Origin: a virus | Taxonomy: Duplodnaviria > Caudoviricetes | Reading direction: 5' to 3' (one strand) | DNA: 37,542 nucleotides | IMG/VR virus record: IMGVR_UViG_3300020460_000027 | Span: 1-37,542 of that record | Part shown: positions 1-37,542 of the stretch, one piece after another | Numbering within the stretch: position 1 is the first letter of the stretch | How the letters are laid out: each line of letters opens with the position of its first letter | Notes under the pieces: generated by a model | Database searches by the model: none | Seen by the model: only the letters and a program-made list of their open reading frames with translations | Told to the model about the DNA's origin: nothing | Made by a program: the position numbers and the translations under genes

Positions 1-82
1 GAGGTGGGGGGTGGGGGTTTTTTTTGTTTGGTTGGTGGTTTTTGTGGTTTGGTATCCCCTGGGACTCCCTCCGTCGATTGAG
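1..82. repeat. Terminal overlap (copy 1), indicates circular or terminally redundant assembly
   Basis: 7-82 is identical to 37467-37542; the remaining bases match except for one extra G in a G-run. Confidence 0.95.
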
Positions 83-352
83 GCTCGATCTTGCCTTGAA
101 CTAGCTTTGTCCTGTGCTGTTCTGATCCTGTCCTGTTTTGTTGTTTTGTGTGTCCCGTGTTTTATTCAGGCAGGATGCAGTAGCCCCTTTAACGGGCGAA
201 CAGACGGTGGTTAGCCGACGCTGATTTTGGTGGACCAGTGTTGAAACTTTATCACATGGTCTTTGCGAAGGGTGTATTGTTTTAGTGAGATTTAAAAATT
301 TTTTTTAGTTTTGGAGAGTGTTTTGGGTTTTGTTGAGTTGGATGAGTCTGAG

Positions 353-496
353 ATGGGTGAGCGTGGTTTTGTTGACCCGTTTTTGGATGAGGATGTTGTT
401 ACTTATGTTGGGTCTGATGGGGGTTCTTATGAGGTTCAGTTGGCATCTGGGTCGTGTAATTTGGAGAATCCTGAGGTTTGTGAGTCTTGTGAGTAG
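353..496 (+). CDS. Small acidic protein ending in CNLENPEVCESCE (resembles ribonucleotide reductase alpha C-terminal tail)
   Basis: ORF 311-496; start uncertain (TTG 311 or ATG 353); very acidic; terminal C-x7-CxxC. Confidence 0.6.
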   Translation: MGERGFVDPFLDEDVVTYVGSDGGSYEVQLASGSCNLENPEVCESCE

Positions 497-640
497 ATGG
501 GTTTTGCACAGTTGGGGAAAAGTTTGTGAACAAGTCAGAGCGTTTTTTTGTTGCGATAGTGTTGATAGTGACTTCGTTGTGTTTGGGGTTTCTGGTGTTG
601 GGATTGGGTCTGATATTACACTTGTTGTTTGGTTAGACGA

Positions 641-883
641 ATGAAGGTTTGGATTGACCAAGATTTGTGTACGGGTGACGGTCTTTGTGAGGAGTTGTGT
701 GGTGACATTTTTTATGGACATTCAGATGGGCTTTTTTATGTTAAAGAAGCAGGTTCTGAAACGCCTAAAGAGCCTACGCATAAGATGAGTGAAACAGTTG
801 ATGTGCCTGATGATTTGGCTGAAGCTGTTATCGAATCCGCTGAAGAATGTCCTGGTGAGTGTATTTTTGTGGAGGCAGATTGA
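641..883 (+). CDS. Ferredoxin, single-cluster actinobacterial type ([3Fe-4S]/[4Fe-4S])
   Basis: MKVWIDQDLCTGDGLCEELC...AEECPGECI = CxxDxxC...CP motif; ATG at 641. Confidence 0.92.
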   Translation: MKVWIDQDLCTGDGLCEELCGDIFYGHSDGLFYVKEAGSETPKEPTHKMSETVDVPDDLAEAVIESAEECPGECIFVEAD

Positions 884-963
884 TGAGTTGTGAGTGTGGA
901 TGTCCACCGGATTGTGGATGCACTGAAGAAAGTAATTGTGGTTGTAAGTGTTGGGAAAAGTAA
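883..963 (+). CDS. Metallothionein-like Cys-rich peptide (26 aa, 8 Cys), not in ORF track
   Basis: MSCECGCPPDCGCTEESNCGCKCWEK; GGAGG at 871-875; TGATG overlap with ferredoxin stop; TAA abuts next ATG at 964. Confidence 0.8.
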   Translation: MSCECGCPPDCGCTEESNCGCKCWEK

Positions 964-1149
964 ATGAATAAAACTGTTAAGTTAATTACGGCTATTACGG
1001 GTTTGTTAGTGGCTATTGGTACGCTTGTGGGTGCGATTACTGTGACTTTAGGAAAAGATAAGAAAGAAGGCGGGAGTTACTCGTATACTACGATAATCTT
1101 AGATTCTCCGGAAAAATATGAAGAATTTTTGATGAACCACCCTGGGTGA
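964..1149 (+). CDS. Small membrane protein
   Basis: One hydrophobic segment LITAITGLLVAIGTLVGAITVTL; tightly packed with neighbours. Confidence 0.7.
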   Translation: MNKTVKLITAITGLLVAIGTLVGAITVTLGKDKKEGGSYSYTTIILDSPEKYEEFLMNHPG

Positions 1150-1152
1150 TAT

Positions 1153-3063
1153 ATGACTTCTGGCAGAACAATAGATGAAGCAACGTGGTTTAAATATCAA
1201 GAGTTGCGTGACGGTGGTCTTTCTATGTATGGGGCTGCTAAAAAGATAGGTATTTCCTATAGGGCAGCTTCCGATTTTGAAAAAGGCATAGGGTCTGCTG
1301 TTGGTAAAGCAGCTAAGAAAGCTTTCGATCAGGCTAAAAGCCCTTCTGTTGTTCCTTACGACTTGTTATCTGACGAAGCCCGTGAAGCTTATGACGATAT
1401 TGAGGTTTTCGCTAAACGATATTTCGGGTTGATTTTGATGCCCTGGCAGATTGAAGCGACTAATAGAATCATGGAGTTGCAGGCTTCTCCTCAAGAGGAG
1501 TATGTGGTAATTAACGCACCGCCAGGTTCGGGCAAGTCCACGTTTTTTACTAGGATTCTTCCTGCTTGGGCTACTGTAAGAGATCGTACTTTGCGTGGGA
1601 TGATCGGTTCGCATACTCATCGTCTTGGCGAGTGGTATACCCGTCGTTTAAAAGGCGAGTTGGAGCGTACTTCTCCTGTTAAGGCTGAAGCTAAGGATCT
1701 GAAAATGGGTTTAGCTGTTGATGCTGAGACTTGCCTTGTTGATGATTTCGGAAGGTTTAAACCTGATGTTAAGGAAGTTTGGCGTGGCGATCAGTTTACT
1801 GTAGCTCAAGAGGGTGACATTCCTGTTTCTGAGAAGGAACCCACTTGGACTTGTTTCGGTGTGGATTCCGGTTTCTTGGGTGGTCGTTTCGATTTGATTA
1901 TTTGGGATGACCTTTATGATCCTCGTAAAATGCGTACCTCTGAAGCCCGTGACGATTTGAAACGGTGGTGGGATGAGGTAGCTGAGACACGTTTAGAACC
2001 TGGTGGTCTTCTTGTGTTGCAAGGACAGCGCATGGCTGGTGACGACATTTACCGTTACGCCTTAGACAAAGAAGCTATCTTTGATGAAGAAGACGATTTT
2101 GAAGAAGACGTTCCTGAAGAATTAAAGCTTAACGGTAAGCGTTATCATCATCTTGTTTACAAAGCCCATTATGAGGATAAGTGTGAGAAGCAACACAAGT
2201 TAAATTCTGCTCCTTACCCTGAAGGGTGTTTGTTGTATCCTCGTCGTTTAAATTGGAAAAAGTTGACGCATGTGAAATCTCAGACTCCTGATAGGTACGC
2301 TATTTTGTACCAGCAGGATGACGCTGACCCTGCGAGTGTTCTTGTTGATCCTTTGTGGATTAGTGGCGGCACTGGCGAAGACGGCGTACTGCATCAAGGG
2401 TGTTGGGATAATGACCGTGATTTGTGGGAGTTGCCTAAAAATCTTCCTGGTGAAGTGATTATTGTCGCTACGGCTGATCCTTCTCCTAGTAAGTTTTGGG
2501 CTTTGCAAGTTTGGGCGTATGTTCCTGAATCTGGTTTCCGTTATTTGTTGGAGTCGTACCGTCAGAAGATGGATGCTCCTACGTTTTTAGATTGGAACCA
2601 TGAGGAAGGTGTTTTCACTGGTATAGCTGAGGAGTGGTGGCATCGTTCAGTAGATATGGGGCATCCGATTAACTATTGGATTGTTGAGGCTAATGCAGCG
2701 CAAAAGTTTATTTTGCAGTACGACCATTTTCGTCGTTGGAGCGCCCAAAGGGGTGTTAATCTGATTCCTCATTACACTCATTCTCGTAATAAAGGCGATC
2801 CTGATTATGGTGTTCAGATGCTCGCACCGTTGTATAAACATGGTCGTGTAAGACTTCCTGGCAAACAACGTACAGAAGCTCGCCCACATGCACTACTATT
2901 AGTTAATGAAGTAACCAAGTGGTCAGCAGACGGTCATGGGTCAGCAACCGATGACTGTGTGATGGCTCAATGGTTTTTAGAACATAACCTCCCGAACATT
3001 AGCTTGCCTAAAGGGAATGTAACACCACTGTGGAGACCAACATGGATGAAAGAGGCAAGTTAA
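1153..3063 (+). CDS. terL: Terminase large subunit with N-terminal HTH-like extension
   Basis: PWQ motif, Walker A NAPPGSGKST, Walker B LIIWDD, coupling motif GQR, nuclease acidic motifs ATADP and TDDCVMA; precedes portal. Confidence 0.93.
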   Translation: MTSGRTIDEATWFKYQELRDGGLSMYGAAKKIGISYRAASDFEKGIGSAVGKAAKKAFDQAKSPSVVPYDLLSDEAREAYDDIEVFAKRYFGLILMPWQIEATNRIMELQASPQEEYVVINAPPGSGKSTFFTRILPAWATVRDRTLRGMIGSHTHRLGEWYTRRLKGELERTSPVKAEAKDLKMGLAVDAETCLVDDFGRFKPDVKEVWRGDQFTVAQEGDIPVSEKEPTWTCFGVDSGFLGGRFDLIIWDDLYDPRKMRTSEARDDLKRWWDEVAETRLEPGGLLVLQGQRMAGDDIYRYALDKEAIFDEEDDFEEDVPEELKLNGKRYHHLVYKAHYEDKCEKQHKLNSAPYPEGCLLYPRRLNWKKLTHVKSQTPDRYAILYQQDDADPASVLVDPLWISGGTGEDGVLHQGCWDNDRDLWELPKNLPGEVIIVATADPSPSKFWALQVWAYVPESGFRYLLESYRQKMDAPTFLDWNHEEGVFTGIAEEWWHRSVDMGHPINYWIVEANAAQKFILQYDHFRRWSAQRGVNLIPHYTHSRNKGDPDYGVQMLAPLYKHGRVRLPGKQRTEARPHALLLVNEVTKWSADGHGSATDDCVMAQWFLEHNLPNISLPKGNVTPLWRPTWMKEAS

Positions 3064-4815
3064 GTGAAGTCGCCTGAAGATATTGTAGGGCTTCTTAAAG
3101 AAAGGGAGTCCAGTTTAGAACCAACATTTTCTCGTATGCGTCGTGTTAAAGCTGCGTATAACGGGGACATTGTGGTTCCGTTACCAGAGTTGGATAACAA
3201 CGAGCAGGTGGCTGTAGCTAATCTGTTAGCTCAAGGTTTAGATCAGACAGCTATGAGAGTAGCTTCTGTAATGCCTGACGTTGTAATGCCTCCCATTAAA
3301 GACGATCAGAAGCAATCTGAGAAACGTGCAAGCGTTAGACGTAGGGCTGTTTTGGGTTGGTGGGAACACAACAAGATGGACATTAAATTGTCGAAACGTG
3401 CAAGACACATGCTTGGTTATGCTTGTTCTCCTGTTTCGTTAAGGTACAATCCTGTAACTGGTGTACCAGAATGGACTGTTCGTGACCCTCTAACAACTTT
3501 TCCTTCTCCTTTGTTTGGTCCTGATGACATGGCTCCACATGACACGATCTTTACTTATGAACGTACTTATGATTGGTTAAGAGCTAATTACCCTGAACAA
3601 GCTATGAGGGTGTATCAAGATGGCACTGACGGTTCCGACTTGTATCAGTTGATTGAGTATTGCGACGCTGAAGAAACTGTTCTTTTAGTAATGGGTCAAA
3701 GCCCAGAAGAAAAAAACAACTGGTATCAACATTCAGATTATATGGCTCCTGTAGCTGAACTAGAACGAACAATTAACCGTGCAGGTATTTGTCCTGTTGT
3801 TATAGCAGGCAGAGTTAACTTGGGTGAACCTCAAGGACAGTTCGATCAAATGCTTGGCATGTATCAGATGCAAGCCAAGTTAATGGCTTTAGAAGTTCTA
3901 GCTGTGCAAAAAGGTATTTTCCCTGATAGTTGGCTTGTAGCTAATCCAGGTGAAACACCTCAGATTATTAACACAGCTAATGGTTTAACTGGCGAAGTTG
4001 GAATCATTAAAGGTGGGCAGTTGAAAGATTCAACTGTAAACCCAGGTTTTATGACTAACCCTACTATCGACAGGTTGGAAAGAGGTCAGCGTTTAACTGC
4101 TGGTATTCCTTCCGAGTTTGGTGGCGAGTCCGGTTCTAATATCCGAACAGGTCGTAGAGGTGAAGCGGTTCTTTCAGCGGTTGTTGATTTTCCTGTTCAG
4201 GAAGCTCAACGAATGATAGCTACTTCTTTAGAACTTGAAAATAAACGTGCTATTGCTTTAATGAAAGCTTATGCAGGTAATAAACCTAAGTCGTTTTATG
4301 TAACGATGAAAGGCGCTAAAGGTGTTGTTGATTACACGCCTAATAAAGATTTTGAAACAGATGAGAACCGAGTCGTGTTCTCTCACCCTGGAACCGATAT
4401 GAACAATATGGTTATCGGGGCTGGTCAGAGAATAGGAATGGGTACTTTATCTAAGCGTTCGTTTATGCAAATAGACCCGATGGTTGATGACGCTGAACAT
4501 GAACATGATGCTGTGATAGCTGAAAATTTAGAACAAGCATTATTAGCCAGTATTCAAACTCAAGCTTCTCAAGGTGCGATACCTCCTAACGATTTAGCAA
4601 AGATAGCTAATCTTGTTAGAACAAATCGTGCAGAATTAGCTGAAGCTGTTGAGAAAGTTCAAAAAGAAGCACAAGAGCGTCAAGCAACTGAAGCTCCTGC
4701 TGGTTCTCCTGAAACTATGTCTGGGATTGCTCAACCTGGAGCTGGAGCAGAACAAACTGCTGCGCCTCCTGCTGGGCGACCCCAGTTACGTGAACTATTA
4801 GGTCAGGTGAGATAA
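3064..4815 (+). CDS. Portal protein
   Basis: 583 aa directly after TerL; largely helical, Q/A/P-rich C-terminal tail; positional call. Confidence 0.8.
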   Translation: MKSPEDIVGLLKERESSLEPTFSRMRRVKAAYNGDIVVPLPELDNNEQVAVANLLAQGLDQTAMRVASVMPDVVMPPIKDDQKQSEKRASVRRRAVLGWWEHNKMDIKLSKRARHMLGYACSPVSLRYNPVTGVPEWTVRDPLTTFPSPLFGPDDMAPHDTIFTYERTYDWLRANYPEQAMRVYQDGTDGSDLYQLIEYCDAEETVLLVMGQSPEEKNNWYQHSDYMAPVAELERTINRAGICPVVIAGRVNLGEPQGQFDQMLGMYQMQAKLMALEVLAVQKGIFPDSWLVANPGETPQIINTANGLTGEVGIIKGGQLKDSTVNPGFMTNPTIDRLERGQRLTAGIPSEFGGESGSNIRTGRRGEAVLSAVVDFPVQEAQRMIATSLELENKRAIALMKAYAGNKPKSFYVTMKGAKGVVDYTPNKDFETDENRVVFSHPGTDMNNMVIGAGQRIGMGTLSKRSFMQIDPMVDDAEHEHDAVIAENLEQALLASIQTQASQGAIPPNDLAKIANLVRTNRAELAEAVEKVQKEAQERQATEAPAGSPETMSGIAQPGAGAEQTAAPPAGRPQLRELLGQVR

Positions 4816-5186
4816 TGGCAGATCAAAGAATCGAATCAGCGCCTAATCAAACTTATGGAAAGCGTAAAGAACAAGAAGATTCACAACGAGTTGTTGCGAT
4901 GCACAAAGAACAAAATATAACTCCAGGTCAAATGGGATTACCTAATAGACCCTCAGAAAAACCTTCTGAACCTTTAACGGCTGGTGCTGCTATAGGTGCT
5001 GGACCTGGACCTGATATTTTGCCTCAACCTATGGGGTCTCCAGATAATGAATTGTCTGAACGGCTTGCTAGTTATTTACCTATTTTGGAAGCTAAAGCTG
5101 CTATGCCTGAAGCGACAGCGAATTTTCGTATGTTTGTGAGAAGGGTAAGACATGCTTCTAGCAAGTCATCGAATAGTCCTATCTAA
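4815..5186 (+). CDS. Hypothetical virion-associated protein
   Basis: 123 aa, overlapping stop/start on both sides; RPSEKPSEPLTAGAAIGAGPGP motif. Confidence 0.7.
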   Translation: MADQRIESAPNQTYGKRKEQEDSQRVVAMHKEQNITPGQMGLPNRPSEKPSEPLTAGAAIGAGPGPDILPQPMGSPDNELSERLASYLPILEAKAAMPEATANFRMFVRRVRHASSKSSNSPI

Positions 5187-8100
5187 TGGGGTTTTTTGAT
5201 CGGATAGGAAAACTTTGGGATGCTGGTTTTGAAGTTGGTCGCACCGCTGTTAATACTGTTGTTGATTTAGCTGAAGCTCCTTTCACTGAAGACGAATACG
5301 ATGGTTTTCTTGACACCATTTGGGGTGTCAGTAAAGATCGTGGTGTTGAGTTAATGCAACACACTATCGGTCCTGAAGGTGTCGGTGGTGTCCTAATTGG
5401 TGCTTTACCTAAACCTATTCGTGAAGGTGGCAATGTTGCTTTAGAAGGTTTGGAAACTGCTTATAGAGAAGCAATAGCTGAACCTATTAGCACGGTTGTG
5501 ACAATGGCTTCTTTAGGACAAGCTGAAGGAAGCGGTGGTTTTTTTGGTGACGATTGGGGAGTTTGGACTGATTCCGAAAAATGGAAACTAGCTTATAAAA
5601 TAGCTCAAGATCGTTCACCTGGACAAGCTGTAGCTTTAGCTTTTGCGACTGATGATATTCTTGATGACGAACAAGTTATGAAAGCTGAAAGTGAACAATG
5701 GTTTACTTATGTCAGCGGAACTTGGGATGCGGCTACTCGAATTTTTCTTTCTCCTGAGATTGTCGCCGGTGGTGGCGTTATGGCTGGTAGAGCGATTTCA
5801 AAACGAAATTCTTTTAACAATTATTTTAAAGAAGGCAGAGGTTTTTCAAAATTCTCTGATGACGTAGAAGAATTAGCTGTTACAACTGGGGCTAGAAACA
5901 CACGGAACAATCAACTTCTTTTAGACGAAAAAGACTTAGATGATTTTGCTGGAAAAATAAAAGAAAAATATTTTTTCGATCACCATGAAGGTGATGTTAT
6001 TTCTACTGAAATAGCCAGAGCAGTTATAGGCGGTGCTGAAACAGGATTTCAAGGTGGTAAAGAATCACTAGAAAATGTTATGCGTTTCTTTATGGGTGAC
6101 GCTTCTGCTATAAAAAACATTGAAAAACTTGAAGGAGCCGCTACCGCACACAGGTATCAGCAACTTTACAAGAACTCTAACCAAATTAAACAAAGCGTTC
6201 CTCCGGCATCTGTTGGTGGTCAAATGACTATTTTTGACGAAGCTCAAGATGGGACACTAACTTTAGCGCAAGGTTTAATTTCAGAAATGGATGATGCTCC
6301 TCATGTAATTAGAGCATTTGCTTCTATTGAAGAAGCTATTAAACCAACGATGAGAAAAAACTTTGTTCACAACGATAGAGTTCAACAGTTTTATAGATCG
6401 AATTGGACTATGGCACCTGTTCGTGTAGTTAGAGATATGCGCCCCCAGCATTTTGTTTGGGCTGGTGATGCTAACAGTGGTGAACAGGTAGCAAGGTTTA
6501 TGCGTGAAGCAGGTTTTGAAGCTGATGAAATAAGAAGGTTTCGTGGGCAATGGGCTAGAAGTGATATAGCTACGAGGGCTGAAGTTTTAGCTAGAACAGC
6601 TAACACTAAAGCGATTAGGAAAGTAGCTGAAAAGCATGTTAAACGCCCTAAGAACATGAGTAAAAAAGATTACGACAAAGAGATCACAAAATTTATAGAA
6701 GATTTTGAATATTCCCATGAGTCATTTGCGAAAGTTATGTCAGATGTCAGAAAGTATGATGCTGATAAAAACATAAGCACAATACATTTTAAAGATCCTG
6801 ATACTGGTATTGAAGAAATGCTTCAGGTTCCTTTAAACCCTTCTCAGCTTAAACAGTCTGTTGCTTTGGTTGATATCAAAAAAGTTGATAAAGCTATGAG
6901 GCGACAAGCATCAAAGATGCCAGATTTTATTTTTAAAGCAAATGACATTAGAGCGCAGAGCTTACATGAAATAATGAAACTTTGGCGACCAGCAGTTCTT
7001 CTTCGCCCTGCATGGGTAATGAGAGTTGTGGGTGACGAACAGTTGCGTATGTTTGCAAAAGTTGGAACAACTGAAAGAATGTGGAAACTTTTAAGCGAAG
7101 ACCGACCAAAGTATGTGCAAAAAGTTTTAGAAAATGCTCTTGTTAAAACTGGTGCAGTCACAATAAAAGGTGGCAAGGTTCAAATAGCTGGTTCTAAAAA
7201 ACTTACTGCTAGAAGAGCAGCGGTTACAGGTGGCATTGGATTGCTTGTAGCAGGACCAGTTGGTGCAGCTATAGGTGCGAGTGGTTCTTTAGCTAGAAAC
7301 ACTAGGGCGTTAAAACGGCTTAGGAAAACTTTAAGAATCAGAGAAGAAGCCAGAGTGTTATATGAAGGCGGTCAAGTAGCAAGAGCTAAAGAACTTTTAC
7401 AAGAAATAGGTGAAGGTCCACTAACTATAAGTAGAAGTACGGACATTCACGATTATGAGATAGCAGGTGCTTTTGGTGATGCGTTGGAACCAAATATTCT
7501 TGCGATGAAAGCTAATAGTGCTAATCGTACTTCAAGGTTTCTTTTAGGAAACACAGAAAAAGAAGTCTGGAATGAAGTGGATGAGATCATGGGCGATTGG
7601 ATGACTTATGAAGTTTCCGGTATAGGAACTTCCAAAGCCGCTGAAAAAAGATTTGGTGACTGGTGGGAAAGAGTTGTTAATGACCAATGGGCTAATAATC
7701 CTGTAGGCCAAATAGCTTTTAATCACAGGTTGGGTGATGCTTCCGTTAGGAAGCAAGCACTTATTGATTGGATGCACACTGATGCTGGTAAAGAGTTTGC
7801 TAAAAAAATTCCTAACAGAATAAAAAAAGATAAAAGTGGCAATCTTTTAACTGATGATATTGAAGATTGGGCTGAACAAGTTGTTCAAGCTACAGACAGA
7901 ATGGTTACAAACAAAGAAGTAGCTCAACTATTAGCTGATAGTCAAGGCAGTGTTCGTGTCACTCTTAAAGATCTTAAACGAATAGCTGAAAAAAATGGTG
8001 AAGATTGGAAACAGTATGTAGGTGATATTCATGGTCAACAAGGAATACAATTAGCTGATGATACTTTAAGAGCTAAAAAAGATCGTTTAGTTAATCGTCT

Positions 8101-9898
8101 TTTTGATCGACTAGGAACAGTCACAACAGACAATCTTTCAAGAAATCCTTATTTCAAAGCAGTATATGAAGAAGATATTTTAAGACGAGTTAAAGCATAT
8201 AAAACAACAAACGGTGATTATGCGTTAACTGAAGATGCTTTAAAAACTATTGAAGCTTCGTCAAGGCGTAAAGCATTAAATGAAACCCGTGACCTTCTAT
8301 ATGATTTAGCTGAACGATCAGAGTTTGCTGACATGATGAACAACATCATGCCTTTCTTCAACGCATATCAGGAAGTTCTTACTCGTTGGGCTGGACTAGC
8401 AATAGACAACCCAGTGTTCGTTTCTCGAATGTTGCAGACATTGAGAGCTAGACCCGATACAGATTGGTTCCAAATGGAAGAAGTGGATGGAGAAAGATAC
8501 TTCACGCTTCGGTTGCCAGAGTTCGCTTCTGAACTTGTGTCATCTGGAATGTTAGGAAACGCTTTTAAAGAACAGTCAACTATAAGGTTCCGTGCTGATT
8601 CAATAAACATGGTTACACAAATAGCACCTGGTGTTGGACCTATAGCTCAAATACCTGTTTCAGCTTTAGTTGTCACAGAACCAAAATTTGAAGAAGCTTT
8701 TAAATTTATACTTCCTTATGGTCCTGTCAGGGGAAGTAATATTTTAGAACAATCTTTTGATGCGCTACAACCAGCTTGGGTTAAACGTATAACAAGTGCT
8801 TTAAGTGAAAACAGGTCTTATGAAAGCACAGCCGCCACCATCATGCTCACTCGTATGGCTGAGATGGCTGATGGGGATAGAGACAAAATTGATTTTGGAG
8901 ATGGTAGCGAAAGAGCAAAGTTTATAGCTGGAGTTAAAGAAGATGCTAAGAATTTTCATTACTTGAAAGCGATTGCTTCAGCTTTTTCTCCTGCTTCTGT
9001 TGGGTTTCATTCGCCTTACCAACCTTATATAGATGAATACCGTAGGTTGAAAAAAGAAAATATTAAAACAGCAGATAAAAAGTTTATGGATTATTTGATT
9101 GCGGAAGGGGTAGAAGGCTTCTTTGCTTTAGCTGCACGTTTCTCAAAAAATAACGAAGGGCTTCCAGCTACTATAGAAAGTGAAGAAACTCGTACAAAAT
9201 ATATTGACATGATTCATAAATACCCTGAAATTGGTGGTTTGATTTTAGGAACAGAAGGTGGCGGTTCTGCTAAATGGTCTGCTGCTGTGTATGAAAAACA
9301 ACTTAGAGAAGACACTAGCCCAGGTTCAGGTGTTAAACGTCGTGAACGAATGTCTTTAGATGAAATTTTAACTGACAGCCGTGTACGTGAAGGCTGGGAA
9401 GAGTACGGGCGTATAAATGATATTATCTTTAATACAATGCGTGAACGTGGTCTTCCGAATCTTCGTGTAAAAGAAGCATCAGATTTGCTTTCTATTAAAC
9501 AACAAGCTGTCTTAAAGTTAGGTGAACGCTATCCTCTTTGGTATAAAGAATACAGTAATCCTGATTTAACTAAATGGACAACTCGTATTAAAGGAATGAG
9601 AGCAGTTGTCGCTGATGAGCGTTTAGCAGGTCGTGATGACATACAACTGTTAGCAAAATATCTTGAAATCAGAGATGCTTTTACAGGCGAGTTGTCTAAA
9701 CGTGGGGCTGCTGGTGGTTCTTCAACTATGGATTCTCGATCTAATCAAGATTTAAAAGTTGCGTGGGATTCAATAATGGATCAAATGATTGAGAATCCTA
9801 CGTTTGGTGACTTATTATGGAGATGGTTAGAGTTTGACCCTCTAACTTCTAATACCTGGCCAGGTTCACAACTGGACAATATGAGGAAAGCAGCATGA
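5186..9898 (+). CDS. Large putative internal virion / DNA ejection protein (1570 aa)
   Basis: Long ORF in structural operon with Gly-zipper hydrophobic patch AAVTGGIGLLVAGPVGAAIGA; function inferred from size and position. Confidence 0.55.
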   Translation: MGFFDRIGKLWDAGFEVGRTAVNTVVDLAEAPFTEDEYDGFLDTIWGVSKDRGVELMQHTIGPEGVGGVLIGALPKPIREGGNVALEGLETAYREAIAEPISTVVTMASLGQAEGSGGFFGDDWGVWTDSEKWKLAYKIAQDRSPGQAVALAFATDDILDDEQVMKAESEQWFTYVSGTWDAATRIFLSPEIVAGGGVMAGRAISKRNSFNNYFKEGRGFSKFSDDVEELAVTTGARNTRNNQLLLDEKDLDDFAGKIKEKYFFDHHEGDVISTEIARAVIGGAETGFQGGKESLENVMRFFMGDASAIKNIEKLEGAATAHRYQQLYKNSNQIKQSVPPASVGGQMTIFDEAQDGTLTLAQGLISEMDDAPHVIRAFASIEEAIKPTMRKNFVHNDRVQQFYRSNWTMAPVRVVRDMRPQHFVWAGDANSGEQVARFMREAGFEADEIRRFRGQWARSDIATRAEVLARTANTKAIRKVAEKHVKRPKNMSKKDYDKEITKFIEDFEYSHESFAKVMSDVRKYDADKNISTIHFKDPDTGIEEMLQVPLNPSQLKQSVALVDIKKVDKAMRRQASKMPDFIFKANDIRAQSLHEIMKLWRPAVLLRPAWVMRVVGDEQLRMFAKVGTTERMWKLLSEDRPKYVQKVLENALVKTGAVTIKGGKVQIAGSKKLTARRAAVTGGIGLLVAGPVGAAIGASGSLARNTRALKRLRKTLRIREEARVLYEGGQVARAKELLQEIGEGPLTISRSTDIHDYEIAGAFGDALEPNILAMKANSANRTSRFLLGNTEKEVWNEVDEIMGDWMTYEVSGIGTSKAAEKRFGDWWERVVNDQWANNPVGQIAFNHRLGDASVRKQALIDWMHTDAGKEFAKKIPNRIKKDKSGNLLTDDIEDWAEQVVQATDRMVTNKEVAQLLADSQGSVRVTLKDLKRIAEKNGEDWKQYVGDIHGQQGIQLADDTLRAKKDRLVNRLFDRLGTVTTDNLSRNPYFKAVYEEDILRRVKAYKTTNGDYALTEDALKTIEASSRRKALNETRDLLYDLAERSEFADMMNNIMPFFNAYQEVLTRWAGLAIDNPVFVSRMLQTLRARPDTDWFQMEEVDGERYFTLRLPEFASELVSSGMLGNAFKEQSTIRFRADSINMVTQIAPGVGPIAQIPVSALVVTEPKFEEAFKFILPYGPVRGSNILEQSFDALQPAWVKRITSALSENRSYESTAATIMLTRMAEMADGDRDKIDFGDGSERAKFIAGVKEDAKNFHYLKAIASAFSPASVGFHSPYQPYIDEYRRLKKENIKTADKKFMDYLIAEGVEGFFALAARFSKNNEGLPATIESEETRTKYIDMIHKYPEIGGLILGTEGGGSAKWSAAVYEKQLREDTSPGSGVKRRERMSLDEILTDSRVREGWEEYGRINDIIFNTMRERGLPNLRVKEASDLLSIKQQAVLKLGERYPLWYKEYSNPDLTKWTTRIKGMRAVVADERLAGRDDIQLLAKYLEIRDAFTGELSKRGAAGGSSTMDSRSNQDLKVAWDSIMDQMIENPTFGDLLWRWLEFDPLTSNTWPGSQLDNMRKAA

Positions 9899-10587
9899 GC
9901 GATTTAAATGACATAATGCAAGAGTTTGGGATTAGTCCTTTGAGCGTTCCTGAAAAAGATGTTCCTAGTCCTTTTGAAACATACGTAAGGTATAACGATC
10001 CTGATGCTGTGATTATTCCTGCTAGTGAAAGACCAGAAGCTCTTAAAGGGGCTATGGCTGGTACAGAACAAATAGGTGATTTAACTGTTGGTGATATTTA
10101 CCAACAATATTTTGATATGTCAGAAGATCAACGAAAATCTTTACATGAAAGATTGTTTGTAAGTGGTTTTTATTCTAAGTCCACTAAAACTGAAGACATT
10201 CATAATAAAGGACAGGCTGAAAATGCGTTTGTTTCAGCAGTTAATTTTTATGCGGCTCAAGGGATAAATCCTCTTTCACAAGAAGCTTTACCTACAAGAC
10301 CCATAGAAGTTGAATTAGAGGAAGAACCTGTTACACGGAGAGCTACTGAAGATCAGATTTCTACTTATGCTGACAGTGCTGCTAAAAACATTTTTGGTAG
10401 GGCTGCTTCTGATTCTGAAAAAGAATTAGCTGTGTCTATTTTTCGTAAGTTAGAGGATGATGAAGCAAGTTCTCCTGGTATGGGTGATTTAACAGAAGGG
10501 TTTAAAGCAGCTTCTCCAGAAGAAGCAGCTAATCGTCGTATGGCTAAAACATTGAATATGTTTCAAAAGATAGTTGCAGGTGCTTAA
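9895..10587 (+). CDS. Hypothetical virion protein
   Basis: 230 aa, ATGA overlap with the upstream gene. Confidence 0.65.
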   Translation: MSDLNDIMQEFGISPLSVPEKDVPSPFETYVRYNDPDAVIIPASERPEALKGAMAGTEQIGDLTVGDIYQQYFDMSEDQRKSLHERLFVSGFYSKSTKTEDIHNKGQAENAFVSAVNFYAAQGINPLSQEALPTRPIEVELEEEPVTRRATEDQISTYADSAAKNIFGRAASDSEKELAVSIFRKLEDDEASSPGMGDLTEGFKAASPEEAANRRMAKTLNMFQKIVAGA

Positions 10588-10589
10588 AT

Positions 10590-12455
10590 ATGAATGAAGC
10601 AATACAAATAGCAGTTGATGATGAGCGCCAGCGTTTAGAAAAAATTATTGAAGAAGCTGAAAAAAAACTTGTTCAAGCTAAAGATAATTTAGAAACTCAA
10701 CGTGGTCGTAATCGAGCTAGATATGACCAGAACGCCAAGATTGAAGCTATTGAAGAAATGGCTTCTATCGAAGTGGCTGATCTTGGCACTTCAACAAAAT
10801 TAAACAGTCTTACGGATAAACCTTCTCTTGATGTATTAGCAAGGTTGGAATTTTTGTTAACGGCAGCAGGGTATCCAATTCGTCAATCTGAAGAATCCCA
10901 AGAGTTGCTATCTTATAACCCAACTACAGATTCATCAGCTAGCAGTTTAGAAGTTGCTATCGCTGGGGGGTTAACTGTTGGCGGTTTAATTGAATGGATT
11001 GAAGACAACCGCCCTAAAGTTGGTCAACCTAAACAAGAAGCTCAGAAAGCTGTTGCTATAGCACAACAAGAATTAAAAAAAGCTGAAGACACTTTGGAAG
11101 CATTTGGTAACACAGATGAAGAACAGACAGCTTGGGTTCGTGATAAAGGATTAGTTACAGAAGACCAACTGCCTAGAAGTGAAAGAAAAGAATTTAGAGA
11201 GGCTTTACCAAATCCTTTAGTTGGTGAAAAACCAGAAATATCAGTAAGTGTTTTTACACCTCCAAAAGAAGTTGAAGTTCCTGAAATAATAGAGATTGAT
11301 ACCGCTGATTGGCCCACAAAAGCGATCGAAACTGAGATAAGTGAACTAGAGGAATCCCCCACCCTTGAGACAGGGACAGCTATTAAAACAAAAGAAAAAA
11401 ATATTATCACCGCTGGAGGAACAGAATTGGAAGATCCAGACCCTGCGTCATTGGGACAAGGGTTAGGAAAAATAGATTGGAAAGCTCTTGAATCTAAAGA
11501 CTGGTATAAAGGAATGTTTGGTGTGCCTGCTATACAGCAAGATGGTTCAGCAGAAATAAACATGACAGAGCCAGACGAAGTGATGAAACAGGTTCTTGGT
11601 TATGGAGGAAGATTTCTTACAACTGATTCTAATGATCCTTTGTTTGAGGTAGCTGAAATACTTCGCAAAGCTGCTGTTGAAGAATGGGATGAACTTACAC
11701 TTAAAGAAGCTTTGTTCCCTACTACTTGGTGGCAAAATACTGCTCCTAGAGCTAGAAATTTGCAAAAAACAGAATCGGTTGATCCAGCTAAAGCAAAAGC
11801 TTTATTAGCTCCTGCTTTGGAAAATGTTACAGAAACAGCAAATCAAATAGGCATAACATTAACCACAGAAAGAGCTTCACAAATTGCTAGAAGTTATTAC
11901 ATAGAAGAATGGGATGGTCCTCGTCTTCAAAACTATTTATTCATGGAAGCAGATTGGGATGTTGGCAAAGCAGGAGGGGTTGTTCAAGACAACTATAGAG
12001 TTGTGGATATTTTGTCAAATGATTACATGGTTGGGCATTTAATAGATCCTTCCATACGAGACACGTATGCTAAGAGACTTGCTACAGGTGAAGAAACAGA
12101 AGCAGGTTTAAGAGCAGAGTTCAGTAGAATGGCTGGTTCAGCATACGGTTTGATAGAAGATAGGCTTAATCAAGGGTATTCAACTCAAGAAATAATGGCT
12201 CCTTATCGTATGGAAATAGCCAGACAATTAGACATTCTTGATAGTAATAGTATTGATTTTGTTAATGATGAAAAATATATGCCGTTTTTAACTGGTGTAG
12301 GTGAAGGTGCTGGAATGATGACCATTGGGGCTGTAGGAGAATACATAAGAAAAAGTCCAAAATTACGACCTTTATGGGAAAGAACAGATTCAGCTAAAAG
12401 AAATGCTCGTTCATTTGCAGACTTTGTTACTCAGAAATTCGGAGGGTTAGGTTAA
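10590..12455 (+). CDS. Hypothetical virion protein (N-terminal coiled coil, acidic linker)
   Basis: 621 aa ORF in structural operon. Confidence 0.65.
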   Translation: MNEAIQIAVDDERQRLEKIIEEAEKKLVQAKDNLETQRGRNRARYDQNAKIEAIEEMASIEVADLGTSTKLNSLTDKPSLDVLARLEFLLTAAGYPIRQSEESQELLSYNPTTDSSASSLEVAIAGGLTVGGLIEWIEDNRPKVGQPKQEAQKAVAIAQQELKKAEDTLEAFGNTDEEQTAWVRDKGLVTEDQLPRSERKEFREALPNPLVGEKPEISVSVFTPPKEVEVPEIIEIDTADWPTKAIETEISELEESPTLETGTAIKTKEKNIITAGGTELEDPDPASLGQGLGKIDWKALESKDWYKGMFGVPAIQQDGSAEINMTEPDEVMKQVLGYGGRFLTTDSNDPLFEVAEILRKAAVEEWDELTLKEALFPTTWWQNTAPRARNLQKTESVDPAKAKALLAPALENVTETANQIGITLTTERASQIARSYYIEEWDGPRLQNYLFMEADWDVGKAGGVVQDNYRVVDILSNDYMVGHLIDPSIRDTYAKRLATGEETEAGLRAEFSRMAGSAYGLIEDRLNQGYSTQEIMAPYRMEIARQLDILDSNSIDFVNDEKYMPFLTGVGEGAGMMTIGAVGEYIRKSPKLRPLWERTDSAKRNARSFADFVTQKFGGLG

Positions 12456-14110
12456 TGGCATCAGATAATGAAATAACTTTTCAACCTATTTTTAAAGGAC
12501 AAAAAACCAACAACCCTGAAGAAATAGCTCGTTTAGCTTCTGAAGGGGCAGAGTATGACCATGACTTTTTAAGAAGTCGTGGCGGCAGTTGGCGAGATCC
12601 TTTTACTGGGGTGCAGATAGGACAAGCTGTTGATTGGACTGGCGTGTCTCAAATGGCAACAGTTGGAGCAGGTGGGCAACTTACAACAAGTCCCAATGTT
12701 CCTTTTGGTCATGTGATTGATCCAACTACAGGAGAATCTACAGGCACTTATCTTTCATGGGACAATGAAGGCAACAGGCTTGGTGACGTTATGGTTGCTG
12801 GTGATATTGTTAGTCCAGCTAAGGGAATGTCTGAAGAAGAGCTTTTAGATATTGCTGGTCGAGTGGCTATTGTTAATACTTTTCAGCAGGACCGTGTTGC
12901 TTTGATAGAGCAGTATGGTGATTACTTTTTAGAAGAAGTAGGCACAGATATTGTAGGTGGGTCTGTTAGTAAACTTGACGAGTTGCGTTTCAACTCTAGA
13001 GGCTATGATTTGTTGACAGGTGGGGTTCCTTCTTCTTACAGGGATGAAGATTATGTGTCTGTTGATGATGATGCGATGGCAGCAGTAGCAGGTAATTCAA
13101 TGTCTTTAGCAATGATGAAATCCAACCTTGAAGTTTATGGAACTTTAGTCGGTCCTTATGATGCACAATATCGTGAAGCGGCTGGAATGGTTACTTCTCA
13201 AAGTGCTGTAGGTTCAAGTGCTGTTGACATGGGAGCAAATGAATCAAGTGGAACGCCTGAGCAAACTTTTAGTCCTAATGAAACAGCCACAGGTATCCTT
13301 AGAAACACATTAAAAAATTATGGGTTAGAAAGTTTATTGAATGACAGTGCTTTAGATTTAGAAAATCTTTATGTTTCTCTTGATGACATGGATGCAGTAT
13401 GGGCAGCAGTAAGACAAAGTGCCACATACGCTACTCGTTTCCCAGGTATGGCAGGTTTATCAGCATTAGGTCGTGCGATTACTGAAGCTGAATACATTAC
13501 TTTAGAGACTTCTTACGCACAAACATTAAATGCGTATGGTATGCCTAAAACTTTTTATGATGGTCCAGAAGATTTTGGAAGTTTAATTGCTGGGGATGTT
13601 TCTCCTTCAGAGTTTGCTCAACGAGTTCAAACTGCATACGAAGCACAAAAATTAACCAGTCCAGAAGTTCGTACTGCTTTAACCGACTATTATCAAATTA
13701 CAGACGGTGATTTAACTGCCTATTATTTAGATCCGGAGAGAGCCACAAATATCTTTGAAGAACGTGAAAGATTAGGAACAGCCAAATTTAGTGCGATTGC
13801 TACCGAGTATGGTTCTCCTATCACACAACAAACCGCAGAAGCCTTACAGGAAGCTGGGTTTACTGAGACTCAAGCTCGTCGGGGATTCCAAAAAATAGCG
13901 CAGTCCACATTAGATGAAGAAACTGTTAGTGAACAGCTTCAAGGCGATGACATAACTTTTGACGACCTTACACAAGCAGAGTTCAACCTTGATCCGGAAG
14001 CTGCTCGTAGGTCAGAACAACGTCGTCAAAGACGATTAGCTGAGTTCAGCCAAACTGGTGGTCCTTTATTAACTCAAGGTGGTTATACAGGCTTGGGTTC
14101 AGCTAGGTAA
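12455..14110 (+). CDS. Hypothetical virion protein (putative internal/ejection protein)
   Basis: 551 aa, TAATG overlap; C-terminal RRQRRLAEF...GG motif. Confidence 0.6.
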   Translation: MASDNEITFQPIFKGQKTNNPEEIARLASEGAEYDHDFLRSRGGSWRDPFTGVQIGQAVDWTGVSQMATVGAGGQLTTSPNVPFGHVIDPTTGESTGTYLSWDNEGNRLGDVMVAGDIVSPAKGMSEEELLDIAGRVAIVNTFQQDRVALIEQYGDYFLEEVGTDIVGGSVSKLDELRFNSRGYDLLTGGVPSSYRDEDYVSVDDDAMAAVAGNSMSLAMMKSNLEVYGTLVGPYDAQYREAAGMVTSQSAVGSSAVDMGANESSGTPEQTFSPNETATGILRNTLKNYGLESLLNDSALDLENLYVSLDDMDAVWAAVRQSATYATRFPGMAGLSALGRAITEAEYITLETSYAQTLNAYGMPKTFYDGPEDFGSLIAGDVSPSEFAQRVQTAYEAQKLTSPEVRTALTDYYQITDGDLTAYYLDPERATNIFEERERLGTAKFSAIATEYGSPITQQTAEALQEAGFTETQARRGFQKIAQSTLDEETVSEQLQGDDITFDDLTQAEFNLDPEAARRSEQRRQRRLAEFSQTGGPLLTQGGYTGLGSAR

Positions 14111-14551
14111 CTTCGTAGTCCCTTTTCTAGCAGTAACAAATTCGTCAGCAAGCACAGTTTTAAAACCTAAATCGTGAATAAAAATTTTCACGTAGTTGTC
14201 TTCATAGCACTCAACTACAAATCCTACTGAGCGTTTAGTCCCAGCTTTACGTTTAAGTTGCACACGTATATTAGTTCCAGCTTTTAAAATTCGTTGACCT
14301 TCACGGCGTATCTCTTTGACAGTTGCACGTTCTTCTGTAGTTTTAGTTACCCAATTAGACATACATAGATTAAGATTATGTCGGATAGCTTCTTCGGTTG
14401 TTAAACGCTTCCCGTTTAGAACATAAGTTGTCCCAGCAGCTATAGATTTAGCTAAAGTGCAAAACCCACAAATATAATTTCCATATTTAGTTTTTCTTAA
14501 ACATGGAGGGTTATTTAATTCAGGGAATTTAGATAACACATTCTCATTCAT
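14099..14551 (-). CDS. Basic hypothetical protein inserted in opposite orientation; Cys cluster and possible SH3/KOW-like C-terminus
   Basis: ATG at 14551 preceded by ACGATTGGAGAA; C-x10-CxxC near the N-terminus. Confidence 0.75.
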   Translation of the reverse strand: MNENVLSKFPELNNPPCLRKTKYGNYICGFCTLAKSIAAGTTYVLNGKRLTTEEAIRHNLNLCMSNWVTKTTEERATVKEIRREGQRILKAGTNIRVQLKRKAGTKRSVGFVVECYEDNYVKIFIHDLGFKTVLADEFVTARKGTTKLPS

Positions 14552-14582
14552 TCTTCGATTCTCCAATCGTTGTTGTATAACT

Positions 14583-14591
14583 ATTGTATCA
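14583..14591 (-). promoter_or_regulatory. Extended -10 promoter candidate (TGA-TACAAT) for the inverted gene
   Basis: TGn TAnnnT on - strand, about 12 nt upstream of the ACGATTGGAG motif. Confidence 0.5.
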
Positions 14592-14624
14592 CCTTTGTCT
14601 AATTGGGCGGTGGATGCAAATGTA

Positions 14625-14653
14625 TTACATAAGTGTAATTATTCTGCTACACT
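14625..14653 (+). promoter_or_regulatory. Sigma70-type promoter candidate for scaffold/capsid operon
   Basis: TTACAT-17 nt-TACACT with TG extension. Confidence 0.55.
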
Positions 14654-14714
14654 CAATAATGACTAAATAAACCAGGTGCTTTTTTGAAAGTGAAAAAAAA
14701 GACTGGAAATTATT

Positions 14715-14780
14715 TATGTCACCGCCATTGGCTCTACCTCCTGAGTCAATGTGAAATGGGAGAGGAGCGAGACATAGATG
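14715..14780 (+). promoter_or_regulatory. Structured leader of scaffold gene with anti-SD loop
   Basis: Stem CATTGGCTC/GAGTCAATG with loop TACCTCCT complementary to SD AGGAG (14763-14767); outer helix TATGTC/GACATA. Confidence 0.55.
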
Positions 14781-15287
14781 GCTGAGGCAAATGATACTGA
14801 AGCAATCGAATTAGATGAAAACGGAGAACCGAAACGTAACTTTCGGAGAGTTCTTGAAGATAGAGCCGCTGATGCTGAAGCTCAAGTAGCTGAACTTCAG
14901 GCAAAACTACAAGGACTTGAAAGAGCAGAAGCGTTTCGTTCAGCAGGGATTGACCCTAATGACAATCGACAATCGTATTTTGTTAAAGGATACGATGGAG
15001 AGATTGATGCAGAGTCAATTCGTGTAGCAGCAATGGAAGCTGGGTTTCTTGAAGAAATTCAAAATACCGAGCAAATTGCTCCGCAAGGAAGTGAGGTTCT
15101 CGAACCAGAGACCACAACTACACTTCATACGGAATTAGCTGCACAACAAAGAATTGCTGAAGCTAGTGTTCAAGGGCAACCAGTTGTTCCACCGGATTTA
15201 AATGAACAAATCCGTGCGACAACGAACGAACAAGAGTTGAAAACCCTGCTACGTTCTCAAGGATTCGAGGTCGATGTTCAAGGTTGA
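14778..15287 (+). CDS. Capsid scaffolding protein
   Basis: Acidic coiled-coil protein immediately upstream of major capsid gene; strong SD. Confidence 0.75.
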   Translation: MAEANDTEAIELDENGEPKRNFRRVLEDRAADAEAQVAELQAKLQGLERAEAFRSAGIDPNDNRQSYFVKGYDGEIDAESIRVAAMEAGFLEEIQNTEQIAPQGSEVLEPETTTTLHTELAAQQRIAEASVQGQPVVPPDLNEQIRATTNEQELKTLLRSQGFEVDVQG

Positions 15288-15321
15288 TTAGCCTCTCGTT
15301 CCTAAAAGGATTTAATTAAAA

Positions 15322-16251
15322 ATGGCTTATACACAAAAATCAAGTGTGTCGTCAGATCAAGTAGCATTTGAGCAACTCGCTCATTTCGCTCTGCGTAAGC
15401 AAGTTCTTCACGAAGAGTATGCAACCGTTAAAGCAACAAAGCAGTCCCATAATGGTTCTGGTGTTACTTTCACGATTTACAATAATCTCGCTCAAGCAAC
15501 TTCAGCTTTAACAGAGACTTCTGATGTCACAGCAGTCGCTCTAGGCGACAGCACCGTAACGGTGTCATTGGCTGAATACGGCAACGCAGTTGTAACAACT
15601 GCTGCGCTTCGTGGGCAGTCTTTCTTTAACGTAGATTCAGATGCAGCTAACATCGTTGGCTTTAACGCTGCTGATTCTATGGATCAGGTAGTGGCTGATG
15701 TTCTATACGCTGGCACTAACGTCACGCACATTTCGCAGTCGTCAAGAGGCGCGCTTGTAGCGGGCAACGTAATCACTTCTGACAGTGTTCGTGAAGAGGT
15801 AGCTGGACTTCGTTCGGCCGCAGTTCCAACATTTGATGGAAATGCTTACATCGGGTTTATTCACCCAGACGTAGCTTACGATTTCATTAAAGGCACAGCC
15901 GTTACTGATCTTCGTAGCTTCCAAATACGTCAAGACGCAGATGGAGTCCGTAAGGGTTCTATTGGTATGTTCGATGGAGTTGACTTCATTGAAACACCAC
16001 GCGCTTTGCTCGTAGCTGATGGAGGTAACTCCACTGTTGATGCTTACGGCACAGTAATTATTGGACAGCAAGCAATAGCAAAGGGTTACTCGACCATGTT
16101 CGGTCCTGATCCTTCTGTTGTGTTCGGTCCTGTTACCGACAGCTTGCGTCGTTTCCAGCCTGTAGGTTGGTACACAATGTGCGGTTATGCCCGCTTCCGT
16201 GAAGCAGCGATTCGTCGTATCGAATCAGCTTCAAGTATCGGAGCTAACTAA
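15322..16251 (+). CDS. Major capsid protein (N4 gp56-like family)
   Basis: 309 aa; LAEYGN, YIGFIHPDVAYD, GSIGMFDGVDFIET and DSLRRFQPVGW motifs typical of this HK97-fold family. Confidence 0.88.
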   Translation: MAYTQKSSVSSDQVAFEQLAHFALRKQVLHEEYATVKATKQSHNGSGVTFTIYNNLAQATSALTETSDVTAVALGDSTVTVSLAEYGNAVVTTAALRGQSFFNVDSDAANIVGFNAADSMDQVVADVLYAGTNVTHISQSSRGALVAGNVITSDSVREEVAGLRSAAVPTFDGNAYIGFIHPDVAYDFIKGTAVTDLRSFQIRQDADGVRKGSIGMFDGVDFIETPRALLVADGGNSTVDAYGTVIIGQQAIAKGYSTMFGPDPSVVFGPVTDSLRRFQPVGWYTMCGYARFREAAIRRIESASSIGAN

Positions 16252-16265
16252 CACACACGTTGGTT

Positions 16266-16300
16266 TTAGGGTCGGGAGTCGGCAAGCCTCTCGACCCTAA
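16266..16300 (+). terminator. Hairpin after major capsid gene (terminator or mRNA stabiliser)
   Basis: 13-bp stem TTAGGGTCGGGAG/CTCTCGACCCTAA with one G-U; no U-tail. Confidence 0.55.
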
Positions 16301-16327
16301 CCAGCAATTAGAGGTTAAGATAGAGTA

Positions 16328-16372
16328 ATGACTTACAAAGTAAAAAAACCTAAAAGACCGAGAGGTAGATAA
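16328..16372 (+). CDS. Putative 14-aa basic micropeptide MTYKVKKPKRPRGR
   Basis: ATG 16328; stop TAA directly abuts the next ATG at 16373. Confidence 0.45.
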   Translation: MTYKVKKPKRPRGR

Positions 16373-16555
16373 ATGGGAAAGTATTCTTCTGTTGGCATCC
16401 TTACTCAACGTGGAACCTCAAAGAAAACAAAAGTTCGTAGAGATTCCGATGGCTCTGTCGGAGGAATCCAAACTGAACACTGGAGTGGGCAAATTGATGC
16501 TACTGTATCTCCAGAGTCAGTTGAGATGAGAGTCCTCCAGGGAGGCGTGGAATAA
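16373..16555 (+). CDS. Hypothetical protein
   Basis: 60 aa; GAGGT SD; TAATG overlap downstream. Confidence 0.7.
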   Translation: MGKYSSVGILTQRGTSKKTKVRRDSDGSVGGIQTEHWSGQIDATVSPESVEMRVLQGGVE

Positions 16556-16998
16556 TGGCTGTTACAGCAAGTGGGATGTTTTGTCCCACATTTTTAGATA
16601 TTTTGGATGGCACACAGTTAGCGGTTAATACTGCTTCTGATTCATTCAAGTGTGCGATGATAACTAATTCATCCACACCAGACTTTGACACTCACGATCA
16701 TTGGTCGGATCTGTCAAGTAATGAAGTTTCCGGCACAAATTATACTGCCGGTGGCGTGGCTTTAGGTAGTGTCACGATGACGAGTGCTTCTGGTGCTTTG
16801 AAGTTTGATGCTGCTGATACGAGCTGGGCTACTTCTACTATTTCAAATGCGAGAGCTGCGGTCATTTATGACGACACTCTCTCTAATGATCCGTTGATTT
16901 GTCTAGTGAATTTCGGTTCAGATTATTCGAGTGCTAATGGTACTTTCCAAATCACTTGGAACGCTGCTGGTATTTGGACAATCGACTTAACACCGTAG
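16555..16998 (+). CDS. Virion structural protein (beta-rich)
   Basis: EVSGTNYTAGG...FDAADTSW...ARAAVIY motifs common in phage structural proteins; GGAGG SD. Confidence 0.7.
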   Translation: MAVTASGMFCPTFLDILDGTQLAVNTASDSFKCAMITNSSTPDFDTHDHWSDLSSNEVSGTNYTAGGVALGSVTMTSASGALKFDAADTSWATSTISNARAAVIYDDTLSNDPLICLVNFGSDYSSANGTFQITWNAAGIWTIDLTP

Positions 16999-17009
16999 GA
17001 GGTTTTTAA

Positions 17010-17777
17010 ATGGCAACTGCTTACCCAGGTGCGCTTGATGCAACTAATAACCAACTACGCACAGATATTGGTCCTACTGATGATTTGGATGCGTCAGGTA
17101 AAGAGCATGACGAACAACATGTGAATGTTAATGGTGCTGTAGTTGAACTTGAAACCAAGTTAGGTACTGGTGCTTCAACAGCTACTAGCGGTGCTGTCAT
17201 GATGGGTACTGGTTCCGGCACATCAGCCTGGGACACTTCACCCACTATTCTTGGCGCTCTTACTGTCGGTGCTGATGGTTCAGGACACGACGTAACTTTC
17301 CACTCAGACACGGCTGGTGACGCTATGGTTTGGGATTCCTCAGCGGAATCTTTGACAATAACGGGAACTAATGGTCAAACAGCGTTGGCGGTAGCTGACG
17401 GTAATGTCACTATGGCTGACGATCTTACTGTTACTGGTGCTGTGACTGCTGGTAGTCTTGTAGCTCCTCTTGCTATAAACGCTCAGACAGGAACTACCTA
17501 CACGTTTGTGGCCGCCGACGCTGGCAAGCTAGTAACTGCTAGTAACGGTTCCGCTCAGACTTATACTGTGCCTCCTAATTCTTCGGTTGCGTATGATACT
17601 GGGACTACGATTACCATTATTGGTATAGGTGCTGGTAAAGTAACTTTGGCTCAAGGGTCAGGAGTGACGATTAACAGTAAGGACTCTGAGAAGGCGATTG
17701 ATGGGCAACACGCTTCTGTTACGTTAATTAAGACAGCTACAGATACTTGGCAATTAGTCGGCGCTTTGCAGGCTTGA
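17010..17777 (+). CDS. Tail fibre/spike-like protein
   Basis: T/G/A-rich shaft; C-terminal INAQTGTTYT...DAGKLV...TDTWQLVG domain; AGGAGG SD. Confidence 0.7.
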   Translation: MATAYPGALDATNNQLRTDIGPTDDLDASGKEHDEQHVNVNGAVVELETKLGTGASTATSGAVMMGTGSGTSAWDTSPTILGALTVGADGSGHDVTFHSDTAGDAMVWDSSAESLTITGTNGQTALAVADGNVTMADDLTVTGAVTAGSLVAPLAINAQTGTTYTFVAADAGKLVTASNGSAQTYTVPPNSSVAYDTGTTITIIGIGAGKVTLAQGSGVTINSKDSEKAIDGQHASVTLIKTATDTWQLVGALQA

Positions 17778-17778
17778 T

Positions 17779-18747
17779 ATGTCTTTCATACAGGCTCTTA
17801 TAGGCTCGATAACAGGCGCAGGTGGGGGCGCTCCTCTTGACATAACTACTAGTGGTGGGACAAGAAACGTGGTGGGAATCTATTCGTATCACACGTGGAC
17901 TTCCAACGACAGTTTTACGCTTAACACAGCGGCAGATCGTGACATCGAATGGTGCATGATAGGCGGTGGTGGTTCAGCAGGGAAAAACAATCCATCCACC
18001 CAGCCTGGTGGAGGCGGTGGTGCTGGTGAGCGAGTTGCGGGTACTTATTCTTCCATGCCTGCTGGGACTTGGAACACACAAATTGGAGCAGGCGGGGCGG
18101 GTAATCCAGCAGGTAGCAATCCGACTCCTTGGTGGTACGGCAATATGGGCAGTATTTCAAAATCTCAACAAACTTCAGGAAGCGGTGGCGACACTATTAC
18201 AGCCAATGGCGGTGGTTATGGGGCAACGTACCCATATGCCGGCGGTTCAGGTGGTTGCGGCGGTGGGGGTAGCGGCGCTTATGGTACTAGTGGTGCTGGC
18301 GGAACCGTTAGCCATTATTCCGGCTCAAACCCTCCGTGGGCTACAAGCACAGGCTACGCAGGCGGTCAAGGCTCATATAATTCAAGTGGGTATGTCGCCG
18401 GCGGTGGCGGTGGTGGAATAGGAGGAACTGGTGGTTTGCCAAGCAATGTTTCTCCTTGGAATTTTTACGGTAGTCCACTAAATTCAGGGGCTGGTGGACC
18501 AGGAGCTACTCATCCGTTAACCACAGGAAGCAGTGTTATTGCAACGACTACTGGTGTTGGTGGTGCTGGAGGTGGTGGCAACGCTGCGGGAGCAACAGCA
18601 CCAAGCGGAGTAGCGGCAAGCAACTCAGGCGATAGTGCGGCGGCACCCGCTAATAGTGGTAGTGGTTCATCTAGCGGACACGAAAATTCCGATGTCGGTG
18701 CTGGCGGTTCAGGTTACATAATACTTAGATGGGTGACTTTAGTCTGA
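17779..18747 (+). CDS. Glycine-rich tail-associated protein
   Basis: IGGGG...GGGGGAG...GGSGYIILRW pattern typical of phage glycine-rich domains. Confidence 0.75.
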   Translation: MSFIQALIGSITGAGGGAPLDITTSGGTRNVVGIYSYHTWTSNDSFTLNTAADRDIEWCMIGGGGSAGKNNPSTQPGGGGGAGERVAGTYSSMPAGTWNTQIGAGGAGNPAGSNPTPWWYGNMGSISKSQQTSGSGGDTITANGGGYGATYPYAGGSGGCGGGGSGAYGTSGAGGTVSHYSGSNPPWATSTGYAGGQGSYNSSGYVAGGGGGGIGGTGGLPSNVSPWNFYGSPLNSGAGGPGATHPLTTGSSVIATTTGVGGAGGGGNAAGATAPSGVAASNSGDSAAAPANSGSGSSSGHENSDVGAGGSGYIILRWVTLV

Positions 18748-19253
18748 TGGCTCATTTTGCTCAAATAGATGAAAATAATGTTGTTGTTTGTGTAACGGTT
18801 GTACCTGACAGAGAAGAACATCGAGGACACGATTTTCTAAATGAAATTGGTATCGAAGGTACTTGGATTCAAACTTCTTACAACACACATTGCAACAAAC
18901 ACGATCATGGGAAAACGCCTTTACATGGAAATTATGCAGGCATCGGGTTTCATTGGTTACCAGATGAAGAAATTTTTGTTCTGCCGAAACCTCATCCTTC
19001 ATGGATTTTGAACACAGAAACAGCAACGTGGGACCCTCCAGTAGCTTACGATAAAACAAAACACGAAGGTTATTGGTGGGATGAAGATGTTAAAAATTGG
19101 GTGAAACCACCTAAGCCACATCCTAATTGGATTTGGTCTGATGATATGTTTGAGGATTTTGCTGGTTGGGTACCGCCTGTAGAAGCACCCGCTGATGATG
19201 GTGAAACTGAATATGAATGGGATGAAGACTCGCAGACTTGGGTTGTGGTGTGA
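18747..19253 (+). CDS. Hypothetical Trp/Pro-rich protein (partner of glycine-rich fibre)
   Basis: MAHFAQIDENNVV...WIQTSYN...NYAGIG...PKPHPSW; repeated PxPHPxW and WDE units; TGATG overlap. Confidence 0.75.
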   Translation: MAHFAQIDENNVVVCVTVVPDREEHRGHDFLNEIGIEGTWIQTSYNTHCNKHDHGKTPLHGNYAGIGFHWLPDEEIFVLPKPHPSWILNTETATWDPPVAYDKTKHEGYWWDEDVKNWVKPPKPHPNWIWSDDMFEDFAGWVPPVEAPADDGETEYEWDEDSQTWVVV

Positions 19254-19942
19254 AGTTATTAGAACGCAACAAAGAAGGTAAAAGAATTGCGAAACTATTT
19301 GAAGAAAATTTCGTTAAAGAAAAGTCGGAATTAGAATTCACAAAAGATTTTATTTGTATCTATAAAACAGAACAGAATCTTGGTTGCGAAGACATTATTG
19401 CAAGAGCTAACCAAGCAGACGAATGGAAGGCATCTGAAGTAGTTGGCGGTTCTTATTCAGGAAAAGAATCTACTGGAGAAGTAGACAGCAATAACCGTGA
19501 TTCTCAACAGGTTGGTTTTGAAGCACACAACTGTCCTGCTCACCATTTGGATGTCCTTAATTTTGCTTCACGTTCGTTGGATAGTTATTTATTAAAATTT
19601 CCGCAAGCTAATTTGTTTCCAGAATTTCGACAACGAGAACCTTACAACTTGATTAAATACAAAGAAGGTCAGGCGTTCCATGACGTACATTCTGACTATT
19701 ACCCTTTTGGTACTTTAAGTCGCCGTCATCTCACAGGCATCGTTTTTTTAAACAAAGTCGTAAAAGGCGGTGAGCTTTATTTCCCGCATCAAGATTTAAC
19801 AGTCAAAGCAGAACTGGGGAAAATGATTATTTTTCCATCAGGTTGGACTCATGCTCATAAGACATTCCCACCCATAAACCAAGAACGCTACGTGCTTCAG
19901 TTGTGGTGGAGTTTCGAGACAGACGATTCAGAAACAGAGTAA
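19250..19942 (+). CDS. 2OG-Fe(II) oxygenase (prolyl-4-hydroxylase-like)
   Basis: HxD (HSD), FLN...GGEL.F, IIFPS, distal H (THAH) and RY motifs; GTGA overlap. Confidence 0.88.
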   Translation: MKLLERNKEGKRIAKLFEENFVKEKSELEFTKDFICIYKTEQNLGCEDIIARANQADEWKASEVVGGSYSGKESTGEVDSNNRDSQQVGFEAHNCPAHHLDVLNFASRSLDSYLLKFPQANLFPEFRQREPYNLIKYKEGQAFHDVHSDYYPFGTLSRRHLTGIVFLNKVVKGGELYFPHQDLTVKAELGKMIIFPSGWTHAHKTFPPINQERYVLQLWWSFETDDSETE

Positions 19943-19945
19943 ACA

Positions 19946-20422
19946 ATGGAAGAGATAACAGACGTAAAAAAGATAGGAGTATCGAAGCTAACGCTTGGAC
20001 TCATCATGTCTGTAGCCTCCATTTCAGGTGTAGTCGTTTGGAAAGCAGCTTCAGTCGCTAATCAAATCTCTGATTTGGAAGCGAAAGTAGCTGTTATTGA
20101 ACAGAACACTGGGACTGATTCGAGTGTTCTAGCAAAGTTAGATGAAATAGAGGAAGGTATTGTTGCAAATGCTTCTGCCATTGATAGCGTTAGGGCTGCT
20201 CGTCTTGACGATTTGGACAGGTTCGCACCTTCTTTAATCGTTGAAGCTATAGCTTCTGACATGAATGTTCTTATTGAAGATGTAGATGAGATGAAAGAGG
20301 TCATCGCTTCTCTTGCGTGGGTTCCTTCAGAATTTAGTACGATCTGGGATCGTATATATTTAGCTGAAGAAGCTATTCAAAGTAAAGCATGGGGAGAAAG
20401 CTTCTATCAGGACAACGAATGA
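19946..20422 (+). CDS. Membrane-anchored coiled-coil protein (possibly lysis accessory)
   Basis: N-terminal TM segment followed by heptad region; directly upstream of endolysin. Confidence 0.6.
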   Translation: MEEITDVKKIGVSKLTLGLIMSVASISGVVVWKAASVANQISDLEAKVAVIEQNTGTDSSVLAKLDEIEEGIVANASAIDSVRAARLDDLDRFAPSLIVEAIASDMNVLIEDVDEMKEVIASLAWVPSEFSTIWDRIYLAEEAIQSKAWGESFYQDNE

Positions 20423-21150
20423 CCGATATAATCCCAAGAGAAGAATGGGGTGCGGAACCGGCTCGTTGGACAACCAATCAGAAACGACCAGTTGACCATG
20501 TGTTTATTCATCATGGCGCTACTCTTTTAAGAGATCACTCTCAAGAGGGTGAAGCTGCTATAGCTAGGGCATACCAGCGTTATCATTTCGGTAAATCGTG
20601 GGCTGATATAGCTTACAGTTTTCTTATTGGTTTAAAATCTGGTCGAATATATGAAGCTAGAGGCTGGTTTAATAGACCTGGTGCTACTAAGAATTGGAAT
20701 CACAGGTCATACGCTATTTGTATTATTGGTGATACTACTCAACAAGTTATTTCTGATGAGGCTGTTCGAGCGATACATAATTTGATTAAAGAAGGAATCA
20801 AGCTGGGTTACATTTTGCCTGATTTTAATATACGTGGGCATCGTGATGTGAAGAATAAAGATTGCCCTGGTCATACTGCTTATTCTCGGTTACAGGAAAT
20901 GCGCCCTGATGTGGAAACGGTAGTGGTTCCTAAGCTCGTTCCTCCGGCGTTTACAAAGCCTCTGAAGCTTCGCTGGCCTAGAAATAGGTCACCCCTAGTC
21001 AAATGGGTTCAGGCGGTCTTAGGATTGCCCCTGAACGGAGATTATGGATGGCTGACAGTTCAGCGTGTTAAAGCTTGGCAGAAAGAAAACGGTCTTAAAC
21101 CTGATGGTATTGTAGGTTCGATAACCTATAACAAGATGTTCGGAGAATGA
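20419..21150 (+). CDS. Endolysin: N-acetylmuramoyl-L-alanine amidase (Amidase_2/PGRP-like) plus peptidoglycan-binding domain
   Basis: IIPREEWGA, FIHH, WADIAYSF, GHRDV...CPG; C-terminal VKAWQKENGLKPDGIVG. Confidence 0.92.
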   Translation: MTDIIPREEWGAEPARWTTNQKRPVDHVFIHHGATLLRDHSQEGEAAIARAYQRYHFGKSWADIAYSFLIGLKSGRIYEARGWFNRPGATKNWNHRSYAICIIGDTTQQVISDEAVRAIHNLIKEGIKLGYILPDFNIRGHRDVKNKDCPGHTAYSRLQEMRPDVETVVVPKLVPPAFTKPLKLRWPRNRSPLVKWVQAVLGLPLNGDYGWLTVQRVKAWQKENGLKPDGIVGSITYNKMFGE

Positions 21151-21151
21151 A

Positions 21152-22066
21152 GTGGCTCTTGATTACCGCCAATCAGGGATTGATTACAGAGATTCAATCA
21201 GAAATTATTATGGTGTAGCTCATGCCACTGTTACCCCTTCGACGATTGCTTGCACAGCTACACTTCCTGAAGTTCAAAGGAGTCTCCCTTACAGAGAATC
21301 AGGGATTGATTACAGGCAAACAGCGACAACGTATCGTGGGGACAACGCATCTGAAGTTAATATCGGTGCTTATCCTACTATCAGCGTGGTTGCTGGTGTG
21401 GGTGCGGTTCCTGCGTCAACAGTATCGGGAAATGCGAGTGTCTCTCCTGCGTCGATAACATGCCCAGGGGCTACTGTCCCTTCGGTTACTGCTGCAAGTA
21501 TCGTAACTATTTCAGCTACGACTGTTGAAGCTACAGGTGTTCCTCAAAATGTAACAGTTCTTTTATTCACTGAAGCTGTTGCTACTTCTGTTGCAGGTGT
21601 TGGTGCAGTACCAGCGCATGTCGTAACAGGTGACGCTCAAGTCTCCGCTGCGACTGTTGCTGCTAGTGCAACAATCCCTGGTCCTAGTGCCATATCTGGT
21701 ACCGCAACAGCTACGCCTAACATTTTAAATAGCACAGCTACGGTAGGTGACCCTGATATGGCGATGAGGTATGTGCCTAAATACGAAAACACTTTACCGA
21801 CACAAGCTAAAGGTGAACCTGATTATCAACCATTAGCTCCCATGAACAGGCTTGCACGTTTCTATAGTCCAAGATCCAGGGGTACTAATGTTTGGATTCT
21901 TTCAAACACTACTGTTACAACAGATCAACCTGTCACACCAACTGATGTTGCTAATATAACTAGGACTTTGTATGGCTCACATGAAAGTCCTAATGATTTA
22001 ACTTCAACTGAAGCTAACCTTTTAATAGCAGCAGGTTATGACGTTACTGTTAGGGAGGCTGCCTGA
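21152..22066 (+). CDS. Virion/tail protein with Tyr-periodic repeats and A/T/V-rich region
   Basis: YRQSGIDYR and YRESGIDYR repeats; low-complexity middle. Confidence 0.6.
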   Translation: MALDYRQSGIDYRDSIRNYYGVAHATVTPSTIACTATLPEVQRSLPYRESGIDYRQTATTYRGDNASEVNIGAYPTISVVAGVGAVPASTVSGNASVSPASITCPGATVPSVTAASIVTISATTVEATGVPQNVTVLLFTEAVATSVAGVGAVPAHVVTGDAQVSAATVAASATIPGPSAISGTATATPNILNSTATVGDPDMAMRYVPKYENTLPTQAKGEPDYQPLAPMNRLARFYSPRSRGTNVWILSNTTVTTDQPVTPTDVANITRTLYGSHESPNDLTSTEANLLIAAGYDVTVREAA

Positions 22067-22416
22067 TGGGTACTAAATTAAGAAGAGAGAATGGTCGTTT
22101 TGTTAGCGACGCTACACCTGAAGAACGTGAAGCTTTCAGACAAAACGCTCGGTCTTTTCGTACCGCCCCTTCAGCTATGCCTTCTCGTAGTAGTGCGGCT
22201 GGCGAAAAAAAAGCTTGGAATGATTTGGAAACAGACATGGATTCCTACAAGCGTTTAAGGGATGATGGTTTACAACCGCCTTCTATTCGTGGTTCTGCCG
22301 ACTTAGAGAGTCGTGCTGAGACTAAGATAGAGGTGGAGTCAGGACAGGTTGTTGAGGATAAAACAACCCGACAACAAGTTGAAAAAGTTATTAAAGAATC
22401 AGAGGGCAACACATGA
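22066..22416 (+). CDS. Hypothetical protein
   Basis: 116 aa; GGAGG SD; TGATG overlap. Confidence 0.7.
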   Translation: MGTKLRRENGRFVSDATPEEREAFRQNARSFRTAPSAMPSRSSAAGEKKAWNDLETDMDSYKRLRDDGLQPPSIRGSADLESRAETKIEVESGQVVEDKTTRQQVEKVIKESEGNT

Positions 22417-23291
22417 CAGCACAAGTCTGGATAGATAGAACTAGAGATTTATTATTATCTGGCACTGTCGAAACAATTAACCGTCTTAATGGAAGTATGA
22501 CAGATTCAATCAGTTCAATGAACACGGAGCTTGATACTGGTCCTATTTCTACAGGTTCAATCATAGAAATTGACACAGAGTTGATGTATGTGACATCGGT
22601 TAGTGGTCTTAATGTAGGTGTCATCAGAGGTTATGGTGGCTCTACAGCCGCTGCCCATGATGATGATTCTATTATTAGGGTTTCACCTCAATACCCTGCT
22701 CACATGATCTTGGATGCTTTGAACGATGATTTGAATGATCTTTCAGCTAAAGGTTTATATCAGATGAAAGTAGCTACGTTTACTTACACAGCTTCCACGC
22801 AAGGATACGATCTTGCTTCGGATGTTCTTGGTGTTCATCGTGTTACTTTTACTGACGAGTCCGGTGATTTGTCAGAACCAGAAGTTCGTAGATGGTCGTT
22901 GCGTCGCAACAGGCTTTCTTCTACTTTTTCTTCTGGAACTGCTTTGGTTTTAGCGGACACTCCAACTTCAGGTCAGGGTGTTCGTGTTGAATACAAAGCA
23001 CCCTTTACTACTTTAAGCACTTCTTCAACAGCTTTAACAACTGTTGGTCTTCATTCAGAAGCGTATGATCTGCCACCTTTGGGTGCAGCTTTAGCTTTAA
23101 TGACTTTCAAACCGATAGCCCGTGAGAGTGTGATGACTCAATCACCTATCAGACGAGCCGAAGAAGTACCTTCTGGAGCTATTTCAGCTTCAATGCGTGA
23201 TCTACGTTTCCGTAGGGATCAAAGGGTAGAAGCAGAAAAGATGCGACTCGCACAGCTTTACCCAACCCAATGGTTGCGTAGCGGAGAATAA
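22413..23291 (+). CDS. Putative head-tail adaptor / tail tubular protein A-like
   Basis: 292 aa with IEIDTELMYV...RGYGGSTAAAH insertion; precedes beta-rich nozzle-like gene; positional call. Confidence 0.5.
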   Translation: MTAQVWIDRTRDLLLSGTVETINRLNGSMTDSISSMNTELDTGPISTGSIIEIDTELMYVTSVSGLNVGVIRGYGGSTAAAHDDDSIIRVSPQYPAHMILDALNDDLNDLSAKGLYQMKVATFTYTASTQGYDLASDVLGVHRVTFTDESGDLSEPEVRRWSLRRNRLSSTFSSGTALVLADTPTSGQGVRVEYKAPFTTLSTSSTALTTVGLHSEAYDLPPLGAALALMTFKPIARESVMTQSPIRRAEEVPSGAISASMRDLRFRRDQRVEAEKMRLAQLYPTQWLRSGE

Positions 23292-23293
23292 TT

Positions 23294-25153
23294 ATGGCGA
23301 TTGCGCCTAAATACGACATCTCGATAAATGGTCGAGGGTACATGGTTGATTATACTAATTACCGTCGTAGGACTATTCCTGCACAAAAAGAACAAAGAGA
23401 CACATCTGAAGATGTTGGTGAAAACACTCTTAGTAATGTTGGTCAATGGGTTAGAAGCCAGTCGGATTGGTCACATGGCGCTGGTCAAGAATTTTTTGAT
23501 TTAAATGATTCAGACAGAAGAAGGTTTCACACTTCTAAGAACATAGATATTTTTACTAAAGGCCAGCTTCACATGTGTAAAGCCATCGAAGAAAAATCTT
23601 CTGGTTCTAATAACAACTTGTACGCCAAGATAGTTAACGGTTCGGTTTTCTATTTTTCTGATGGACAACTTATGAAATTCGGTAATCCTGATGTTAATGC
23701 TGGTTCGTATTCTCCTTCTTCTATAGACATGGATTACGCAATTTTAGATTGGACTTCTGATGGTGCATCTATTTATTGCGCTCAAGGAGCTAATGGTGTT
23801 CGTAAAGCGACTGTTTCATCTACTAGCGGTGATTCTACAATAGGGTCGTTTCAAGCAGATGTTATTGAGTACGCAAACGGTAGACTTTTAGCTTCTGATG
23901 CAGGAAGAATAGTAGAACTTAATACTTCAGGTGTAGTTCAAACTTTCGATAAAACTCTTACAGGTACATGCAAAGCCATAAAAGGTGGACCTAATAGTAT
24001 TTATGCAGCTTACAATGTGAATGGTCAGGGAATCCTCTACACGATAGGCATATCGACAACAGACGGTTCTCTCGCCTACCCAGTCCCAGCGGCGGTGCTA
24101 CCACTAGGGGAAACATTCTCTGGTCCGTGCTGTATCGATACATTTGGAGAATTGATTGTGGTTGGTACTTCCGCTGGGGCTAGGTTTGGTTTAATTAACT
24201 CTAACGATCAGCAATCGGTCACATTCGGACCTGTAATAGATACAGGTGGAGCAGCTTATGGTGTTCGTATCTCCGGCAAGTACGGATATTGGGGTACAAA
24301 AAATGGGGATACATATAAAGCTGACCTTTCTATTTTCACAGACACTCTTGTCCCAGCCTATTGTCGTCTTCTTTCATTTGACGATGCGGCGAAGGGAAAT
24401 GTTCTTTCATTAGAACTCTACAATAACAAACTTTTCTTTACTGTGTCTGCCGGTGAATTATATGGAGAAGATGCAACTGGGGATCTTTCAGCTACAGCAG
24501 AGTTGACAGTTGGAACTATTACTTTTGGAACGTCAGCTTCTAAAGTTGGCAGGGCTGCTTCCGGCAGGTTTGCAAAAGAACAAGCTGCATCAGCTTCAGG
24601 TGATATTGATTACAGTGTAGCGAATACTGATTACCAAGCAAGTTCAATCAATTATGGTGGTTTAGTTGCTGGTCAAGCTGGGACTGTGACAGTAACAGCT
24701 ACAGATGAAAACAATGTTTCGACAGCGATGGTTCTTGAAGGAACAGGAATAGAATCTTCTTATTCTGCCGCAGACCCATCGAGTGAAACTTTCACAATTA
24801 AATTAACTTTGAATAGAGATGCAGGTTCAACTACTAGCGGTCCTATATTTGAACGCTGGTCTTTTCATGCTAGACCCCAACCAGTTCGCATAGAAGAACT
24901 AATAACTCCTCTAATAATACAGGGGAGAGTAACGACTATGCACGGTTCTGGTGCTTTTGTAGGTTATGATAGTCAAGAAGAATATTTACATTTGCGGAAT
25001 CTAGCTAATCAATCAAAAGCAGTTACTTTTGAAGAAGGGAATCTGTCATACTCAGTAACGGTTGAAGACATTGAAATGTCTCCAGTCAGAATGAGTGCTG
25101 ATGATTCTTTTTGGGAAGGAACTTTGATATGTCGTCTTCTAACAGTCCCATAA
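23294..25153 (+). CDS. Putative tail nozzle / tubular protein B-like (beta-propeller)
   Basis: 619 aa, beta-strand-rich repeats, QSDWSHGAGQ motif; positional call. Confidence 0.5.
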   Translation: MAIAPKYDISINGRGYMVDYTNYRRRTIPAQKEQRDTSEDVGENTLSNVGQWVRSQSDWSHGAGQEFFDLNDSDRRRFHTSKNIDIFTKGQLHMCKAIEEKSSGSNNNLYAKIVNGSVFYFSDGQLMKFGNPDVNAGSYSPSSIDMDYAILDWTSDGASIYCAQGANGVRKATVSSTSGDSTIGSFQADVIEYANGRLLASDAGRIVELNTSGVVQTFDKTLTGTCKAIKGGPNSIYAAYNVNGQGILYTIGISTTDGSLAYPVPAAVLPLGETFSGPCCIDTFGELIVVGTSAGARFGLINSNDQQSVTFGPVIDTGGAAYGVRISGKYGYWGTKNGDTYKADLSIFTDTLVPAYCRLLSFDDAAKGNVLSLELYNNKLFFTVSAGELYGEDATGDLSATAELTVGTITFGTSASKVGRAASGRFAKEQAASASGDIDYSVANTDYQASSINYGGLVAGQAGTVTVTATDENNVSTAMVLEGTGIESSYSAADPSSETFTIKLTLNRDAGSTTSGPIFERWSFHARPQPVRIEELITPLIIQGRVTTMHGSGAFVGYDSQEEYLHLRNLANQSKAVTFEEGNLSYSVTVEDIEMSPVRMSADDSFWEGTLICRLLTVP

Positions 25154-25365
25154 GTCTTAACGAGTTTACAGAAAATACAAGAAATGGTGGCTCCGGAAGA
25201 TGGTGCGACAAGCTTCCTGAAAAAATCAGAGAAGAAATTATTGCTTCTAACGCTGGTTCAAAAGTTGCAGCAGATTGGTTAAGAGAAGTTCACGGGTTTG
25301 AAGCTGCTACTCCTAAAAAATGTGAACCTTTAATGGAAGAGCGAAAGAAGAGAAACGCTGGCTGA
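25129..25365 (+). CDS. Small hypothetical protein
   Basis: ATG 25129 after GGAAGGA; precedes phosphoesterase. Confidence 0.65.
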   Translation: MSSSNSPISLNEFTENTRNGGSGRWCDKLPEKIREEIIASNAGSKVAADWLREVHGFEAATPKKCEPLMEERKKRNAG

Positions 25366-26428
25366 TTCTTTAGAAGAGTTCAGTAACAATACTGTTCTCT
25401 TAGACCGTTTATCACGGTTAGAAAAGGCACATATAAAAGCCAAGTCTGAGCTTGCTGTAGCTCGTAAACAAAATGTTGTTCTTATAGATGAAGTTGATTT
25501 ACTTGAAGATCGAATTGAAGCTTACGAAAAGGTAGGTAAAAATAAACCACCTGTTTGGTTGACTCCTAAGAAGCCTAAGAAGACAGCAGCTACGGTTGTT
25601 GCAATGCTTTCTGACTTACATCTTGATGAAGTTGTTGACTTGGATGAAATGGGTGGCGCTAATAAATATGACCGAGAAATAGCAGAAATAAGATTAAAAC
25701 GATTTGTTGAAAAAGTAATTGAACTTTCTAATAATTATATTGCCGGAGTAAACATCGAAGGTTTATGCTTACTACTTGGCGGTGATTTAGTTAGTGGCGA
25801 TGTCCATGAAGAATTAGCTCAAACAAACGAAGGGGTATCCGGCATAGACACTTGTGTTTATTGGTCATCCATTCTTGCTTCTTGCATAAGTGGTTTAGCT
25901 GACCATTTTGGCAAAGTGCATGTTAGTAGCGTGGTTGGTAATCACGGCAGACAAACACGTAAACCTAGAATGAAAGGAAGGGTTAGGGATAATCTTGATT
26001 ATCTACTTTCTACAATGGCAGCTACACATTTATCAAAAGATAAACGTGTGACTTGGAACATTCCTGATACTGCTGATTGCCTCGTAAATGTTTATGACAC
26101 AAAGATTTTACTCACTCACGGAGATCAAATTCGTGGAGGTGGGAATGGTGTGGGCGGCTTGCTTGCCCCTGTGATAAGGATGATTCAAAAGAAGAGGGTG
26201 AATCAGCCTTTTGATGTAATGGCTTTTGGTCATTTTCATCAACAAATAATTAGCCCTGAACAGGGTGTTTTTGCTTGTGGGTCTTTGAAAGGAGTTGACG
26301 AGTTTAGTCGTTTAATGAATTTCCCTGACTCTGAACCTCTACAAGCTTTTGCTGTAGTAACCCCAACAAGGGGCTTTACTTTTACAGCGCCTATATTCGT
26401 ACAAGATAAAGAAAAAGAAGGATGGTAA
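25358..26428 (+). CDS. Calcineurin-like metallophosphoesterase with N-terminal coiled coil; probable non-canonical start (CTG 25358 or ACG 25355)
   Basis: SDLH, GGD, GNHG, THGD and GHFH motifs; frame is open for 67 codons upstream of the ORF-track TTG (25559). Confidence 0.85.
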   Translation: MADSLEEFSNNTVLLDRLSRLEKAHIKAKSELAVARKQNVVLIDEVDLLEDRIEAYEKVGKNKPPVWLTPKKPKKTAATVVAMLSDLHLDEVVDLDEMGGANKYDREIAEIRLKRFVEKVIELSNNYIAGVNIEGLCLLLGGDLVSGDVHEELAQTNEGVSGIDTCVYWSSILASCISGLADHFGKVHVSSVVGNHGRQTRKPRMKGRVRDNLDYLLSTMAATHLSKDKRVTWNIPDTADCLVNVYDTKILLTHGDQIRGGGNGVGGLLAPVIRMIQKKRVNQPFDVMAFGHFHQQIISPEQGVFACGSLKGVDEFSRLMNFPDSEPLQAFAVVTPTRGFTFTAPIFVQDKEKEGW

Positions 26429-26433
26429 TAACC

Positions 26434-26640
26434 ATGATTACAAAAGATTTAATAGAGAGAGTAGTAGCCACATTCGTGCAGGCTGCCATAGGTGCCATGT
26501 CATCAAACTCCATGTTTGACTTAGGTGTTGACCAATGGAAGATGATGGCAGGTGCAGGTGTCGCTGCTGCTGTGTCCGTTATTAAGGGCGCTCTCGCTCA
26601 AAAAGTTGGAACTAAAGGAACTTCTTCCTTAACTGATTAA
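26434..26640 (+). CDS. Holin (r1t-like)
   Basis: DLIERVVATFVQAAIG, two hydrophobic segments, C-terminal GTKGTSSL. Confidence 0.75.
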   Translation: MITKDLIERVVATFVQAAIGAMSSNSMFDLGVDQWKMMAGAGVAAAVSVIKGALAQKVGTKGTSSLTD

Positions 26641-26650
26641 AACTAATTAG

Positions 26651-26701
26651 GTAGGGTCAGGGTGTGTAAATACAGTTTGACGGTTATCACCCTGACTCTA
26701 C
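26651..26701. terminator. 14-bp hairpin at end of late operon
   Basis: GTAGGGTCAGGGTG/CACCCTGACTCTAC (one G-U), 23-nt loop, no U-tail. Confidence 0.5.
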
Positions 26702-26755
26702 TGAACAAAGATTACGATGCTTGAATTACTTGAATTGGCTAATCAAAAGAATGAC

Positions 26756-26784
26756 TTGACCAGCAAGTAATTAGCGATTACGCT
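26756..26784 (+). promoter_or_regulatory. Sigma70/SigA promoter for recombination/regulation operon
   Basis: TTGACC-17 nt-TACGCT, 23 nt before the ATG at 26808. Confidence 0.7.
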
Positions 26785-26807
26785 ATCTGTAAACAAGGGG
26801 GTTATTT

Positions 26808-27713
26808 ATGGAGAATCAAGTTAGTGTTATTTCAGCCACAGTAGAAAAGTTTCTACAAAACAGATGGCTTAAAGAACAAGCGGCTGGTGGTAAACCAACT
26901 GCTTGTTCTACTTTAGGAAGAGCTTCAGATGTTCTTTCATGTCAACGTAAGATTGCTTTTGGGATGGCTAAAGTTAATCCTTTAGACGTTCCGTATCTTT
27001 CAAATCTTATTGCTTTAGATATTGGTAATGAGATGCACGAAAGAGTGCAAAGCGCCCTTCACGATGCTTTCCCAGATTTTAAGTCAGAGGTGCCGATTGA
27101 TTTGACACCTTTAGGTTATGACGTAAGTGGATCTGCTGATGGGTTATTAACTATTGCAGATCAAAAAATAATTGTTGAGATCAAAACGACTGCCGGTTTC
27201 GGATTTAAAATTTGTAGTGAAGGTCATGCAAAAAGTGGTGAGTTGCCTGGTGCAAAAATAGAGCATCTTATTCAAGCTGGCATCTACGCTCATGGGGCTG
27301 ATGCTGACGGCGTTCTAATAATTATGATTAACAAAGAGAACATGGAGTTTGGTAAATACAAGGTAGGTCAAACTCTTGAATTTGAACAACGGCTTGATGA
27401 TGTAGTCCCACCTTGTGGTAAATATGAAGGCGGTCAAACTTTACGTGAGCTTGCTTTAACTGAGCTTATGAGGATGCAAAGAATCGCTGACCAAGTTCAA
27501 GAAAATGTAGTTCCTGCAAGGATCGACCCAGTTGAAGGTGTTATAGATAACCCTCCAACATTCATGGCTACTAGAGGCTATTGGAGATGCAGGTATTGTA
27601 ACTACAATTCTATTTGTCAAAACCTACCCACTGAAGAGATCAGTGTTGAAAAGTCAACTCAGCATGTCATCCAAACTTGGAGTCCTGTTGCTAAGGAGGT
27701 CGCTAATGTTTGA
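26808..27713 (+). CDS. Cas4-like PD-(D/E)XK exonuclease
   Basis: SCQRK, GNEMHE, GSADG, VEIKT, QAGIY and C-terminal CRYCNYNSIC (1+3 Cys Fe-S pattern). Confidence 0.85.
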   Translation: MENQVSVISATVEKFLQNRWLKEQAAGGKPTACSTLGRASDVLSCQRKIAFGMAKVNPLDVPYLSNLIALDIGNEMHERVQSALHDAFPDFKSEVPIDLTPLGYDVSGSADGLLTIADQKIIVEIKTTAGFGFKICSEGHAKSGELPGAKIEHLIQAGIYAHGADADGVLIIMINKENMEFGKYKVGQTLEFEQRLDDVVPPCGKYEGGQTLRELALTELMRMQRIADQVQENVVPARIDPVEGVIDNPPTFMATRGYWRCRYCNYNSICQNLPTEEISVEKSTQHVIQTWSPVAKEVANV

Positions 27714-28005
27714 TGGTATTACTTACGATAAAGAACAAGATGAGGACAGATTACTTACCTTGTTCGATAAAGTATTAAACCTTATGTCAGATGGTCATTG
27801 GCGCACGTTGAATGAGATAGCTTTTCAAGTCGGCGGTCAAGTCCAAAGTGTTAGTGCAAGATTAAGAGATGCACGTAAAGCTCAGTTTGGTGGGTATCAA
27901 GTGGAGCGTAAACGTGTTGGGGGTGGATTATGGATTTACAGAGTCTTAGATCCTCTCCCAGTAGATAATAACCAGCAAACATTGGAGGTATGTGATGGGT
28001 TTTAA
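27706..28005 (+). CDS. Winged-HTH DNA-binding protein
   Basis: WRTLNEIA...SVSARLRDARK...GGLWIYR; AAGGAGGT SD. Confidence 0.75.
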   Translation: MFDGITYDKEQDEDRLLTLFDKVLNLMSDGHWRTLNEIAFQVGGQVQSVSARLRDARKAQFGGYQVERKRVGGGLWIYRVLDPLPVDNNQQTLEVCDGF

Positions 28006-28600
28006 TCCCGATGAGTATGAACAGGTAGCTGATCGTATCCCGTTATTTTGGGAAGCATTTCCAAACGGGCGTATAGAAACTGAGATGATTAGCTATGACG
28101 AAGAGAAAGGCACAGTTGTTTTCGTTGCCCGTTTATTTAGAGAAGGGGAAGACACTCCTTTTGCTACTGGTTGGGCTAGAGAAGTACGTGGTGATGGGTT
28201 CGTTAATAAAACTAGCCATGTAGAAAATTGTGAAACATCAGCATTGGGCAGAGTTTTAGCAAATGCTTGTTTCTCAGATAAGAATAAGCCACGCCCCAGT
28301 CGTGAAGAAATGTCAAAGACGGTAGGTGCAGGGGAAAAGGTTACGGCGACCCTAGATTCTCAACCCCCTCCTGAATCTGAACCTGCGCTTACCGTCGTTC
28401 CGAACGATATAACTAAAGAGCTTAAAGAACTTGGGGGTAGAGGTAAGGATCTTGGTTTAACTCAACCCCAGATAAGAAAAATAGCGAGCGAAGTATTAGG
28501 TAGAAAGATCAGCAAAGCTGCTGATATATCTACGAGTGAAGAAGTAGAAGCTGTCCAAAGACAATTTGATGAGATCGAACAATTAAAGGAGACACCATGA
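27995..28600 (+). CDS. Single-strand annealing protein (Rad52/Sak-like)
   Basis: ATGWARE...VNKTSHVENCETSALGRVLA; lies between exonuclease and SSB. Confidence 0.65.
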   Translation: MGFNPDEYEQVADRIPLFWEAFPNGRIETEMISYDEEKGTVVFVARLFREGEDTPFATGWAREVRGDGFVNKTSHVENCETSALGRVLANACFSDKNKPRPSREEMSKTVGAGEKVTATLDSQPPPESEPALTVVPNDITKELKELGGRGKDLGLTQPQIRKIASEVLGRKISKAADISTSEEVEAVQRQFDEIEQLKETP

Positions 28601-28992
28601 GTTATATCAATGTTAACGGAACGGGAAAAATAGTTACCGAACCGGAATTAAAAGAACTCTCTGGCGATAAATGTGTAATCAAGTTACGAATAATGGCTAC
28701 CAATAAAGCAGGCAAAGACGGTAACAATATGTTTATTGACTTGGAAGCTTGGGATCATTTAGCTAGAAACTGCAACTCTTTAATGTCTAAAGGTACTTAC
28801 ATTATTTATTCTGGGAGACTTCAACAGGATGAATGGGTTAACACTAAAGACAACAAGACCATGACAAAGGTTAAAATTACTGCTTCTGATATAGGTGTTC
28901 AAACTTCTCGATGGGATGATGACGACCAAGAAAGAATCAAAGAAGCAAAGCATGAAATTGAAACATTGGATGATCCCGAAGAATTATTCTAA
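28597..28992 (+). CDS. ssb: Single-stranded DNA-binding protein
   Basis: OB-fold motifs (EPELK, FIDLEAWDHLARN, KG...SGRLQQDEW) and acidic tail ending in F. Confidence 0.88.
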   Translation: MSYINVNGTGKIVTEPELKELSGDKCVIKLRIMATNKAGKDGNNMFIDLEAWDHLARNCNSLMSKGTYIIYSGRLQQDEWVNTKDNKTMTKVKITASDIGVQTSRWDDDDQERIKEAKHEIETLDDPEELF

Positions 28993-29336
28993 TGAGTTCT
29001 AAGAATAAAATTAAAGGAACAGCTTTTGAAACTGCTGTTGTTAACTACATAAACAATAACTCTTGTTTGAATGTTGAACGCAGGGCTTTGTCCGGCATGA
29101 ACGATAAGGGCGATATTATTGGCGTGCCGGATACAGCCATAGAATGTAAAAATGTTAAAGACTGGTCTCAAAGACTTGGCTCATTCATTAACGAAGCTGA
29201 AGAGGAAGCTGCCAATGCCTCTGTCAACATAGGTGTTGTTGTTATTAAGAAACGTAACGCTCCTATAGATGATGCTTATGTTGTGCAATCATTACGTCAA
29301 TGGGTTGAGACTATAGAAAGAGATTTGAATGGATGA
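28992..29336 (+). CDS. Holliday junction resolvase (Hjc-like PD-(D/E)XK)
   Basis: KGTAFE, DKGDI and IECKN motifs. Confidence 0.8.
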   Translation: MSSKNKIKGTAFETAVVNYINNNSCLNVERRALSGMNDKGDIIGVPDTAIECKNVKDWSQRLGSFINEAEEEAANASVNIGVVVIKKRNAPIDDAYVVQSLRQWVETIERDLNG

Positions 29337-29682
29337 TATGCAGTTGTTTGATCCTCAAGCACCTGAGAAAAACAATGCTAAAACTATTTTCGCAGAATGG
29401 GCGCAAGACCCTGATAGTAGACCACGTTTAAGAAATAGTCGTGATGCTACTGTTGTTGCTCGAATAGTCGAAGCTTTAGAAGCAGGTTTCAAAGAGCCTG
29501 TAATAAAAAAAGCTTTAGATAAGTGTTGGAAATTTTCATCTAAAGCTGCTTGGGAGACTGCTTTGAATATTGCTTTCGAGGAGTGTAGAAGAGAAAATAA
29601 ATCTAAAGGGATTCGTTTATCAGACACTCAGGAAGCTTTGTTGCGTTTAAGAGAAGATCGTGGGCTACTTAAAAAACCGTGA
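29329..29682 (+). CDS. Hypothetical protein
   Basis: 117 aa, overlaps neighbours. Confidence 0.65.
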   Translation: MDDMQLFDPQAPEKNNAKTIFAEWAQDPDSRPRLRNSRDATVVARIVEALEAGFKEPVIKKALDKCWKFSSKAAWETALNIAFEECRRENKSKGIRLSDTQEALLRLREDRGLLKKP

Positions 29683-29875
29683 GAGTGGCTGGACAAGTAG
29701 AGCCGCTTGCAAGGGAGAACCAGTAGAGATTTTCTACAAGAAAAAGTATTTAAAAATAGCTCAACGTATTTGTTCCGCTTGCGTAGTTAAAAAAGAATGT
29801 GGTCTAGCTGGTCGTAAAGAAAAGTTTGGAGTTTGGGGTGGGATTCCAAGAGGGTGGTTAAGAGAAGAGAAATGA
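29660..29875 (+). CDS. whiB: WhiB family transcription factor
   Basis: W..RAAC...CxxC-x5-C...GVWGG. Confidence 0.88.
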   Translation: MGYLKNRESGWTSRAACKGEPVEIFYKKKYLKIAQRICSACVVKKECGLAGRKEKFGVWGGIPRGWLREEK

Positions 29876-30159
29876 TTTCTTTAACAAGTTTTCCTGAAAA
29901 TCTTTTTGCTATCAGCAGTATTCATAATGAAGACAGGTTTTTAGGAATGAGAATAGATGACCCTGACCATTCAGAAGTTGTTCTTTTTGTGGGGCATCAC
30001 GGTGTTGAATTTGATGGTGCTATTACTGCAATGGTAGAAACAGGTGTAGCTATTAACAGAGATCAGTTAATTGAAATGTCTCAAGCGATGCTGGCTACTG
30101 CTATGAGTATGATAGAGCCTGACGATTTTTCAGAGAATGGAGAAAGTTATTATGGGTAA
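29872..30159 (+). CDS. Hypothetical protein
   Basis: ATGA overlap; acidic, 95 aa. Confidence 0.6.
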   Translation: MISLTSFPENLFAISSIHNEDRFLGMRIDDPDHSEVVLFVGHHGVEFDGAITAMVETGVAINRDQLIEMSQAMLATAMSMIEPDDFSENGESYYG

Positions 30160-30514
30160 AACAAAACTTTTTGAAAAGACTCCCAACTGGATGGATCAAG
30201 CTGCTTGCAAAGGTATGAACCCTGAACTCTTTTTCCCTAAAGGAGCTATCCCTAATAAGGTTAAAGAAGTTTGTGGAAGCTGTTGTGTAAAAAGTCAATG
30301 CTTAGAACACAGTCTTAAAAATAATGAGATTGATGGTGTCTGGGGTGGAGAAGGTAAAGACGCTCGTAAAAAAATTAAACGAATTAGGTGGAACTTTACT
30401 TACGGACAGATTATTAAATGCAGAATTTGTGAATCAGATTTTAAAACAATTAGCCCCCACCATAAAATTTGTAGTGAACCTTGTCGTCAATTAGCTAAGA
30501 GTAAACGATTATAG
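30152..30514 (+). CDS. whiB: WhiB family factor with C-terminal zinc-finger-like extension
   Basis: WMDQAAC...ELFFP...CxxC-x5-C...GVWGG, then CRIC...CSEPC. Confidence 0.9.
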   Translation: MGKTKLFEKTPNWMDQAACKGMNPELFFPKGAIPNKVKEVCGSCCVKSQCLEHSLKNNEIDGVWGGEGKDARKKIKRIRWNFTYGQIIKCRICESDFKTISPHHKICSEPCRQLAKSKRL

Positions 30515-30515
30515 A

Positions 30516-31073
30516 ATGACTTCTCTTTTGCTTGCCGTGATTGTTGCCGTGAACTCTATGGTTGTGATACCTGAGATAGTGGATCAAGAATATCGTATGT
30601 ATGAGCGTGGTTCTCATATCGTGGAGTTACAAAAAGAAATAGGTGGAGTTCAGGTTGATGGGATTTATGGACCGAAGACTAGAGCGAAACATATTGCTTC
30701 TGTTGGTGGTGGAGTAGCTGCTGTTTACAGGTGGTACGGGTTCACACCTTTAACGAACAACACTAAACCTTTAAGCGTTCTAATAGATGAGTATTTTAAA
30801 ACAGAATCAGATCGTCTATGGGCGACACGGGTTGCTTTCTGTGAATCGTCTGCTTTGCCGCATCATGTTCGCTCCACTGCTGTTTCACCTGCTCTAGCTG
30901 TCGGAGCTATGCAAAACCTTATGCGTTACTGGTCAAGCCGTGCCGTTTCAGCAGGTTTGTCGGCTGATGCTTCTCCTTACGATTTAGAAAATAACATAAG
31001 GGTAGCTGCACATTTGTTTTACACCTCAGGTAAACATCATTGGAATCCTTCTAAGAAATGTTGGGGGAAATAA
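30516..31073 (+). CDS. Secreted/anchored lytic transglycosylase-like protein with PG-binding motif
   Basis: Hydrophobic N-terminus, LQ...VDGIYGPKT, catalytic-like VAFCESS, GAMQ, ENNIRVAAHL, HW. Confidence 0.7.
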   Translation: MTSLLLAVIVAVNSMVVIPEIVDQEYRMYERGSHIVELQKEIGGVQVDGIYGPKTRAKHIASVGGGVAAVYRWYGFTPLTNNTKPLSVLIDEYFKTESDRLWATRVAFCESSALPHHVRSTAVSPALAVGAMQNLMRYWSSRAVSAGLSADASPYDLENNIRVAAHLFYTSGKHHWNPSKKCWGK

Positions 31074-31075
31074 TA

Positions 31076-31831
31076 ATGCAACAAGCTCACCAAAAAATTG
31101 TTAGAGAAAAAATGAAAACAGAAGATTCTTTCAATCTGTTTGGTGACTGGTGGGAAGACATAGAAGTAGACATTAAAAAAGCAGTTGTTAAACCGATTGA
31201 TTACAAGACGGCTGCGAGTGTGATTATCAAGTATGAGTGGCTTGGTTGTATGCCTGCGATGGTTAAGTATTGTTTCGGTATTTACTTTGACGGCAATCTA
31301 GGTGGCGCTGTTGTTTACAGCACGGAATATATAGAGAACTTAGGTAAGTGGGATAAGTACGATTACACAGGCAAGATCATTCTCTTATCAAGGGGCGCTT
31401 GTGTTCATTGGGCTCATCCTCATAGTGCCAGCAAACTAATAACAAGTTCGATGAAAATGCTCCCTGAGAAATACAAAGTCGTGACTGCTACTGTCGATGA
31501 ACACGCTGGCGAGATAGGAACTATCTATCAAGCCTGCAACTTTGTTTATATAGGTTCTATGCGAGACAACAATCCAAATGTGAACAGCAGAAAAGATGAC
31601 AGGTTTGGAGTTGAGATTGACGGCAAGTTATATACCGCTCGCTCCATGAGGCAGAAGGTCGGTTCACAAAAAAAGGAAGACATTTTAAATGTTTATCCTC
31701 ACGCCGTGTTTGTACCTCAAGCTAGTAAGAAAAGGTACTTTTATTTTCTTGGGAATAAGAAAGAGAGACAATACCACCGGAGTCAAATAGAAGATCAAAT
31801 TCAACCGTACCCAAAAAGAGATTTGTTATGA
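31076..31831 (+). CDS. Mom-like DNA modification protein (GNAT fold)
   Basis: IIKYEWLG...FGIYFDGNLGGAVVY...LSRGAC...ASKLI...GEIGTIYQACNFVYIG...KKRYFYFL. Confidence 0.75.
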   Translation: MQQAHQKIVREKMKTEDSFNLFGDWWEDIEVDIKKAVVKPIDYKTAASVIIKYEWLGCMPAMVKYCFGIYFDGNLGGAVVYSTEYIENLGKWDKYDYTGKIILLSRGACVHWAHPHSASKLITSSMKMLPEKYKVVTATVDEHAGEIGTIYQACNFVYIGSMRDNNPNVNSRKDDRFGVEIDGKLYTARSMRQKVGSQKKEDILNVYPHAVFVPQASKKRYFYFLGNKKERQYHRSQIEDQIQPYPKRDLL

Positions 31832-32139
31832 GTCCTGAAGAAGTCGAAGAGATTCTTTTTACGATGACTGCTATTTGGACTCAGAAAATAAACGACCCTA
31901 CGTTAATGGTTTGGAAGGAACTGTTAGCTCCAGAAGACCGTTCTAAAGTTAGAGCAGCTATCAAACAATTAGCTGATACCAGTAAATATTTTCCTGCATG
32001 GTCAGAGGTTAAAGAAATTGTAGAGCTTTTAAAACGTCAAGAAAGAGAAGCACCTAAAGCTATTGAAGCTGGGAGTTATTTATCACACAAAGAAAATCTA
32101 GAACGATTAAAGGAAATCAAAAAGCTTAGAAGTATGTGA
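31828..32139 (+). CDS. Putative helicase loader/inhibitor (G39P-like)
   Basis: VWKELL...VRAAIKQLADTSKYFPAWSEV pattern. Confidence 0.5.
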   Translation: MSPEEVEEILFTMTAIWTQKINDPTLMVWKELLAPEDRSKVRAAIKQLADTSKYFPAWSEVKEIVELLKRQEREAPKAIEAGSYLSHKENLERLKEIKKLRSM

Positions 32140-32165
32140 GTAAATGTTGCTCTTGCATGATATGA

Positions 32166-32210
32166 TTTTGTTTATACACATTTCACTCCAATCGTTTTGT
32201 GTAAACAAAA
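32166..32210 (+). ncRNA. Candidate antisense hairpin RNA presenting CUCCAAUCGU (complement of the early-gene RBS motif)
   Basis: 13-bp stem 32166-32178/32198-32210 (U-G pair valid only on +); loop contains CTCCAATCGT at 32186-32195. Confidence 0.5.
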
Positions 32211-32236
32211 AACCCCCCGATTATGGGGGGTTTTTT
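32207..32236. terminator. Bidirectional intrinsic terminator between convergent operons
   Basis: AAAAAA-CCCCCC-GATTAT-GGGGGG-TTTTTT. Confidence 0.9.
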
Positions 32237-32257
32237 ACTTGGGTTGACAGTCCTAGA

Positions 32258-33205
32258 TTATGCGGCTTTACGTTTTAGTCGCCGTATCTCAGCTTTGAGT
32301 TCAGCAACTTCTTCCCGTAGGGCTTTGACCCTACAAGCTTCTGCATTGTTTTCTTTGTACGAAATGCTTTCCAAATGGTCAATGTTCACACACGCTCTTT
32401 CCCCACAGATATGGTGTATCTGGTTTCCTTCAGGGATAGTTTCGTTGTTGGCTACTTCCCAGACTTTTCGATGGGTAGCAATCCGAGTCAACCCTTCTCC
32501 ATCTTTCGCTATGCAAATAGACCCGTAACCTGATTCCATTTTGGTGTGTTGCCAAACTAAACAACCGTTGTTGTTTGGCTTCACGTACCCATTTTGAGGA
32601 TCTAAATAGAAAGCAATAGTTTCAGTCCAGTCTAAATGAAACAAAGTAGGGCGTAACTTTCTACCTGCTTCAAAAGTTTTATTTTTGTACCATCTTGCCC
32701 CATGTCCCTGACAAATCTCACCGTATTCGATTGATTTTGGGTCAAACTTTGAAGGATCTTTAAGCCCTACATATCCTTTGTCTGTGACTCGACCACATGG
32801 GGTTCCTTTGGAATCTATAGGCACCATGCAAGTGCTGTTGCGAGGTAAGGATTGAACTAACGGAACATCAGGGTACGTGTCTCCGTATTTGTCTAATCGT
32901 TTAGCATGACCACGACAATGATCGTCAGTCTGTGTTCTTTGTTTAAATGAACAGCCCTTAACTATGCAGTTTTTATATTGTTGTTCTTTAATCAGTAGGG
33001 TTTTGCTACCCAGACAGCAACGCCGATTCTGATGTTTCTTAGCAGCACGTTGAGCGTTACCAAGTGTTGCATATCTTGGTTCCCCACAGCGAGCGCACTT
33101 CACATGCAAGGGTATTTGCGAATCTCCACTGTATGGCTCTAGTGGAATATATTCACATGCTCGCATTATCTTGTCGGCTTCTTCTACTGTATGTTTATTC
33201 GGCAT
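32258..33205 (-). CDS. HNH endonuclease with Cys/His-rich N-terminal domains
   Basis: CLVWQ...GYG...THRKVW...IHHICGERACVNIDHL...ENN; several Cys/His zinc-knuckle motifs upstream. Confidence 0.88.
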   Translation of the reverse strand: MPNKHTVEEADKIMRACEYIPLEPYSGDSQIPLHVKCARCGEPRYATLGNAQRAAKKHQNRRCCLGSKTLLIKEQQYKNCIVKGCSFKQRTQTDDHCRGHAKRLDKYGDTYPDVPLVQSLPRNSTCMVPIDSKGTPCGRVTDKGYVGLKDPSKFDPKSIEYGEICQGHGARWYKNKTFEAGRKLRPTLFHLDWTETIAFYLDPQNGYVKPNNNGCLVWQHTKMESGYGSICIAKDGEGLTRIATHRKVWEVANNETIPEGNQIHHICGERACVNIDHLESISYKENNAEACRVKALREEVAELKAEIRRLKRKAA

Positions 33206-33699
33206 TACGCTATCTCCATCTTCGGAGCTTGTTTAGCACGACTGTTTTTCAAGTGAGCATCAACTTCAGGATCGTCGTCGCCTATGTCGTAACGAACATT
33301 ACGTTCTTGAAAACCGACAGGTATCTGTGAGTCTTTAGTCCATACCCATAAATGGTACTCGTTAGCTGTATCAACAACTCTAGACTCAGCAGGATAAAGC
33401 TCAAGTGCTTCACGCTCGTCACCAAAAATGTCGTTTTTAATCTGCTGGAAATGTCGCCAAGGTCGATTCGTTGCCCGTGTATGAGAGTGAATACACATTT
33501 GGCAAATACCATCACGACCTAACTCTTTGTTTAAGTATCTGATTGTTGCCTGATACCTGTCGTTTATCCAAACTTCGTCAGGCATGTCACCATGAAACTT
33601 ATCTTTTATTTTTTCATAGATGTTATCGTCAGCTAGTTGAGCGGCTTGCATACGCATCCAAGCCTTAGCTTTAGTTGGGGCTTTACGTTTCTTACCCAT
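33205..33699 (-). CDS. Hypothetical early protein
   Basis: ATG 33699 after ACGATTGGAGAA; WRHFQQIKNDIFG...ELYPAESRVVDTANEYHLW. Confidence 0.8.
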   Translation of the reverse strand: MGKKRKAPTKAKAWMRMQAAQLADDNIYEKIKDKFHGDMPDEVWINDRYQATIRYLNKELGRDGICQMCIHSHTRATNRPWRHFQQIKNDIFGDEREALELYPAESRVVDTANEYHLWVWTKDSQIPVGFQERNVRYDIGDDDPEVDAHLKNSRAKQAPKMEIA

Positions 33700-33717
33700 T
33701 GTTTTATTCTCCAATCG

Positions 33718-33778
33718 TGGTCTGTCTCATCAGTATGTGGTGACCAATCCACATAGACACCCTTACGGGTGTTTCAAC
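33718..33778 (-). ncRNA. Type II hammerhead ribozyme HHR-A (cut between 33756 and 33755)
   Basis: GUU-GAAAC-ACCC-GUAA-GGGU-GUC^UAUGUGG-AUUGGUCA-CCACAUA-CUGAUGA-GAC-AGACCA; pseudoknot UGGUC/GACCA. Confidence 0.88.
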
Positions 33779-34004
33779 TAGCTTTCCTTCCGGTTTCAAG
33801 TAACCATTTTTCAACGTCAGCTTTAAGGAAAAAAACTAACCCCCATCTTCTAATAACTGAAGAAGGAAAATCATTACTGTTAATCCAGTAAGTAATATTT
33901 GATTTATGCACCCCTTCTTTTTTTGCTATATCTGACAAGGTGATTAACTCCGATAAACGGTAATCGTTTATATTTATTTCAGGTCGAGGAGGAACTAATT
34001 GCAT
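33774..34004 (-). CDS. AlpA/excisionase-like HTH protein
   Basis: LITLSDIAKKEGVHKSNITYW...DFP...FLKADVEKWL; GGAG SD. Confidence 0.75.
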   Translation of the reverse strand: MQLVPPRPEININDYRLSELITLSDIAKKEGVHKSNITYWINSNDFPSSVIRRWGLVFFLKADVEKWLLETGRKAS

Positions 34005-34413
34005 CTTCTCCACCCCCTGTCACGAAAGTACCAACATTGACGTTGACAACATCTTGAGTCATTTCACGAACATGCTCATCGTGTCCGTTTACTTTGTATT
34101 CAAGGTCGGCGTAAAATCTTTGAACGACTTTCCATTTGCGTGAAGCTTTAGAAATCACGTAAGTACCGTTGTCGCCATTGTCGTAATCAAGGTTTTTGAT
34201 TACATCAACGTAAACGCTTGAATTGCCTCCGAACCAGTTGCCTATCATTTGAATGAACCTTGCAGGCTCGTTGACACCCAAAGCTGATGCCGCTTGACAA
34301 AAAGCTTCAATGGACTCAATACCACCGTTCCAATGAAGGTAAATGCCTACCTGTGATGTATCCAAAATGCTCTCAGATGAATCTTGAAAACTTATTACCG
34401 CTCTATTTCCCAT
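33979..34413 (-). CDS. Hypothetical early protein
   Basis: MGNRAVI...GIYLHWNGG...DNGTYVI; AGGAG SD. Confidence 0.8.
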   Translation of the reverse strand: MGNRAVISFQDSSESILDTSQVGIYLHWNGGIESIEAFCQAASALGVNEPARFIQMIGNWFGGNSSVYVDVIKNLDYDNGDNGTYVISKASRKWKVVQRFYADLEYKVNGHDEHVREMTQDVVNVNVGTFVTGGGEDAISSSST

Positions 34414-34753
34414 GATTGTTCTCCTTTCGTTCTGTCATAGATATAACTGGTCTAGGTGAATTGATAATTTCTTTTTTAACAATCTCATCTCTAACTTTGT
34501 AAATGTTTACACAACACTTCCTTAAAGAAAGATCGATTTCTTCTAACTCTTGAAGCCATAAAGCAAAACGTGGTTTCAAGTCTTCCCAAGCTTGATCTCT
34601 TGTTACAGATAAAGCCGACAGGATAGCGTCGTCTCTAAAATAAGGATGACATTTTATAGAAGCCTCGACACTTGTCTCTAAGTGTTTAGCATTTATTAGT
34701 ATTTCTTTTAGCCGCTCGGTTATTCCGGCGACTGGTTCAAATGGTTCTATCAT
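34403..34753 (-). CDS. Hypothetical early protein
   Basis: ATG 34753 after ATGATTGGAGAA. Confidence 0.75.
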   Translation of the reverse strand: MIEPFEPVAGITERLKEILINAKHLETSVEASIKCHPYFRDDAILSALSVTRDQAWEDLKPRFALWLQELEEIDLSLRKCCVNIYKVRDEIVKKEIINSPRPVISMTERKENNHGK

Positions 34754-34772
34754 TTGTATTTCTCCAATCATT

Positions 34773-34834
34773 TGGTCTATCTCTTCAGCGTTAAGAGACC
34801 ATCCTTAACGGACACTCCGAAGAGTGTTTCGATA
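34773..34834 (-). ncRNA. Type II hammerhead ribozyme HHR-B (cut between 34811 and 34810)
   Basis: UAUC-GAAAC-ACUC-UUCG-GAGU-GUC^CGUUAAG-GAUGGUCU-CUUAACG-CUGAAGA-GAUA-GACCA. Confidence 0.93.
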
Positions 34835-34987
34835 TTATTTACAAACCGGCGCTATTAGTTCCGGATCGGTTGTATCAGGACAAAACGGTTCATAATTTTT
34901 TGGGTCGTCAATCCATGCAACTATCATTAAACATGAGATAAGCAACCCAATATAAACACGCTCTTTTAATGTCAACTTATTAGTCAT
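34835..34987 (-). CDS. Small membrane protein
   Basis: MTNKLTLKERVYIGLLISCLMIVAWID; GAGGAG SD. Confidence 0.65.
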   Translation of the reverse strand: MTNKLTLKERVYIGLLISCLMIVAWIDDPKNYEPFCPDTTDPELIAPVCK

Positions 34988-35291
34988 TTTCAAACTCCTC
35001 TCTAAGCTGCCATGTAGTTCTCTTGTGCCATTTGTGTTCAAATAGTCCAAGCTCTATCAATTTATTACCGGCTTGATTAAGTCGTTCTATAGCGTGACTT
35101 AATCGAGTGTTTTCTGGGTTATAAATATGTCCCATGTTGTGAGCGTCATCGAGATAAATGCACATAGTTTGATCGTGCTGTGCATCGAGAAACTCTCTAA
35201 CGTAAAACAATATTTTTGTATCCTGTCCGGAATCAAATTTTAGAATTGCTTCTTGGCAATCTCCGGATATACCCTCTAAAACTAATTTCAT
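34980..35291 (-). CDS. Hypothetical early protein
   Basis: 103 aa; GGGAG SD. Confidence 0.7.
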   Translation of the reverse strand: MKLVLEGISGDCQEAILKFDSGQDTKILFYVREFLDAQHDQTMCIYLDDAHNMGHIYNPENTRLSHAIERLNQAGNKLIELGLFEHKWHKRTTWQLREEFEND

Positions 35292-35330
35292 TTTATTCTC
35301 CCTCTCTTTTCTTGTGCTTCTGTCATTGTT

Positions 35331-35498
35331 TTATTCGCCATATTCACACGCTCCGCAGATGTAATCCGCTGTGTAGATATTGCCGACATAAACACCATGC
35401 CTGCAATAATCTTTGTCAGGGATCGGTTCGACATCACTATCTAACACTTGACCTGTTCTAGCCTCTCTAAGTATTTCCTCTACTGACAATTCAGCCAT
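35331..35498 (-). CDS. Small putative zinc-binding protein (55 aa)
   Basis: ATG 35498 after ACGATTGGAGAA; CRHG...CGACE. Confidence 0.75.
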   Translation of the reverse strand: MAELSVEEILREARTGQVLDSDVEPIPDKDYCRHGVYVGNIYTADYICGACEYGE

Positions 35499-35514
35499 TA
35501 GTTTTCTCCAATCG

Positions 35515-35575
35515 TGGTCTATCTCTTCAGTGACTAGAGACCATCCTAGCCAGACACCCTTACGGGTGTTTCGAT
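35515..35575 (-). ncRNA. Type II hammerhead ribozyme HHR-C (cut between 35553 and 35552)
   Basis: AUC-GAAAC-ACCC-GUAA-GGGU-GUC^UGGCUAG-GAUGGUCU-CUAGUCA-CUGAAGA-GAU-AGACCA. Confidence 0.93.
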
Positions 35576-36000
35576 TAGTTCGTGTAAAGAGTTTCAAAAG
35601 GAAATGTCTCTTGAAAATAATCTCTAAGCCATACCGCCCAATCAAGATGTGTAATATCTCTTCTAGCGTTATCAAACCAATCTTTATAAACAAACTCTAT
35701 TTTTCCGAGTGTGCATATACCATATTGCATGTTGAAAGTTTTAGGGTAAAAACGGATCTCTTCAGAAGGTCCGCCCCAAGAGATCAGATATTTAAGATAG
35801 GGTAGCTCCCCTTCTTTAATCTCTTGCCAATCTAGAGACAAACCGTACTCATGGAATCTAGTAGTAGCGTCGTCTTGCTCGACGATCATATCGCTAGACT
35901 CCATGCCCTCGATCATGTCCTGAAAGTCTTCGCCCCTGCTTACGATTGCGTCGTCGATAACGGCTTCGCAATTTACAGTTAGCCCGTTTGATTTATTCAT
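35575..36000 (-). CDS. Hypothetical acidic early protein
   Basis: EYGLSLD...YLISWGGPSEEIRF...YKDWFD; ACGATTGGAG upstream. Confidence 0.8.
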   Translation of the reverse strand: MNKSNGLTVNCEAVIDDAIVSRGEDFQDMIEGMESSDMIVEQDDATTRFHEYGLSLDWQEIKEGELPYLKYLISWGGPSEEIRFYPKTFNMQYGICTLGKIEFVYKDWFDNARRDITHLDWAVWLRDYFQETFPFETLYTN

Positions 36001-36017
36001 TGTTATTTCTCCAATCG

Positions 36018-36077
36018 TGGTCTATCTCATCAGTAGCTAGAGACCATCCTAGCCAGACGCTCTAAGAGCGTTTCGAT
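36018..36077 (-). ncRNA. Type II hammerhead ribozyme HHR-D (cut between 36056 and 36055)
   Basis: AUC-GAAAC-GCUC-UUA-GAGC-GUC^UGGCUAG-GAUGGUCU-CUAGCUA-CUGAUGA-GAU-AGACCA. Confidence 0.92.
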
Positions 36078-37100
36078 TTAGGCAACCTCCTTTAATGCTA
36101 CGGCTTCGTAAGATGACTCCTGAGCGTCTTCGTAGCCTTCAGAAGCTCCGACCCCTTCCATCTTGTCTAAAATGTAACTCGCTGCTTTCTGGGCATCCGT
36201 TCCGGCTTTCCAAAGTAGCTGGGCTCCATCTTCACCCTCTAACGCTCTTATCCAACTTTTAAGATAAGAAGCGTGATTATCTAGCGGCTGATGCTCGACA
36301 CCTAAAACGTTAGCTAGAAACACTCCGCAGAGTTCAGCTATTAGCTCTTCAAACGCATATTTAGCGTCACCGAAACGACCTTCTAAATCTCTATTAAGAC
36401 GGCTTTCGTATCCTGACCAGTGACCAAATTCATGCCCTACAGTAGAGACCCATTCTGAGAGGCTAATAAATTGGTCAGCTATCGGGGTTATGATTTTATC
36501 TTGCGAAGGGATAAAGCAGGCTCTATCGCCGCCGTTCTCCTCTTTCCAATTAGCTCCTACTTTAAGGAACTCTGACCGGATCTTTTCAACCTGCTCATCA
36601 TTTGTTAATTCGGTCTCCTCGACTCTTACAGGCAGTGAAGGATGCTCTGGTTTTTCACCCTCTAACGCCTCGACTTGTGAAGCATTAAAAACGGTATAAG
36701 TACGCTCTAACAAAACCTTTTTCATTTTGTGGTTTTCTTTGCAAGTCTTCCCAATATTAAAAAGACCTTTACAAGGTGTCTCCTCGTTGCAAACCATCTT
36801 AGGAGCCCAATAAATAATCTCGGTTCCTCGCTCGCCCTTCTGAACTTGGCAGCCTTTACTTTGCCACTGTTTGTAAGTAGCAAACCGCCCATCCTCCCAG
36901 CCTTCACAACTCTTAGCCATACTCAAGACTAAAACGTTAGAACCCTTATAGATAGTCTTCGTAATTGGGTTATGCGGAACCTCGAAACCGTGGACAGCTA
37001 CCCAAGATTTGGTCCAACTTTTAGGATTGTTTTTAAGTAACTCAATAAGGTTTTCGGTTAGTCCCTGAGCTACTTTCCTAACCTTCTCATTTGTAAACAT
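36078..37100 (-). CDS. ardC: ArdC-like antirestriction protein (ssDNA-binding N-domain plus zincin-like domain)
   Basis: W.KSW, NPITKTIYKGSN, FATYKQW...QVQKGE, TVFNASQ, HEFGHWSG..SRLNR, YAFEELIAE, HASYLKSW. Confidence 0.9.
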   Translation of the reverse strand: MFTNEKVRKVAQGLTENLIELLKNNPKSWTKSWVAVHGFEVPHNPITKTIYKGSNVLVLSMAKSCEGWEDGRFATYKQWQSKGCQVQKGERGTEIIYWAPKMVCNEETPCKGLFNIGKTCKENHKMKKVLLERTYTVFNASQVEALEGEKPEHPSLPVRVEETELTNDEQVEKIRSEFLKVGANWKEENGGDRACFIPSQDKIITPIADQFISLSEWVSTVGHEFGHWSGYESRLNRDLEGRFGDAKYAFEELIAELCGVFLANVLGVEHQPLDNHASYLKSWIRALEGEDGAQLLWKAGTDAQKAASYILDKMEGVGASEGYEDAQESSYEAVALKEVA

Positions 37101-37131
37101 TTAACTACTCCAATCGTTAATATTTTTGATT

Positions 37132-37158
37132 ACCCTACCAGGTTATACGAGTGTTCAA
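37132..37158 (-). promoter_or_regulatory. Possible early promoter (TTGAAC...TGG-TAGGGT)
   Basis: Extended -10-like TGn TAnnnT upstream of ardC; spacer to TTGAAC is only 15 nt. Confidence 0.35.
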
Positions 37159-37461
37159 AAAAACAACAACACCGGCGAAAAATTTCTTATTACCCTGACT
37201 CCCTACCCGTCAAAAACCCCATAACAAAAACCCAGAAGCCCAGAAAAAAAACCTAGAAAAAAAACAAAACCAAACCCAGAAATCGATCAAGTCTCGCCGT
37301 AATTGCGTCGTGCGAGTAGCTCGAAACATCGACCAACGGGAGATGTGGCGAGATACCGCACGCACGCACGATGATTAACGGTGTATTTGTGACTTTGCTT
37401 CTAGTGTTTTGGTTGTTTTTGTTGTGTTGTTTTGTGTGGTGTTTGTTTGGTCTTGTGGGGG

Positions 37462-37542
37462 GAGGTGGGGGTGGGGGTTTTTTTTGTTTGGTTGGTGGTT
37501 TTTGTGGTTTGGTATCCCCTGGGACTCCCTCCGTCGATTGAG
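37462..37542. repeat. Terminal overlap (copy 2)
   Basis: Matches 1-82 except for one G. Confidence 0.95.

Follow-up and report, generated by a model that had tools for sequence, protein, structure and literature searches.

The 118-nt gap on which two opposing gene blocks of an uncultured tailed phage converge probably encodes a trans-acting antisense RNA of about 64-70 nt (32166-32236, plus strand) that would block translation of the early genes, as judged from its sequence and its complementarity to early leaders. The element is a real, non-random and partly conserved candidate regulatory RNA. The window, meaning the whole stretch of 37,542 nucleotides analysed here, is a 37.5-kb record, 97% complete, with terminase, portal and capsid genes and no close isolated phage (best terminase match, 27% identity). 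A rightward replication block (Cas4-like nuclease, SSB, RusA, two WhiB-like genes, Mom and a helicase-loader-like gene) and a leftward block (32258-37100), of which ardC (36078-37100, minus strand; ArdcN and MPTase-PolyVal domains) is the first gene, flank the gap; we call them middle and early, labels that follow from position and gene content. WhiB is described as a mark of actinobacterial hosts (PMC3861242), and the two WhiB-like genes point to an actinobacterium as the host of this phage. The last middle gene, the helicase-loader-like 31828..32139 (plus strand; phrog_2289 E 5.7e-4; PF11417 E 0.003, below its cut-off), has homologues in relatives and provided a syntenic marker.

Two strain contigs span the element (31000-32261 and 31000-32272, with 6 and 8 differing letters). 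These come from a set of three sequencing runs, all of one study, for 31500-37200; none of the three is listed as RNA, a result that speaks neither for nor against transcription. One strain contig skips the HNH gene at 32257-33195, across a joint with only 26 letters on its short side, and in others early genes are missing or exchanged; these differences mark the early block as modular. At the other end of the genome, a small cysteine-rich ORF before the terminase (629-883, plus strand), called ferredoxin-like by inspection and without a PHROG match, is 98% identical in close relatives. Non-coding motifs are also kept between the early block and the terminase (37520-37542 and 1-200 in the window, and in L013, L119, L133, L118 and L122): CCCTCCG..TTGAGG and GCCCYTYTRACGGGCGARC (88 matches in viral contigs), flanked by C/A-rich and G/T-rich tracts, are possibly packaging or terminus signals, or structured RNA.

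Folding and a terminator scan bore out the architecture described in the first-pass annotation, a 13-bp hairpin with a 19-nt loop just ahead of a bidirectional terminator. The seed hairpin (32166..32210, plus strand) pairs 32166-32178 with 32198-32210 through 13 pairs, one of them a U-G at 32175/32201, and leaves open the loop CAUUUCACUCCAAUCGUUU (32179..32197), within which lies the seed ACUCCAAUCGUU (32185-32196). One of these pairs is missing from the RNAfold structure (12 of 13 drawn), since the outer A competes with the tract of the intrinsic-terminator-like hairpin (32207..32236), which could act on both strands between the converging middle (plus) and early (minus) operons. On the plus strand, 32158-32236 folds at -26.2 kcal/mol (z -3.95; equalled by 0 of 200 shuffles). 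That the stem favours the plus strand, as had been claimed from the U-G pair, is confirmed by the hairpin alone, with z of -3.25 on plus versus -0.74 on minus. Opening the loop would cost 0.4-1.5 kcal/mol, and the seed is open in both forms of the RNA considered below. Across the element, an Rfam search at E<=1 gave a sole match, Phe_leader, at 36.4 bits against a cut-off of 55, on the terminator.

The extended -10-like box reported earlier, TG-A-TATGAT, can be read directly at 32158..32166 (plus strand) and is a predicted promoter without a -35. A sigma-70 scan did not list it, and was uninformative, returning fewer sites than in shuffles. Box spacing and the terminator together predict a small RNA of about 64 nt (32173..32236, plus strand). 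With a start 6-7 nt past TATGAT (32173-4), the box lies so near the hairpin that the transcript would keep only a 6-bp stem (-4.3 kcal/mol); the 13-bp stem would thus need a 3'UTR-derived form, predicted to start further 5'.

A motif search upheld the earlier observation that CUCCAAUCGU in the loop is perfectly complementary to ACGAUUGGAG at five minus-strand starts (14561, 33709, 35506, 36009 and 37108; loop copy at 32186), with a one-mismatch copy at a sixth, 34762, where a C>U change keeps the pairing as G-U. The 12-nt identity between 32185-32196 and 37107-37118 in the ardC leader, also noted before, is visible in the letters themselves. Allowing up to one mismatch, the DNA motif ACGATTGGAG has 8 matches in the window versus 1.67 expected (0 of 100 shuffles reach 8), including an intragenic copy at 5550 (plus strand), whilst the seven copies in leaders and loop all share one orientation on the DNA and the six leader copies, all on the minus strand, lie 7-9 nt before an ATG. 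By chance, an exact 10-mer would turn up 0.013 times in a shuffled window and about 4e-5 times within the junction gap, where even the 8-mer CTCCAATC occurs in 0.08% of shuffled gaps. Terminator-adjacent hairpins are common, and one lineage (L290/G003) lacks the element, as would suit a mere stabilising or pausing structure that matches the leaders by chance; that expected count, the excess of the motif over shuffles and the cognate signal in relatives described below make this explanation very unlikely.

The motif stands at the head of each of the five early units and of one isolated gene, 14099-14551. The claim that the targets are early genes therefore stands for five of six starts, the remaining exact start lying within the structural module. 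Complementarity runs to 10-18 bp with six leaders lying 1.5-18 kb away, all on the minus strand. At ardC (37107..37118) there are 12 contiguous base pairs, 8 of them outside GGAG, with further pairing over the AUG, where the 5' CAUUU of the loop is predicted to pair with AAAUG (-18.5 kcal/mol). Two sites directly 3' of hammerhead ribozymes lie in the leaders of 35575-36000 (36009..36018) and 35331-35498 (35506..35515); others lie in the leaders of 34403-34753 (34762..34771, the copy with the G-U pair) and of the DUF7694 gene 33205-33699 (33709..33718; the gene itself on the minus strand). The best pairing of all leaders is that of the isolated gene (14561..14578; 18 bp with one bulge, -23.1 kcal/mol; rank 1 of 51). 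This gene (minus strand; weak DUF1677 match below cut-off) is missing at the matching place in G001, the closest relative, and has its own extended -10-like box, TG-A-TACAAT.

When both strands of the window were scanned with the loop, its own opposite strand excluded, the six tagged leaders ranked 1, 4, 6, 7, 8 and 10. By net cofold energy in the promoter form, the top 6 of the 51 called leaders are all on the minus strand and five carry the motif, the tagged leader of the gene ending at 36000 being tied 7th; in the 3'UTR form, two rightward leaders (14778 and 19946) are also among the top 6. The same ranking for G001 puts its best early leader no higher than 6th of 48. Overlap with the preceding gene is seen in four of the five untagged early genes (gaps -1 to -26; the fifth, +39), so translational coupling, and with it an indirect shut-off, is likely for these four. 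Upstream of ardC, a predicted early promoter carries the -10 box TG-G-TAGGGT (37132..37140, minus strand), and the hexamer TAGGGT also precedes the junction hairpin in L101, L133 and L187.

Read on its minus strand, the element is similar to the ardC start for about 30 nt and to the 14551 leader for 18-19 nt, which makes an origin by duplication likely. Conceivably, then, an early-gene start was duplicated with its leader and first codons, and the loop copy is a relic or by-product of that event, with a 24-codon ORF left behind and no regulatory role; the family readily duplicates leader cassettes, as in its hammerhead-RBS repeats and the repeated leaders of L295. That ORF does follow the minus-strand motif copy (32107..32181, ATG at 32181, 4 nt after GGAG), so the earlier statement that no substantial gene follows needs this qualification. 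It holds in that the ORF is not conserved, varying from 0 to 52 codons in relatives and absent in L133 and L187. The ORF also sits behind the minus-strand terminator, with a spacer of just 4 nt, and a relic would not be expected to recur in six lineages of unrelated sequence at one syntenic place, behind a plus-strand box and inside a hairpin loop. We therefore hold a functionless relic to be improbable. Duplication may well have supplied the seed, and the unconserved ORF and the syntenic recurrence argue for later recruitment over a leftover.

To place the element in its family, relatives were gathered with a terminase profile (80 viral, 80 metagenome and 7 genome loci), and more were added through a helicase-loader pattern, a RusA alignment and the terminus motif, whose scan gave 88 loci, 80 with flanks, and added only L234 as a usable junction. 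Single-protein searches for close relatives returned only a second record of the same phage and one distant ArdC. Eleven lineages have a convergent junction and at least part of the early block, with terminase identity of 77-97% where seen. In 10 of these, the last rightward gene is followed by a TAnnnT box, a hairpin about 6 nt further on and a terminator, separate in some and fused with the loop in others; the boxes were chosen by eye, against a background density of 0.0015-0.019 per nt, and in L122, L295 and L187 the stem starts a few nucleotides further from the box. L290/G003 has no evident junction element and was counted as the miss. Apart from the pair L122/L295, the elements share no sequence beyond background, yet the plus strand gives the more stable fold in 22 of 24 (related elements included and the window counted twice) and G-U pairs lie mostly on that strand. 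MAFFT and RNAalifold gave no consensus structure for the seven two-hairpin elements. Left out of the matrices below were L234 and L186 (near-copies of L133 and G002), L188 (no early region) and L286/L294/L308/L313 (no clear junction element; records ending near or before the junction). Tandem TGTCG repeats lie beside the junction element and near early promoters in some relatives (L175:14550-14590, L177:236-260, L101:3298-3325, L119:2300-2330) and are absent at the window's junction.

The loop and adjacent stem bases of five relatives complement their own early leaders outside the Shine-Dalgarno (SD) core. The L133 loop GUGGUUCCU matches the leaders AGGAACCAC, AGGAACCCC and AGGAGCCCCC; that of G002, GGACUACCUUCC, makes 11 of 12 pairs with GGGAGGUAGCCC; G001 pairs AAACCUCCUU with AAGGGGGUUU through G-U; L101 sets GGGGUG against CACCCC; and L119 sets CUUUCAUU against AAUGAAAG. 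The fit is thus lineage-specific in six of ten lineages, the window included, whilst the other four (G005, L122, L295 and L187) carry generic anti-SD loops of the type CUC(C)UUU, without preference for their own leaders; with their own leaders these reach ranks 4-10 in the majority of loop-only measures (3-5 for L295).

Partners were swapped among the 10 lineages in permutation tests, in which seeds comprised the 5' loop plus 3-4 nt and leaders were called automatically, with starts taken from a rough home-made caller. Over four measures, unrestricted permutation gave p of 0.0005-0.010 and GC-stratified permutation p of 0.002-0.084 (33, 64, 407 and 1205 of 14400), the best-energy measure being the one at 0.084. 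Without the window, the stratified values were 0.011-0.056 (31, 52, 140 and 160 of 2880), two of the four at about 0.05. Cognate leaders ranked 1-3 for six lineages in all four measures. Cofolding of the whole RNA with structure costs gave 5-10 of 14400 permutations (3 of 2880 without the window) and an early top leader in 7 of 10 cognate versus 36 of 90 swapped pairs; in L122 and L187, however, the 70-nt windows used reach beyond the terminator, where repeats in the flanks may make the fit look better than it is. By the same whole-RNA cofold, the window's RNA pairs with the best leaders of G001 and L122 no worse than with its own, and a Mann-Whitney comparison of early against other leaders was significant in two of ten lineages (the window and L101). 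Generic SD content confounds the seed-shuffle tests (Fisher p 3e-5 to 2e-3), which were not relied on. The leader GATTGGAG is family-wide, heading 15 of 413 GGAG starts, 10 of them outside the window; no matching loop was seen in the lineages of these 10. The terminator of a distant relative (L299:7338-7369) contains UCCAAUCG, the same seed as the window, and no matching leader was found within the part of that record searched.

The first-pass annotation had reasoned that the loop should track the early ribosome-binding motif in relatives. It does so to a moderate degree, with the layout kept in 10 of 11 lineages and cognate pairing above swapped pairing, and we regard loop-leader co-variation as real and of moderate strength, but as carried by few lineages. 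For the proposed small RNA that would shut off early translation, this tracking is the part that fared well, and the generic loops in four of ten lineages are the part that did not.

The generic loops bring a second candidate function into view, in which the RNA is real and acts as a general anti-SD decoy damping many SD-led mRNAs, those of the host included, the match to ACGAUUGGAG being local tuning. More distant records (about 65% terminase identity) bear on this, since in them a hairpin follows a gene homologous to 31828, or occupies the matching position, and the loop contains CCUUU in 8 of 8 records. Their stems are different in each and fully paired, with swapped arms pairing only 53-64%; an RNAalifold run on a MAFFT alignment of seven showed two-sided changes at 7 of 15 pairs and many broken pairs. 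Many distant records, among those listed, lack such a loop at the junction. The anti-SD sequence CCUCCU continues as UUCU in 16S rRNA, and the CCUUU loops of the distant group resemble this stretch. Such comparisons favour an anti-leader loop that is exposed at this locus family-wide and has its role at the RNA level, and they equally feed the decoy explanation. CU-rich, anti-SD-like loops occur in four of ten close lineages, which show no cognate preference, as well as in these eight distant records (the 16S anti-SD being given as CCUCCU in PMC12274833), and similar loops lie on the late strand of 11 distant records. A purely generic decoy is at odds with the 8 of 12 ardC pairs that lie outside GGAG and with the six of ten lineages that pair through non-SD bases specific to their own leaders; we consider it unlikely.

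The late-strand loops belong to a second strong hairpin, apparently placed after the capsid gene (L364:18208-18294, L370:595-681, L405:12059-12145 and eight more distant records) and not present in the window. Its near-invariant loop, UU(UU)CCCCCUUUC, is complementary to leaders of the GAAAGGGG type, and it may be a late anti-SD RNA.

The shared motif could also be read at the DNA level, with ACGATTGGAG as an asymmetric, stoperator-like operator for a phage protein, for example the product of the HTH gene 33774-34004, and the copy at 32186 acting on the nearby plus-strand promoter or on read-through. The single orientation of the seven leader and loop copies would suit an operator, an HTH_17/AlpA-like gene is indeed present (Pfam match below cut-off), and for the start-associated sequences (SAS) of cluster K mycobacteriophages the choice between RNA and protein binding was left open in the account of Pope et al. 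(PMC3203893). As DNA, however, the matches in relatives are imperfect and some are G-U-compatible (G001, G002 and the 34762 copy), the junction copy sits in a loop whose stem favours the plus strand, and the HTH gene found a match only in L119 among the close relatives searched. An operator seems to us quite improbable, and an antisense RNA the better reading of the motif.

Four type II hammerhead ribozymes on the minus strand, all above the RF02276 gathering score of 37, split the early block into five units (36016..36078, 52.4 bits; 35513..35576, 49.9 bits; 34771..34834, 49.8 bits; 33716..33779, 44.7 bits), and the tag stands at the first gene of each unit. Four of the tags belong to a hammerhead-leader cassette that is repeated, and do not count as independent; the tags of ardC and 14551 lack a hammerhead and their flanks differ, so the duplicated cassette alone does not account for them. 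Within the hammerhead at 34771-34834, strain contigs carry 34816 T>C and 34823 A>G, compensatory changes in a stem (34810-34829).

The RNA-only circuit with these ribozymes, which the small RNA was proposed to complete, is not a conserved feature. Hammerheads above the cut-off occur in one of 50 records, a second record of the same phage, and in 0 of the 49 others, whilst the hairpin is present in relatives that lack them; the small RNA is therefore independent of the hammerheads, and any circuit with them is at most specific to the window's lineage. None was found in L122, L295, L228, L290 or L234, and a search for the hammerhead-plus-tag pattern matched the window phage only. A looser hammerhead pattern gave 108 loci, among which, for the 80 listed, multiple matches were confined to the window phage. 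Other viral contigs do have a type II hammerhead above the cut-off, one each (L429, L431, L503, L464, L474, L496 and L426, the last without a junction), and in three of them it adjoins an ArdC homologue. In L122 (1000-1060) and L295 (15690-16960), repeated, structured-looking cassettes without an Rfam match lie between early genes, where the window has its hammerheads.

Taken as an antisense RNA, the element would work as follows. Either the extended -10 box of the element would drive the small RNA, or the middle transcript would supply it as its 3' end; the RNA would accumulate once the replication operon is on. Its seed would then pair in vivo with ACGAUUGGAG, covering the SD and, for ardC, extending over the AUG, so that ribosome loading would be blocked and ArdC and the other early products turned down, with untagged overlapping genes shut off indirectly through translational coupling. 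In the window phage only, hammerheads would cut the early message into separate units, each still tagged. A broader scheme, an RNA-only lytic timing switch in which hammerhead-cut, tagged units are silenced by one small RNA from the replication operon, with tag and seed co-evolving across a large aquatic actinophage family, we put forward tentatively, as less likely than not; such a switch could grow into an early-middle-late cascade if the late-strand anti-SD hairpins of distant members belong to it.

The closest functional parallel is the c4 antisense RNA of phages P1 and P7 (Rfam c4, RF01695; PMC2864571), described as an RNase P-processed RNA with three stem-loops and two seed loops (a' and b') that takes part in lysogenic immunity (PMC5320573). 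Like c4 as there described, the window RNA is a small phage RNA with an exposed loop complementary to a ribosome-binding site and adjacent bases that give specificity, its action in trans being predicted, and loop and target differ together between phages. It differs in having one seed loop plus a terminator and no Rfam match, in its six targets heading a whole gene class, and in a genome whose 49 scanned ORFs gave no match to an integrase of the phage's own. By analogy, the RNA would work like P1 c4 and is not a c4 member.

The leader tag recalls the SAS of cluster K mycobacteriophages, asymmetric repeats just before non-structural gene starts (consensus GGGATAGGAGCCC, 11-19 copies) that embed the SD core together with conserved bases not pairing with 16S rRNA (PMC3203893, PMC12699233). 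Some K1 genomes have a single SAS copy in opposite orientation away from any start (Pope et al. 2011, PMC3203893). The window tag is likewise an asymmetric, SD-containing repeat before starts in one orientation; its sequence, ACGATTGGAG, differs by eye from the SAS consensus, and it has a candidate RNA partner that varies with the tag, whereas the SAS accounts cited name none. OppZ and CarZ of Vibrio cholerae are 3'UTR-derived, RNase E-made autoregulatory sRNAs (Hoyos et al. 2020, PMC7398697). A small RNA from an operon 3' end that blocks translation by base-pairing is likewise predicted here, with the differences that the repressed operon would be a different, earlier one, and that the RNA possibly has its own promoter. 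The phage antisense RNAs sar (P22), OOP and aQ (lambda) are described as serving lysis-lysogeny control with one target each, aQ being proposed to act in cis (PMC12197685); the window RNA would likewise govern phage genes by base pairing, but at several distant targets. For the context of those targets, an Agrobacterium phage-like region has multiple type II hammerheads flanking ardA in a polycistronic RNA (PMC3088659), similar to their placement around an anti-restriction gene here, and that description, in the portion bearing on this point, mentions no antisense partner.

Of the general traits of trans-acting sRNAs, the window shows a terminator, a -10 box without a -35 that recurs in 10 of 11 lineages, and an accessible seed that varies with its targets, with cognate preference in six of ten lineages. 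A title-level literature search found no description of the element or of a multi-target sRNA that shuts off early genes; the supplements of PMC2864571 (c4, c4-a1b1) and a supplementary table of PMC12197685 may bear on novelty. The natural loop-leader pairs of the window, L133, G002 and G001 offer orthogonal sets for reporter assays. If the antisense reading is true, it would provide a testable answer to the purpose of start-associated repeats in actinophages. Ultimately, a multi-target RNA acting on a common leader tag to silence the whole early class would add to the ways in which a lytic programme can be timed.

Follow-up and report, generated by a model that had tools for sequence, protein, structure and literature searches.

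Type II hammerhead ribozymes between the genes of a putative early operon in an uncultured marine phage

Gene order and the four ribozymes

The window, i.e., the whole 37,542-nt stretch of DNA analysed here, is a nearly full-length phage record (completeness, 97%; end overlap, 82 nt) that encodes terminase, capsid and amidase as well as two WhiB genes. The presence of the latter suggests that the host is probably an actinobacterium; searches against prokaryote genomes and GenBank phages returned no match and, hence, no host name. Ten genes, all on the minus strand, form a run that opens with ardC (37100) and closes with an HNH endonuclease gene (32258). Four hammerhead ribozymes, HH1 to HH4, lie on the same strand within 2.4 kb and split this run into ArdC, g2, g3-g5, g6-g8 and g9-g10, so that 1, 3 and 3 genes lie between successive ribozymes. 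In the order of the minus strand, the features are as follows:

37108..37115, minus strand: start motif GATTGGAG before ardC, the first gene of the unit, without a ribozyme
36078..37100, minus strand: ardC (block 1), ArdC-type anti-restriction protein of 340 aa (PF08401 and PF18818; phrog_7245)
36016..36078, minus strand: HH1, type II hammerhead, cut predicted at 36056/36055 (Rfam and descriptor)
36009..36016, minus strand: GATTGGAG, start-associated or ribosome-binding motif after HH1
35575..36000, minus strand: g2 (block 2), 141 aa, function unknown (phrog_36747); predicted fragment, 503 nt
35513..35576, minus strand: HH2, type II hammerhead, cut predicted at 35553/35552 (Rfam and descriptor)
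35506..35513, minus strand: GATTGGAG motif after HH2
34835..35498, minus strand: g3 (55 aa), g4 (103 aa) and g5 (50 aa) (block 3); predicted fragment, 742 nt
34771..34834, minus strand: HH3, type II hammerhead with a 4-bp stem II, cut predicted at 34811/34810 (Rfam and descriptor)
34762..34769, minus strand: GATTGGAG motif after HH3
33774..34753, minus strand: g6 (116 aa), g7 (144 aa) and g8 (76 aa) (block 4); predicted fragment, 1055 nt
33716..33779, minus strand: HH4, type II hammerhead, cut predicted at 33756/33755 (Rfam and descriptor)
33709..33716, minus strand: GATTGGAG motif after HH4
32258..33699, minus strand: g9 (164 aa, DUF7694) with g10 (315 aa, HNH endonuclease) (block 5); about 1.55 kb as far as the terminator
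32213..32230, no strand assigned: terminator-like hairpin with T-runs on both strands, a consensus match only

The hairpin at 32213..32230 marks the meeting point of the minus-strand unit and the plus-strand genes, and a consensus promoter scan upstream of ardC found none. No family match is seen for g3, g4 and g5; g8 is an excisionase/AlpA-like HTH protein (phrog_66). The label "early operon", given to this unit in an earlier note on this DNA, follows from gene content and position and is used here in a putative sense.

The nine gene junctions fall into three kinds: four carry a ribozyme and have gaps of 74 to 81 nt, four overlap, and the remaining one, g3-g4, has a 39-nt gap without a ribozyme that is filled by a 12-codon frame. 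Ribozymes are thus found at four of the five gapped junctions and at none of the four overlapping ones, so that the earlier description of ribozymes punctuating the operon applies to four junctions but not to the other five. The same note had each ribozyme spanning the distance from the upstream stop codon to the next ribosome-binding motif, which is what is seen. In each of the four copies, the stop codon abuts or overlaps stem II and the core; that of HH4 (TGA, 33776-33774) does not lie before the core but includes its G12 and A13 in hammerhead numbering. The distance from the cut site to the start codon is 54 to 57 nt in all four cases.

The Infernal scan that the earlier note proposed, run with the Rfam type II model RF02276 (Hammerhead_II; gathering cut-off, 37 bits), gives scores of 52.4, 49.9, 49.8 and 44.7 bits for HH1, HH2, HH3 and HH4, respectively, all above the cut-off and at the places where the note had put four minus-strand ribozymes with intact cores. 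Across the 37.5-kb window, Rfam reports exactly these four matches, all on the minus strand, and no family besides Hammerhead_II. An independent structural descriptor, applied to the whole window, recovers the same four ribozymes and none extra, and it puts C17 at 36056, 35553, 34811 and 33756, in exact agreement with the cut sites named in the note. When the window was dinucleotide-shuffled 100 times, this descriptor matched nothing in 95 shuffles and once in 5; as it was drawn from these related copies, these counts are not probabilities. A core pattern in type I/III order matches twice in the window versus 0.66 expected, which is not significant.

All four copies contain the GAAAC element and the GUC triplet, with the core in the form CUGAUGA in two and CUGAAGA in the other two. 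In the window copies, loops close stems I and III and stem II is open. HH1 has a stem II of 3 bp, a stem III of 6 bp, a stem I of 7 to 8 bp and a pseudoknot of 5 to 6 bp; stem II of HH4 is closed by a U-G pair. The pairing was followed through eight distinct but related copies (four from the window, three from the sister contig L100 and one from L104) and is kept in all 168 cells. Stems I and III covary as the earlier note had it: both sides have changed in 9 of the 21 pairs, 6 of them in stem I, 2 in stem III and 1 in stem II. The loop-I/3'-tail pseudoknot UGGUC/GACCA is also present as proposed, with 5 to 6 bp possible in all four window copies; its 5 pairs are invariant in all eight copies, and covariation here is shown only in other phages. 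The Rfam scores, the shuffles and the compensatory pairing rule out chance or artefact as the source of the four motifs. They share with RF02276 the canonical core, the GUC triplet, the short stem II and the loop-I/3'-tail pseudoknot, with no structural difference found; HH4 has the peculiarity of the U-G closing pair and of a core that overlaps a stop codon. Judged by sequence and pairing, these are four genuine type II hammerheads between phage genes, and they are probably active, i.e., self-cleaving.

The motif GATTGGAG, at which the ribozymes end, is found in seven copies genome-wide, all on the minus strand and none on the plus strand (0.31 expected per strand), each of them shortly 5' of an ATG. 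Four of the seven are fused to a ribozyme. Start-associated sequences that precede the start codons of non-structural genes have been described in cluster K mycobacteriophages (PMC3203893). As portrayed there, they resemble GATTGGAG in being phage-wide, in a single orientation and a few bases before ATG, and in the GAT-GGAG core. However, GATTGGAG has other flanks and no inverted repeats are seen. With two mismatches allowed, it does not match the 13-bp cluster K consensus GGGATAGGAGCCC, and only the central GAT-GGAG is common to the two. The likeness is a resemblance only.

Strain variants and the module in other phages

A metagenome scan returned seven stretches on three contigs. One contig (L102-L104) is nearly identical to the window, another (L098-L100) represents a sister strain, and L101 has no descriptor match. 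All four ribozymes recur at the corresponding junctions of the sister strain. Over 247 nt they show 5 changes, each of which lies in a loop or preserves a pair, against 2 to 21% third-position divergence in five flanking genes. Among the runs, stem I of HH1 shows a G-U to A-U change in three of four, and stem III of HH3 in one strain carries five clustered changes, after which it resembles HH2 and HH4.

The genes are less constant. In the sister strain, g3 is replaced, with the breakpoint directly after the HH2 start motif (35502) and the incoming gene ending 1 nt before g4. Contigs of the runs X10 and X8 show a replacement at the same point, and those of X5 and X11 also stop there. The gene g7, with no adjacent ribozyme, is replaced in the sister strain and deleted in X5, and an X5 contig has a joint that skips the HNH gene at a junction without a ribozyme. 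A further apparent X5 joint, from 35572 to 34740, comes from HH4 being aligned onto HH2 (HH4 lies outside that stretch) and is not an event. Gene content thus changes around ribozymes that persist, and it does so at ribozyme borders as well as elsewhere.

A pattern taken from the shared pseudoknot retrieved 58 viral stretches, of which 3 belong to this genome and were dropped. The remaining 55 loci are a biased set, seeded by a motif from these copies, and include near-duplicate phages, as no dereplication was applied. At least one module is found in 48 of the 55 and at least two in 17; the modules are co-oriented in all 17 multi-copy loci. The densest arrays have 13 (L048) and 14 (L066) modules in 12 kb, with 18 and 11 Rfam matches in the respective records. 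By current counts, the four copies in the window are a small array. A pseudoknot of at least 4 bp is possible in 76 of the 77 distinct modules from these loci. Among the 36 modules that lack the seed, the pseudoknot covaries: 35 allow at least 4 bp, versus a mean of 11.7 (maximum, 19) with swapped tails. The packing between stop and start codons recurs as well: 47 of the 77 modules (61%) have an upstream stop at most 10 nt away, versus 333 of 2745 other GAAA sites (12%), and in 65 an SD-like word is found 3' of the module. By crude gene calls in 11 of the 17 multi-copy loci, single genes make up 24 of 40 cassettes, and the gap is at most 10 nt at 17 of 27 inner junctions.

The g9 gene is found at 91 to 95% identity in seven other loci, with no ribozyme before it in any of them; it is used there without one, indicating that this gene does not need a ribozyme. 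Five fragmentary records with the DUF7694 gene contain no hammerhead, these records being 7 to 43% complete. Five further relatives, with a capsid protein 94 to 97% identical, also have no hammerheads, which is uninformative because the most complete of them ends inside its early region; the part of that region that is present has other genes and no GATTGGAG. Among the other hammerhead loci, matches to the ten genes are limited to ArdC (L037 and L051) and the HNH domain (L068). In both L037 and L051, the ArdC-like gene directly follows a hammerhead.

Known hammerhead arrays

The earlier note had been unable to say whether such an arrangement had been described. It was, with the same proposed role, in 2011: Perreault et al. 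(PMC3088659) report hammerhead clusters that flank single genes or short blocks in prophages, with triples in Agrobacterium, Azorhizobium and Clostridium, an anti-restriction gene noted next to clustered hammerheads, and cleavage of clustered arrays in vitro and in Escherichia coli. The role proposed there is processing into operon- or gene-length mRNAs. Three type II hammerheads near phage-like genes have been detected as cleaved in Desulfovibrio, one of them weakly (PMC8782182). According to PMC6765202, the purpose of bacterial and phage self-cleaving ribozymes is still undefined.

The arrangement in the window is therefore not new; it is an ordinary example of a layout known in phages since 2011. 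Like the arrays of Perreault et al., it has tandem hammerheads on the gene strand that set off single genes or short blocks in a phage context, and the flanked genes vary between genomes, here through replacement of g3 and g7 in the sister strain. Unlike the arrays as described in PMC3088659, it consists of four copies that are all of type II, the phage is marine and uncultured and has two WhiB genes, and the anti-restriction gene is ArdC rather than ArdA and precedes the first ribozyme. Cleavage was shown for the published arrays and is predicted for the present one. Its additions are modest: conservation in a sister strain, the placement of the ribozymes at non-overlapping junctions of the operon, and a stop-ribozyme-start geometry that extends across phages. 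With its natural strain variants the locus makes a neat example, but it is no easier a test case for the role of such ribozymes than the known arrays, the phage and its host being, according to the searches, apparently uncultured.

Possible consequences of cleavage

The best reading of the locus is the self-processing polycistron of the earlier note, and near-identical arrangements cleave in vitro and in E. coli (PMC3088659). It is likely, on the evidence of cores, pairing and placement, that the ribozymes cut constitutively and without any protein, giving five gene-block mRNAs that would benefit from protected ends and from insulation. A promoter above ardC would yield a single minus-strand transcript of about 4.9 kb that runs to the terminator near 32213. 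Each ribozyme would fold as it is synthesized and cut after GUC, during or soon after transcription, giving internal fragments of 503, 742 and 1055 nt. The upstream piece would retain a whole reading frame and have the stem III hairpin at its end, which would carry a 2',3'-cyclic phosphate, whereas the piece downstream would start with a fully paired 5'-OH stem I, followed by the pseudoknot and the start motif, as a uniform leader of 54 to 57 nt. Because the two halves are joined by only 3 to 4 bp of stem II, release would be expected rather than re-ligation. Each block could thus have its own standard leader and its own decay clock, insulated from the upstream gene. Points against this reading are the negative promoter scan above ardC, a predicted competing helix in HH1, HH2 and HH4 that could slow cutting, and the use of g9 in other loci without a ribozyme.

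The part of the earlier proposal that regarded a 5'-OH end as a poor substrate for RNase J is not safe. The glmS ribozyme leaves a 5'-OH product that RNase J1 degrades (10.1101/2023.03.12.532304), so that stabilisation is not automatic, and protection of the new 5' end would rest on base-pairing. This result, along with the 5'-OH trimming activity described in Bacillus and the differing fragment stabilities that PMC6765202 names as a possibility, favours the opposite view, in which the cuts are destabilising entry points for host nucleases and produce a short pulse or graded amounts of ArdC and the small proteins. However, stem I starts at the cut and leaves the new 5' end without unpaired bases, the new 3' end is a hairpin, and a strong shared start motif comes after every cut, which makes such a role unlikely. 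A paired 5' end and a 3' hairpin are the anatomy of ends protected from RNase J, RNase E and 3' exonucleases. It is unlikely, too, that the ribozyme and start motif are kept mainly as a recombination handle, or portable leader, for swaps of early genes, with cutting as a secondary property. The g3 breakpoints and contig ends at 35502 would fit this idea, as would the clustered HH3 changes, which are of the kind that copy conversion would give. But the other end of the g3 swap lies at a junction without a ribozyme, as do the g7 replacement and deletion and the HNH-skipping joint; no ribozyme-to-ribozyme joint is seen among the joints listed for five runs, and neither compensatory stems nor an intact core would be needed for such a role.

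The position of the stop codons on stem II and the core, with the start motif abutting the pseudoknot, could also be read as the mark of a ribozyme that senses translation. A ribosome at the upstream stop, or a competing helix that involves the start motif, would block folding, ribosome traffic would time each cut, and cutting would free the start motif from the helix; cleavage would then report on or switch the translation of neighbouring genes, and the ribozymes would replace translational coupling at chosen junctions. A nearest-neighbour model without tertiary contacts predicts a helix of this kind, formed by the 5' flank with the start motif, in three of the four copies; it would be more stable than stem II by 3.1 (HH1), 6.7 (HH2) and 5.2 (HH4) kcal/mol, and it is absent in HH3. 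Across the 77 modules, own flank-leader pairs show no enrichment over swapped ones (-2.27 versus -2.07 kcal/mol). In 33, 8, 76 and 14 of 77 cases, a foreign flank pairs with the window leader as well as the leader's own flank does. Since it is not enriched over these controls, the helix is a possible brake on cutting and not a switch, and a selected conformational switch is unsupported. Tight packing alone accounts for the stop-codon positions in the window and in the 47 other modules with a nearby stop. Translation gating is accordingly improbable in all of these forms; were it demonstrated, a natural ribozyme would have acquired a new use in regulation. Least credible is the closure of inter-ribozyme fragments into circular mRNAs, either by reassembled ribozyme halves or by a host RtcB-type ligase. 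Internal fragments would indeed carry the 5'-OH and 2',3'-cyclic phosphate that RtcB joins, and neighbouring copies have stem II strands that are compatible with each other. Yet the weak pairing of the halves and the paired state of both ends argue against it, Perreault et al. report that their search for circular and spliced products was negative (PMC3088659), and no RNA ligase family was matched among the subset of window ORFs scanned.

Constitutive processing into gene-block mRNAs would have parallels in known systems. In phage T7, the long early message is cut between genes by host RNase III, and RiboJ is an engineered insulator. The unit described here would resemble the former in that a long early message is cut between genes and the latter in having a standard 5' leader that is independent of the upstream sequence. 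Unlike T7 processing, it would require no host enzyme and would leave a 5'-OH and a cyclic phosphate instead of a 5'-phosphate and a 3'-OH.

Hammerhead arrays and pairings in other viral loci

Two other viral loci carry arrays of type II hammerheads that are much larger than the array in the window (HH1 to HH4). L048 (positions 3542-11352; full record G006) contains 13 such ribozymes and L066 (entire locus; full record G007) contains 14, in each case within 12 kb and built from the same module as in the window. Both arrays mostly have one hammerhead per gene, with many and varied pseudoknot sequences; the full records G006 and G007 yield 18 and 11 Rfam matches, respectively. In two other phages, one locus each, a type II hammerhead is paired with an ArdC-like gene, echoing the published ardA association of hammerheads:

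L037, 5293-4326: type II hammerhead, GUU triplet, ~110 to 130 nt before an ArdC-like gene
L051, 1975-995: type II hammerhead, GUU triplet, ~110 to 130 nt before an ArdC-like gene

Strain variation in the ribozymes and the terminator-like hairpin

The contig L104 is nearly identical to the window, and all 3 differences in 8393 nt are located in HH1 (L104 positions 25-87). Two of these make stem I of HH1 identical to that of HH2: either one copy may have converted the other, or the closeness of the contig end may have affected the assembly. Sequencing run X5 shows 5 clustered changes at window positions 34816-34823, including one compensated pair, that turn stem III of HH3 into a hairpin resembling those of HH2 and HH4. 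The hairpin that resembles a two-way terminator (window 32207-32236) has an inverted loop in the sister strain (L100 4990-5019), as a flip of the palindrome would give.

Start motifs, DUF7694, and other genes

The (AC)GATTGGAG start motif also occurs without a ribozyme at three window sites, the last of which stands before a gene with an upstream promoter-like TGnTACAAT site:

37115, minus strand: precedes ardC
32193, minus strand: precedes a 33-codon frame just beyond the putative terminator
14568, minus strand: precedes a lone 150-aa minus-strand gene midway along the structural region

The DUF7694 gene (window 33205-33699; L004 to L010) is found on differing phage backbones at 91 to 95% identity and evidently moves between them. 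In L004 the HNH gene has moved along with it, and outside the window (L004 to L010) it abuts or overlaps the gene upstream. Three other phage genes are listed here by window position:

629-883: 4Fe-4S ferredoxin, adjoining the terminase
19238-19942: 2OG-Fe(II) oxygenase, amid tail genes
31058-31831: Mom-like DNA modification gene

The place of the Mom-like gene is occupied in the related phage G001 by two larger genes (L095 5921-8339), whose N termini, judged by eye, look like cytosine methyltransferases. A long, strand-biased, G/T-rich low-complexity stretch spans the genome ends (window 37250-37542 and 1-700) and is also present in G001.
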